Both the position numbers and the translations under genes were made by a program. This document shows, one piece after another, positions 1 through 64,000 of a stretch of DNA of 64,000 bases. The notes below the pieces were generated by a model that saw only the letters and a program-made list of their open reading frames with translations, ran no database searches and was not told the DNA's origin. The stretch is from Macrostomum lignano (taxonomy: Eukaryota), in assembly GCA_002269645.1 (NCBI GenBank), contig NIVC01002289.1:122501-186500 (forward strand). Reading direction: 5' to 3'. Position 1 is the first letter of the stretch; each line of letters starts with the position of its first letter.

Positions 1-2
1 TT

Positions 3-1438
3 CATCACCACCTGCAGCAATATCTGCAGCAGCAGCAGCAGGGCGCCAGCGGCAGCGGCCGGCATCGCAGCCGATCGCTGGACTTTCTATCCGGCCGACC
101 CATTGGCGGCGCCGGTCGCGACAGCGACGACGAGTTCGACAGCGAAGACGAAGAGGACGACGGCCCGGTGATGGTGTCTGGCGGGCCGCGGCCGCCAAGG
201 CAGCGAGGCGCGGCGGCGGCAGCGGGGTCGGCCGGTCGGCAGCACCACGCGGCGCTGCTTCGCCAGCACCTCGGCCTGCCGTCCAGCTTCTACAGATCTG
301 ACATTCGCTGCCCGGTGTGCAGCAAGACGGTGCCGCATGATGAAATCGAGGTGCGCTTTTGCGCCCGAGTTAAAGTGCATTTTCGAGACAGGGAAATGTT
401 TCAGTTTTTAGCACTGAATTAGTTCCCAATATCTCACCTTCTGGACTTCCAAATCGCAAAAAAGCAGGCAGTTGCACTTTCTGAATGGATTTCGCAAAGA
501 TGCTTTTCTGCACAGCGCTAAATGGGGGTTTTTTTCCATAGACAAATCCGGTCGGGAAAAACCCATGTAGAAAAAAAACACTACAGAGACTGGAACAGCT
601 GGAATTTCGACGGAACTTTGCTTGCTTGACGGTTTCCTGTTGCAGTTCATGAATAGAAACAGTTTGATAAACTTGTGAGCGCAGCTCAGGCACAATGCAT
701 GCTGCCAGCTGGCGTCTTTTGTGATTCGGAAGTCCAGAAGCTGAGGTTTTGGGAATTTTTGTTCCTAAAAAACTTGAAATTTTCCCATCTCGCTTCGACA
801 GTGCATTTTTCTGCGACATCTGCGTGTCCAGCGTCTATTTTAAGTACACTGGGTGCCCTTAGTTAAACCTGTCAGGAGTCCCAGTCAGTGGAGTCCCAGT
901 CGGTGAAGTCACAGTCAGTGGAGTCCCAGTCAGTGAAGTCCCAGTCAGTGGAGTCCCAGTCAATGGAGTCCCAGTCAGTGGAGTCATAGTCAGTGGAGTC
1001 CCAGTCAGTGGAGTCCCAGTCAGTGAAGTCCCAGTCAATAGAGTCCCAGTCAGTGAAGTCCCATTTAATGAAGTCAGGCAGTAAAGTGTCAAAAGTAAAC
1101 TGAACTTTCACCCTCAGGTGCACCTGGTCGTGTGCCTCACCAAGCCGCGCATCAGCTACAACGAGGACGTCCTGTCCGAGGACAAAGGCGCCGAGTGCGC
1201 CATCTGCCTGGACGACTTGTGTCAGGGTGACACGATCGCCCGCCTGCCCTGCCTCTGCATCTATCACAAAGGGTGAGCGGAGCTTTCGTTTTCTGATCGG
1301 AATTTAATTGTCGGATTTGTTTCATTATTAATAAATATCATTCGCCGTCACTTCTCGCCTTTGCCATCAATGCTTAGCTGTATCGACGAGTGGTTCAAGC
1401 GGAGTCGCAGCTGCCCGGAGCACCCCGGCGACGGCTGA
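3..1438 (+). CDS. ZNRF2: ZNRF1/2-family RING-H2 E3 ubiquitin ligase, 5'-truncated by the window; exons <3-350, 1118-1272, 1378-1438
   Basis: GT-AG joins give ...IRCPVCSKTVPHDEIE|VHLVVCLTKPRISYNEDVLSEDKGAECAICLDDLCQGDTIARLPCLCIYHKG|CIDEWFKRSRSCPEHPGDG*, the ZNRF zinc finger plus RING-H2 C-terminus. The frame is open from base 3. Confidence 0.93.
384..792. mobile_element. MITE-like element with ~90-bp imperfect inverted arms in ZNRF intron 1
   Basis: The arm at 391-478 (gggaaatgtttcagtttttagcactgaattagttcccaatatctcaccttctggacttcc) is the imperfect reverse complement of 701-786. A related single arm lies at ~30855-30930. No clean TSD. Confidence 0.6.
875..1062. repeat. 15-bp minisatellite (GGAGTCCCAGTCAGT)n
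   Basis: About 12 tandem degenerate copies in ZNRF intron 1. Confidence 0.9.
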
Positions 1439-1641
1439 GGAGCTCGGCACCTTCTGTCAGGATTTTCTACCCCGCTTTCATCAGGCCCCGATGCTCCTGT
1501 TGTGATACTTGCTGTGTTCTTCATTGTGTTCGCCATTGTTAAACAGTGGGTTTATTTTCCAAGAAATGTTTCACTATTGAGTTGTTCATAATCGCAACTT
1601 CCATTTATTTGTACATTTCTTCTCGAATCAGCACCATTTTA

Positions 1642-1765
1642 ACTGACTGACTGACTACTGACTGACTGACTGACTGACTGACTGACTGACTGACTGACTG
1701 ACTGCCTGACTGACTGACTGACTGACTGACTGACTGACTGACTGACTGACTGACTGACTGACTGA
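1642..1765. repeat. (GACT)n microsatellite
   Basis: About 30 copies downstream of the ZNRF stop. Confidence 0.95.
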
Positions 1766-2217
1766 CCAATACCAAATCATCTCTAGTCTCTATTTCAACA
1801 AGGAAGATAAGTGGCATACCACCCTACATATCTGCTAGCAGGCACTTTACACAGTTACAAAATGTGACTTATGTTTATTTTTGCACACGTTTCCAGTATG
1901 CTTCGTGTATATAAATGTAAAGACTACTTTTATGCCCATATTCTGCCTGTTTTATACTTTTATGAATTGCACACAAGAGTTCACCCCACCGTTATTGCTG
2001 CCCTAATGCTTATCCTTAACTTTCTTCTGTTGCTGTCTTATGCCTGACAGGCACTCGCTTAACAGTATGGTTACTGGCTATGCAACCCGAGTTCAGAGTT
2101 GAGTTTTAAATCAAACTAAATTTTGAGAATTGTGTTTTAGCCTATCTATAGCTTAAATATGTTGATTTTTACACAGAGGATCACACATTTTGTTTTTTAG
2201 TTTCGCCACCCGCCCCA

Positions 2218-2941
2218 GTGTGGCACACCCCTGACCAGCCCCGCCCGCCCCAATCAGTGCGCACACCCCTGACCAGCCCCGCCCGCCCCAATCAGTGCGC
2301 ACACCCCTGACCAGCCCCGCCCGCCCCAATCAGTGCGCACACCCCTGACCAGCCCCGCCCGCCCCAATCAGTGTGGCACACCCCTGACCAGCCCCGCCCG
2401 CCCCAATCAGTGTGCGCACACCCCTGACCAGCCCCGCCCGCCCATCCCAATCAGTGCGCGCACCCCTGACCAGCCCCGCCCGCCCATCCCAATCAGTGCG
2501 CGCACCCCTGACCAGCCCCGCCCGCCCATCCCAATCAGTGCGCACCCCCCTGACCAGCCCCGCCCGCCCCAATCAGTGTGCGCACACCCCTGACCAGCCC
2601 CGCCCGCCCATCCCAATCAGTGTGCGCACACCCCTGACCAGCCCCGCCCGCCCATCCCAATCAGTGTGCGCACACCCCTGACCAGCCCCGCCCGCCCATC
2701 CCAATCAGTGCGCACACCCCTGACCAGCCCCGCCCGCCCCAATCAGTGCGCACACCCCTGACCAGCCCCGCCCGCCCCAATCAGTGCGCACACCCCTGAC
2801 CAGCCCCGCCCACCCCAATCAGTGCGCACACCCCTGACCAGCCCCGCCCGCCCATCCCAATCAGTGCGCACACCCCTGACCAGCCCCGCCCGCCCCAATC
2901 AGTGCGCACACCCCTGACCAGCCCCGCCCACCCCAATCAGT
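2218..2941. repeat. 38/42-bp GC-rich minisatellite (CAGTGCGCACACCCCTGACCAGCCCCGCCCGCCCCAAT)n
   Basis: About 18 tandem copies; some carry a 4-bp CCAT insertion. Confidence 0.95.
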
Positions 2942-3709
2942 AAAAACACGGCGCAGATTTGAATCCTGTTCACACTTACTAGTTACTACACCATTTACTT
3001 ATCTTTCCCGTTGCGTACACGGTTGTTATTTTTCTTGTTGTGTCGTTGCTATTCAATCAATGCTGTGCGGCGCATCTTGCTGGAATTGCTACACTTAAGA
3101 GTGATGATGCTACAACTATAATATATTAGATATTCTGTTTGATTGCTTCATTGTTTCATATATATATTTCTCCTTTTGGCTACTTTGCTTGCCTAAAAAT
3201 CCTGCTTCTGATTTTACATCGCCGATACTAGCGACATCGAGCTCTTTAATTTCGTTTCTTTTTTTCGCCATTAGTGAAGTTAAGAATTATTGGTCGGGGT
3301 TAGTTCGTATCTTGTGTCGTGCTGCTGCCACACCTGACCTCCAAAGCAGGTCAGGCAATTTAGGCAAAAGTACACTCATTTATCTCACTGAGGATGACAT
3401 TATTCATTATTAGTCATTATCCAGAGTAGCAGATAGAAGTTAGCTGCGTTTTATAATAAGACAAAATGGTAGTAAATATGTAGTAATTTTGACGTATATT
3501 TAATTGTGTATTGTTTCTTTAACAAGACAAGCGGATTAAAGCCGGTGTCAGCTTTGATATGATTACTAGCACTTATAAAATCAAATGGCAGAACTACGAC
3601 CGACACCGGTTAAAAATAAACTAACAACTACATACGCAGTGCGTGCATGACGGGACCAAGCATTGGTAATTAACAGTCCGAAGTCTATTGGTCCTTGGTT
3701 CGAATGTCT

Positions 3710-4726
3710 ACATGCACCCAGTCTATATGGCTCGGACATCTACCCCATCTCTATAGTTCGGACATCTACCCCTGGTCTATAGCTCGGAAATCTACCCCTG
3801 GTCTATAGCTCGGACATCTACCCCTGGTCTATAGCTCGGACATCTACCCCATGTCTATTGTTCGGACATCTACCCCTGGTCTATAGCTCGGGCATCTACC
3901 CCATGTCTATAGCTCGGGCATCTACCCCTGGTCTATAGCTCGCGCATCTACCCCCGGTCTATAGCTCGCGCATCTACCCCCGGTCTATAGCTCGGGCATC
4001 TACCCCTGGTCTATTGTTCGGACATCTACCCCTGGTCTATAGCTCGGGCATCTACCCCTGGTCTATAGCTCGGGCATCTACCCCTGGTCTATAGCTCGGG
4101 CATCTACCCCTGGTCTATAGCTCGGGCATCTACCCCTGGTCTATAGCTCGGGTATCTACCCCTGGTCTATAGCTCGGGCATCTACCCCCGGTCTATAGCT
4201 CGGACATCTACCCCAGTCTATAGCTCGGACATCTACCCCTGGTCTATAGCTCGGGCATCTACCCCATGTCTATAGCTCGGGCATCTACCCCTGGTCTATA
4301 GCTCGCGCATCTACCCCCGGTCTATAGCTCGCGCATCTACCCCCGGTCTATAGCTCGGGCATCTACCCCTGGTCTATAGCTCGCGCATCTACCCCTGGTC
4401 TATAGCTCGGGCATCTACCCCAAGGACTACTTAAGAACACAGGACGTTACACTTGCAAATATTGGCAGAATTCTAAAGGCCGCTTTGAATGCATGTGTCT
4501 ATGGTTTTAGTGGCCTTTTTGCTTAGTAATTCGCATCGCAGCGTAGCATGATACTCATAACCCATAAGTCTACGTTAGAGCACCAAGCAGACAAGATCGC
4601 AAACAGCTCACTTTATTGTGTTCTATGGATCTCGGACATCTACCACGGTCTATAGCTCGGAAATCTACCCCGGTCTATAGCTCGGACATCTACCCCGGTC
4701 TATAGCTCGGACATCTACCCCTGGTC
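3710..4726. repeat. 26-bp minisatellite (CATCTACCCCTGGTCTATAGCTCGGG)n, interrupted by ~200 bp of unique DNA at 4422-4630
   Basis: About 27 copies at 3710-4421 and about 3-4 more at 4632-4726, next to the mARC stop codon. Confidence 0.92.
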
Positions 4727-4736
4727 TTTCTGTCCC

Positions 4737-7700
4737 TCAAGCATCGGCCAACACCGCCTCTCCGATGGCCACGCGTCCAGGCATCTCCACTGTACAGTCC
4801 ACGCCAAACAGCGGGTTCTTGAACTTCGGCCCACTGCGGTAGGGCGCCAGCGCGGTCAGCACCGGGTTGCCGGACGGAGCCACGGCTCGGTCTCCAGCCG
4901 AGTAATCCAGGTTAACCATGATGCAGCGCTCGCAGGGGAAGGCGGCGGCTAGGATGCAGCCTCCAGCGAAAAAGACGAAGCCCCAGTTGTCCTCCTCGCG
5001 ATCCTGCTGGACCCCTGAGATCACCAGGTTGGGCCGGAAATTGCGCCAATCAACTCCCGGATGCTTGCCAGTCAGGCGGTTGTTCAGAGCCTGAAGATTG
5101 GTTAAATTAAACCAGCCTTAAAATGAAGCTGCAACTTCAAATTGAACCTTGACTGCTTGAGTACCTTGAAATTCCTCAGTTTATCAGTCCCGCCTAATAT
5201 CACAGATAAATGCTCATGATGCTTTACAATCGACCGATATTGTCACTTTCGGCACGAGAAAAACTGTATAAAACCATCTAGATGTATATCGATCAGTGCC
5301 ATCTAGATCAATATCGATCAGTGTCATCTAGATCAATATCGATCAGTGTCATCTAGATCAATATCGATCAGTGTCATCTAGATCAATATCGATCAGTGTC
5401 ATCTAGATCAATATCGATCAGTGTCATCTAGATCAATATCGATCAGTGTCATCTAGATCAATATCGATCAGTGTCATCTAGATCAATATCGATCAGTGTC
5501 ATCTAGATCAATATCGATCAGTGTCATCTAGATCAATATCGATCAGTGTCATCTAGATCAATATCGATCAGTGTCATCTAGATCAATATCGATCAGTGTC
5601 ATCTAGATCAATATCGATCAGTGTCATCTAGATCAATATCGATCAGTGTCATCTAGATCAATATCGATCAGTGTCATCTAGATCAATATCGATCAGTGTC
5701 ATCTAGATCAATATCGATCAGTGTCATCTAGATCAATATCGATCAGTGTCATCTAGATCAATATCGATCAGTGTCATCTAGATCAATATCGATCAGTGTC
5801 ATCTAGATCAATATCGATCAGTGTCATCTAGATCAATATCGATCAGTGTCATCTAGATCAATATCGATCAGTGTCATCTAGATCAATATCGATCAGTGTC
5901 ATCTAGATCAATATCGATCAGTGTCATCTAGATCAATATCGATCAGTGTCATCTAGATCAATATCGATCAGTGTCATCTAGATCAATATCGATCAGTGTC
6001 ATCTAGATCAATATCGATCAGTGTCATCTAGATCAATATCGATCAGTGTCATCTAGATCAATATCGATCAGTGTCATCTAGATCAATATCGATCAGTGTC
6101 ATCTAGATCAATATCGATCAATAAATCTAGGAAATCGCCAGCTCACCTCAAACGACTTGTCCGACACCATCAGAATCGGCGCCTTGTCGGCAAACGCAAT
6201 CCGATTGGCAGAAGTCTCGTGCAGGCTGTCGTACACCTGCAGCATGCCGCCTTGCTTGTCCAGTGCGCGCATCTTGTCGGCCACGCTGCGCTGGTTGCTA
6301 GGGCAGTAAACCTGCGTTTGATGTTATCGGTTTGGAATTACTTGAGAAGATAACGGCAGCACACACTTAGGGACTGGGGGATGGCTGAGGGACTGGTGGG
6401 TAGGCTGAGGGACTGGGATGGCTGAGGGACTGGGATGGCTGAGGGACTGGGATGGCTGAGGGACTGGGATGGCTGAGGGACTGGTGGGTTAGCTGAGGGA
6501 CTGGGATGGCTGAGGGACTGGGATGGCTGAGGGACTGGGATGGCTGAGGGACTGGGATGGCTGAGGGACTGGGATGGCTGAGGGACTGGGATGGCTGAGG
6601 GACTGGGATGGCTGAGGGACTGGCGGGTAGGCTGAGGGACTGGGATGGCTGAAGGACTGGTGGGTAGGCTGAGGGACTGGGATGGCTGAAGGACTGGTGG
6701 GTAGGCTGAGGGACTGGGATGGCTGAAGGACTGGTGGGTAGGCTGAGGGACTGGGATGGCTGAGGGACTGGTGGGTAGGCTGAGGGACTGGGATGGCTGA
6801 AGGACTGGGATGGCTGAAGGACTGGGATTGCTGAAGGACTGGGATGGCTGAAGGACTGGGATGGCTGAAGGACTGGGATGGCTGAAGGACTGGGATGGCT
6901 GAAGGACTGGTGGGTAGGCTGAGGGACTGGGATGGCTGAGGGACTGGGATGGCTGAGGGACTGGGATGACTGAGGGACTGGGATGGCTGAGGGACTGGTG
7001 GGTTAGCTGAGGGACTGGGATGGCTGAGGGACTGGGATGGCTGAGGGACTGGGATGGCTGAGGGACTGGGATGGCTGAGGGACTGGGATGGCTGAGGGAC
7101 TGGGATGGCTGAAGGACTGGTGGGTAGGCTGAGGGACTGGTGGGTTAGCTGAGGGACTGGTGGGTAGGCTGAGGGACTGGTGGGTTAGCTGAGAACTGAA
7201 GTCCCATTCACACCGCCATAAATTCGAAAGCTACAATCATTCTGCAGATGCACAAACTATTGCATTTTAAAAACGTTTGAGTAAACTCATTAATTGGAAT
7301 ATTTTGTATCAGTTTTCGTCTCTTTAACTAATTAACTAGCGGTGTAAGCCTAGCCTCTTGACAGGGGAGCAGTGCTGACTGGTTAAAGCAGGGGTCGGCA
7401 AACTCCGGCCGCGAAGCCTCTCTATCCGGCCCTCGGGTCCTTTGAAACTTCTCTCCTCTCTCTTCTCCTGTCTCTCCTCATCTCTTTCTTCTCCTGTCTC
7501 TCCTCTCTCTTCTCCTGTCTCTCCTCATCTCTTTCTTCTCCTGTCTCTCCTCTCTCTTCTCCTGTCTCTCCTTCCTCCGGTCTCTCCTCTCCACTCTTCT
7601 CTCCTCTCCTCTCTCCTCTCTTCTTAGCTCCTCTACTCTCACTTCTCTCTTCTTACTCTCCACTCACTTCTTTCTCTTCTCCTCTCTCCCTCTCATCTGA

Positions 7701-8302
7701 CCCGCAGCCAAGAGCTAGAGTTTTTATCTGGCCCTTGAAGTAAGAAAGTTTGCCGACCCCTGGTTTAAAGAGATTAAGAAGTAACAGTGAGCCACAATGC
7801 AGACCAGTCGCAGGTCCTGGCGGTTGCAGACGGAGTTCAACCAGGCGGCCACCTCGTCGCCGCAGTCCAAGCCCGAATGCTTCTCGCCCTTGAAGTCGAA
7901 TGTCACCGGCCGGTTGAGCCGCACCGGGTCGGGCACCGGCACAGACTCGTGCCCGTCCGCGGTGAGAAGAATCCGGCCCAGCCTGTCGGGATCCAGGGCC
8001 GGCTGCACCTGGTGCAGGGTGGGGAACACCTTCAGGCTGACAAACTTATTGTCGGCGCTGCTGAGCACCAGGTAGCTGCGGTCGCGAACTTCCCGCCAGC
8101 AGATTCCGCCGTCGCGAATTTCTGCTTCAGGCAGGGCGAAGCCGCGGCAAGACTTCACAGGGTAGATGAGAATTTGTTGCACCTGGCCAACTCGGCTTTT
8201 GGCTCGGCGAGTGCTGACGTAGTACCAGGCCAGGTTCTTCAATACGAAGCAGGCAGCTACGCCAACCAGCTCCGCAAACCTCTGCTGCTGGGAGTCAGTC
8301 AT
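4737..8302 (-). CDS. MTARC: MOSC-domain protein, mitochondrial amidoxime-reducing component (mARC)-like, ~338 aa; exons 8302-7805, 6311-6147, 5090-4737
   Basis: N-terminal hydrophobic anchor, IYPVKSC, DRSYLV, LDCGDEVAAWL, AFADKAPIL, FRPNLVI, PCERC (Moco-binding Cys) and NPLFG. Three exons join in phase 0 at GT-AG sites. Confidence 0.92.
5275..6120. repeat. 25-bp minisatellite (GATCAGTGTCATCTAGATCAATATC)n
   Basis: About 33 essentially identical copies in mARC intron 2. Confidence 0.97.
6368..7195. repeat. 17/21-bp G-rich minisatellite (GACTGGGATGGCTGAGG)n
   Basis: About 45 copies in mARC intron 1. Confidence 0.95.
7389..7762. mobile_element. Non-autonomous hAT (Charlie-like) MITE with CT-rich interior
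   Basis: TIRs CAGGGGTCGGCAAACT / AGTTTGCCGACCCCTG. The 8-bp flanks GGTTAAAG (7381-7388) and GTTTAAAG (7763-7770) match at 7 of 8 positions, consistent with a TSD. Confidence 0.8.
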
Positions 8303-8836
8303 GGCTTGCGAGTTCGATTTAGTGTTGATTCTAACTGCTTTCGAATGCGACTTGTTTTTTACTTTAAATTGTCTTGGCTGACTTCTTTCTATAGTTTAAA
8401 GTCCACTCGAAGTCGCACACTAGTGAAGCATGTCCCGATTATGCTCTCTTCAATTAGTGATGCGGGGCTGCGTACGCAGGTGTGGCATGGACTGGAAAGA
8501 TAGCGGTTTTAAAAAGAAGGGGTAGAGAGAACTGCGTACGTTGCTATTTAAATTGGCTTCAAAAAACGCTCTCTCAATTGGCCATGGCTATCGGTATCAG
8601 TCTAGCTAGCGAGAATAAATGTACAGTCAGTCAGTGTACATTGCCTAAGAGAATAAGAGTAGAGGGGGTGAGACACGAAGTCCAGGTTAGTCCTCTTATA
8701 CCACGTGAATTAGGGTTTTAAACCAGTTCAGACTTCAATTGGAAATTGGAAGAGGTCTTTTATAGTTAGTTCACGCTAGTGCAAGGATAAGGAGGGCTGG
8801 ATTGATAATTACGAGTAAAAGGCGGGAAAGCAAGCA

Positions 8837-9246
8837 ACGTATGAAACATTCGCCGACACTTATTCAGACACTTTTACAGACACTTTATTTTCTGTCGTAC
8901 GAATCGTAGGATTGTAGGAACAAGCATTAAATTAGTTTATTCCTAACAAACTATCAGTAAACTGCTTTATTTTAAGCTTTTTTTGCTTTATTTTATTAAA
9001 TATGAATTAGGAAGTGTCCTGGAACGTATTAAACATTCTTCTTCACGTGAAGACAATTTATGCAGAATAACAAATTTCATGATTCATATTTAAAAAAATA
9101 AAGCAAAAAAAGCTTAAACTAAAGCAGTTTACTAAAGCAGTTTATTAGGAATAAACAAATTTATTGCTTGTTCCTACGATTCGTACGAAAGAAACTAAAG
9201 TGTCTGTAGAAGTGTCTGAATAAGTGTCGGCGAATGTTTAATACGT
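8837..9246. mobile_element. Foldback/MITE-like element with ~165-bp inverted arms and a ~70-bp spacer
   Basis: 8837-~9005 (acgtatgaaacattcgccgacacttattcagacac...) is the reverse complement of ~9080-9246 (...gtgtctgaataagtgtcggcgaatgtttaatacgt). Confidence 0.75.
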
Positions 9247-9450
9247 CGGAAAGCAGTCACATGATGAAATTTGTACATGTGGTAAATGTACATTGAGGAG
9301 CAGCTGTGTGGAATAATGGCCGATCGTTACTGTGTCGGGGTGAAAGTAAAGGACAATGATAGACGAGTATTGCTCTTATTGGTAGCTAGCTACCACTAAA
9401 CAATCTCATTGCCCCCCCTTTGGCGCCCAATAAGAAAAAGACGAAAATTT

Positions 9451-9545
9451 CCCGTATCGTTATTTTTCGTCACTACCTCCCCGTACCGGGAGTGGATAAT
9501 TTGCGCACCTGCTGCCTTCCTTAGATGCGGTAGCCGTTTCTCAGG
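9451..9545 (-). pseudogene. Isolated ~95-nt fragment of eukaryotic 18S rRNA
   Basis: The reverse complement reads CCTGAGAAACGGCTACCGCATCTAAGGAAGGCAGCAGGTGCGCAAATTATCCACTCCCGGTACGGGGAGGTAGTGACGAAAAATAACGATACGGG, a conserved 18S core segment. The flanks are not rDNA. Confidence 0.9.
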
Positions 9546-9993
9546 ATTTATGTGAATCCTTTAATTATACGGAAAACACATTTTTAAAAAGCATTCCTAT
9601 TTCTTTTTAATAAATCACCTTATTCGAGGAACATATTTTAAAGAATGGAAATATTTTTTTGAATAAACTACGAGTACATATTGCTTCTGACCTCTCAGTC
9701 TCAGCCTTGACATCTCAGCAATCCCCCCAGTAAGCCTTGAAATCTCAGTGGGTCCCCAGTAAGCCCCCCTCGACATTTCAGCAATCTAGTGGGTGACCCC
9801 TATTCGGGACGGCCAATAAGCTAGGAGCAAAAATTATTCATGTAAATCCATTAAAAAGGCACATTTTCTTAAGAAACAATTCCTTCTTGACTTCAGTTTT
9901 TTAAATCACCTTATTCGAGTAAAATTGTCATGGTCAAAGATGTTTTTTATGAATCTCTTTTTTTCTAAATGTAACAAAGGAACATAACAATAT

Positions 9994-10165
9994 GCGCAAT
10001 AATCCTTTTGATCATCTAGTTCAATAATCATTTTCTCATCTAGCGCAATAATCCTTTTGATCATCTAGTTCAATAATCATTTTCTCATCTAGCGCAATAA
10101 TCCTTTTGATCATCTAGTTCAATAATCATTTTCTCTTCTAGTTCAATAAACCTTCTCTCATCTGT
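9994..10165. repeat. 49-bp tandem repeat, about 3.5 copies
   Basis: GCGCAATAATCCTTTTGATCATCTAGTTCAATAATCATTTTCTCATCTA repeated. Confidence 0.9.
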
Positions 10166-10766
10166 GCAATTATAGAGTAAGACTATGTGTTCAGGTGCAT
10201 GCTAGCAAAATAAAAAGCTAGCATCAGTAGTATGTAACCTTAATAACTCAAACGTGTATTCCGTAATTTTGTTATGCAATAAAAACCGACTTCTACCATT
10301 GGAAATTCCGTTGCGCCGTAGCCGTAGGAAGGCTCTTGACGTAGTCGCCAGTAGGATGCCTGTAGCATGTGCGGGCTCGCTTTTGAGCTCAAAGCTTTTT
10401 AACTCAGTGTGCAGGGTGTACACGCACTGCGATGGAGTGCTGCTTTGCAGGCAGGTGATCAACTTGCTCGTCGCCAACTTTGCGGGTAGCAAAGGTTGCT
10501 GCGCCACCCAACGAGTTCGCCGGGAGCAAGAGATTTTCCCGCCGAGATTTGGCCGCAAGCGAATTGCGCGCCGAGTTTTTTTCCGCCGAGGTTTGCCCGC
10601 AAAGTATTTTCCTGCAGCGCATTTGGCCACGCGACAAATTTTGTCTGCATTGCCTCATTAATGCTTAGTAAGTCTTAATAGAGAGATTGACCCGATTAAA
10701 ACGTTGTGATAGTAACTGCATATCAAATTCATATTTTTCTGTATGTATTCAGTTCGGGTACGCTTC

Positions 10767-11222
10767 ATAAGCGCGCAGTGGCACATGCGCGCACTAGCAG
10801 AGGCGCGCACCGGCACAATAGCGCAGCAGCACAAGAGCGCACAGGCAGAGGCGCGCACTTTTGACACGCTGTGGCATAAGCGCGCTGTCAGACTTTGGTG
10901 CAAGAGCGCATTATTTACTCGCTAAGGCACAAGCGAGTAAAATTTAATTCGATTTCCTTCGTACAAATACAATCGACTACTTTGTGACAGACGATGGAGC
11001 AACTTGACTGCTTTTATTAATTGCATTGCGCGCTTGTGCTAATCTCAGACAGCGCGCTTATGCCAGTGCGGTCTTGTGATGGTGCGCGCTTGTGCCAATG
11101 CTGAGCACTTTCTACCGCGCTCTTGTGCAAGTCAAAACGTGCGCACTTATGCCTCTGCGCGCCTGCATGTGCCAGACTTTGACATAAAATACACAGGCGC
11201 GCTTGTGCCGGTGCGCGCTTAT
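10767..11222. mobile_element. Degenerate inverted-repeat element built of GCGCGC/GCACAAG submotifs
   Basis: The left end ataagcgcgcagtggcacatgcgcgc pairs with the right end gcgcgcttgtgccggtgcgcgcttat. An exact 18-bp inverted pair, tggcataagcgcgctgtc / gacagcgcgcttatgcca, lies inside. Confidence 0.55.
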
Positions 11223-12353
11223 GATGGTGACCCTTCAGTTCTATATATATGCAGGGGTTTAACATCGTGAGCTATTAAATTCATGCATATGCCATGTCGC
11301 TTTGTCCCCCAAATCTCTTTATTATGACTTACGCTGTACTAAGCATTGGGGGTGGGGCAACGCTGACAGAAACATAGCTGCCGCGTGGCTAGAAATGAGC
11401 TGCAGGAAAAAAGCATTGCGGGCAAACCTTGGCGGGCAACTCTGATGGACCCGAGTTTGCCATAGTGTCCAAAATTGGCGTTTTAAACCGAGCAGCAAAA
11501 CGCGGACGCGACCACTTTCAGGAACTGGATCTAACAGCCCAAAAACGACAGAATACGCTGCCAGGTCTTTATTAGCGTCACAGGCTCACAGAACACGTCT
11601 ATGTCTATAGGAATTTATGAAGCTATGGCCCAGCTAAGCCTACTGAAGATGAGGTCAGTAGGCGGTGATGCTGTGAGATCCATTCAAGAAACGAGCGAGC
11701 CCCAATTTAGATGAAAAATTACGCATGTACATGAATGTAATGGCCAAAAAGCCAATGCTTCACACGTTATGCACTGATCAAATATTTACGGTGTACGGAT
11801 TGAAGAACATAACACAGCATGCAGGTAAACCGTTTTTTAGGTCCTTGCCTCGCCGAATAGTGCAATATAAATAATTTCGTGTCAATAGCCGCAGTGAAGT
11901 TTCGCGTTTGTGAAGTTTCGCGTTTATGAAGTCGCGGTTGTGAAAGTAGGTGATTTAGCGGTTGTGAAGTTTCGCATTTGTGAAGTTTTTCGTTTGTAAA
12001 AGCAACCCCAGCTATGGCGATTGGGATATAGTCATATCTGTAAGTGAAAATGGAAAAAGAAAAATTCTACCAAATCCCTAGACTAAATTAAACAATCGTT
12101 TCAAATCCCTAGGCCAAACATCTACGAATTCCCTCAGGAAGGTGTCAAAAGTATAAATCCCACACGTACTCAAACAAAATCAAATCATCTGGATTTTTGA
12201 AACTTTGCAATATAATCCGATTATAAAAACAGTTTTTTAACTTTTTATTTGCTTTTCATTATTGCCAGATAATGATAGTTAATTTCTGAGTAGCATGTCA
12301 GGTGTGAATTGTTTCTCATATTTCAATAAAGAATGGGTCCTCAGCTGCTGAAT

Positions 12354-13445
12354 TCAGGCTTCAGGCTTTAATCCTGTTGAGGTCGGCAAGGAGATCGCCG
12401 AGTTTGTATTATTAGTCTTCGTCGCCTTCCTGCCCGGTAGACCGAGCATTAGTGTATCCACGAAGGCCTGTCGGAATCCGTGGCCAATAAAATAGACGAA
12501 CGGATCCAGTACGTTGTGCAGAAACTGAACCGCATGAAAGATATTATAGTACATATCCAGCTGGGCTTCCGGCAGTACTTGTGTGCCTATGATTTTGTAG
12601 AAATAGCCTTCGAGCAGTGACAAACCAGCTCTTGGACCGTGCGAAAAGAAGAACATGAAATTCATGAAGATCATCACAATGCAAGCCGTCACAAGCTTCT
12701 TTTGCTTCACTTTGTCCACGCCAGCTGACAATTTTGCAACGTTTCGCTGCTGCAGAATCAAAGTGACGCCCACGCTCACGCTTGCGGCCAACAGGTAGAT
12801 AAACAGTCCCATAGTGCTCATGTAGAAGTCGATGTGATAATGAATCGGATCTAGCTTTAATAGAAACTCAAAACTCGGATGTTCGTCACATTTCCCATCA
12901 ACGTAGCCCTGCTGAATACTCCAGATAGTTGGGGCAACACTGCCTAGAAGAAATAGAGCAACCAGCATAATATAATTATTCCTCATTGTCATAATACTTT
13001 TCACCTTTAGCGGTAGCACTACAGCGAGGACTCTCTCGGTGGTGAGGGCCACAAGAAAAAAGGGCGCGCCGTTTAACAGGAACTTCTGTAAATAGTTAAT
13101 GAAGTGACACGCGGCTACGCTGTCGTGCTGCCGACCCATGAATGTGCTGTCTAACTTCGTTGGTGCAAACTTCAATACCCAGAACTTATGATAGTAATAA
13201 GTGCCGCTCACTGACAGGACAACAATGTCTGATGCCGTGATTATCAGCATGTTTAGGCGAGATATTTTGGGGAAGATTGACCTGCCTCGATAGATAGTGA
13301 TAAAGCAGAGCAGATTGAATAGAATGCCAAACGCTAAGAGTGACGGCATTAGCCAGATGACGATGTTGTCGAACGCCCAGCGCCAACCTGGAATCTCGAA
13401 CCACTTCAACTCGGTGTCCGTGTCATTTCCCTGCTGACCCGCCAT
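12354..13445 (-). CDS. Intronless class A (rhodopsin-like) orphan peptide-receptor-like GPCR, 363 aa
   Basis: Seven hydrophobic segments; FGILFN in TM1, ITASD in TM2, C-x-F-I-N-Y in TM3, ALTTERVLAVVLPL (E/DRY position) and DPFVY (NPxxY position). ATG at 13445. Confidence 0.88.
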   Translation of the reverse strand: MAGQQGNDTDTELKWFEIPGWRWAFDNIVIWLMPSLLAFGILFNLLCFITIYRGRSIFPKISRLNMLIITASDIVVLSVSGTYYYHKFWVLKFAPTKLDSTFMGRQHDSVAACHFINYLQKFLLNGAPFFLVALTTERVLAVVLPLKVKSIMTMRNNYIMLVALFLLGSVAPTIWSIQQGYVDGKCDEHPSFEFLLKLDPIHYHIDFYMSTMGLFIYLLAASVSVGVTLILQQRNVAKLSAGVDKVKQKKLVTACIVMIFMNFMFFFSHGPRAGLSLLEGYFYKIIGTQVLPEAQLDMYYNIFHAVQFLHNVLDPFVYFIGHGFRQAFVDTLMLGLPGRKATKTNNTNSAISLPTSTGLKPEA

Positions 13446-16400
13446 CTGCAACAATCAATGGGTATCGGGTGCTTAGAGTGATATATATTTTGAAGCAGTT
13501 CAATATGTCAGTTTGCTTTCTGACTGGACAACCTACCTTAGGATCGCAGACGCGGGAGAATGATGTGGAACAATTGTGAACTGGTTTGACTCGGCGATAT
13601 CGCGAGAACAAGAATTCAATAACTACAATGCTTTTTTATACACTGTTTTTGGCCAGATCTAGCGGCGCAGATCACATTTCGAATAAATCCATTAGCAGAC
13701 AAAGCATCTAAAAGCACACGATCCGATTTCTATTAGTTAAATGTATCCTCATTTCATTAATTGCATCCAGTCGCATTAATGGCATGCATAGTCCAATGAC
13801 ATTGTCCTGCCTTCTGGTTACTTTGATGAATCTGACCATCTTGACTCGATTTGAAGCATCTAAAAGGTCCCGATCCAATTGATTGTAGAATATCTCAATT
13901 TCATTAATTGAACTGAATCACAGTAATGGAAATGCAGTGTCCAATGACATCGACATGCTTTTTAGACATTTGGGTAAAAATACGACACTGTATCACTGTC
14001 ACTATCACTGTATCGCCGGCCTGGTCCGTCTAAGCGACTATCATCCTGCTGCTGACGCTGCAGGCACCCTACCGACGAGGACACCCGGGCTCGCACTCGG
14101 CGCTTCGTCAACTGCCTGCTGGCTGACGCCGGCGTCCCGGATTCTGTCGGCGGCTTGGCCTAAGTTCGCATTCGTAGGCCCGAGGCGCGCACTGTGACGC
14201 GCTGTTCCTGTTTTATAAGACTTAAGTAACAACGTTTTCTGTTGTGGTATGATCAACCTTACTGTACATGAACATTCCCAACTCTGGTCTCTTCTGAAGA
14301 GAAACAACAATCCCCTTATCTTTCGTTTGGTTTTCTATACAATTCTATTTCAATTAGACACCCAATTATCAAAGTATCAATCTATTAATCCCTGATCTAA
14401 GATCCAATCAACTAGAGGTGGATACTTCATTAGAGGACCCCAATTTCGATCAGAATTGCAATCTCCAATAGGAAAAAACATGTTGGCAGACTTCGACGAC
14501 GTGAAAGAAAGAATCAAGTTCGGCTTTGGGAAATTCCGAAGTTGAGAAGCGACGAACAAGCTTTGGCTTTTGCCTAAAGTGCGACTGCATGAGAATGTTA
14601 TTAGCATTTGTTTAGAAAGCCTTGCGTAGACTATAGCTTTGTCGTTTGGAGTTAACTGTTGTATTTATTCGTTGTTGCGAAACGAGGGCGTCCAGCCCAG
14701 TTAAGTGCTCTGCCGCTAATAGTAATAGGATGGATCCACCAGGAGCGTATGCTCGGACCACCTATGATTGATGCCCTATACATGGGCTGCGTCAGAAAGA
14801 TAGCAGACCTATGGCTGCAGGGGTGAGCCTGCAACCAAATGAGGTGAAAAGGTTTTGGTTGTCCAAACTGTGAAGCTCAATATTGACGTCGGCCGGCGGT
14901 ATATTTCGAAGGCTTGGCATCGCAACCCGCTTTAGCAGACCAGGTTCGGGCTCCCTCAGAGATCCTCAATCATCCGCTGGCGTTAAATACCCATCAGACA
15001 GGGTCGACCATTGTGGGTATGCCCAGGATATAAAAAATTCCGCCACTGGGGAACTGGACCATATGACCCCGAAACACGGAGCCTGTCTCTAAGGCGTTGA
15101 ACACTTGCATCTCCAATGCCTAGGATCCCCGATTCCCGGTGGGTCACACCTTACAGGGGTTACCAAATTCTGGGGCTCATGCCTTTCAATTACAAATTAT
15201 AATTTTTTTGATCCAGCTTCTGATGGGGCAGGAGGTCTAACCATCAGGCGCGGTCTATGTTGCGCAGCTCCCTACACGGATAAGGTTCACCTAGCGCAAT
15301 GGCAGCTCAAAGCAGCTCAAAACGCGGTACTAGCTCTTCCTGAAATCCTGGAAAATCAGGCAACTCACCAGCGACGCAAGATCGTTGGCCAGACAAGCCC
15401 AAGATCGCACCAACCTTCCAGGCTGAGTGCTCCTTTGGTGACAATCTCATCATCATCGTTATTCGCTACTGGAATCCTATCTATGGGGACTATTTTGTAT
15501 TACTACTGTTCATGTAATAGGAATACGTGGACTGAGCAGCCTATTGCTCCCTGGAATAAAACACACATAGCATCTTTAAAAGAATTGCAATGTATCGTAA
15601 CACAAATCCTGGTTAATCCCGGCAAGCCTTGATACACCAAGGCCTACTTCAAGTAGTAACTATGTTTCTTGGAAATTTTTAGGAGGCAGGTTTTACTGAA
15701 AATATATATTACGGCTACGGGAAGTGGAGGGTTCTATTTTTCAGCACAAAGTTATGTTTACGTACAAAAAATGTTGCACTCACAAATTGACCTGGGGATT
15801 GGTGTCAAGTTCTATTTCTGATTTTTTACTTTAAACAGATTCGAGACAGACTTTATAGGTTTATATTTAAGTAAAAACATGCTAGATCTTAATTTTAGTG
15901 TCGGACATTTAGTTGTTGTTAAAACTACTGCTTTGAATTAAACCTCACGTCGTGCGTGCCTATATATAGCCATTGAATTTAAATTTTCCTTATTTGTAAG
16001 AAAAATCTAATATAAATTGAGTCAGTCATCGTTAATTTAATCTGTTGAATCTGTTGCTATAATTCTTTAAAAGCTAAAAAAATCATTTTTGGTAGGCTTC
16101 TAATCAATTCTGTATTTACTTATTATGGTCTACAGGTCTACCACAGTTTATGCCAGCTTGATTGCATGGCTAGGTCAGCTAGCAATTGTGCATAGCATAG
16201 GCCATAGCGTCAGCGATAGCATATGTTTTATGTATGATCTGAAAAATGGGACAGTTTGTCTGATTCCTTGTAGGCGTTGTAGCTTCTCATTTGTCTTCAA
16301 CGAAGTGCCCTTCAAGCTTAAATTTTGTTAGGTTACTGTTAATTATTTTTGATCCTTCAAAGTTGTAGTGGACCAGTGGTGTTGTGTTGTCTTGTGTTTG

Positions 16401-16645
16401 GCGTTTGCTTTATTGTTGCTAGGGCCTAATGCTATGCATCAAGAATCAAAATAGGCCTAATCATGATTTATGATTCTAATTTAATATTGTATTGTCTATT
16501 ATTCTTTTGTTTATACATAAAACTTTGGATTTGTCCAGTTGGTTTTTTACCAATGTTTAGGCCTAACTGATATTGAAATATACTAGGCCTACATAGAGTG
16601 TATGAAATATACTAGGCCTATAGGCCTAGGCCTACTATAGAGTAT

Positions 16646-17486
16646 GGTTCCTGGACACTTCGTCATCTTACCACTTTGTCATCCACTTATATTTTGGACA
16701 CTTTGTCATCTTACCACTTCGTCATCTACATTACTAATGTGGACACTTCGTAATCTATTCGCTGGCCTGGACACTTCGTCATCTACTCCCAGGACACTTT
16801 TTCATCCACTTTTTGTCTATGAAAAAGCTTAAAATTAAGCAGCAACCATCTACTATGCTGTTGGCCAGGCCTTATCATCACTTCATTTTTGAAGTGTTGA
16901 TTATGTTTCAACAATTAGGCCAAGAACTAAATGGCAAGCACTAGTATTTCATGGCTTGGGCACAAACAAAGGCCGCGCCGCCGGCAGTGTCAGCCAGCAG
17001 ACAGTCGACGTAACGCCGAGTTCGCGCTTGACCTCGCCAGTAGAGGGTGCTTGCAGCGTGAGCAGCAGCATCTCCTGCACCGGCTGTGGGCAGTACAACT
17101 CGGCGCGGATGAGATAGCCTGCGAGCTGGAGTCGCCAAAGGCGCAGTAGATTGCTTGGATGTGGAAGGCCAGCGTGGCGATAAAGTGGATGCCAATTATA
17201 GCGACAAGTTGAATTTCTAAGTGTGTATTTAATCGTAAACCTACTTCCAAATATACTAAATCTCTAAGGTTTGTACATATGCTTGTTACAGACTAAATTG
17301 ACCGAGTAACAATTTATAACAATATAACAATCGAATAACAACTTACAGCCTTGCGAAATCTTGGGATGACAAAGTGTCCTCAAAATTTGGTCACTTCGTC
17401 ATCTAGATTTACTAACTATTTTTTGATGACGAAACGTCCAAAATCCATGGTCACAAAGTTGTAAGATGACAAAGTGTCCAGGAACC
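16646..17486. mobile_element. Non-autonomous DNA transposon with GGTTCC-initiated TIRs, subterminal CTTCGTCATC repeats and an 8-bp TSD
   Basis: TIR GGTTCCTGGACACTT(C/T)GTCATCTTAC at both ends. Perfect TSD TAGAGTAT at 16638-16645 and 17487-17494. Superfamily is uncertain. Confidence 0.85.
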
Positions 17487-18234
17487 TAGAGTATAGCCTA
17501 GGCCTGGGAGTGGGATGGCTGCATAGCACATTGGCTGACAAGTAGAATGGGATGACCTATCCTTTATCCCCTATCCCCTATCCACTTGTCTAGACACCCT
17601 ATTCCACTTGTTATCCAATTTGTAGCCATATTAATCTTACAAGAAATATTTTAATGTGAATTTAATATTGCTAAAAAAACTAACTATTCAAAGTTATACA
17701 CATTTTAGTTTTATAACAGAATAGAAATGAAATTTTGCTAATAAATAATGTAGGCCCTAGTAAAAATAATAGACAAAAATTCCCAATCATAGATTAAAGC
17801 TGCATATACAGTCCTGTCTTAAGAATTTATAGACTTATAAATTTGATAAAATATCTAATAAATATTTCTTTCCTATACTTAGAAAAAGTGACTGACAAGA
17901 AGTCCAAAGACTAGGCCTATGTATACAAAATATCTAGCTAGCTAGCTTGGCCAATCTAGCTAAGTAATAGGGTGGCCAAGGTAAGTATATCATAAAACTA
18001 ATTAACCAAGCACCAAAAAATTAAAAGTATTAATATATAGGTCAAAAACAATAAATTGAATGAATGAATAAAAGTTAAAAAAAAGAAAAGAAGTGTCTAT
18101 ATAAGTAGGCCTAAAACATTAAAAGAAAAGTGCTCAAGTATACACCAAATTACTATATTAATAATTAAAGCCAAAGTAAGAAAATATTAAAGTTGTATAA
18201 AGAGCAAAACTGTTACAAAATGTTTCTTAAAATA

Positions 18235-19021
18235 TGAGGGGTGTTGCAAAAGTTTCCCGACTAATGCTCTTCATGGTAATAATTTTAGTCTGATTCAGCA
18301 AAAATTTAAACAGACAAACAGGCAACTTGTATTTTATAATATTATAAAGTTTCAGAAAGTTTGGAGTTGATGGTTAATAGTAATAAGCGATTGTACACTA
18401 GATTATTTATAGTCATGGAATACGATTTCCGAGTTATAGCTACCAATCACTGTCACTGTTGCTTCTATCGCTGGATGCGTCCACAGATTGATTGCTGGCT
18501 TGCTCCACGTATTCGCCATTTACGGAGATGCATTTTTGGTAGTGCTCAATCAGCTTGTCAAAGCCAGACTCCCAGAAGCTGGCATCGAACCAACACAGAG
18601 ACTTGTTGGCTGCTTCAATGACCTCGCGCGTTGTGAAGATCTCACCACACATTGGCATCTTCATTGGGCCAAAGAACACCAAAAGCAAGATGCACCTCAT
18701 CAAAGGTCTGTGTCGCTGTTTTGCCCTCTCGTTGGCATGCCATGATAAAGTGGCGCTGGCTTTCCTTAGACCCAAACTCCAATGGATTCTTTGGTTGACT
18801 CATTTTCACTCACTTTTGGTTTGTGAAAAATCTTATCAACAGCTTCAAAGGGTTGCAACTTATTTTGGCCCTGATATATGCTGTGATTGACTAAGCTGCA
18901 AAAAAATGTAGGAAAAGTTTTTTTCTATAACTGAATACCCTAGACATCAATTTTCAGCCTAATCAAACACAAATTGTCACCAGGATTAGCATTAGTCCGG
19001 AAACTTTTGCAACACCCCTTG
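18235..19021 (-). mobile_element. Internally deleted mariner element, 787 bp
   Basis: TA-flanked ~33-bp TIRs (T/C)(G/A)AGGGGTGTTGCAAAAGTTTCC(C/G)GACTAATGCT. The minus strand retains a transposase C-terminus (FFGPMK...FWESGFDKLIEHYQKCISVNGEYVE) but no catalytic core. Confidence 0.88.
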
Positions 19022-19544
19022 TATAACTATATTCAATATAAATTTTGTAGAAAACTATCAAGGTATCAAGATAAAATTCAAGGAAGTTGCACTTATATTA
19101 AGTATAAAGTGCCCTATCAAAGACAGATTTAAAAATATAAAATGGGATAAGGTAGATTTAAACCATGAGTGGGGATGCCATAATATGGATTAGAGGAATG
19201 CCATAATTCATTAGATGGGTACTATACTAAGCAAACTGAAGACAGTGAAGACCTTTTTAGGGCAAAGGAAAAAGGGCACTATCATTGTTAGCCACAAGGT
19301 AGATAGCCACCCCTCTAAATTAGCCACTGTATTTTATATTTGATATCATATGCCTTAAAATATAATATAAAATATAATATGAGTATCAATATGCAAACGA
19401 TAGATATTCTATTCTATTCTATTATTGTTTTGCAGATCAAAATACAAGTTTTTTAAAAGAATATATTGAAATCAGAAATTTTTGAATCTATCTAATGCTA
19501 AAGTTATAAGCATGCACAAAAGTTTAGTCTACTTTGCTGTGAAT

Positions 19545-19672
19545 TTAGGTCTACTAAAGATCAGTCTATTTAGGTCTGCTAAAGTTCAGTTTATTTAGGT
19601 CTGCTAAAGTTCAGTTTAGGTCTGCTGAAATTTAGTTTATTTAGGTCTGCTAAAGTTCAGTTTAGGTCTGCA
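19545..19672. repeat. ~21-26-bp tandem repeat (TTTAGGTCTGCTAAAGTTCAGTTTA)
   Basis: About 5 degenerate copies upstream of the RasGEF exon. Confidence 0.75.
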
Positions 19673-19712
19673 CAAATTTGTGCACTAGTCCTTTAATTTC
19701 ATTTTTAATTAG

Positions 19713-21840
19713 GGGCCTGTGTTTCCCCAACTCTGCCCAAATTGCTGGCTGAGCAGGGCTCTCAGGATCTGGTGTTCAGCGAGAACCGGCTCGTCTCCGG
19801 CTCCCTGGACGCTCTGATCGACCTGTTCCTACCTTGCGCCGACGTGGCCCCGGACCCTGCCTATTCGTTCACCTTCCTGCTCACCTCGCGCCTGTTTGTG
19901 GCTCCGGCCGACCTGCTGTTTGAGCTCAGCCAGTGCCATCTGGCGATGCCGCACGGCCAGGAGCGGCGCCGTTTAGTTGAGCACTCGCTAGCCCTGCTGG
20001 ACCAGTGGACTAAGCTATTCCCCTACGATTTCCTTGGCCGGAAAATGTCCGAAGTTCTGCGCGCCCTGTGCGAATCGTTGGCGAGGGAGTCGACTGACGC
20101 CTCGAAGCGGCTGGCCGACCTGACCGCCTCCCTGCTGGCCCGACTCACGGCCGCTGCCCAGGCCGAGGCTGAGCTGCTTCGGCACTTCGAGGTCGGTCTC
20201 CGCCGCCTTCAGGAGCCGCCGTCAGCAGGGGTGCAAGGCGCCGCCGCGGGCCTGCTGGCCATCTGCTCGGACCCCGCCGTGCTGGCCGACCAGCTCACCA
20301 TCGCCGAGCTCGAGCGGCTGCGTCATCTTGGTCCGGAGGAGCTGCTGCAGAGCTTCTGCCAGGAGAATCCGCGAAGGCAGCCCGTGCTGTTGGAGGAGAA
20401 GAAGGTAAGAATTTTCTTTTCGCTTTTTTCAGTTTAGATTTGACAGTTTTCAGGTTAGATCTGTCATTTTTCAGTTTAGATCTGTCAGTTTTCAGGTAGA
20501 TCTGTCAGTTTTCAGTTTAGATCTGTCAGTTTTCAGGTAGATCTGTCAGTTTTCAGGTAGATCTGTCAGTTTTCAGGTAGATCTGTCAGTTTTCAGGTAG
20601 ATCTGTCAGTTTTCAGGTTAGATCTGTCAGTTTTCAGTTTAGATCTATCAGTTTCCAGTTTAGAGCTATATTTTTTAGTTTAAATTAACTAGAGTTCAGT
20701 TTAGATTCGCTAGACTTCAATTTAGATTCGCTAGAGTTCAGTTTAGATTCGCTAGAGTTCAGTTTAGATTCGCTAGAGTTCAGTTTAGATTCGCTAGAGT
20801 TCAGTTTAGATTCGCTAGAGTTCAGTTTAGATTCGCTAAAGTTCAGTTTAGATTCGCTAGAGTTCAGTTTAGATTCGGTAAGAGTTCAGTTTAGATTCGC
20901 TAGAGTTCAGTTTAGATTCGGTAAGAGTTCAGTTTAGATTCGCTAGAGTTCAGTTTAGATTCGCTACAGTTCAGTTTAGATTCGCTAGAGTTCAGTTTAG
21001 ATTCGCTAGAGTTCAGTTTAGATTCGCTAGAGTTCAGTTTAGATTCGGTAAGAGTTCAGTTTAGATTCGCTACAGTTCATAGAGTTCAGTTTAGATTCGC
21101 TATAGCCCAGTTTAGATCTACAAGGTACCAGTCCAAAACTGGCACTCGCGAGTCCCTCGTCGCATTTGCAGGTGCACTTTCTCGAAGCCTACGCGCACTG
21201 GTTCAACCGGCTGAGCGCCCTGACCGCCACGGAGGTGTGCATTCGACTGCGCAAGCGCGACCGAGTCCGGGCTGTCGACCAGCTGGTTGCCGCTGCCAAC
21301 GCCTGCCTGCGCCAGCGCAACTTCAACTCGGCCATGGCCATCCTGGCCGGCCTCAGTCAAGCGCCGGTGGCGCGCCTTCGCCGAACCTGGACTCGGGCGG
21401 CGCCAGGCTGCGCCGAGCTCGAAGCCCAGCTGAGTCCGGCGCACAATTTCGGCGCCTACAGACGGCTGCTGGCCGAGGCTGCCGGCCGGCCGGCCGTGCC
21501 GTTCTTCAGCCTGCTGCTGCGGGACTTGTTCGCGCTTGGCGAGCTGACCGCCACCCGCCAGGCCAATGGCTACATTAACTTTCTCAAATGTCACGAGGCG
21601 GCCAGGCTGGTTGCTCAACTGCTGGCCTGGCGCGGCGCCGGCTCCGGGCCGGCGGTCAGGCGGCCTGAGGTGCAGGAGTGCCTGGCAACCCAGCCGGTGC
21701 TGTCCGGTCCGGCCCTGGCCTACGCCAGCTTCGAGTGCGAGCCGCCGGACACCGAGGCTGAGCGGGCGGCCTTCAGGCAGCTGAGGGAGCGCACGGTGCC
21801 GCCGTCCTATGCTACTCTGCGCAGCAAGAAGGCCAAGTGA
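19713..21840 (+). CDS. RASGEF1: RasGEF domain-containing family member 1 (RasGEF_N/REM + CDC25-like domain); exons 19713-20404 and 21172-21840, ATG exon not found
   Basis: LVSGSLDALI...PDPAYSFTFLLTSRLF, LADQLTIAELERL, LEAYAHWFNRLS, NFNSAMAILAGL, PSHNF-like PAHNFGAYR, VPFFSLLLRDL, NGYINF and LAYASFECEPP. Phase-0 GT-AG intron at 20405-21171. Confidence 0.9.
20435..21115. repeat. Two adjacent intronic minisatellites: 19-20-bp (AGATCTGTCAGTTTTCAGGT)n at 20435-20660 and 21-bp (AGAGTTCAGTTTAGATTCGCT)n at 20690-21115
   Basis: The two tandem arrays fill most of the RasGEF intron. Confidence 0.92.
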
Positions 21841-22009
21841 TCGACTTGTATTTGGGCTCGCCGTCTGCAGCCTCGTGTCAGGGTGAAACTTGATCTGGTA
21901 ACAGATCCTTCGAGTGTGTCTCAAACTAAATCATTCTGAAAACTCTTCACAAAACTACCCAAGAATCGTCTTGAACGCTAGGGCCTAAAAAAGCCTCAAA
22001 CTTTTCAGA

Positions 22010-22198
22010 GAATAGCCTCAAAACTACCCAGAGAGTGGCCTCAAAACTACCCAGAGAATAGCCTCAAAACTACCCAGAGAATAGCCTCAAAACTACCCAG
22101 AGAATAGCCTCAAAACTACCCAGAGAATAGCCTCAAAACTACCCAGAGAATAGCCTCAAAACTACCCAGAGAATAGCCTCAAAACTACCCAGAGAATA
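22010..22198. repeat. 23-bp minisatellite (AGAATAGCCTCAAAACTACCCAG)n
   Basis: About 8 copies downstream of the RasGEF stop. Confidence 0.9.
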
Positions 22199-22498
22199 GA
22201 GTGGTCTCATAATCCCTATCATTTGCTGCTCATTCATTGACATTTATTTTTAATCGCACTGTAAATTGAAAAATGAAATCTTTTTACCTCTGTGATGCAT
22301 AGAATCCAAGTTGTGTTTCCAATGGATCAATTATTTGTGATTTTAAAATTGTATTTTTATATATTATTCAACTTTAATCTAGCAATACAGTCATTCCCTG
22401 TCCGCCTGCTTCTGCTAATTTGTGCCTTGTTTTATTTCCTTAGATTTCTGTCTACAGAGTTATTGACTAACTGTTATTCCTGTGCTTATTGCTATATA

Positions 22499-24272
22499 CC
22501 TTAGTGTATTCAAGGGGTTCTTAGACACCCCTCATATCTCTGCATCTGTTCGACCGATTTTGATGATAATTTATACAAACATGGGTCTATATTTTGATGG
22601 ATTCAGTGCTAGAGTTTCAGCTTGGTCGTATAGACAGAACGAAAGCAATCGATCATTTACTGACGAACCTGCGAAAATAGCAATACGATTTTAAGCACAT
22701 AACAAAACGTACAAGCAAAAGGGGCAAACGGTTCAAGTTGGCAAGTTCCCAAACTTCAAAAATCAGATCACCAATCATGAAAATCTTCGAAGTAATCACC
22801 GTTCCGTTGAATGCACTTGTCATACCGCATCGGCAGCTCTTCGATCCATCCTAACCACGTGTCTCTAGGAGTCGCTCTGATGAGCCCCTCAACAGCCGTT
22901 TGCAGCTCGGGGAAGCTTGCGAACCTCTTGCCTCTCAGCTGCGCCTTGACGTGTCCAAAAAGACCATAGTCAGACGGTGCCAAATCAGGCGAGTAGGGCG
23001 GATGCTGCCACTGCTGGAATCTGAGGCTGTCGATGTGAGAGCGAGTGAGGGCTGCCGAGTGCGGCCGGGCATTGTCGCAGTGCAGCAGGACGCCCTTGCG
23101 CACGATCCGACGCCGTTGCAGTAGCTCCTGTCTCAGCCTCGTGAGCTCGTCACAAAACCGCTCGCTGTTCTGTGTCTGGCCCTGGCCGTACCACGTGAAC
23201 ATGAGGGGCCCGCTCGCATCCCAAAAAACACTTAACATGATCTTCTTGGGATAGGTGCCTGCGCTTTCGACGTCACCGCCGCCGCCGCCCCTCGGAAGCC
23301 AGGCCCTCGACTCCCGCCGGGAGAGTGGGTCGTACAGGGCAAACATGGACTCATCTTGAGTTACAAATCTGCTTTTGAACTCGTCTCCCAGAGCTGAAAT
23401 TGCCGCCCTTTGTTGCAAGCAGACTTCGTATCGGCGATTTTTCTGCTCGGCAGTTAGCAGTCTTGGCACCCATCGAGAGACCAGCTTTGACAGACCAAGA
23501 TGCTCGTGCAGAATTTGGAAGACCGAGCCACACGAAATCCCGGCGGCATTGGCCAACTCGTCAATAGTGATGTGGCCGTTTTCACTTACCAGCTCTTCGA
23601 TCAGGATGGCACTGCTGTCGTTGACTGCAGTAGCTGGTCGGCCTGAACGTGGCTTGTCCTGCACGCTCATTTCGCCGTCCTTTCTCTTCCGGACCCAGTT
23701 CGCGACGGTTGCTCGACAGCAGGCATCATCTCCAAAACGGCTGACTAATCTCTGGTGGATAGTGTTCACGGACATGCCTTCGTCCGCAAAAGCAAAAACG
23801 ATCAGGCGCTGCGAAACTTTATCGCCATATGCACTAGCCATTCTTAAACCATCTGAGGTTGGTTCTGCATCTCAGCATTTCAATCTGACGTTCATTCTGC
23901 GCACTCAGTCTAATGCTGCCTACTGCTTTGTTCTATCTTTTTTTGTCTATGGCTAAACCCTCACAGCTTGAAAGTAATGATTAATCAATACTCACCGAAA
24001 GCTTTTATTCCTCTAAAAACAAGCTGCGATTTCACAACCCCCCCCCCCAGTTTAGTGAGGTCCAGATCCGATGCTGTTCAAAATCGTATTGCTAATTTCG
24101 TAGGTTCGTCAGTAAATGATCGATTGCTTTCGTTCTGTCTATACGACCAAGCTGAAACTCTAGCACTGAATTAATCAAATATAGACCCATGTTTGTATAA
24201 ATTCTCATCAAAATCGGTCAAACAGATGCAGAGATATGAGGGGTGTCTAAGAACTTTTTGAATGCACTAAGG
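22499..24272 (-). mobile_element. Full-length mariner (DD34D) transposon, 1774 bp, ~194-bp TIRs, TA TSD
   Basis: TIRs at 22499-22692 and 24080-24272 are near-perfect inverted copies. TA lies at 22497-22498 and 24273-24274. The element encloses an intact transposase ORF. Confidence 0.95.
22768..23841 (-). CDS. Mariner transposase, 357 aa, uninterrupted
   Basis: HTH region, RSGRP, WVPRLLT, TQDES (D1), HCDNARPH (D2) and PPYSPDLAPSDY (D3). There are 34 residues between D2 and D3. Confidence 0.97.
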   Translation of the reverse strand: MASAYGDKVSQRLIVFAFADEGMSVNTIHQRLVSRFGDDACCRATVANWVRKRKDGEMSVQDKPRSGRPATAVNDSSAILIEELVSENGHITIDELANAAGISCGSVFQILHEHLGLSKLVSRWVPRLLTAEQKNRRYEVCLQQRAAISALGDEFKSRFVTQDESMFALYDPLSRRESRAWLPRGGGGGDVESAGTYPKKIMLSVFWDASGPLMFTWYGQGQTQNSERFCDELTRLRQELLQRRRIVRKGVLLHCDNARPHSAALTRSHIDSLRFQQWQHPPYSPDLAPSDYGLFGHVKAQLRGKRFASFPELQTAVEGLIRATPRDTWLGWIEELPMRYDKCIQRNGDYFEDFHDW

Positions 24273-24601
24273 TATTATTATAAAAATCTGTTTATAGCGA
24301 CTTGCCAATAATTTCTGGCGCATCTCTTGGTTAATGGGCTGAAACAGCGCTTCATAATTAATAGTTAATGTACACAGAGTTTGCCTGATTGTTGCTCTCT
24401 ACATTCTTGAATTGAATAACTCGTTTGTGTCTGGTGAATGCCGACCATTTTTAATAGTAACGAGCTAAATTGTACTTTTTTCTATATTAAAATTTGCCTT
24501 CAGTTTCATTTCGTACCTAGAGTTCGTAACGGTAAAGAACAAAACTGAATCTTTATTTATATTTTAATTACATTTGTGTATTAAGTAGAAAAACTTTATG
24601 T

Positions 24602-25800
24602 AGGATGGAGTCTGAATGTACGAGCGTACATTGGGTGCAGGGATTGTGGGGCAGGATGGAGTCTGAATGTACATTGGGTGCAGGGATTGTGGGGCAGGAT
24701 GGAGTCTGAATGTACATTGGGTGCAGGGATTGTGGGGCAGGATGGAGTCTGAATGTACATTGGGTGCAGGGATTGTGGGGCAGGATGGAGTCTGAATGTA
24801 CATTGGGTGCAGGGATTGTGGGGCAGGATGGAGTCTGAATGTACATTGGGTGCAGGGATTGTGGGGCAGGATGGAGTCTGAATGTACATTGGGTGCAGGG
24901 ATTGTGGGGCAGGATGGAGTCTGAATGTACATTGAGTGCAGGGATTGTGGGGCAGGATGGAGTCTGAATGTACATTGGGTGCAGGGATTGTGGGGCAGGA
25001 TGGAGCCTGAATGTACATTGGGTGCAGGGATTGTGGGGCAGGATGGAGTCTGAATGTACATTGGGTGCAGGGATTGTGGGGCAGGATGGAGTCTGAATGT
25101 ACATTGAGTGCAGGGATTGTGGGGCAGGATGGAGTCTGAATGTACATTGGGTGCAGGGATTGTGGGGCAGGATGGAGTCTGAATGTACATTGGGTGCAGG
25201 GATTGTGGGGCAGGATGGAGTCTGAATGTACATTGGATGCAGGGATTGTGGGGCAGGATGGAGTCTGAATGTACATTGGGTGCAGGGATTGTGGGGCAGG
25301 ATGGAGTCTGAATGTACATTGGGTGCAGGGATTGTGGGGCAGGATGGAGTCTGAATGTACATTGGGTGCAGGGATTGTGGGGCAGGATGGAGTCTGAATG
25401 TACATTGGGTGCAGGGATTGTGGGGCAGGATGGAGTCTGAATGTACATTGGGTGCAGGGATTGTGGGGCAGGATGGAGTCTGAATGTACATTGGGTGCAG
25501 GGATTGTGGGGCAGGATGGAGTCTGAATGTACATTGGGTGCAGGCCGCAGGGATTGTGGGGCAGGATGGAGTCTGAATGTACATTGGGTGCAGGGATTGT
25601 GGGGCAGGATGGAGTCTGAATGTACATTGGGTGCAGGGATTGTGGGGTAGGATGGAGTCTTAATGTACATTGGGTGCAGGGATTGTGGATAGGATGGAGT
25701 CTGAATGTACATTGGGTGTAGGAATTGTGTGATATGATGGAGTCTGAATGTACGCTCGTACATAACATAGAATGCGGGGATTTTGGGATAGGATGGAGTC
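24602..25800. repeat. 43-bp minisatellite (AGGATGGAGTCTGAATGTACATTGGGTGCAGGGATTGTGGGGC)n
   Basis: About 27 near-identical copies; they explain the three long repeat ORFs at 24564-25811. Confidence 0.97.
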
Positions 25801-25842
25801 GGAATTAACAATACAATTATTCTTAATATTCGCTACTTTCAG

Positions 25843-28323
25843 CAGCAGTCTTCGCAGCCGCAGTCGTCATTATCGCCGGCGGCCCTCGTGGGCATCGGCA
25901 TGGTGTTTGCCGGCTGCTGCTCGAACGTGTTCTTCCTGGAGCTGATCATCAAGGAGGCCCCTAGCAGCGGCAATATTGTCACATTCTTTCAGTTCTTGTT
26001 CATTGCGGCGCACGGTTTTGTAACTACGGCCAAGTTTGGCCGGGCCAGGCGGGCCATTCCGCTGTCCTACTACGCGCTCATGGTGTCCATGTTCTTCGTA
26101 GTCCAGGTGGTGAACAACTATGCGCTTAATTTCAACATCTCTATGCCTTTGCACATGATTTTCAGGTAAATGAGTGCGAAATTTAAATCAGCGCGGTTTT
26201 TGTTAAGTTTCAATCAAGTTTCGTGTTTGAGGTTTCGGGGTTGTGAGGTTTTGGGTCTGTGAGGTTTTGGGTGTGTGAGAATTTGGGTCTGCGAGGTTTC
26301 GGGTCTGTGATGTGTCGGGTCTGTGAGGTTTTGGGTGTGTGAGAATTTGGGTCTGTAAGGTTTCGGGTCTGTGAGGTTTTGGGTGTGTGAGAATTTGGGT
26401 CTGTGAGGTTTCGGATCTGTGATGTGTCGGGTCTGTGAGGTTTTGGGTGTGTGAGAATTTGGGTCTGTGAGGTTTCGGGTCTGTGATTTGTCGGGTCTGT
26501 GAGGTTTTGGGTGTGTGAGAATTTGGGTCTGTGAGGTTTCGGGTCTGTGATTTGTCGGGTCTGTGAGGTTTTGGGTGTGTGAGAATTTGGGTCTGTGAGG
26601 TTTCGGGTCTGTGATTTGTCGGGTCTGTGAGGTTTTGGGTGTGTGAGAATTTGGGTCTGTGAGGTTTCGGATCTGTGATGTGTCGGGTCTGTGAGGTTTT
26701 GGGTGTGTGAGAATTTGGGTCTGTGAGGTTTCGGGTCTGTGATTTGTCGGGTCTGTGAGGTTTTGGGTGTGTGAGAATTTGGGTCTGTGAGGTTTCGGAT
26801 CTGTGATGTGTCGGGTCTGTGAGGTTTTGGGTGTGTGAGAATTTGGGTCTGTGAGGTTTCGGGTCTGTGATTTGTCGGGTCTGTGAGGTTTTGGGTGTGT
26901 GAGAATTTGGGTCTGTGAGGTTTCGGATCTGTGATGTGTCGGGTCTGTGAGGTTTTGGGTGTGTGAGAATTTGGGTCTGTGAGGTTTCGGGTCTGTGATT
27001 TGTCGGGTCTGTGAGGTTTTGGGTGTGTGAGAATTTGGGTCTGTGAGTTTTCGGGTTTGTGGACTTTCGAAACTGCGGAATTTTTATTTAGATAGTGATT
27101 TGTACTCATAAATTCCCGTGACTTTTGAAATTTCCACCCGCCCAGGTCCGGCTCCCTCATGGCCAACCTCGTGCTTGGCGTGCTCATTCTCAACAAGTCC
27201 TACCCGCTGTCCAAGTACGCCTCTGTGCTGGTCATCACGGCCGGCATAGTGGTCTGCACCATCGAGTCCGCCTCCGATGCCCGGCGACCGCCAGCTGACA
27301 AGGCCGAAGCCGCCGCCGCCGCCTCCGAACAGGTGGAACTGCTGCGCTGGTGTCTGGGCGTCCTCATGCTGGTGTTCGCGCTGTTCATGTCCGCTCGGAT
27401 GGGCATTTTTCAGGTTCGTTTGCGCGCTGCCTGGCCTGGCAGTTGGTCTGACAGTGGGGTACAATGCCGCTTACTGTGGAGTGGATTCCCCATGCCAGTG
27501 AAGTAGATTCGCCGGTCAGGGAAGTAGATTCCTCGGACAGGGAATTAGATTTCCGGACAGTGAATTAGATTCCCGGACAGTGAATTAGATTCCCGGACAG
27601 TGAATTAGATTCCCAGACAGTAAATTAGATTCCCGGACAGTAAATTAGATTCCCGGACAGGGAATTAGATTCCCGGACAGGGAATTAGATTCCCGGACAG
27701 TGAATTAGATTCCCGGACAGTGAAGTAGATTCCCGGACAGTGAAGTAGATTCCCGGACAGTGAATTAGATTCCCGGACAGGGAATTAGATTCCCGGGCAG
27801 TGAATTGATTTGAGTCCCAATCTGTCAGGCAGTCCCCGGGAGATCCCAGGTGCACAGGGGAATAACCAGTCAGTGACCGCACCGCCGCCAGGAGGAGACG
27901 TACCGCAAGTACGGCAAGCACCCGGACGAGTCGCTATTCTACAATCATTGCCTGCCACTGCCCGGCTTCCTGCTGCTCAGCGCCGACATCTGGCAGCACG
28001 TGCGGCTGTTCAGCGAGTCGGCGCCAATGTGGCCGCTGCCAGTGCCAAGGCTGTGGGTGTGGCTAGCCGGCAATGTGCTCACCCAATACCTGTGCATCAG
28101 GGGCGTGTTCATTCTCACTACGGAGTGCTCATCGCTCACCGTCACTCTAGTTGTCACTCTGCGCAAATTTAGCAGCCTGATATTCTCAATATTTTATTTT
28201 AATAACAGATTTACTGGCATGCACTGGCTGGGCACTATTTGCGTGTTCGGCGGTACACTGATCTTCACTGAGACTCACCAGCGACTGCGGAATCTGCTGC
28301 TGGACAATCGGAAGAAAAGCTGA
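25843..28323 (+). CDS. SLC35B4: UDP-xylose/UDP-GlcNAc transporter SLC35B4 (YEA4-like); exons ~25843-26165, 27146-27413, 27892-28323
   Basis: VFAGCCSNVFFLE, GNIVTFFQFLFIA, VVNNYALNFNISMPLHMIFR|SGSLMAN, SARMGIFQ|EETYRKYGKHPDESLFYNH, LTVTLVVTLRKFSSL and HWLGT. The start is either the ATG at 25900 or lies in an unseen upstream exon. Confidence 0.95.
26220..27060. repeat. Minisatellite of 16-bp monomers arranged as a 64-bp four-monomer higher-order unit
   Basis: GGGTCTGTGAGGTTTC-GGGTCTGTGATTTGTC-GGGTCTGTGAGGTTTT-GGGTGTGTGAGAATTT is repeated through SLC35B4 intron 1. Confidence 0.93.
27500..27805. repeat. 20-bp minisatellite (GAATTAGATTCCCGGACAGT)n
   Basis: About 15 copies in SLC35B4 intron 2. 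Confidence 0.93.
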
Positions 28324-29004
28324 TTTTAAACCGAACTGCGAATAGTGCCAATCTCTTGCTTCTAGATTGATAAACATATATCGGTCACTTTTCTCGGCAC
28401 TACGTAGTCTGAGGAATTCCCCTTTGACAGGTTTTCATTGGCCTATGAAGAGAAACTTCAGCTTAGGCTCTGGCCTCGTAAGTGTCCAAGCCATATTCAA
28501 GTCGTGCGCTTTAAATCCACTCTCTGCTTCAAATCCGACAAGTTATCGACTGCGGCCGGTTTTGTCCGGAAGAAAATTAGCGCAAGAGCCTAGAGAGAAG
28601 GGCTAGCTATCTTATAGTTATTTGTAACCTGTTTTTATACTACTACTCTTAGTAGCACTATCAGATAGTAGTTTAGGTAGATTTTTTAATCACCATACAT
28701 AATTTCCTGCATAGTTTGTTTTTCCTCTACTTCTTACTGAATACTTCTAGTAGGTAGCTAGTGCGGATGAGCCAGATTTTCTGGTGCTTTTCTACTTATT
28801 TTTGACTTTATTCTCTGGCTTTGTTGTTTGTTGGTGCGTACTAAATAACTGTTCAGCTTGATTTGGTTGATTTAGCAGTCGCATTCCCGCAAGGTGAGAC
28901 ACTATAACAACTTGATAGGCCACTCAGGCTTCGTATTGTGCAGCCCGTAATGTAAATTGTCACTGACAATGTACATGCCAGTTTTAGGCTGTAGCATCGA
29001 AGAG

Positions 29005-29345
29005 GGCAATAAAAATTGAGTGGTGGGACGGGGGTAGAGGTTTTGGGTGAAGAGACGCGATCGGAGGGGTTCAGGAGGGCAATAAAAATTAGGGCCCGTA
29101 GAAGTTTTGGGTGAAGAGACGCGATCGGAGGGGTTCAGGAGGGCAATAAAAATTAGGGCCCGTAGAAGTTTTGGGTGAAGAGACGCGATCGGAGGGTTCA
29201 GGAGGGCAATAAAAATTAGGGCCCGTAGAAGTTTTGGGTGAAGAGACGCGATCGGAGGGGTTCAGGAGGGCAATAAAAATTAGGGCCCGTAGAAGTTTTG
29301 GGTGAAGAGACGCGATCGGAGGGGTTCAGGAGGGCAATAAAAATT
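29005..29345. repeat. 64-bp tandem repeat, about 5 copies
   Basis: AGGGCAATAAAAATTAGGGCCCGTAGAAGTTTTGGGTGAAGAGACGCGATCGGAGGGGTTCAGG; a period of 64 is seen at 29076 and 29140. Confidence 0.92.
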
Positions 29346-30183
29346 GGGGGAGCGGGGTAAGAGGGCACTAAATGAGTCTCGTCTTAAATGAATTGCATTA
29401 AAATGCCTCTATTTAAACTGTCTACTGAACTGAAAGTAGCTTATGCGCAAATGTGCTGAGTGGTTCATCTAGTTATTATAGCTCGTAGTATTTGTGACAG
29501 CGCTGGCTTATTAAGACCGTAATGCTAGGTTATGTTTTTATATTTGTTTAACCTGATCTCTCCTCAAAATCTTCTCAGCCAGAGGGCCGTATGTTCACAA
29601 TCAACTGAGCTGTGTATGAGCCAAGACAACCGACCGTTCTTAATTGCTTCTATTTCTGATAAATTGTCGTTTAGCATTCTATTAGATTTTTAAACCTATT
29701 TCTATTCTGCTCTTTTATTATGACTGTCTGCGCAATGTTCTGTTGTTAAGCGACTTCGCTTGCTTATTATAGACCTGTTATTTAAATTGGAAATACCATA
29801 TATCAAAGCTATATATAATATATATAGCTACAAGCCTATATAATATATCAAAGACACTTTCTACTATAGGCTAGTAAATATATGATTCCTTAGATAGGCT
29901 TGTTTTGCCAAAGCCCGTGTCGATTCGAAAAAAAATTTTTAAAGGCAGCGACCTTATATATTGATTCGGCCTAACATAGGCATTTGTTATTTTTATTTTT
30001 CACACTGGACTAAGGGAGTTTTTCTGTTGCAAACAGGAAATATATCGATCTCTCAAATCTTGCCGGTTGCCGCATGGGGAGTGGAGGTTGAAGACAAGCG
30101 TCTGTTCAAATGTAATCAAGCAGGCTGAAAGCTTCAGTATGCACACACGAGGTTGCCGCGTGATTGTATGTCTATGCTTGGAT

Positions 30184-30690
30184 CAGGGGTCGGCCTTCCA
30201 CGAAGCCTCTCTATCCGGCCCTTGGGTCCTTTGAAACTTCACTATGGCAACTCGGCCTGCTCAGGGTTTTTCTCTCAGCTCTTCTCGCCTCCCCCTTCTC
30301 TATCCCCTCTCTCCCTTCTCTCTCTCCCTTCTCTCTCTCGCTTCTCTATCCCCTCTCTCCCTTCTCTCTCTCGCTTCTCTATCCCCTCTCTCCCTTCTCT
30401 CTCTCCCTCTCTCTCCCTTCTCTAGCTCCTGTCCTTTCTCCCTCCCCTCTCTCCTTTGTCTCCCTCTCTCTGCCTTCTCTCTCTCGCCTCTCCCCTCTCT
30501 CTATCTCCCTTCTCTCCCCCTCTCTTCACTTTCCTCTCTTCCCTCTTCCCCTCTTTTGTCCTCCCTCTCTCTCGCTTTTTATCTCTTCTCTTACAATGCT
30601 CCTTTCTCTTCTATTTCCTCTTCTATCTCTCCTCTATTCCCCTCTCCTTTCCTCTTACATGTGGCCCGCAGGCAGAGCTGGATACTTCAG
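30184..30690. mobile_element. Degenerate second copy of the 7389-7762 hAT MITE family, right TIR lost
   Basis: It starts CAGGGGTCGGC and shares gaagcctctctatccggccct(c/t)gggtcctttgaaactt, a CT-rich interior and tg(a/g)cccgcag(c/g)ca..gagct with the first copy. Confidence 0.7.
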
Positions 30691-31659
30691 GTTTAGTTTC
30701 CTGTTGACTATCATAGCTAAGGCAGGTTAACTTATATTGGGGATTTGTTCATGCAATCTACTGTCGGAATACCACTTTTCTACACTAATTTAAGATTTTT
30801 TTCGAACCTATTCGTGGTATTTAAATACCACGGTTTTCTATTCAAAAGGCATTAGATAGATAGGAAGTTTTCTGTTTTTTTTAGCACTGAATTACCAATA
30901 TCTGCCCTTCTGCATGGACTTCCGAATTCGAAACCAAGCAATTCGTCTTCGAACCAAGGACTACAAAAGTAGAAGGACGGGAAAACTCGGTCGTTTCTTG
31001 GGAAATTTTAGGAGACAGATTTTTAAATAAAAAAGTACACTACACGGAGATAGAATGAAAAGGACTTTCTACCCCCTAGTGTATTTTTATCGAAAAAACC
31101 GGCTTTAATTTTCCAAGAAATGAGGTTTCCCTTCCTTCTACTTGTGTAGTCCTTGCTTGGAATCCGTAGCGAGAAATTCGAGGAATTTGAAGAAATGTTT
31201 TGTGTTAAAAAGTTTTCTTGCAATATGCGCGTCAGCTACTGAATTAAAGAGTAGTTTATGGCCTGTGCACTGAATGACGCATCGTATTGAATCTACTAGT
31301 GTAATCTTTTATTGTAAATAAAGTTCAAAATTAAGGTTCAAGAAACAGATTTTTAGAATCGTCACGTTTTCTCGGAAAGATGCGAGTAAATAACGTCCGA
31401 GAACAGGATAAACGGTTATTTATTGTTTAACCAATAGCATCAATCTGCGATATTGCTCTTAGAGAAACCGATAGTTTAAAGGGTGTGGCGTAGTACTAAA
31501 ATTGGCTAGTATATTATCTCCTAACTATGAAGCATAGAATTACTATTTCTGTTAATGGCATAGCATTCTCATTACTGACTATTTTCCGTAAGGTAAAACC
31601 ATTTTCCAACTAATATTAAACTGAAAGGGAGGACAAAAATCGCGATCAAATATCGAGCC

Positions 31660-32212
31660 CAGGTGATGCTGACAGGGAAGGATGAGGCTGACAGGGGAGG
31701 ATGAGGCTGACAGAATAAGTATGATGCTGACCAGGGAGGATGAGGCTGACAGGGGAGGATGAAGCTGACAGGGGAGGATGAGGCTGACAGAATAAGTATG
31801 ATGCTGACACGGAGGATGATGCTGACAGGGGAGGATGAAGCTGACAGGGGAGGATGAGGCTGACAGAAAAAGTATGATGCTGACACGGAGGATGATGCTG
31901 ACAGGGGAGGATGAAGCTGACAGGGGAGGATGAGGCTGACAGAATAAGTATGATGCTGACCAGGGAGGATGATGCTGACACGGAGGATGATGCTGACAGG
32001 GGAGGATGAAGCTGACAGGGGAGGATGAGGCTGACAGAATAAGTATGATGCTGACCAGGGAGGATGAGGCTGACAGGGAAGGATGAGGCTGACAGGGGAG
32101 GATGAGGCTGACAGGGGAGGATGAGGCTGACAGAATAAGTATGATGCTGACCAGGGAGGATGATGCTGACCAGGGAGGATGAGGCTGACAGGGGAGGATG
32201 AGGCTGACAGGG
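31660..32212. repeat. ~19-bp composite minisatellite (GATGAGGCTGACAGGGGAG)n with interspersed CAGAATAAGTATGATGCTGAC units
   Basis: Tandem array downstream of the stop codon at 32327. Confidence 0.9.
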
Positions 32213-32326
32213 GGAGATAACGATGTGCCTGTATTGGTAGTTTTCTCATTTTCACGGACAAGTGTCGGCAGTCCCAACTGACGTCCTGTCGCTGCAAACG
32301 AGTCGCCACGTGCGCTGCGCTCCTTT

Positions 32327-35300
32327 TTAGGCGGCGCTCTGCTCCGCGTGCTCCCAGGCTGGCCAGGGCTCCGAGCTGCGGTAGCACCACTCGCTGACGC
32401 CCCAGCCTCGGATGCCGTTGACTTCGAAGTCGCAGAATCTCTCGTAGATTCGAACCTCAGCCGCCGTGCCCATGCAGAACACGGCCTGGTCGGCCGCCCG
32501 GCACTGCACCGTGTAGGTGCGCCCGCCGGCCAGGCAGCGGATGCGGAAGTCGGTAGACGGCCTGCCGTCCTGGCCTTCGTTGTACAGCCGGAAATCCGAC
32601 TGGCGCACCGGGGACACCCGGCCGTCCGGGGTGCACACAAACCCGATGACCAGGCTGGGGATTGGGGCGGGTAGCGGTGCGGATGGTCACGATGATGGCG
32701 ACGGCGACGGTGATGGCGACGGTGATGGTGACGGTGGTGGTGACGGTGATGGTGATGGTGACGGTGATGGTGGAGGTGGTGCAGTGATGGTAATGGTGGA
32801 GGTGGTGACGGCGCCTGTGATAGTGACGGTGATGGTGAAGGTGGTGACGGTGACAGTGATGGCGACGGCTACGGTGACAGTGATGGCGACGGCTACGGTG
32901 ACAGTGACAGTGATGGTGAGGATGATGATGGTGATGGTGACGGGGACAGTGATGGTGAGGATGCTGATGGTGATGGTGACGGGGACAGTGACGGTGAGGA
33001 TGATGATGGTGACGGGGACAGTGACGGTGAGGATGATGATGGTGATGGTGACGGGAACAGTGACGGTGAGGATGATGATGGTGACGGGAACAGTGACGGT
33101 GAGGATGATGATGGTGACGGGGACAGTGAGTGTCGACGATGGTTGCAGTAAGAATAAGAGAGTTTGTGGCATTGATTTTCCAGCTTATTCTACGTGCGTA
33201 TGTTCGATTTCGCATCGATTTGACAAATTCTGGTACACATCACTCATACTGCTGAGACAGCAAAGACTCTCTCTTTCTCACTTGGACAGGTAGTTCGGCA
33301 TTGACACGCAGCCGATGGCGATGCAGGTCCGGTCCTGCAGGTAGATGTACTGCAGTCCGTAGCGGTACAGGTCCGACCACACTCGGTGATTGCCGTAGGA
33401 GTGGTCGCGGGCGCCCTGCAGCTTCAGGTCGGCCACCTTCTCGTCGTCGACGTAGACGGGCCCGGTGATTTCGCCGAACTGCTCGTAGTGCGTCTGGTGT
33501 ACACTGCGAAGGACGAGGAGGATAATCTCGGCTTTGCGAATGGATTCGGCAAATGAGTCGCTTTCACAAGCTCGAAACTTCCCAAGCTCGAAACTTCCCA
33601 AGCTCGAAACTTCCCAAGCTCGAAACTTCCCAAGCTCGAAACTTCCCAAGCTCGAAACTTCCCAAGCTCGAAACTTCCCAAGCTCGAAACTTCCCAAGCT
33701 CGAAACTTCCCAAGCTCCAAACTTCCCAAGCTCCAAACTTCCCAAGCTCCAAACTTCCCAAGCTCCAAACTTCCCAAGCTCGAAATTCACAAGCTCCAAA
33801 CTTCCCAAGCTCCAAACTTCCCAAGCTCCAAATTTCCCAAGCTCCAAATTTCCCAAGCTCGAAATTCACAAGCTCCAAACTTCACAAGCTCCAAACTTCC
33901 CAAGCTCCAAACTTCCCAAGCTCCAAACTCCACAAGCTCCAAACTTCCCAAGCTCGAAACTTCACAAGCTCCAAACTTCCCAAGCTCCAAACTTCCCAAG
34001 CTCCAAACTTCCCAAGCTCGAAATTCACAAGCTCCAAACTTCCCAAGCTCCAAACTTCCCAAGCTCCAAATTTCCCAAGCTCCAAATTTCCCAAGCTCGA
34101 AATTCACAAGCTCCAAACTTCACAAGCTCCAAACTTCCCAAGCTCGAAATTCACAAGCTCCAAATTTCCCAAGCTCCAAATTTCCCAAGCTCGAAATTCA
34201 CAAGCTCCAAACTTCACAAGCTCCAAATTTCCCAAGCTCGAAATTCACAAGCTCCAAATTTCCCAAGCTCGAAATTCACAAGCTCCAAATTTCCCAAGCT
34301 CCAAATTTCCCAAGCTCGAAATTCACAAGCTCCAAACTTCCCAAGCTCCAAACTTCACAAGCTCCAAACTTCCCATGCTCCAAACTTCCCAAGCTCCAAA
34401 CTTCACAAGCTCCAAACTTCCCAAACTTCTTAAACTTCCAAAACTTCCCAAACTTCCCAAACTTCCCAAACTTCCCAAACTTCCCAAAAGCCTAGGAAAA
34501 GTCTAGCTGGTCACATTTGCATCTTGAAACTAAACGATTTCGAATTTTTGCCCTCACATAAAGTCACTGTCATTTGGCAGATGTCTCTTGGCCTTCAAAG
34601 ACTCATGGTTTTTTAAAGAGAAGATGAAGTAGTGTTCATCCTGAGAAGCAGCAATGGCAACTTAAACAGCTCAGGCCGCACCTCTCCAGCCGCTTGAACA
34701 TCTCCTGGCTCCACTCCTCGCTGGCCACCGCCTCAGCCAGCGGGTGGCTGTCCTGGTCCGTGTCAAAGTCGAACTGCCGGTGCAAGGCGCGCCAGGTTAG
34801 CTGGGCTCGAACCCGGACCCTCCCGCCGCAGCCGCCGCCAGTCGTGCCCAACTGGCGTCGCCGCTTCTCAGCCTCAGCCTCCGGCAGCAGCGTCATCTCG
34901 CCGTCGAACTCCAGCCGCCAGGTCTGCATCGGCTCCAGGCACTCGATGCGCATGTCCGACTTGGAGAAGCCGCCGCCTTCAGTGGCGGTGAAGTTCGTGT
35001 CCGGGTGGGACGGGTGCTCAAGCAGGCCAACGCCGCGCAGCCGCAGGATGCTGAGGCACTGCAGAAGGTTGCGCTGACGGCGCGAGGCCGCCATGATGAG
35101 GTTGTTGCCCAGCTGATCGGCGCCATTAAAGTACACAGCATCCACGGCCTGAGGTGGCAGGACAGCGAGTTTATTAGCTGGTTGATGGAAATGAAACTCA
35201 GATCAGGTCAGAGGGTCAGAGCTCAGATCAGACTGAGACAGACAGACACTCAGGACTGAGACAGACAGACATTCAGAACTGAGACAGACAGACATTCAGA

Positions 35301-36350
35301 ACTGAGACAGACAGACACTCAGGACTGAGACAGAAACCTAACACTGAGACAGACACTCAGAACTGAGACAGACAGACACTCAGGACTGAGACAGACAGAC
35401 ATTCAGGACTGAGACAGATAGACACTCAGGACTGAGACAGACAGACACTTAGAACTGAGACAGACAGACACTCAGGACTGAGACAGACAGACATTCAGGA
35501 CTGAGACAGACAGACACTCAGGACTGAGACAGACAGACACTTAGAACTGAGACAGACAGACACTCAGGACTGAGACAGACAGACACTCAGGACTGAGACA
35601 GACAGACATTTAGAACTGAGACAGACAGACACTCAGGACTGAGACAGACAGACATTCAGGACTGAGACAGATAGACACTCAGGACTGAGACAGACAGACA
35701 TTCAGGACTGAGACAGACAGACATTCAGGACTGAGACAGATAGACACTCAGGACTGAGACAGACAGACACTCAGGACTGAGACAGACAGACATTCAGGAC
35801 TGAGACAGACAGACACTCAGAACTGAGACAGACAGACATTCAGAACTGAGACAGACAGACATTCAGAACTGAGACAGACAGACATTCAGAACTGAGACAG
35901 ACAGACATTCAGAACTGAGACAGACAGACATTCAGAACTGAGACAGACAGACATTCAGAACTGAGACAGACAGACACTCAGGACTGAGACAGACAGACAC
36001 TCAGGACTGAGACAGACACTCAGGACTGAGACAGACACTCAGGACTGAAACAGACACTCAGCTCTCACATTAGGATGCTTCCGATCGTCGGGCAGCTGCT
36101 GAGGCCGCTCCATCTCAGCTGGAGAGTTCCTGGAGGCCACCCCCATGCCGGCCGGCTCAGCCTTGCCATCTTTATTCCTACGCAGCCGCCGCAGCTGCAG
36201 CAGCAGCAGAAAGGCGGCATACTTGAGGTTGTACCAGCGGCCGGGACGGGCGTAGACACCGAACAGCGGCCGGGCGGCCGGCCGGCGGATGAGCAGCGTG
36301 AGCAGGCCCCAGGCCGCCGCCACGGCCAGCAGCAGCGATCCGAAATCCAT
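32327..36350 (-). CDS. Uncharacterised ~432-aa protein with an N-terminal membrane anchor and an RDHSYG motif (DUF7064/7065-like, CrtC/tocopherol-cyclase-like beta fold suspected); exons 36350-36069, 35148-34682, 33503-33282, 32654-32327
   Basis: Four GT-AG exons join in frame (phases 0, 2, 2): MDFGSLLLAV...GVYARPGRWYNLKY...HPN|AVDAVYFNG...IECLEPMQTWRLEFDG...FDFDTD...LE S|VHQTHYEQFG...GARDHSYGNHRVW...|LVIGFV...ERFCDFEVNGIRGWGVSEWCYR...AA*. The family label is from memory. Confidence 0.8.
32685..33130. repeat. Degenerate (GATGGT/GACGGT)n repeat
   Basis: Fills intron 3 of the 32327-36350 gene. Confidence 0.88.
33565..34490. repeat. 16-bp minisatellite (AGCTC(G/C)AAACTTCCCA)n
   Basis: About 57 copies in intron 2; the source of the SSKLPKL ORFs. 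Confidence 0.95.
35230..36060. repeat. 23-bp minisatellite (ACTGAGACAGACAGACA(C/T)TCAG(A/G))n
   Basis: About 36 copies in intron 1. Confidence 0.95.
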
Positions 36351-36836
36351 GCAGATTTATAGTGCTATTGGATATTATACAGAGCTTTAAGCTGTGCAGT
36401 TTTCCCCTACTCTGCGCTCCTTGTCCAGTTTGAGCTTTTCTGAATTGGAGTTTCGCCGTTTCGGCAATTATATATAATTGTTGACTGTAGACGTGATAGA
36501 AGGCTCAGTGCGGCAGGACAGATAAGGATAAGGCTGCTAATATCTGCACGCTGCGTACGAATACGACAGCTCAACAACTCAGCCAAACTTTTCTGGGGTT
36601 TGGCTTTCGAGCAAGCGAAATGTTTTATTAAATTGAAATTTCACTAAACCTATCGTGATAGCTGAGCAGCCAGCAGGTTAGAATTTTGGCAAACACGCTT
36701 ACAGCTTAGCGATAAAGCGTCCATTGCTTTTACTTAGCAAATCTTGCAAAACTCGCGCTTTGCAGTCACCAGCTCTTGGTGGACTTTGCCACCTGGTGGT
36801 GCGAGCTGTACATCAGCTTCCACTCCTCCACTCCGG

Positions 36837-37052
<216 letters not shown>

Positions 37053-37608
37053 GACACTAAGTCAGACAGTCCCTTGAATGAAAAGCTGAGATAGCGGCAA
37101 TACCAGTGGATGCATCCGCATGCCTCAGCACCGGCACAATTTTAAACTCAGCTGAGGCCTCCAAAGCTGAGAGTAAAATGCAATCCACCTCACCTGATGC
37201 AGTCGCTGCTAAGTGGTTTCGAAATAAATTTTTGATACATGAAGCATAACGAACCCCCTTCCCCCTCCTAGTTGCAAGCTCCTCACTGCCACGGGATTTT
37301 GGCCGTTTGGTCTCTTGCCGCTGCAGAGGAGAGAAGGCTAGAGGGGATGCTGCAAAGCCATTAACTGTGTGACAGCCAACCCTCAACCCATCTCTTCATT
37401 GTCGTCCCTCTGTCGATAAAAAATTCAACACTTTTCTTTTTTTGTTTGGAGCTTTTAAATCGCTAGATATTTTTCCGTCACGCATCCCATCTACCTACGA
37501 GCCAGCCTGGGCTGCTGTTGTGCTTGTTACCATAGCGATACAGAATTTTAAGCCCATCAAATACTCAGCATTTTCAAACGGAAAGCCAATTTTCAAATCA
37601 AGAGAAGC

Positions 37609-38616
37609 ATGGCTCTCCATCGGTTGCTGCTTGCCTTTGTTGCGTCCGTTCTGCTCTGCATCTCTACCGCTGGCGCCAACTCCGGTAATCGCTACCCGGT
37701 CATCCAGCGCACCTGCCTCAACAAGTCCTTGTCAGACTGGACCCTCCCCAGCCCGGCCTTCTCCATTCTGCAGTGCGTCTTTCTGAGTCGCCAGGCAACT
37801 CTGCCAGGCATAGCGGTGGCCCAATGGAACTCGCGAACTGCCACCTGTTTGCTGTTTCTCTTCAGCCGAGTCTGCCACCTGCTCAACCTGAGTAGCCTCG
37901 CTGGCGGGCCATCGGACGAGACCAACTCGTGCGAGCTCGTGGTGGATTCCGAGCTTGACGTGCTCACCGCCAATCGACACTTTGCCGCCGTGTGGCTCGG
38001 AGGCAGGGGCGAGCAGCTCGAGAACCTCGTGTGCAGCGATGGCGGACAGAAGAACGTGATCGAGCACACCGGAGTGACTTGGACTGACGAGGGCGCCAAG
38101 ATGGACGGCCTGACATCCAGGATGTGGGTAAGCGACACCAGCGGATTCAACTTCAGCAACAGCTTCACGTTTCTGATGGAGCTGAAGAGGCAGCCGAGAT
38201 CGACCGCGTTTATCGAGCTCACCGACTGCAGCTCTTACAATCAAGTCTGGCTCCACTTATGGGAATGGGACCCGCTCGATTCGACTCGCAAGCTCTACAT
38301 TCAAACCGGACACCGGAACTTGTTCTCCACTAACCAGGTGCTGCCAATTCGAAGTGACCAGTTCGTCCGAGTCGGCGCCACGTTCGACATTTCGATGATC
38401 ATGAACAGGACCCGACTGTTCTTTGAAGGGTCTTTCATTCCCGACAGCCAAGTGTCTCTCTACAACTTCAACCATCCCAAAATCGACAACTTCTGCATGA
38501 AGATCGGCTGGCGCGATCTAACTGGCTCCTACTCCAAAATAAACGGCACCGTGAAGATGCTGGCCGTGTCCAACTTCTACCTGACCGCCGACGTCATCAA
38601 CCGGCTGTTCAACTGA
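37609..38616 (+). CDS. Intronless secreted protein, 335 aa: signal peptide, PAN/apple-like Cys module, LamG/concanavalin-A-like domain
   Basis: Hydrophobic leader MALHRLLLAFVASVLLCISTAG; C...C...WNSRTATCLL; then MDGLTSRM...FTFLMELK...VGATFD...RLFFEG...KIGW...INGTVKMLAVSNFYLTADVINRLF, a LamG-like pattern. GC-rich codons. Confidence 0.7.
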   Translation: MALHRLLLAFVASVLLCISTAGANSGNRYPVIQRTCLNKSLSDWTLPSPAFSILQCVFLSRQATLPGIAVAQWNSRTATCLLFLFSRVCHLLNLSSLAGGPSDETNSCELVVDSELDVLTANRHFAAVWLGGRGEQLENLVCSDGGQKNVIEHTGVTWTDEGAKMDGLTSRMWVSDTSGFNFSNSFTFLMELKRQPRSTAFIELTDCSSYNQVWLHLWEWDPLDSTRKLYIQTGHRNLFSTNQVLPIRSDQFVRVGATFDISMIMNRTRLFFEGSFIPDSQVSLYNFNHPKIDNFCMKIGWRDLTGSYSKINGTVKMLAVSNFYLTADVINRLFN

Positions 38617-39697
38617 GCGCGTGAGCAGTTTTTCAGACAAGGATGTTGCGAAGTGAAATGGAGTTAGCAATTAAATTTTATCGCGTGCTATCAAATGACA
38701 ATTAATATTAAATTTTTAAGGCTGATGACGAGAGTGTGCGTTCAAAATCCGTAGATACTACGGTAACTTCTAGTGGTCCCTGGTTTTTGTTTCGATTTAG
38801 TAGTTGATCCGGGACATATATGTTTAGAACCGGGGTAGATCTCGAATTTTGAGAGAGCTATTTGTCCAGAATTCAATGACACGATAAAATGACCCCAGCT
38901 GAAGCAAAGCAGATGATCCTCAAAGAGACAGATATTTTGACCCGTCCCTGTGACCCCTGGCTGGCGTGACCCCCAGACCAAAATGGTTGTAGCAGTCAAT
39001 TGTTGTAGACCCATCCCGAGTGCCTAAGGTCCCAGGCTTTGAGTAGATATGATAGATTAGAGAATGTGAGCCGGGATTGTGTCTCTGGTCTTGTGATACG
39101 ACGTATATAGCTCCCGAGAAAGGCATGTTTCATCTCTCACGGAACAAGAATAACGATAAAAGCAATAGAAAGTAAGTTATCGCTGTTGCCTCATGTGTCT
39201 TACTTTTCCTCCTCTCTATAAAGAACCCTCTCACTCGATAGCCTGCACCGTTGATAAATAAACAAGATTGCGTTGCGTCACTTATAAATGTTTTTAAACT
39301 TTCTAAGTAAATATTTATGTCTATATTTTCTCTCTAATTCTCAACCAAAATTTGTTTATTTGACTCTCTTTTAAAAGAGCTCTTTAACAGTTTGAATACA
39401 GTAATCGCTGTGTTAGTTTAGTTGAACAGCTACTGTATTAGATACATTTAATTGATTTTTTTCTTAGTGGATTTTTATTGTACTCTTATGTCTACTATCA
39501 GTAAAGCAGAAAGCAAAAGTTGACTATAGTTTATGCTGGGTATTTTGTTGTATTTTAATGTCGGCTTTTATATTCGATATATTGTGGCGGTCTAGCCAAG
39601 CACATTTAAATATAAATACGCTGGAGAGGTCTATACATGTAGCTCACTACTTCTTTACTGCAACTGAAACTACACCTGTTATACAAAGATTTATTTA

Positions 39698-39946
39698 GCA
39701 CGCGAAGGTGTATTCAGCACGCCAGTGAAGTATGAGACAGACCAGGCCTATGGGCTACGGTCTGCGATGCTTCACGCCTGCCCCTATCTTCAGCAGGTCA
39801 AGGCTGGAGAGGGAGGTCTGCACCCGCTATTTGCCGCTGGCAGCCGCAGACCCCCCCTCACGCTGTTTCACAAGTCGACCCAGGGTACTCGTCCCCGCGT
39901 GTGTTTAAGGCAGACCCTAGGGCTGCTGGACAGACTGGGCTCCGAC
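39698..39946 (+). ncRNA. HDV-like self-cleaving ribozyme at the LINE 5' end, with a long structured J1/2 insertion
   Basis: P1 GCACGCG (39698-39704) / CGCGUGU (39896-39902) with G1-U wobble; P3 GGG/CCC closing L3 UACUCGU; P1.1 AC (39887-39888) / GU (39903-39904); P4 hairpin ~39905-39930; J4/2 CAGAC with C39931; P2 GUCGACCCA (39874-39882) / UGGGCUCCGAC (39936-39946). Confidence 0.85.
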
Positions 39947-40166
39947 GCTGGCGACCCATCCAGTGGCTTCGGCCGAATTTGGGTATGCGGGTCTGGCTTG
40001 CCAGCCTGCAGGCCGTGGTACTGCTTAACGTACCCCTAATGCCTAAGGTGTTTGACCGTGCCGATGGGCTGGAAGGCCGGGGGGTTGTCCGGTCGCTAGC
40101 GGTCCTTTTCTTTTTCTTCTTTCCTCTTTCTTTTGTGACTCAGCTCACTCCTTCCCGCTTTCAGCT

Positions 40167-41633
40167 ATGGCGTCATCCGCCTCTTTAACCCCCGCTGAAG
40201 CCGGGGCCCCGGCAACTCCGGCCGGTGACTCTGGCACCAGCGCCGCCCCACCGGGGGCAGATGGGCTTGCCGCCGGCTCGGCCGGTGACATGCCCGCACG
40301 CGCAACCGGGCCCTCCGCTGAAGCCCGACGCACCCGCAACCAACGCCGCAACGAGCGGCGACGGCGACTACGGGGTACTGCGGGCCGGCCACCGGCGGAG
40401 GGGGAACCTAGGGAGGGCGAGGCTGCTGTTGGGCCGAAAGGAACCACAGCAACCCCTGCCCCCCAGGATACAACCCCCGCTGGTGAGCCACCCAGTATAC
40501 CTGCTACAAGCGCGGCCGGGCCTTCGGGAACCGCCGCCACCAACTACGCCTCAAAGGTCAAGCTCCAACCGGCGGTCATCGTCTTCGGGGAAGAGCAGGA
40601 CCTCACGGCCGACGAGCTCGACAGTGCCTGGCGCACCATCGATGCTGCGCTCATCGACCAGCTCCTGGCGGGCCGCCCTGTGAGCGTGGTCAAGTCTGCC
40701 AAGACCGACGGCTGCATCTTCATCTGGTGCAGCTCGGAGGAGAGCAGCCGCAATCTACGCGAGCTTCTGCCAAAGCTGAACTGGCCCAAGAAGCTCGGCA
40801 AGCTCGTCTTCGCCAGCGAGGGCGAACGACAGAAGACCCAGCGCTTTCGCGTCTGGATCCCGGCCGGCAGTGCCATTAAGTCCGGAGATCAGCTTAGGCA
40901 AATATTGCTAAAGCTGCACCCCGACCTTAAGGTCAACGGGCTCCTACACCACGCCACTTCCCGCAAGGAGAAGGGGGCTACGGTGATCCTAGGGCTCTCT
41001 GATGACTGGGCTAAGCGCTTGCCGCCTAAGTCCACAATTCATATTGGTCTGACTCAGCTGACCATCCTCCGTTGCGAGGAGTGGAAAGCTGATGAAGCCA
41101 AGAATGCCAAAGCTTCCGAAACCGGAACTGGGGCCCAGGCTCCTCCGGCAAAGAAGCCGAGGCAAACGGCCGATCCTATGCCCGGTAAGGCAGTTCGCGC
41201 TGCTGAAACCGGAAATCGCAATCGCAGACCCGCCAGGAGCACCCGGAGGTCCGGCCTGATCCAGCGCGCGCTGGACCAGGCCAAGAACCTTCGTGCGCAT
41301 CGTGAGCGGGCCCGCGCTTCTCGCGCTCCACCCCAACAGCCAGAAGGCCAGACTCTAAGCGGGGAGGCTCCGACCGACTGGTTCGAGTCTGTGACTCACC
41401 AGGAGGCTGGCGCCACCCGCATCGACCTGACCGACGAGGCAGAGGGGACGGGCAGTGACAGCACCGAAGCACGCAGGGGAGGCGACGGTAACGTCCACGC
41501 TGGGCTCACGTCCGCGGAGGACTCCACAGCCACCCTAACTGCTGAGGACGCTGAAACTCCCATGGAGGTCTGCGGGTCACCCACCACTGAAAAGGAGGAG
41601 GATGACCTGCTCAACGATTCCCCAACTGCGTGA
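40167..41633 (+). CDS. LINE ORF1 (gag-like, DUF4780-like core, no CCHC knuckles seen), 488 aa
   Basis: Open ORF directly upstream of ORF2. Low-complexity basic N- and C-termini surround a folded core (GCIFIWCSSEES...FRVWIP...LKLHPDL...GATVILGL). Confidence 0.85.
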   Translation: MASSASLTPAEAGAPATPAGDSGTSAAPPGADGLAAGSAGDMPARATGPSAEARRTRNQRRNERRRRLRGTAGRPPAEGEPREGEAAVGPKGTTATPAPQDTTPAGEPPSIPATSAAGPSGTAATNYASKVKLQPAVIVFGEEQDLTADELDSAWRTIDAALIDQLLAGRPVSVVKSAKTDGCIFIWCSSEESSRNLRELLPKLNWPKKLGKLVFASEGERQKTQRFRVWIPAGSAIKSGDQLRQILLKLHPDLKVNGLLHHATSRKEKGATVILGLSDDWAKRLPPKSTIHIGLTQLTILRCEEWKADEAKNAKASETGTGAQAPPAKKPRQTADPMPGKAVRAAETGNRNRRPARSTRRSGLIQRALDQAKNLRAHRERARASRAPPQQPEGQTLSGEAPTDWFESVTHQEAGATRIDLTDEAEGTGSDSTEARRGGDGNVHAGLTSAEDSTATLTAEDAETPMEVCGSPTTEKEEDDLLNDSPTA

Positions 41634-41635
41634 TA

Positions 41636-44600
41636 ATGATCAGCAACCAGGGAATCCATTGCCTGCAGATTAATCTGCAGCACTGCGTCGCAGCCTCGGT
41701 CAACCTTATGCGTTACGCCGAGCTCGACAAGCCGGGGCTCATCCTCGTCCAGGAACCCTGGACTCTCAGAGGTAAGCCTCAAAACGCCCCTGCTGGCTAC
41801 AATTGTTTTTATACTTACCCTCGCGAGGCCAACCAGCCTCCCAGAGCTTGCATCTTTGCGAGCAAAACGCTCAGTGCGTGGCTCAGATCGGACCTGTCCA
41901 ACAGGGACATCTGCGTCATCCAATCCGAGGACCTTCTTCCTGGGAAGACCACCCTCATTGCCTCGGTTTACCTACCAGGCGATGCTGCGGTCGTCCCCAG
42001 AGCCCTCGCTACGCTGGTAGAGCTCTGCTCTGCCAAAAACTACGAGCTCATGGTTGCCGGCGACATCAACGCCCACCACACTCACTGGGGCAGCACTGGC
42101 ATTAATCAGAGAGGCGAAGACCTCCTAGCCTACGTTGCCTCTACGACCCTCGAGTTCTGCAACTCTGGGTCCACCCCTACCTTTGACAACGGACGGTGGT
42201 CGGAGGTGATCGACGCTACGCTCGCAACGCCCAGACTCTACCAGAGTATTGGGGCGTGGCGGGTGCTTCCAGTGTCCTCACTATCGGATCACAAGTTCAT
42301 CTCCTTCAACCTAATGGCCGCGCGTAGCGCAACTCGTGTTATGTGGAGACGGAACGCCAGAAATACGGATTGGGAAACCTTCGGGCTCGCCCTGAAGGAA
42401 TTCCATCGGTCTCCTGGCCAACCATCCACGATCACGTCGTGCCGAGAGGCGGATGAGTGCGCGACTGTTTTGACAGAGACGCTAACCGCCGCCTTTGAGG
42501 CGTCCTGCCCTTTAAAAGCCTATAAAGGGAAAAAATCGGCGCCGTGGTGGAATCCCGAGCTCGGCAACCTCGTCGCAGGGCTAAGAGACTCCACCGCAGA
42601 GCAACTAAAACTAAGAGCCCTGCAGACCAAACCGCCTATCATGAAGCAATTCATGAGTTTAAAAGGCAGGTTAGGAATGCAAAGGCTCAAAAATGGCGAC
42701 AATACTGTGAGGAGCTAGAGGGCTCACGCCCCACCTCCAGAGTTGTGAAAGCGCTCACGCTGACAAAATGTCTAAGCTCTCCTCGGTCAAACGCACCGAC
42801 GGTACGTCCACGGACAACCCAGGGGAAACGCTTGATGTAATGCTCACTGCGTTTTTCCCTAACGAGCCAGCTAACCAGACCACTCCGGATCACTCGGAGG
42901 GAGGTCACGCGCTGGCTGCATCTATCATCACGGAGGACCGCATTGTGAGAGCGGCAAATTCCTTCAAGCCTTTCAAAGCCCCAGGACCCGACGGCATTGT
43001 ACCGGCCCTTCTAAGAGAGGCGGTTAAATGCCCAGGCTTCCTGCGCAAACTTTGCAGCCTTCTTCGGGCATGCATCACGCTTGGTTATGTCCCACAGGCT
43101 GGACCGAGGCAAAGGTGATTTTCATCCCTAAGCCAGGCCGCCCGGACTACCATTCTATCAAATCCTTCAGACCGATCAGCTTGACCTCCTCCCTGGTCAA
43201 GCTGATGGAGAGACTGGTGCTTGGCGCCTTCTCTCTGTTGAGCTGAAGAACAAACCTCTCAGCGAGAACCAGCACGCTTTTCGGGCGGGTCGCTCCACTG
43301 AAAGCGCGCTGCACGTCCTGGTCGATAAACTCGAGAAGGCCGTGCTTGGTAGTGGCTTTGCTCTGGGGATCTTCCTGGACATCATTGGCGCCTTCGATAA
43401 CGTCCTCTTTGAGGCGTTCCGAAGAGCTCTTTGTGAGAGGCTAACGCACTCACATCTCACCAGATGGATCATGTACATGATCAGCCATCGCACGGCCACC
43501 GCCAGTCTGCTGGGCTACCAGAGGACGGTCCCCGTCTGCAAAGGTAGCCCGCAAGGTGGGGTGCTGTCTCCAGTTCTCTGGAATATGGTCATCGATGAGC
43601 TCCTCCGGGATGTTCGGCCTGACCCCATTCTGAAAGTTGGATATGCGGACGATGTCACCGCGGTGGCATCTGGTCCGTCCCCTGATACCCTCAGGGACCT
43701 TCTTCAGAACTTCATCTACGCTGCTGAGCAATGGGCGGACCGCTGTGGTTTAAGGCTCTCTGAGACTAAGACCGCAGCGATCATGTTCACCAGCAGGACC
43801 AAGTGGCAGATTCGGCCGCTCACGCTTTACGGAAGGGAAATCCCCTTCTGCAAGCAGACTAAATGTCTGGGTATTACCCTGGACCACAGGCTGAACTGGT
43901 CACCCCACGTTCAAACAAAAGCCAAAAAGGCCTTCGCAGTCCTCGCGCAATTGCGCAGGGCTGTCGGCACCACCTGGGGGCTCACCCCCAAGCGCCTCTG
44001 GTGGATCTACACTGCAATGGTTAGGCCCGCTATCTCGTATGGCGGCCTGATCTGGGCTAGCGCCCTGCAGATAAAGACCTGTCTAGAGGCTCTCAGGAGA
44101 GCGCAAGGGCGCGCTTGTCGCACGATCATGAGCGCCCCTCCGTCTGCTCCTTACGATGGCCTCAACGCCTTCCTCAACATTCCTCCGCTGGACATCTTTG
44201 TCCGCAGGGAAGCGGCTAAGACTGCCCGCCGTCTAGCTGACGCTGGCATTCGAATCCAGCCCCATAGGGCCATGGCTAAGCGCAAGCTTCTGCCCCACGC
44301 TGACCTCTGCCTCAAGGACTTGAGAGACAGCGGCGGGCTCCACGTCCTATCTGACGGCGAACCCCGCACTCTCAACCTCTTTCAGCGCTACAAGGTCACC
44401 ATCCCCTCTAGGGATGCTGCCAATGACCACTGGAATTTCCAGGAGGTCCATTGTTACACGGACGGATCCATCAAAGACGGTCGCGCCGGCTTTGGGGTCT
44501 GCATCATCATCAACGGCCGCGTAATTGCCACGCATGCCCAGCACACTGGTAGACTCTCCACAGTCTTCCAGAACGAAGTCCTTGCCATCAGCTCTTGCGC

Positions 44601-45335
44601 TGCAGAGCTGAACGCCAAGGTTACGAGAGGAAAGACTATTGTCATCCACTCCGACAGCCAAGCGGCCTTACAGGCCCTTTGCCACACCACAACGAACTCC
44701 CGGACAGTCGCCGACTGCGCCCGGCAGCTCAACCTCCTGGCCAGAAGCAATACTGTCAGGCTGAAGTGGATCCCAGGGCACGCAGGGTTTCCGGGGAACG
44801 AGCTGGCAGACACCCTCGCCAAGAGGGGCGGCTCTGGCTCTTTTTTCGGCCCTGCCCCCCTGGTCCCTATGCCCTTGACAGTCATCAATCGTCAGATCGA
44901 CGACTGGGCTGACTCCCTCCACAGGGACAGATGGGCGGGCACCCAAAACTGCCGGCAATCTCGTGCCGCGGTTCCTTGCCCGTCTCACAGGCTCAGAAAC
45001 ATCCTTCTGAACCAGAATCGGAAGGATATTCGAGCCCTTGTCATGACCCTTACCGGCCATGGCTACCTCGCCAGGCACTGCTTCCTCCGAGGCGACCTCG
45101 GAGCGAAATTTGCCCCTTTTGCGAGTGCGACAATGAAGATGCTCAGCACTTTGTCTGTCACTGCCCTTTCTTTAACAGAGACCGGCTACGCTACCTCGGG
45201 CCGAACCCGTCCATTGACGAGGTTTGCCAGCCCGACAGCATCCCACGGCTCATCCAGTTCCTTCGGGCGACTAGACGAGCCAGTTTCTTCCCAACGGAAG
45301 ATCACGCTGCAGGACGGACCGGCGGACCACCCTGA
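41636..45335 (+). pseudogene. LINE ORF2 (APE endonuclease, reverse transcriptase, RNase H, C-terminal CX2CX8HX4C), broken by five -1 frameshifts as assembled
   Basis: LQINLQH, LVQEPW, GDINAHH, PTF, SDH (APE); FRPISLTS, QHAFRAGRSTE, GSPQGGVLSP, YADD, KCLG (RT); YTDGS, NEVLA, SDSQAAL, WIPGH, GNELAD (RNase H); CPFCECDNEDAQHFVCHC. Shifts at ~42570, ~42762, ~43097, ~43221 and ~45100. Confidence 0.92.
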
Positions 45336-46634
45336 CCGGCCCCACGCTTCTGCCTGTCTGCGGGCCTTCAGGGGCTAGCGGAATGGGCGAGCCTCGCCTC
45401 CCCGCTGTGTCTACGGACCACCCTGCAGCGAAGCTAAGCTAAGATTTATTTATATTTTTTATTCTTAATATAGAAAGAATTCATCTACAAATACAATGAA
45501 AAACGTATACATTCGTCATATATTAGCAAGATCATTGCACCGAATCCAGGTACTTTCTGGATGAAATCAGGCTAAAATTACTGACTAGTGTTAACTAATA
45601 ATTACTTTAGTAACTGCAGTAGCCAGCAATGTAGCCACAATGAAAAAATGCAAGAAAGCTAAAGCAGAGTTTGTCAGTAAACAGCACACGAATAAATATG
45701 TCATTGTGCTGAGTCGCCAATACATTCCGAGACAGACTGACTGCAGGTGCTCGGAGCAACAGTACCGTTGGCAGGTAGTGCAGTGTGCGCGAGTTTGCGA
45801 TCAGCTGATCGGCTACTCATGAGGCATCTTCCCTTCCCTTCAAGGTTGTTACTTGAAAAAGTCCTTGATAGAGCACGTATTGCAAAATCACGCCTACATG
45901 AGCTGTACTTCACTGCATGAGTAGCACTTTGTCAGCTGGTCCATCAAGTCAGGGCCTCCTTTGGTCTCATTGTAATGCGGATTTGCTTGCGGCTTTCTTG
46001 CTGCGTTGTTAGACATTGTGGGGCTTATGTGCTAAGTAGATCGAGTAGTGGTAGACACGGCGACACCCTCACCAGCAAAAAACGGACGCGCAACTGGGCG
46101 TTTCGTCGACTGCCTGCTGGCCAACAGAGGGCCCAGTTGCAAGGTCTGTTTATCACCTTGGGAATTTGCCGCTTACACAGCCATAGACAGCCTCTGTGTA
46201 CTTTTACAAAACCGACAGTTACGCTTCTCTGATTGCCGATCATTATTACAACTAGTTAATTAATCTAAAACAAACGTCAAAACTTGAAAGCAAGACATAC
46301 AAAATGCAACGCACCAAGTACATGCTTCAGCAGCACCAACAGCAGCAACATTATGACCTGCTTTTTGGCGGAGACAGATTTAATTCGACCAATGACATGA
46401 GCTGAATGTTTGCATCCACCGGACTAGAAGCCTCAAATCAAATTCTTGCGCACGTGCCACTGTTTCAATCTTAGTATGTGTCTCCACCTGTTCTATTGTC
46501 TGCCTCTATTTGCCGCTTTGACTTAAAACTAGTATATAGGATTTGCAGGAAATGCATTTGCCCAGGGAGACAGACAGGGAGACAGACACAAACAGACAGG
46601 CAGACAGACATTGAGGACCGGCAGAGAGACACTT

Positions 46635-46638
46635 AGTG

Positions 46639-46679
<41 letters not shown>

Positions 46680-46727
46680 GGCAGGCAGACAGGCAGGCAG
46701 ACAGGCAGGCAGGCAGACAGACAGGCA

Positions 46728-46776
<49 letters not shown>

Positions 46777-46787
46777 ACAGGCAGGCA

Positions 46788-46820
<33 letters not shown>

Positions 46821-46880
46821 ACAGGCAGGCAGACAGGCAGACAGACAGGCAGGCAGGCAGGCAGGCAGACAGGCAGACAG
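46635..46880. repeat. Compound (GACA/GGCA)n microsatellite
   Basis: Visible directly in the sequence. Confidence 0.93.
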
Positions 46881-48065
46881 AGAGAACTGGAAAATGCTGA
46901 GAGCAAGCCCTCTGAAACTCAAACACAAGAGACCAGCTGCTGAGGCCAAATTTGAGTGATCTGCATTCACAAGATAAAATAAATACAACAGTTAGTTGTT
47001 TATTATTCAATCAAACCAAAAAAAAACACACAGACAGGAAAAAAAATACAAAACACGGCAGCTTCAACTAAAAGTCGCTAGCGACACTCCGGGTCAGGGA
47101 GCTGCCGTTATTTCAGTAAGCGGAAACTCAGTACAATCAGTAGGCCAGAATTGCAACAGATGGTAGTGAAAGTAGGCAATGACAGATGTGTGCAAGCAAT
47201 GCAGTCAATGTAGGGCGCCTCCAAAAGACTAGCAAGCATTCACTGGCAGCTCAAAGGGACAGAAGCATAAATCAAACATCAAGACATTAATCATTAAAAA
47301 ACGACACGGCACAGCCAGTGTAAAGCTAATAAAAAATCTACACGCACTCAAATTGCACTACTATCAGTAGCAATGACAACATTGTTAGCAGTAGTGTAGA
47401 ATTAACTTTAAAAAAACTCTGGCAAAGTGCAGCACATTGAAAAATTGCTAGGTAAAAACACAGTTTATGAGTTGATGGACCCGGGCAAAGCATATTATTA
47501 CTATTATTAGTAAGAAAAAATAAATGGAACAGACTGGCCATCAGGAATGTGTGAACGAGTTTTAGTAGGAATATAGTAAGAAAAAAGCAGGCAAATTAGA
47601 TAGCGAGACAAGTTTCAGACGGACTATAATCGGCTCAATAAAAATAATAAAATTGTGCCATAAAATGATTAAACAAAACACACGTTTATAACTTGTTGCG
47701 TCACAGCCCAATGCGTCTTGTGCGCTGTTATAGAAAAAGGGAGTTGCTGGCTTGATAAATTTATATTGAAAAACATTGCACAACAAATACTAATGGTTGT
47801 AAAATGGATCATTTTGATAGAAAAGTACATTCAGTACTTAGTAGAGCACTACTAAAAGTAGGTCAGTTAGCACTTTTCATTCCTGAAGGAAAGTAATAAT
47901 AAAGACTAGCGCTTGAATTTAAGGAATGATAATTAGTTTTCGTTAATAATTTTCCCCCAACAGAGACCCAGTGTGCTGAACAGGAATTGAAAAACCTGTC
48001 CCTATAGAGCACGAATACATCTGTGTGTACAGCCGGCGATGGAGAAGATGCGGACAGCTACAAAG

Positions 48066-51000
48066 CTACGCAGCGGACACGTACTCATAGTAGGCGGTGG
48101 GCACGTAGCCCTGCTCACCAGCGGCCTCGCCGTGCAGGCGGCGAACCAGCGACCAGTCCGGGTCGCGCTGCAGGACTTCCACTTGTTCGCCAGCCGATAC
48201 GGCCAGGTTGTCCGACTGGCTGGTGTCCGCGAAGTCGTACAGCATCTCCGCTGTGGCCGCTGCTGGGGCTGCCGCTGCTGCGCCTTCGACAGGCGGCTGC
48301 AGAGTCTGCGGCGTCGGCTGGTGCTGAGGGGACTCGTCGGCGAACTCGTCTGCGAATGCCGTGGCCGGGCTGGCGGCGACGAAGAGGGTGGGGTGTGAAA
48401 GAAGGGTTAGAAGGGGAATTCTCATAGGGAAAGAAGGGGAATTCTCATTGGGAAAGAAGGGGAATTCTCATCGGGAAAGAAGGGGAATTCTCATCGGGAG
48501 AGAAAAGGAATTCTCATAGGGAGAAAAGAGGAATTCTCATAGTGAGAGAAGAGGAATTCTCATAGTGAGAGAAGAGGAATTCTCATAGTGAGAGAAGAGG
48601 AATTCTCATAGTGAGAGAAGAGGAATTCTCATAGGGAGAGAAGAGGAATTCTCATAGTGAGAGAAGAGGAATTCTCATAGTGAGAGAAGAGGAATTCTCA
48701 TAGTGAGAGAAGAGGAATTCTCATAGTGAGAGAAGAGGAATTCTCATAGGGAGAGAAGAGGAATTCTCATAGGGAGAGAAGGGGAATCCTCATAGGGAGA
48801 GAAGAGGAATTCTCATAGTGAGAGAAGAGGAATTCTCATAGTGAGAGAAGAGGAATTCTCATAGGGAGAGAAGAGGAATTCTCATAGGGAGAGAAGAGGA
48901 ATCCTCATAGGGAGAGAAGAGGAATTCTCATAGTGAGAGAAGAGGAATTCTCATAGGGAGAGAAGAGGAATTCTCATAGTGAGAGAAGAGGAATTCTCAT
49001 AGGAGAGAAGAGGAATTCTCATAGGGAGAGAAGAGGAATTCTCATAGGGAGAGAAGAGGAATTCTCATAGTGAGAGACGAGGAATTCTCATAGGGAGAGA
49101 AGAGGAATTCTCATAGGGAGAGAAGAGGAATCCTCATAGGGAGAGAAGAGGAATTCTCATAGTGAGAGAAGAGGAATTCTCATAGGGAGAGAAGAGGAAT
49201 TCTCATAGTGAGAGAAGAGGAATTCTCATAGGAGAGAAGAGGAATTCTCATAGGGAGAGAAGAGGAATTCTCATAGGGAGAGAAGAGGAATTCTCATAGT
49301 GAGAGAAGAGGAATTCTCATAGGGAGAGAAGAGGAATTCTATAGTGAGAGAAGAGGAATTCTCATAGTGAGAGAAGAGGAATTCTCATAGGGAGAGAAGA
49401 GGAATCCTCATAGGGAGAGAAGAGGAATTCTCATAGGGAGAGAAGAGGAATCCTCATAGGGAGAGAAGAGGAATTCTCATAGTGAGAGAAGAGGAATTCT
49501 CATAGGGAGAGAAGAGGAATTCTCATAGTGAGAGAAGAGGAATTCTCATAGGGAGAGAAGAGGAATCCTCATAGGGAGAGAAGAGGAATTCTCATAGGGA
49601 GAGAAGAGGAATTCTCATAGGGAGAGAAGAGGAATTCTCATAGGAGAGAAGAGGAATTCTCATAGGGAGAGAAGAGGAATTCTCATAGGGAGAGAAGAAG
49701 AATTCTCATAGGGAGAGAAGAAGAATTCTCATAGTGAGAGAAGAGGAATTCTCATAGGGAGAGAAGAGGAATTCTCATAGGGAGAGAAGAGGAATTCTCA
49801 TAGGGAGAGAAGAGGAATTCTCATAGGAGAGAAGAGGAATTCTCATAGGGAGAGAAGAGGAATTCTCATAGTGAGAGAAGAGGAATTCTAATAGAGAGAG
49901 AAGAGGAATTCTCATAGGGAGAGAAGAGGAATTCTCATAGGAGAGAAGAGGAATTCTCATAGGGAGAGAAGAAGAATTCTCATAGGGAGAGAAGAAGAAT
50001 TCTCATAGTGAGAGAAGAGGAATTCTCATAGGGAGAGAAGAGGAATTCTCATAGGGAGAGAAGAGGAATTCTCATAGGGAGAGAAGAGGAATTTTCATAG
50101 GGAGAGAAGAAGAATTCTCATAGTGAGAGAAGAGGAATTCTCATAGGGAGAGAAGAGGAATCCTCATAGGGAGAGAAGAGGAATTCTCATAGAGAGAGAG
50201 AAGAGGAATTATCATAGGTATAGAAGGGGAATTCTCATAGGGAGAGAAGAGGAATTCTCATAGTGAGAGAAGAGGAATTCTCATAGGGAGAGAAGAGGAA
50301 TTCTCATAGGGAGAGAAGAGGAATTCTCATAGGGAGAGAAGAGGAATTCTCATAGGGAGAGAAGGGGAATTCTCATAGGGAGAGAAGGGGAATCCTCATA
50401 GGGAAAGAAGGGGAATCCTCATAGGGAGAGAAGGGGAATCCTCATAGGGAGAGAAGGGGAATCCTCATAGGGAGAGAAGGGGAATCCTCATAGGGAAAGA
50501 AGGGGAATCCTCATAGGGAGAGAAGGGAATCCTCATAGGGAGAGAAGGGGAATCCTCATAGGGAAAGAAGGGGAATTCTCATAGAGAGAGAAGAGGAATT
50601 CTCAAAGGGAGAGAAGAGGAATCCTCATAGGGAGAGAAGAGGAATTCTCATAGGAGAGAAGAGGAATTCTCATAGGGAGAGAAGAGGAATTCTCATAGGG
50701 AGAGAAGAGGAATTCTCATAGGAGAGAAGAGGAATTCTCATAGGGAGAGAAGAAGAATTCTCATAGGGAGAGAAGAGGAATTCTCATAGGGAGAGAAGAG
50801 GAATTCTCATAGTGAGAGAAGAGGAATTCTCATAGGGAGAGAAGAGGAATCCTCATAGGGAGAGAAGAGGAATTCTCATAGTGAGAGAAGAGGAATTCTC
50901 ATAGGGAGAGAAGAGGAATTCTCATAGGGAGAGAAGAGGAATTCTCATAGGGAGAGAAGAGGAATTCTCATAGTGAGAGAAGAGGAATTCTCATAGGGAG

Positions 51001-54000
51001 AGAAGAGGAATTCTCATAGGAGAGAAGAGGAATTCTCATAGGGAGAGAAGAAGAATTCTCATAGGGAGAGAAGAGGAATTCTCATAGGGAGAGAAGAGGA
51101 ATTCTCATAGGGAGAGAAGAGGAATTTTCATAGGGAGAGAAGAGGAATTCTCATAGGGAGAGAAGAGGAATCCTCATAGGGAGAGAAGAGGAATTCTCAT
51201 AGGGAGAGACGAGGAATTCTCATAAGGAGAGAAGAGGAATTCTCATAGAGAGAGAAGAGGAATTATCATAGGTATAGAAGGGGAATTCTCATAGGGAGAG
51301 AAGAGGAATTCTCATAGGGAGAGAAGAGGAATTCTCATAGGGAGAGAAGAGGAATTCTCATAGGGAGAGAAGGGGAATTCTCATAGGGAGAGAAGGGGAA
51401 TCCTCATAGGGAAAGAAGGGGAATCCTCATAGGGAGAGAAGGGGAATCCTCATAGGGAGAGAAGGGGAATCCTCATAGGGAAAGAAGGGGAATCCTCATA
51501 GGGAGAGAAGGGGAATCCTCATAGGGAGAGAAGGGGAATCCTCATAGGGAGAGAAGGGGAATCCTCATAGGGAGAGAAGGCGAATCCTCATAGGGAGAGA
51601 AGAGGAATTCTCATAGAGAGAGAGAAGAGGAATTATCATAGGTATAGAAGGGGAATTCTCATAGGGAGAGAAGAGGAATTCTCATAGTGAGAGAAGAGGA
51701 ATTCTCATAGGGAGAGAAGAGGAATTCTCATAGGGAGAGAAGAGGAATTCTCATAGGGAGAGAAGAAGAATTCTCATAGGGAGAGAAGAGGAATCCTCAT
51801 AGGGAGAGAAGGGGAATCCTCATAGGGAGAGAAGAGGAATTCTCATAGAGAGAGAGAAGAGGAATTATCATAGGTATAGAAGGGGAATTCTCATAGGGAG
51901 AGAAGAGGAATTCTCATAGTGAGAGAAGAGGAATTCTCATAGGGAGAGAAGAGGAATTCTCATAGGGAGAGAAGAGGAATTCTCATAGGGAGAGAAGAAG
52001 AATTCTCATAGGGAGAGAAGAGGAATCCTCATAGGGAGAGAAGAGGAATCCTCATAGGGAGAGAAGAGGAATTCTCATAGGAGAGAAGAAGAATTCTCAT
52101 AGGGAGAGAAGAGGAATTCTCATAGGGAGAGAAGAGGAATCCTCATAGGGAGAGAAGAGGAATTCTCATAGTGAGAGAAGAGGAATTCTCATAGGGAGAG
52201 AAGAGGAATTCTCATAGGAGAGAAGAGGAATTCTCATAGGAGAGAAGAAGAATTCTCATAGGGAGAGAAGAGGAATTCTCATAGGGAGAGAAGAGGAATC
52301 CTCATAGGGAGAGAAGAGGAATTCTCATAGTGAGAGAAGAGGAATTCTCATAGGGAGAGAAGAGGAATTCTCATAGGGAGAGAAGAGGAATTCTCATAGG
52401 GAGAGAAGAGGAATTCTCATAGTGAGAGAAGAGGAATTCTCATAGGGAGAGAAGAGGAATTCTCATAGGAGAGAAGAGGAATTCTCATAGGGAGAGACGA
52501 GGAATTCTCATAGGGAGAGAAGAGGAATTCTCATAGGGAGAGAAGAGGAATTCTCATAGGGAGAGAAGAGGAATTTTCATAGGGAGAGAAGAGGAATTCT
52601 CATAGGGAGAGAAGAGGAATCCTCATAGGGAGAGACGAGGAATTCTCATAGGGAGAGAAGAGGAATTCTCATAGGGAGAGAAGAGGAATCCTCATAGGGA
52701 GAGAAGAGGAATTCTCATAGGGAGAGACGAGGAATTCTCATAGGTATAGAAGGGGAATTCTCATAGGGAGAGAAGAGGAATTCTCATAGGGAGAGAAGAG
52801 GAATTCTAATAGAGAGAGAAGAGGAATTCTCATAGGGAGAGAAGAGGAATTCTCATAGGGAAAGAAGGGGAATCCTCATAGGGAGAGAAGAGGAATCCTC
52901 ATAGGGAGAGAAGAGGAATTCTCATAGGGAGAGAAGAGGAATTCTCATAGGGATAGAAGGGGAATTCTCAGGGAGAGAAATGAAGACATGATAATGACAC
53001 AGGGGATTCCTGTTGAAGATATTAAGGCGATCCCTAGTAAGTGACACGCAGAACACGCATTTCGGCGGCGGTCACAAAGTGCACAAAAACGCACCTAGCT
53101 GCACCTCCATCTGTTGCACTGACGCTCATGACACCGGCGCCGGTTCTGCCGCCAAATCCCTTGCCTTCCAGGTCCTTCTGTTAAATTAAACAGGAGCGCA
53201 GACAGTGATCAATCGGCCTGGCGCTAATGTACAAAAATATAGAAATAAAAAAGACAGGAAACTGGTCACCAACCAGTGAGCAGGCGGCACTGCTGGCGCT
53301 CGTGCTGGGGCTGAAGTGCCGCGTCACCAGGTCGAGCCGGAAGCGGCGCTTTTTGTCGCCGCCGCTGGCCAGAGAGGAGATGGAGCGGGACTTCCGCATG
53401 GGCTTGACGGGCTGGCCAACTGATGCGGCCTGAGGGTCCGCGCCGCCGCCTCCGTTGCAGCTGGTCAGGTCCTGCGGCACGGTGGGGTCTCAGCTATTTA
53501 TCCAGTGCTAACAGCCAGTCTGAGCTATTTATCCAGGGCTAACAGCCAGTCTCAGCTATTTATCCAGGGCTAACAGCCAGTCTGAGCTATTTATCCAGGG
53601 CTAACAGCCAGTCTGAGCTATTTATCCAGTGCTAACAGCCAGTCTGAGATATTTATCCAGTGCTAACAGCCAGTCTGAGCTATTTATGCAGGGCTAACAG
53701 CCAGTCTGAGATATTTATCCAGGGCTAACAGCCAGTCTGAGATATTTACCCAGTGCTAACAGCCAGTCTGAGCTATTTATGCAGGGCTAACAGCCAGTCT
53801 GAGCTATTTATCCAGGGCTAACAGCCAGTCTGAGCTATTTATCCAGGGCTAACAGCCAGTCTGAGCTATTTATTCAGGGCTAACAGCCAGTCTGAGCTAT
53901 TTATCCAGTGCTAACAGCCAGTCTGAGCTATTTATCCAGTGCTAACAGCCAGTCTGAGCTATTTATCCAGTGCTAACAGCCAGTCTGAGCTATTTATCCA

Positions 54001-57000
54001 GGGCTAACAGCCAGTCTGAGCTATTTATCCAGTGCTAACAGCCAGTCTGAGCTATTTATCCAGTGCTAACAGCCAGTCTGAGATATTTATCCAGTGCTAA
54101 CAGCCAGTCTGAGCTATTTATGCAGGGCTAACAGCCAGTCTGAGATATTTATCCAGGGCTAACAGCCAGTCTGAGATATTTATCCAGGGCTAACAGCCAG
54201 TCTGAGATATTTATCCAGGGCTAACAGCCAGTCTGAGATATTTATCCAGGGCTAACAGCCAGTCTGAGATATTTATCCAGGGCTAACAGCCAGTCTCAGC
54301 TATTTATCCAGGGCTAACAGCCAGTCTGAGCTATTTATCCAGGGCTAACAGCCAGTCTGAGATCTTTATCCAGTGCTAACAGCCAGTCTGAGCTATTTAT
54401 CCAGGGCTAACAGCCAGTCTGAGCTATTTATCCAGTGCTAACAGCCAGTCTGAGCTATTTATCCAGTGCTAACAGCCAGTCTGAGATATTTATCCAGTGC
54501 TAACAGCCAGTCTGAGCTATTTATGCAGGCTAACAGCCAGTCTGAGATATTTATCCAGGGCTAACAGCCAGTCTGAGATATTTATCCAGTGCTAACAGCC
54601 AGTCTGAGATATTTATCCAGGGCTAACAGCCAGTCTGAGATATTTATCCAGGGCTAACAGCCAGTCTGAGATATTTATCCAGGGCTAACAGCCAGTCTGA
54701 GCTATTTATCCAGGGCTAACAGCCAGTCTGAGCTATTTATCCAGGGCTAACAGCCAGTCTGAGATCTTTATCCACACACCAGTATCTCAGCGCACTCGTC
54801 CCTCAGCCGGGTCGCCTTGTCCACCAGCTGCTGCAGCATGGCGTCCACCTGAGCCAAGGAGGTCTGGTCGGCAGTCTCAGGATGGTGCTGATAGGTCTGA
54901 CGCAGCTTCTTCAGGCCCTCACTGTGGGAGATTAATTCATTAAACCACATGAAGACAGTTTGTGTTCGTCCGCCGGAGAATTCATTGAAACAAGACACTC
55001 ACATCTCTTTCATAGCCTTCTGCAGGTCCGCCTCCTTGTCCTTGAGCTGTTCCTCGAGCTTGCGCTTCTGCTGTGCTGGCCCGAGCTGGAGAAGAAACAC
55101 AGATAAGAAATGAAGCCAATTAACAGTAGAGCTACTGGGGGGGGGGGGCGTTGGGGTGATGACGGAATGCCTGAGAGACCAGCTGAGGATGTCCAGCAGT
55201 TGAGGCTTGATCAGCGAAACTAGAGAAATTCGAATCAGAGTGTCAATAGTCTCCTGGTGCCACCTGTTGAAGGTTCAGAAGCTCCGCCTGGGTGAAGGCC
55301 AGTGACCAACGAAGTCAGAGCTGATGCAGACACATGTGGTCGACGTGCTGATGAAATTTGGAGACTTGGCAAGGCCGCACTGAGGCGCAGTGCTGATTGG
55401 CGCACAGGGGTTGTACTGAATACACTGGCGCTTATGGGAAAAATCCGACCTTCTGGCAGAATCGTCGAATATCTCGACGGTTCGGAGGGCTGGCGACTTG
55501 ATTCTTGTTTGAGGCGAGCAAAAAAGGCGATACAAAAAACCTTTGATACTACTACCGAAAGGAATAATCGGTAAGTAGTATGCTACTCAGAACATTAATA
55601 TGAAATAAAAATTTTTAACCCACCGCTTTGCTTGACCGCAGCGTGCTGAACAGCCTGGCTGCCCTGTGACTCCGCGGCGGAGTGGCGTGCTGCAGCGACA
55701 CCGAGTCCCCGTCCGCCGACAATGCGGAAGCCGCCGGCGAGCCGTCGGCAGCCGAGGCTGACAGATCCTCAAACGGAGCGTCGCCTGGCAGCGGATTCCC
55801 CGACGCTGTAACACGAAGAAATTCAGCAACGTCGCCATCGGCTGACACGGTCAGCGCCCGCTGCTGCAGACTCTTGGCGCAGCTCGCCTGCACGGCCAGC
55901 CGGTCCAGCTGCGCCTGCGCCCAGGCGCCGAACTCGCGGCTGCAGGCGTCGCAGAAACTGCGGTGAAGCTGCTCGAGGCCGGACAGCTGCTCAGGCAGGC
56001 CTCGCTGGATGAAGTCCGCCTTAAAGCGTGTGGAGAGACGGGGGTTCGAGTCCGCTCACTATTCACCTCCATTCTGTTGATCTGGTTCTATTAAACAAGC
56101 CGGGCAGACTGGCCGGTCATCGCCCCCCCCCAGCCGGGCAGACTGGCCGGTCATCGCCCCCCAGCCGGGCAGAATGGCCGGTAATCGCCCCCCCCAACCC
56201 CCCAACCAGGTAGACTGGCCGGTCCCCCCCCCAACCAGGTAGACTGGCCGGTCCCCCCCAACCAGGTAGACTGGCCGGTCCTTCCCCCAACCAGGTAGAC
56301 TGGCCGGTCCCCCCCCAGGTAGACTGGCCGGTCATCCCCCCCCCCCCCGGGCAGACGGGCCTCACCTGCACAGTATTGAACTCGGTGATTTCCTTGGCGT
56401 AGCCGTTGCGCCGGTCCTCGCACAGGTCAGCCTTGGCCCGGTAGGCCAGCTGCAGGCGCTCCTCCTCAGCGCGGGTCACATCGCGGCTCTCCTTGGCGGC
56501 AGCGTATTCTTCCCAGGCCCGACGCATGTCGCTGTGCGCCTTGTGGTACTGAGCTCGCGCCTGCTCCAGCTGGGCCCGGCTCCGTTCGACATCCTTAGAG
56601 CTGGCGGCTAAGCGCCGTTCTACCAGCTGCTCCTGTTTGTTCATTTCGCGAAGCCAGTCGCGCAGTTCGCGAGACGAGCGCAGCAGATCGTCGCGCAGAT
56701 TCTCGTGCTGATTGGCTAAAGCGGTGAGCTCGCTAAGCGAGTCTTCGAATGCCGTTTGCGCGGTGAATCTGCGTGACGCGGGCGAAGTATTTGCCTGCCT
56801 TGCATCGCTTCAGACAATGGGGCTGTTTGACGCGATTTTCGGGCTGTCCAGGGCGATTCTTGAGCAGGAAGGGCTGTCCAGGGCGATTCTTGAGCAGGAA
56901 GGGCTGTCCAGGGCGATTCTTGAGGGGCAGGGGCAGTCCAGGGCGATTCTTGAGGGGGAAGGGCAGTCCAGGGCGATTCTTGAGGGGGAAGGGCAGTCCA

Positions 57001-60000
57001 GGGCGATTCTTGAGGGGAAGGGCAGTCCAGGGCGATTCTTGAGGGGGAAGGGCAGTCCAGGGCGATTCTTGAGGGGGAAGGGCAGTCCAGGGCGATTCTT
57101 GAGGGGGAAGGGCAGTCCAGGGCGATTCTTGAGGGGAAGGGCAGTCCAGGGCGATTCTTGAGGGGGAAGGGCTGTGCAGGGCGATTCTTGAGGGGGAAGG
57201 GCAGTCCAGGGCGATTCTTGAGGGGAAGGGCAGTCCAGGGCGATTCTTGAGGGGGAAGGGCAGTCCAGGGCGATTCTTGAGGGGGAAGGGCAGTCCAGGG
57301 CGATTCTTGAGGGGGAAGGGCTGTTCAGGTCGATTTTTTAGGGAAGGGGCTGTCCTGGGCGGTTTTAAATAGGGACAGTCATACAAGAGACTGTTTGCAT
57401 TAGGACAAAAAACATAATATATAGATACACAAAAATATATGCAAATCTTAAAAAAGCAATAAATCCGCATACAATCGCAACATGCTGTATGCTAAATCTG
57501 CCAGCTGTTCTAACTCATCAGGAAGTTCTCTGCATAAAGTGTGAATTTGAATTCAGTTCAAGTCGCGTGGGATCGCAGACCGAGTAAGCTTTAAATATTT
57601 AGTTAGCATCTGTACGGCACATAAGCCAATACTTCTGGCACATTAAAGATGGCCACTTCCTGTGTACACGAGGCTGAATGCAAATTAGGGTCTCTCACCA
57701 TGGTATCTTTCTATCTGAGCCTTGCGCCCGAAACAAGTAGATCAGTATCTATACTATAGTTATGCAATGAGATACAAATCCAAAATGGTCATCGCCTGTA
57801 CTACAGACTTAGACTCAGTTTCTGAGCACGACAAAAGTCAAACTAAAATAACATTGCAATCAATTTAAAAATACTTAAAAAGCAAATTATGCCAAGACCA
57901 TCATAATTGATATTAAGGCACTCACTTGAACTTCTCCCTCTTGTCGAAGTCTTTAGGCTTGAACTCCTTGCATAGCTTTCTGTGGTAATGAAAAGGTATT
58001 TTAATAAACATTACTAACAGGCCCTTGCACTGTAATTAGGTGCTAATTATTATAGACTCACTTAATTTCCTTTGCATATTTCTCTTCAATTTTGCAGCGC
58101 CTCTCAAGAAAGTCAGAGCAATGCTTCAAAAAGTCAATGTTGTACTTAGTGAAGTTGTATAACTGTGGATTGTATGTGTCCTAAAACAATGAAAAAGGTC
58201 AATAAACTTAGTTGTTGTCATCATTTTTAGTCAAAATGTAAAAATCTCAAAAAAGAAATCACATAGCAAATCCTTTTTATTCAATTAAATACTCAAGACA
58301 TTTTTTCTTTCTACATTGTCAAGCCATAGCAATGTCTGCTTTTTATATCTTACTTTCTAAGTGGAATTTGATACAAAACAGTTCTAAGAAAAATATATTT
58401 AAAAAAAACAATTTATAAAAATAAAAAGATGAGCTAAGTGTTATAAAGATGTTTTAAAGATTAGATAATAAGTAATAATTTTAGGTTTTATATATGTTGG
58501 TTTTTAATTCAAGCTTTTTATAAATAGTATAGGCTAGAATCCATAGTGTGGAAGGATGTTCATGTATGACCGAATGTAAATTAAAATTTTGGCTTGTTGT
58601 ATGACAGTACTGTTGTGTATTGCAAAGGCATGCAATGCGTAGGGATAGTTCGGGGACAGGGTTTCTAGAAACTTCCACAGCAGGACTTGTTTACGCATTG
58701 TTCCAGAAGTTTCCTCCCCCGGTCTTTCTAGAAATTTCCTTCCCCGCATGCATAAATATACGAGCCGCCCTCCTATTGGCCAGCCCCTCTTTGGTGCCAC
58801 TGAGCACCCGGATAATTATCTATCTTGTTTTTGCGTTCGTTAATTCAACAACAGAACAAGTACAACAGGGGTTGAAAAATGGTACTACTGGTGTACAATG
58901 GGGTACAAAAAGAATAAATGCAAACATAAATATAAATATATTCTGATTTTCTAGAAAGTGCAAAGTAAAACAACAATTATGTTGTTATTTACTGACTGCA
59001 CACAATGCACATCAGTTAGAAAAACAAAACAAATATAAAAGTTTTCTTATACATGAATTTTGTTTTTGATTTTTCTTTCATTGGCAACAGTGCCAAGGTG
59101 AATGAGTTTTAAATATGGAAATGACTTACAAACTACGGTTAACAAAAAAAATACTTTGTGACGTATGACTTGTGTATGACTATACAATAGTGTATGATAT
59201 AGCACTCCCAAAAAAGAGTGATGTACGATATGTATGACAGGTGATCCTTGTGTACAACAGAAATTTCCATCATATACCCGTCCTTCCGCACTATGGGCTA
59301 GAATCAATCAACCTAATATTGAATATGTTTTCATGCCTCTATTCCCCATGCACCAATTGTTTTGCTTTAAGCTAAATATAGTTATGTTGATGTGATATAA
59401 AATATAGCTTAAATTTGAAATTAGCATTATCAAAAAACCTTAAAATACAAAATTATGATCCTACCAAAAATTTAACTATTTTACCAGCCTAAACTTGAAG
59501 AATTCGGGTCTATGAAATCTGCTTGCAGGAAATCTGCTAGAGGAAGTTTGCTAGCAAGAAATTTGCTTGCCAAAATCTGCTAGCCAAAGTTTGCTAGCCG
59601 AAATCTGCTAGCCAAAATTTGCTAGCTGAAACCTGATAGCCAAGGTTTGCTAGCCGAAGTTTGCTAGCCAAAATTTGCTAGCTGAAATCTGCTAGCAGGA
59701 ATTTGCTGACCAAACTTCTTGCAACTGGTATCAAAAGATTGCTTGTTTTCTGGCAATAGCAATGCATTGTTTTAGCTAAAAAAGTGGGTAAAAATCCCAA
59801 ATATTTTATAACTTTACAAGTGCTTGGAAAGTCAGTTTGTCATTGTGGGGGACAGAATACTCTCAAGTTGCAATCAGATAGCTCATAGTAGGACAGTAGT
59901 TGAATTCATTACTGAACTATCATGGCAAAATGTTAGCAAAGAAGGCTATAAATATTTATTCTAAAAACACTGTACATTTGCTATGTACATTGAGCCCTAT

Positions 60001-61427
60001 CACTTGATCCTTGGTCTAGGGGAAAGAGTGAGTGAGTAGCACAAACAACAGAAAAAGCAGACAAACTTCACATGCCTACAGTTTCTGTTCTGAGGTACAA
60101 AGTTGAGACTTTATATTTAGACAGAGAATGAGTAAATGAAGAATTGTATCAAGTTTGAAGTCAATTGCTGTATGTGGAGCAAACTTATGGCAGCTGAAAA
60201 TTAGTTAATTTTAAATCCCTTTCACACATCCATCCAGTGGTCAGGAAGGAGAGAGAGGCGGAGGTTTGGGTGGCTGTCTTGCTGACAAAAAGCAGACTAA
60301 CTTTAAAAGTACACAGTGCGATTCAGAATTAACTTCGAGACTCAAAACTTTATACACAATTGTGTCAAAATAGTTGAAAATTGGATCGTGTCCAATTTGA
60401 AGAGGATTTGTAAAGGTAAAATTGGAGCGACGCTATAGAGGATTTAGTGAAATTCTTGCGAAACTGGATAAGCAAATTGTCTCTAGCTAATTACAACTTC
60501 CTGAGTTCAGCTAGCCAAATTGCTGCTTGCCAGTTTTGGTTGGATTCTTGCTAGCAGATTTTGGCTAGCTAAATCCTCACAAGCAAAATTCCTGCTAGCA
60601 ACTTTTGGCCAGCAAAATTCTTGCTAGCAAATCTCGGCTAGCAAAATCTTTGCTGGCAAAATTTGTGCTAGCAAGCTTTGGCTAGCAAACTTTGGCTAGC
60701 AGATCTCGGCTAGCAAACCTTAGCTAGCAAGTTTTGGCTAGCAAATTTCTCACTAGCAAACTTGTACTCCCAAAGAATTCTTTATAACTTAAAATTTAAA
60801 AATAATAATTTAAAAATAATAATAAATTTATTAGTTTAGTCAGATAGCCTTTTTAGCAAGAATTTAAGCTTAGAATTATGAAACAAATGATTTATTATTG
60901 TAATAATACATTTAGCAATTCAAATTAACTTTAGCAAGAAAAAAACCAGCACTAAGTTTTCAACTTTCCCAATACAAAAGTTTTAAAAATCCATTTTATT
61001 AAATTAAATACAAAAGTGAAATTACTATAAACAATAGATATAAATAACTTTGACTACAAGCTATAATCATTTATTAAAGTATACAAGATATTATTAAAAA
61101 GTTTATACAAGGATGTGTTATTCATTTCATAAGCCTATATCCTTAATTTTTATCCATTTATTTATCAATCTCATCATTTTATTTATATTGTATTATCATT
61201 GCAATGTAAAATTTGATGTTTAAATTTTTAACTTATTAAAAGAACACTCAAATTTGAAGAGATGTTTAAAGTATCATAGTTATTAAGTAGCGAAGTGCAA
61301 AACATAACTCCACTTTTAATGTAAAAAATGCCAATTAGAAAGGTTAACTTTGTAAACTAAGTCTAAACAGCCTGGATGTTTGTCAGCATACCCAAAGTCT
61401 GTTGTCCCACGTTGAAGTAGCTGTCAT
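48066..61427 (-). CDS. CIP4: CIP4/Toca-1/FNBP1-family F-BAR-HR1-SH3 protein; exons 61427-61392, 58180-58062, 57979-57926, 56807-56366, 56019-55624, (unresolved exon(s) in 55623-55086), 55085-55003, 54921-54780, 53471-53274, 53177-53095, 48369-48066
   Basis: MTATSTWDNRLW|DTYN...FLERRCKIEEKYAKEIK (FCH); ELTALANQHENL; PLPGDAPFED; LGPAQQKRKLEEQL...EGLKKLRQTYQHHP (HR1); MLYDF...GYVPTAYYE (SH3). Phases are consistent at GT-AG sites except in the unresolved segment. Confidence 0.9.
48410..52980. repeat. 4.6-kb 23-bp purine-rich minisatellite (GAATTCTCATAGGGAGAGAAGAG)n
   Basis: About 200 copies with recurring variant blocks, filling the last CIP4 intron. Most units carry an EcoRI site. Confidence 0.97.
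53490..54772. repeat. 31-bp minisatellite (GCTAACAGCCAGTCTGAG(C/A)TATTTATCCAG(G/T))n
   Basis: About 41 copies filling almost all of intron 53472-54779. Confidence 0.97.
56100..56360. repeat. ~26-30-bp C-rich tandem repeat (AGACTGGCCGGTC...CCCC)
   Basis: About 9 degenerate copies in intron 56020-56365. Confidence 0.85.
56845..57330. repeat. 29-30-bp minisatellite (GTCCAGGGCGATTCTTGAGGGGGAAGGGCA)n
   Basis: About 16 copies in intron 56808-57925. Confidence 0.93.
58662..58779 (+). promoter_or_regulatory. Cluster of three perfect 3-unit heat-shock elements with a TATA-like and an inverted CCAAT motif
   Basis: tTTCtaGAAacTTCc (58662-58676), gTTCcaGAAgtTTCc (58700-58714), tTTCtaGAAatTTCc (58725-58739), CATAAATA (58751-58758) and ATTGG (58775-58779). 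Confidence 0.6.
59506..60771. mobile_element. Foldback/Mutator-like non-autonomous element with inverted arrays of a ~15-bp GCTAGC unit and a 9-bp TSD
   Basis: The left array (AAATTTGCTAGCCAA)n at ~59515-59710 mirrors the right array (TTGGCTAGCAAATTT)n at ~60545-60760. Ends are GGG...CCC. Flanks GAAGAATTC (59497-59505) and AAAGAATTC (60772-60780) match at 8 of 9 positions. Confidence 0.72.
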
Positions 61428-62471
61428 TTTCGTGCCGTGCCTCTTATATTATAGGTTTAAATAATTTTGGTGTTCAAATTAGTTATTAAAAGTAAAGTAT
61501 TCTACGGTGCTGTCGGTGCACGACTAGAAACAGGAAATAATTTTATCGTTGTAAAAAGGCTGAAAATATTATTTCAAGTGTCACAAAGAGGAATCTCCTA
61601 AGTTATATAAACCATTCTCATCCGCTAAAAATATCTAATTAACTTTTCTTTTTGACCGTTCTTTCACAGTGAATTGCGTATGACACTTAAGAAGTAATAA
61701 CCACAGCTTGAGTTTTTAAGGGCGGGCCGATTTTCATTTCTTGGCAATAAGCCTATTTGAATTCACATTAAGGTGAAGATTAAATTAGTTTTTTACGGAT
61801 TTAAAAACAGTCTGGTTTAATTTGTTTTTAATTTTTTTATTATTATTTAGTTATAGCTTTCAATAAATACAGCTTCTAAAAACTTTTTGCGTTTGGTTTG
61901 GTTTAACGTTTAAATAATTTCACGTCGGTTCGTGCCGGTTTGTTCAAAATGCATATTGCAAATCTTTTTAGTCTGCACCTAATCTCAGTGCTTCTGAGAG
62001 GTGTCAGTGCGTGCTAAAAAAACAATAATAGATCTTGTCTTCGGAAGTATCAAAGTACGATTTAACGAGGCTATAATTAAATTGCAATCGAGTAATGACA
62101 GCTTAGTACCGTGATACGTGTGAGACTTAGAAAAAATGAGTGTACATTACATGCACACATTTACATATGACTTCAGCAAAATCTTTAACTTCTGGTTCAT
62201 CCTTGCTTTGTTTAATCACAATAATTTAAAGACAATATGAAGTTCTCTCAGAAGGGCTAATACAATATATTTGAAAATTCGGAAACTGTAACGGTTTTTT
62301 GTAATATAGGCATGCCACGGCATTAGTGAACTACTTACATTACTGGAGTAATTACTTGTTATTTTATCAATGGTTTTAATTTAGAGGGATTCAGAAAGTA
62401 GCATACTTGTGGGTAGCCTGTTCAGCTAAATGTAGCTGCACGAAGTTGCAAAGCCATAATGTCAAATTGAC

Positions 62472-63297
62472 TCACAGTGATGTGCCTTTCAGCCAACGCC
62501 AAATATATAGAAAAAGATTTAAAACGTTGCACATGAAGGAACAACAAACAGATACGCCAACAAAAATGGTGTAATAGTTTTGAAAACACAACTCTTGTCT
62601 GCTCAGAGTTTTGTACGCGTAATAAATTCATTATGTCAGCATCGGAGCCGCGCAGAGTTCCATATCTGTCTCCATGGTACAGCCGCACCTGATCGTTGGC
62701 TTTAGCTATGCTGCACCTGGCCGCATAGCCCATAAATAGCGAGATTAGAAACAAAGCAAAGTAGGCCGTGATGGCAATCTGGACACCGGCAATCAGGCAG
62801 AATGCTCGCTTCTCCGCATTGCGAAAGCTTTGCATCCTGGACGTGCGAAAGTCCAACAGGAGAACGCGGAGGCAGCAGTGCTGACACACGCCCGATCGTG
62901 GTCGGGTCACGGCCGGCTCGGGAGTCGCCTTCAAGCTGTCCTCAGCATCGCTAATGGCGGGCTCTTCGTGGTGCCGGGCAGCAGTTTCCGGGGTGTCGGG
63001 ACAGCAGCAGGCATTGTTGCACCAGGCGCTACAGAGACCGGCTGCCACTGCGTACAGCCATCCGAGCAACAGAGGCCATACCGTCTGGAAGATGGCGTGG
63101 AAGGCTAAGAACACGTTGCACACCGGAAGGCTGTCCTCGTTGATGCCCGAGTCCTTCGCGTCAATCTTGAGGTAGAGCGGGCAGATGCCCTCAAACTTAG
63201 TGAAAATCTCTAAGGCGAAGACAATCGTGAAGATCAGGCCAGCAGTGAAGTTGAACAAGTAGATGGCAGTGTGAAGAGTGCCGATTTTAATGCTCAT
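62472..63297 (-). CDS. Four-TM membrane protein, TMEM179-like; the true C-terminus is probably in a shifted frame ending at 62472
   Basis: TM1 followed by FEGICPLY...C, TM2, a Cys-rich loop, and TM3 ending FMGYAARC. An alternative frame from ~62630 gives YYAYKTLSRQELCFQNYYTIFVGVSVCCSFMCNVLNLFLYIWRWLKGTSL*, a plausible TM4. Confidence 0.6.
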
Positions 63298-63839
63298 TTT
63301 TCTAGAATATCTGATTCAGATTTCTATATATTTGCAGGAACAGTGCCAAAAGTTTTTTGTTATAAAAACTACACCAAATTGCCACTCTGGTCTGAGATTG
63401 CTGATTAATCAGACATTTGAACTTGCAGCTGCTTTGACCATAGACAATAAAGCTACTACACACTGTGTTGTATTAACCGTTAGATTAAGCATGAAAGCAT
63501 CGATGATTTATTATACCAAGAAATTTTATCGGGAGGAGAGGTATTTTGTCTATGGTAAAAAGTGCTGGCTTATTGATGCACACTTTGGGGGAATGTGTTA
63601 ATTTCTTTATTACACATACATTATTGAGCAAAAAGGAACGAAGTAGCCAATTCTTACACTGCTATACTACTTATTCTCGTAGTAGCTTAAAGGTACATGT
63701 ACAAAACATCTACTGGTCTATAGCGTCTTTCTCCTTGTCCTTGTCGATGCTTTAGCAGTATAGATTTTTTAATCTCTCATTATAGTTTAATTTATTGTTC
63801 ACCTCTATCCACACATCCTACTAAGATTTAAACTTTAGG

Positions 63840-64000
63840 TTATGATTTTAGTTCCGCTTCAGTATGAGTTTTAGTTCAGCTTCAGTCTGCATTTTAGTTC
63901 AGCTTCAGTCTGAGTTTTAGTTCAGCTACAGTCTGAGTTTTCGTTCAGCTTCAGCTTCACTCTCAGTTTTAGTTCAGCTTCAGTCTGCATTTTAGTTCAG
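63840..64000. repeat. ~23-bp tandem repeat (TTTTAGTTCAGCTTCAGTCTGAG)n running off the window
   Basis: About 7 degenerate copies. Confidence 0.85.

What the first reader, a model, noticed from the sequence alone, without database searches (positions are those of the whole stretch)
39698..39946. HDV-like self-cleaving ribozyme whose predicted cut site is exactly the TSD-defined first base of a full-length LOA-like LINE
Seen: every element of the nested double pseudoknot can be paired by hand. P1 is 7 bp with a G1-U wobble. P3 is GGG/CCC. The 7-nt L3 UACUCGU keeps U and G at the positions of HDV U20/G25. P1.1 is A-U plus C-G, a compensatory change from HDV C21-G39. J4/2 CAGAC matches C-N-R-A with putative catalytic C39931. 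P2 CCCA/UGGG matches the HDV genomic junction and extends through bulges. The ~170-nt J1/2 holds its own stems (gtgaagtat/atgcttcac, cagacc/ggtctg, gagggaggtctgc/gcagaccccccctc). G1 (39698) directly follows the left TSD, which was found independently. Established: HDV-like ribozymes process the 5' ends of R2, L1Tc/ingi, RTE and insect Baggins (LOA clade) elements. Inference: this copy came from a self-cleaved co-transcript, and I do not know of such a ribozyme being described for this lineage.
Basis: partly seen in the sequence, partly recalled or inferred. Interest (0 to 1): 0.88.

Follow-up and report, generated by a model that had tools for sequence, protein, structure and literature searches.

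The report
Self-cleaving ribozyme heading a flatworm LINE
The first 249 bases of a jumping gene (a LINE) in what is almost certainly the flatworm Macrostomum lignano fold like the hepatitis-delta type of self-cutting RNA. The predicted cut falls exactly on the element's first base, which makes this a well-supported new example of a trick already known from other LINEs, not a new kind of system.

Summary
Window 39698-39946 can form every helix of an HDV-like nested double pseudoknot. G1 (39698) directly follows a 12-bp target-site duplication that occurs only at the two ends of a 5743-bp APE/RT/RNase H LINE.

The match is not chance. P1 fell on bases 1-7 in 0 of 20,000 dinucleotide shuffles of the 5' UTR.

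The key new evidence is a sister element, L141 (63% RT identity, 38% ORF1 identity). Its contig starts at the homologous G1. Its first six bases (GCCUGC) pair perfectly with the six bases after its own P3 (GCAGGC), and both strands differ from the window's GCACGCG/CGCGUGU. P2, distal P2, P4 and the large J1/2 domain also covary across four relatives. The L3 U and G and the putative catalytic C are invariant.

Weak points:
- Catalysis is untested.
- Rfam models do not hit.
- The three bases after the C vary.
- The G-U wobble is not conserved.
- "LOA-like" was not verified.
- ORF2 of this copy has several frame breaks.

Verdict: a new member of a known kind, ribozyme-terminated non-LTR retrotransposons. 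I found no prior description of one in flatworms. Confidence about 0.8, interest moderate.

The parts
39686..39697 (+). Left target-site duplication AAGATTTATTTA
   Evidence: The exact 12-mer occurs only here and at 45441-45452; 0.01 expected by chance.
39698..39704 (+). P1 5' strand GCACGCG. G39698 is the predicted first base of the cleaved RNA and the first base of the element.
   Evidence: Pairs 7/7 with 39896-39902. No shuffle placed P1 here. The homologous position is base 1 of contig L141, and both have 32 nt before the conserved GUAUGAGA.
39705..39873 (+). J1/2 peripheral domain: a closing helix plus three hairpins
   Evidence: MFE -70.9 kcal/mol, z = -2.74. L141 has the same architecture, closed by a 9-bp helix, z = -2.77. 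The two-sequence consensus fold (RNAalifold) finds 6 pairs changed on both sides.
39874..39882 (+). P2 5' strand: distal GUCG (39874-77), bulged A39878, proximal CCCA (39879-82)
   Evidence: Pairs with 39936-39946. Covaries in relatives: GCCG/CGGC, CCCAAA/UUUGGG, CUCAGA/UCUGAG.
39883..39895 (+). P3 (GGG/CCC) enclosing the 7-nt L3 UACUCGU
   Evidence: P3 is invariant in 4 relatives. L3 reads U-N-Y-Y-C-G-U in all four, so U at position 1 and G at position 6 are kept.
39896..39902 (+). P1 3' strand CGCGUGU, immediately 3' of P3
   Evidence: Differs in all four relatives (CGCGUGU, CGCGAGC, GCAGGCA, GUGGGUG) although it is flanked by invariant P3/L3. Complementary to bases 1-6/7 in both sequences whose 5' end is visible.
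39903..39904 (+). P1.1 3' strand GU, pairing with C39888 and A39887 of L3
   Evidence: C-G plus A-U here, U-A plus C-G in L141, C-G plus U.U in L001 and L142.
39909..39927 (+). P4 hairpin GGCAGACC-CUA-GGGCUGCU
   Evidence: 6 Watson-Crick pairs, 1 G-U and 1 A.G here. L001 has a perfect 8 bp. L141 (10 bp) and L142 (6 bp) have unrelated sequences that still form a hairpin.
39931..39935 (+). J4/2: putative catalytic C39931 followed by AGAC
   Evidence: A C at this place in all four relatives. The following bases vary: AGA(C), GUG, UGC, and in L142 ACUGA, or UGA counted from its second C.
39936..39946 (+). P2 3' strand: UGGG, a CUC internal loop, distal CGAC
   Evidence: recovered by the unconstrained MFE.
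39947..40166 (+). Rest of the 5' UTR: UUCG-capped hairpin 39954-39984, polypyrimidine tract 40107-40140, CAG at 40162-40164
   Evidence: Conserved blocks shared with L001, L140, L141 and L142.
40167..41633 (+). ORF1 (488 aa)
   Evidence: No Pfam hit above threshold; weak DUF4780 match at E = 0.02. All named homologues are Macrostomum lignano proteins; the unnamed rest come from Logan, JGI and ENA contigs.
41630..45378 (+). ORF2 (APE, RT, RNase H), broken
   Evidence: Pfam domains found. Frame changes relative to the intact ORF2 of L001 and L141 lie near 42568-42616, about 42790, about 43095, about 43222 and about 45120.
45379..45440 (+). 3' UTR and tail ...CUGCAGCGAAGCUAAGCUAAG
   Evidence: L141 ends in the same ...CUGCAGCUAAG.
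45441..45452 (+). Right target-site duplication

Best explanation
The first 249 nt of this LINE encode an HDV-like (delta-type) self-cleaving ribozyme with a large structured J1/2 domain.

Proposed mechanism, with the basis for each step:
1. Inferred: a source copy is transcribed from outside, by read-through from a host or neighbouring promoter.
2. Shown: the nascent RNA can form P1 (bases 1-7 with the 7 bases after P3), P2/P3, P1.1 and P4. The J1/2 domain closes on itself and brings P1 and P2 together.
3. By analogy with characterised HDV-like ribozymes: the C of J4/2 (C39931) and a bound Mg2+ catalyse attack of the 2'-OH of the upstream base. The cut falls between A39697 and G39698, leaving 5'-OH-G1.
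4. Inferred: the cleaved RNA carries the whole ribozyme at its 5' end and is the template for target-primed reverse transcription.
5. Shown: this full-length insertion starts exactly at G1, next to its TSD, so each full-length daughter copy would carry the ribozyme.
6. Inferred by precedent from R2 and L1Tc: the folded 5' end may also help translate the uncapped RNA.
For: 1. All helices are present, and the nested ones are recovered by the unconstrained MFE.
2. G1 abuts a TSD that is unique in the window.
3. Core plus P1 on base 1 occurred in 0 of 20,000 shuffles and 0 of 20,000 with a second descriptor.
4. Independent replicate: L141 is an intact sister element (ORF2 1232 aa; RT-RNase H 63% and ORF1 38% identical).
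   - It starts at the homologous base.
   - Its P1 is GCCUGC/GCAGGC, 6 of 6 Watson-Crick pairs.
   - Core plus P1 on base 1 occurred in 3 of 20,000 shuffles of its UTR.
5. Window versus L001: 4 of 38 helical bases changed, all keeping or improving pairing, against 13 of 29 non-helical bases (Fisher p = 0.002).
6. P2, distal P2 and P4 take 2-3 different sequences in four relatives and always pair. P3, the U and G of L3 and the J4/2 C are invariant.
7. The J1/2 domain is conserved and closed near its ends. Structured J1/2 domains are known to activate large HDV-like ribozymes (PMC4908430). R2 ribozymes have J1/2 loops of 23 to more than 700 nt (PMC3774820).
8. P1' immediately 3' of P3/L3 is what defines the cleavage site in this class (PMC3774820).
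Against: - No cleavage data exist.
- No Rfam HDV-family model matches, even at E <= 10, in the window, L001 or L141. This is expected for models that ignore pseudoknots and assume a short J1/2, but it is still a negative result.
- The bases after the putative catalytic C are not conserved. Only the window and L142 fit C-N-R-A; L001 has GUG and L141 has UGC.
- The G1-U wobble is G1-C in L141, and the last P1' base in L001 is C.
- The second P1.1 pair is U.U in L001 and L142.
- P1 covariation rests on only two sequences, because the L001 and L142 contigs are cut off inside J1/2.
- L141's start at G1 could be an assembly-graph break rather than an RNA end.
- Relatives at 42% RT identity (L122, L123) show no HDV-like core.
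Confidence: 0.8

Rival explanations
1. The region is a conserved structured 5' UTR, for example an internal promoter, an IRES-like platform or a binding site for the element's proteins. It happens to share the delta-type topology but does not cut itself. The 5' end at G1 would then be a transcription start site, as in LINEs with internal promoters.
For: - Full-length LINE copies start at the transcript's first base however that end is made, so the TSD boundary alone does not discriminate.
- The variability of J4/2 and the loss of the G-U wobble in relatives are unexpected for a strongly selected active site.
- There is no Rfam hit.
- In L1Tc the same 77 nt act as both promoter and ribozyme (PMC3383444), so promoter function is plausible here too.
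Against: A promoter or protein-binding role does not explain three observations:
- The first 6-7 transcribed bases must pair with the bases immediately 3' of an invariant P3/L3, and this pairing is kept through wholesale sequence change in a sister family.
- The L3 U and G are invariant.
- A C sits at the start of J4/2 in all four relatives.
Confidence: 0.14
2. The family does have a working ribozyme, but this particular copy is a decayed relic whose ribozyme no longer cuts. The feature in the window would then be a fossil.
For: ORF2 of this copy has at least five frame breaks. P4 carries an A.G mismatch and a G-U where L001 has perfect pairs.
Against: - The TSDs are perfect 12/12, so the insertion is young.
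- All core helices are intact, and the window copy fits C-N-R-A and the G-U wobble better than its intact relatives do.
- The frame breaks may be long-read indel errors. Both published M. lignano assemblies were built from PacBio reads (PMC5730564), but I do not know which assembly this window comes from.
Confidence: 0.2
3. The match is chance: a GC-rich UTR that can be drawn as a double pseudoknot by hand.
For: A loose core descriptor hits 23 times in the 128 kb of the window. Descriptors were tuned after seeing the candidate.
Against: - 0 of 20,000 and 0 of 20,000 shuffles matched for the window, and 3 of 20,000 for the independent L141.
- Helices covary across four relatives.
Confidence: 0.02

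Closest known systems
R2 retrotransposon HDV-like ribozymes (Drosophila, Bombyx and many other animals)
   Same: - The ribozyme occupies the 5' end of a non-LTR element.
- P1' lies immediately 3' of a conserved P3/L3.
- P1 is 6-7 bp and evolves by compensatory change.
- J1/2 loops run from 23 to more than 700 nt, and P4 and J4/2 are variable apart from the catalytic C.
- In some lineages cleavage falls at the element's first base (PMC3774820).
   Different: - R2 has a restriction-like endonuclease and a single ORF.
- R2 is site-specific for 28S rDNA and is co-transcribed by Pol I, and its P1 is often made of 28S sequence.
- The element here has ORF1 plus an APE-RT-RNase H ORF2.
- It inserted in an AT-rich non-rDNA site with a 9-12 bp TSD, and its P1 lies wholly inside the element.
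drz-Agam-2 family (Anopheles gambiae), large HDV-like ribozymes
   Same: A stable base-paired domain in J1/2, short linkers and an extended P2 of about 12 bp, which together 'pinch' P1 and P2 (PMC4908430). Here P2 plus distal P2 makes 8-11 pairs, and the J1/2 domain is closed 2-4 nt from P1 and P2.
   Different: The J1/2 here is about 160-170 nt and multibranched, not a single P1.2 helix. There is no detectable sequence or Rfam-model similarity.
L1Tc/ingi HDV-like ribozyme (L1TcRz / Pr77) of trypanosomatids
   Same: An APE-RT-RNase H type LINE, not site-specific, with the ribozyme in the first bases of the mRNA. It releases the element from longer transcripts (PMC3185411, PMC4035085, PMC6765202).
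   Different: L1TcRz is compact (77 nt) and doubles as an internal promoter. The ribozyme here spans 249 nt, and promoter activity is unknown.
Baggins (LOA clade, insects) and RTE HDV-like ribozymes
   Same: [quoted passage not shown] 2011, which I could not read here).
   Different: Clade membership of the present element was not established. It comes from a different host phylum. Assigning Baggins to the LOA clade rests on my own knowledge.
Twister-variant ribozymes at the 5' end of Perere-3 (RTE) in Schistosoma mansoni
   Same: Another flatworm LINE whose 5' end is a self-cleaving ribozyme, with TSDs lying right next to the cleavage site (PMC8501958).
   Different: A different ribozyme class (twister) and a different LINE clade. 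There the TSD supplies the 5' strand of P1; here P1 lies entirely inside the element.

Membership tests
HDV-like (delta-type) self-cleaving ribozymes | Nested double pseudoknot in the order P1-J1/2-P2-P3-L3-P3'-P1'-P1.1-P4-J4/2-P2' | tested here: met
   All helices pair in this order in the window and L141. All but the unseen P1 5' strand pair in L001 and L142.
HDV-like (delta-type) self-cleaving ribozymes | P1 of 6-7 bp whose 5' strand starts at the cleavage site and whose 3' strand directly follows P3 (PMC3774820) | tested here: met
   7 bp in the window and 6 bp in L141, both starting at base 1 of the element or contig.
HDV-like (delta-type) self-cleaving ribozymes | Catalytic cytosine at the first position of J4/2 (PMC10879173) | tested here: met
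   C39931. A C lies 3-5 nt before P2' in all four relatives. Its catalytic role cannot be tested here.
HDV-like (delta-type) self-cleaving ribozymes | 3-bp P3 closing a roughly 7-nt L3 with a conserved U (first base) and G (penultimate base) | tested here: met
   GGG/CCC is invariant. L3 reads U-N-Y-Y-C-G-U in all four.
HDV-like (delta-type) self-cleaving ribozymes | P1.1 of 1-2 bp between L3 and the bases after P1' | tested here: met
   Two Watson-Crick pairs in the window and L141. One C-G plus U.U in L001 and L142. One or two pairs is the stated norm (PMC4908430).
HDV-like (delta-type) self-cleaving ribozymes | G-U wobble at the base of P1 | tested here: inconclusive
No paper I could read here states it.
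HDV-like (delta-type) self-cleaving ribozymes | Purines after the catalytic C (the C-N-R-A pattern of J4/2 used in descriptors) | tested here: inconclusive
   The window (CAGA) and L142 (CUGA) fit. L001 (CGUG) and L141 (CUGC) do not. In R2 only the C and one A are constrained in this region (PMC3774820).
HDV-like (delta-type) self-cleaving ribozymes | Match to a curated covariance model (Rfam HDV-family models) | tested here: not met
   No HDV-family hit at gathering score or at E <= 10. Covariance models cannot represent pseudoknots. By my own knowledge the Rfam HDV-family seeds are narrow groups with a short J1/2, so this is a weak negative.
HDV-like (delta-type) self-cleaving ribozymes | Mg2+-dependent self-scission giving a 5'-OH and a 2',3'-cyclic phosphate, abolished by C-to-U | not testable with these tools
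   Needs an in vitro transcription and cleavage assay.
Ribozyme-terminated non-LTR retrotransposons | The ribozyme cleavage site coincides with the 5' boundary of full-length insertions | tested here: met
   The TSD ends at 39697 and G1 is 39698. L141 starts at the homologous base. Only one genomic insertion with a TSD could be examined.
Ribozyme-terminated non-LTR retrotransposons | Transcription as part of a longer co-transcript (no own promoter) | not testable with these tools
   No expression data. A dual promoter/ribozyme as in L1Tc is not excluded.
   No reference LINE set was available. Only the domain order APE-RT-RNase H plus ORF1 is shown, and several clades share it (I, LOA, ingi, Tad1 and others; my own knowledge).

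The most novel reading that the evidence does not exclude
The element may use two RNA fates from one co-transcript.

- Fate 1: the ribozyme makes an uncapped full-length RNA starting at G1, which serves as the retrotransposition template.
- Fate 2: a conserved polypyrimidine-CAG motif lies 2-24 nt before the ORF1 AUG (window 40107-40164; also in L001/L138, L140, L141 and L142). It could be an acceptor for spliced-leader trans-splicing, which M. lignano uses widely (PMC8629364, PMC5730564). That would give a capped, translatable mRNA lacking the ribozyme.
- The unusually conserved 160-170-nt J1/2 domain could be a protein-binding or regulatory module deciding between the two fates.
Probability: 0.1. 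Interest if true: 0.65.

Novelty: new member of a known kind. Interest (0 to 1): 0.4.

Why it matters
It extends 5'-end processing of LINEs by HDV-like ribozymes to a free-living flatworm and to a LINE family with its own ORF1 type. All named homologues of that ORF1 are Macrostomum proteins. The only ribozyme-LINE association in flatworms that turned up in the papers I searched uses twister (Perere-3 of Schistosoma).

It gives a clean natural pair for studying how a large, conserved J1/2 domain supports catalysis: the window copy and L141 share the architecture, have different P1, P2 and P4 sequences, and have a 7-bp versus a 6-bp P1.

For genome annotation of M. lignano, a transgenesis model, it gives a sequence and structure signature for the true 5' ends of this LINE family. 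It also predicts abundant 5'-OH RNA ends.

It does not change the general picture of how such elements work.

Tried and rejected
- Rfam at gathering score and at E <= 10 on the window, a 101-nt sub-window, L001, L122, L123 and L141: no HDV-family hit.
- A 14-specified-base pattern scan of the metagenome collection returned only random matches.
- Longer patterns against viral and prokaryotic genome collections: no hit for the 29- and 26-base patterns. The 14 viral-contig hits to the 16-specified-base pattern are about what chance gives and were not checked against the UTR.
- ORF1 word-index searches: the first found one homologue. The second, with an alignment of the conserved core, found none.
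- Exact look-up of the window ORF1: not on record.
- The route that worked was an exhaustive HMMER search with the ORF1 core, then cluster listing, then contig look-up.
- L138, L139 and L140 proved too short to reach the ribozyme.
- A compact alternative P1 in L001 (GCUCGC at 76-81, 6 bp) was considered and rejected. It is not conserved in register in the window. L001 also carries at least 75 nt of homologous J1/2 upstream of it, so its RNA was not cut there.
- L122 and L123 (42% RT identity) were examined for an HDV-like core by eye, by alignment and by descriptor. None is conserved between them.
- MAFFT alignments of the four cores misplace P4 and P2', so I did not build a covariance model or use the count of structure pairs. 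Pairs were counted per sequence in a script instead.
- Clade assignment (LOA or other) could not be made. Pfam gives only the generic domains, plus a sub-threshold DUF4780 match in ORF1.
- Three key papers (Webb 2009, Webb & Luptak 2011, Ruminski 2011) are not held in the library.

Full report
**What is at the coordinates.** The window region 39698-45440 is a 5743-bp, 60% GC insertion in 45-50% GC DNA. It is flanked by the 12-mer AAGATTTATTTA at 39686-39697 and 45441-45452. These are the only two copies of that 12-mer in the window, where 0.01 would be expected by chance. The first three bases of the repeat could instead be microhomology with the element's CTAAG-type tail. That changes the TSD length (9 or 12 bp) but not the 5' boundary, so the element begins at G39698.

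The element encodes an ORF1 of 488 aa (40167-41633) with no Pfam family above threshold. It also encodes an ORF2 with APE, RT and RNase H domains. Compared with the intact ORF2 of two relatives, the window ORF2 changes frame near 42568-42616, about 42790, about 43095, about 43222 and about 45120. The copy is therefore complete at both ends but not coding-competent as assembled. Both published M. lignano assemblies were built from PacBio reads (PMC5730564). If this window comes from one of them, some breaks may be indel errors.

The best protein hits are Macrostomum lignano proteins, at 96% identity for the RT-RNase H part. All named ORF1 homologues are also from M. lignano. The window is almost certainly from that flatworm or a very close relative.

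**The proposed ribozyme.**
- P1: 39698-39704 GCACGCG with 39896-39902 CGCGUGU, six Watson-Crick pairs plus G1-U.
- P2: CCCA/UGGG, extended across a small internal loop by GUCG/CGAC.
- P3: GGG/CCC around the 7-nt L3 UACUCGU.
- P1.1: A39887-U39904 and C39888-G39903.
- P4: an 8-position hairpin with one G-U and one A.G.
- J4/2: C39931 followed by AGAC.

The order of strands is that of the HDV-like nested double pseudoknot. P1' lies immediately 3' of P3, which is what fixes the cleavage site in this class (PMC3774820). The 169-nt J1/2 insert folds on its own into a domain closed near its two ends (MFE -70.9 kcal/mol, z = -2.74). An unconstrained fold of the whole 249 nt recovers P2, P3, P4 and the J1/2 stems. 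P1 cannot appear in a nested prediction.

**Is it more than chance?** A loose descriptor of the core alone is unspecific, with 23 hits on the two strands of the window. By itself, being drawable as a double pseudoknot is weak evidence. The strong part is the coincidence with an independently defined boundary.
- In 20,000 dinucleotide-preserving shuffles of the 469-nt 5' UTR, 727 had a loose core and 41 had a core plus a P1 partner somewhere upstream. None had the partner on bases 1-7.
- A second descriptor, written to fit both the window and a relative, again gave 0 of 20,000.
- Both descriptors were written after seeing the candidate, so the true significance is somewhat lower. It remains high.

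**Relatives.** Finding them was the hard part (see Tried and rejected). Four homologous 5' regions are now in hand.
- L001 is a JGI metagenome contig, 74-80% nucleotide identity to the window throughout. It is cut off inside J1/2.
- L141 and L142 are two Logan contigs from run ERR14788467.
- L141 carries an intact sister element: an ORF1 of 525 aa as called (38% identity over the ORF1 core) and an ORF2 of 1232 aa with APE, RT and RNase H (63% identity in RT-RNase H).
- L142 is cut off inside J1/2.
- L138, L139 and L140 do not reach the ribozyme.

**The decisive comparison.**
- L141 begins at the base homologous to G39698. Both sequences have exactly 32 nt before the conserved GUAUGAGA.
- Its first six bases, GCCUGC, are perfectly Watson-Crick complementary to GCAGGC, the six bases that follow its own P3.
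- Neither strand resembles the window's GCACGCG/CGCGUGU.
- In shuffles of L141's UTR, core plus P1 on base 1 occurred 3 times in 20,000.
- The pseudoknot-forming helix that defines the cut site is therefore kept by compensatory change in two families, and in both it starts at base 1.
- P1' is in fact different in all four relatives (CGCGUGU, CGCGAGC, GCAGGCA, GUGGGUG), although it sits between invariant P3/L3 and conserved downstream sequence. The same pattern is described for R2 ribozymes (PMC3774820).

**The other helices behave the same way.**
- P2 is CCCA/UGGG, CCCAAA/UUUGGG or C(C)UCAGA/UCUGAG(G).
- Distal P2 is GUCG/CGAC, GCCG/CGGC or GUCG/CGGC.
- P4 has three unrelated sequences of 6-10 bp.
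- P3 is invariant, and L3 reads U-N-Y-Y-C-G-U.
- A C opens J4/2 in all four.
- Between the window and L001, 4 of 38 helical bases differ, all keeping or improving pairing, against 13 of 29 non-helical bases (p = 0.002).
- The J1/2 domain of L141 has the same architecture: a closing helix 4 and 2 nt from P1 and P2, then three hairpins (z = -2.77). Six pairs changed on both sides in the two-sequence consensus fold.

Such a closed J1/2 domain with short linkers and an extended P2 is the arrangement shown to accelerate large HDV-like ribozymes by about three orders of magnitude (PMC4908430).

**What does not fit neatly.**
- No Rfam HDV-family model matches, even at E <= 10 in a 101-nt sub-window. 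I regard this as a weak negative. Covariance models cannot represent the pseudoknots. By my own knowledge the Rfam HDV-family seeds are narrow groups with a short J1/2. HDV-like ribozymes are also said to have only about five conserved nucleotides (PMC4870747).
- More relevant, the bases after the putative catalytic C vary (AGAC, GUG, UGC, and in L142 ACUGA, or UGA counted from its second C).
- The G1-U wobble is G1-C in L141.
- The second P1.1 pair is U.U in two relatives.
- In R2 ribozymes only the catalytic C and one A are constrained in L4/J4/2, and active-site sequence is otherwise flexible (PMC3774820). These deviations lower confidence but do not contradict membership.
- P1 covariation rests on two sequences.
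- L141's start at G1 might be an RNA end or an assembly-graph break. The contig runs about 530 nt past the element's 3' end into unrelated sequence. That looks more like a read-through transcript than a repeat consensus, but I could not learn what kind of library the run is.

**Mechanism.**
- Shown: the fold, its conservation, and the coincidence of G1 with the insertion boundary.
- Established for the class: general acid-base catalysis by the J4/2 cytosine with a bound Mg2+, giving 5'-OH on G1 (PMC10879173); release of non-LTR elements from co-transcripts; and possible IRES-like help for translating the uncapped RNA (PMC6765202, PMC3185411).
- Inferred here: the source copy of this insertion was transcribed from an external promoter and cut itself at A-1/G1. 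The cut RNA was then reverse-transcribed to its very end, which is why the ribozyme is regenerated intact next to the TSD.
- The main rival is a non-catalytic structured UTR with transcription starting at G1. It does not explain why bases 1-6/7 must pair with P1' through complete sequence turnover. I give it about 0.14.

**Comparison with what is known, and novelty.** HDV-like ribozymes at LINE 5' ends are established for R2, R4, Dong, RTE, Baggins and L1Tc/ingi (PMC3774820, PMC6765202, PMC4035085). Large structured J1/2 domains are known from drz-Agam-2 and R2 (PMC4908430, PMC3774820). In the papers I searched, the only ribozyme-LINE link in flatworms is twister in Perere-3 of Schistosoma mansoni (PMC8501958). 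I found no paper connecting HDV-like ribozymes with Macrostomum or with flatworm LINEs.

This is therefore a new member of a known kind. It is worth a short report and useful for annotation and for ribozyme structure-function work, but it is not surprising to a specialist. More distant relatives (L122, L123; 42% RT identity) have a different conserved 5' UTR without an HDV-like core, so the ribozyme may be confined to the sub-family defined by this ORF1.

**Scores.** Confidence that this is a delta-type self-cleaving ribozyme that sets the element's 5' end: 0.8. Interest: 0.4.

Noticed in passing
window 39717-39723: A second P1-like heptamer, GCACGCC, lies 19 nt downstream of G1 (AGCACGC is directly repeated at 39697-39703 and 39716-39722). 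It could pair 6 bp with P1' and give an alternative internal cut site. This recalls the duplicated-P1 model proposed for how the 5' ends of R2 evolve (PMC3774820).
   Followed up: partly
window 40107-40164; also L001 about 505-518, L140 about 285-315, L141 about 580-592, L142 about 420-432: A polypyrimidine tract followed by CAG lies 2-24 nt before the ORF1 AUG in all five related elements. It looks like a 3' splice acceptor. M. lignano uses spliced-leader trans-splicing (PMC8629364, PMC5730564), so ORF1 mRNA might be trans-spliced. This is untested.
   Followed up: partly
window 39954-39984: A UUCG-capped hairpin (ACCCA...GGC-UUCG-GCC...UGGGU) lies immediately 3' of the ribozyme and is conserved in L001. 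Its function is unknown.
   Followed up: no
window 41630-45378: ORF2 of this copy changes frame at least five times relative to the intact ORF2 of L001 and L141, near 42568-42616, about 42790, about 43095, about 43222 and about 45120. This is either real decay or long-read indel error.
   Followed up: partly
L141 1-6492: The contig starts exactly at the predicted G1. It also continues about 530 nt beyond the element's 3' end (...CUGCAGCUAAG at about 5958) into unrelated sequence with minus-strand ORFs. This suggests a ribozyme-cut, 3' read-through transcript, but the library type is unknown.
   Followed up: partly
window 45424-45443 and L141 about 5948-5958: The element's 3' end is ...CUGCAGC(GAAGC)UAAG, with a short CUAAG-type repeat instead of poly(A). 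Its last AAG overlaps the TSD, suggesting microhomology-primed reverse transcription.
   Followed up: no
L122 1-450 and L123 1-480: LINEs with 42% RT identity share a different, strongly conserved 5' UTR block (ACUGCAYGUACUCCUC...GGGCAAAGCCUGUCAACCCAAA...) with covarying hairpins. They have no HDV-like core and no Rfam ribozyme hit.
   Followed up: partly
L140 1-200: The 5' UTR of this relative contains a tandem duplication of about 95 nt, covering a segment that is conserved in L001 and the window.
   Followed up: no
window 9469-9606 (-): A fragment matches eukaryotic SSU rRNA (54.9 bits, E = 6e-12) with a large internal gap relative to the model. It is probably an rDNA-derived pseudogene fragment.
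   Followed up: no
window 22768-23841 (-) and 12354-13454 (-): A Tc1/mariner-type DDE transposase ORF and a rhodopsin-family 7TM receptor ORF. The neighbourhood mixes host genes with other transposons.
   Followed up: no
window 46560-46700 and 49000-53000: (CAGA)n-type microsatellite, and a 4-kb stretch with extreme GC and AT skew (0.55 and 0.39). This fits the high simple-repeat content reported for M. lignano (PMC5730564).
   Followed up: no
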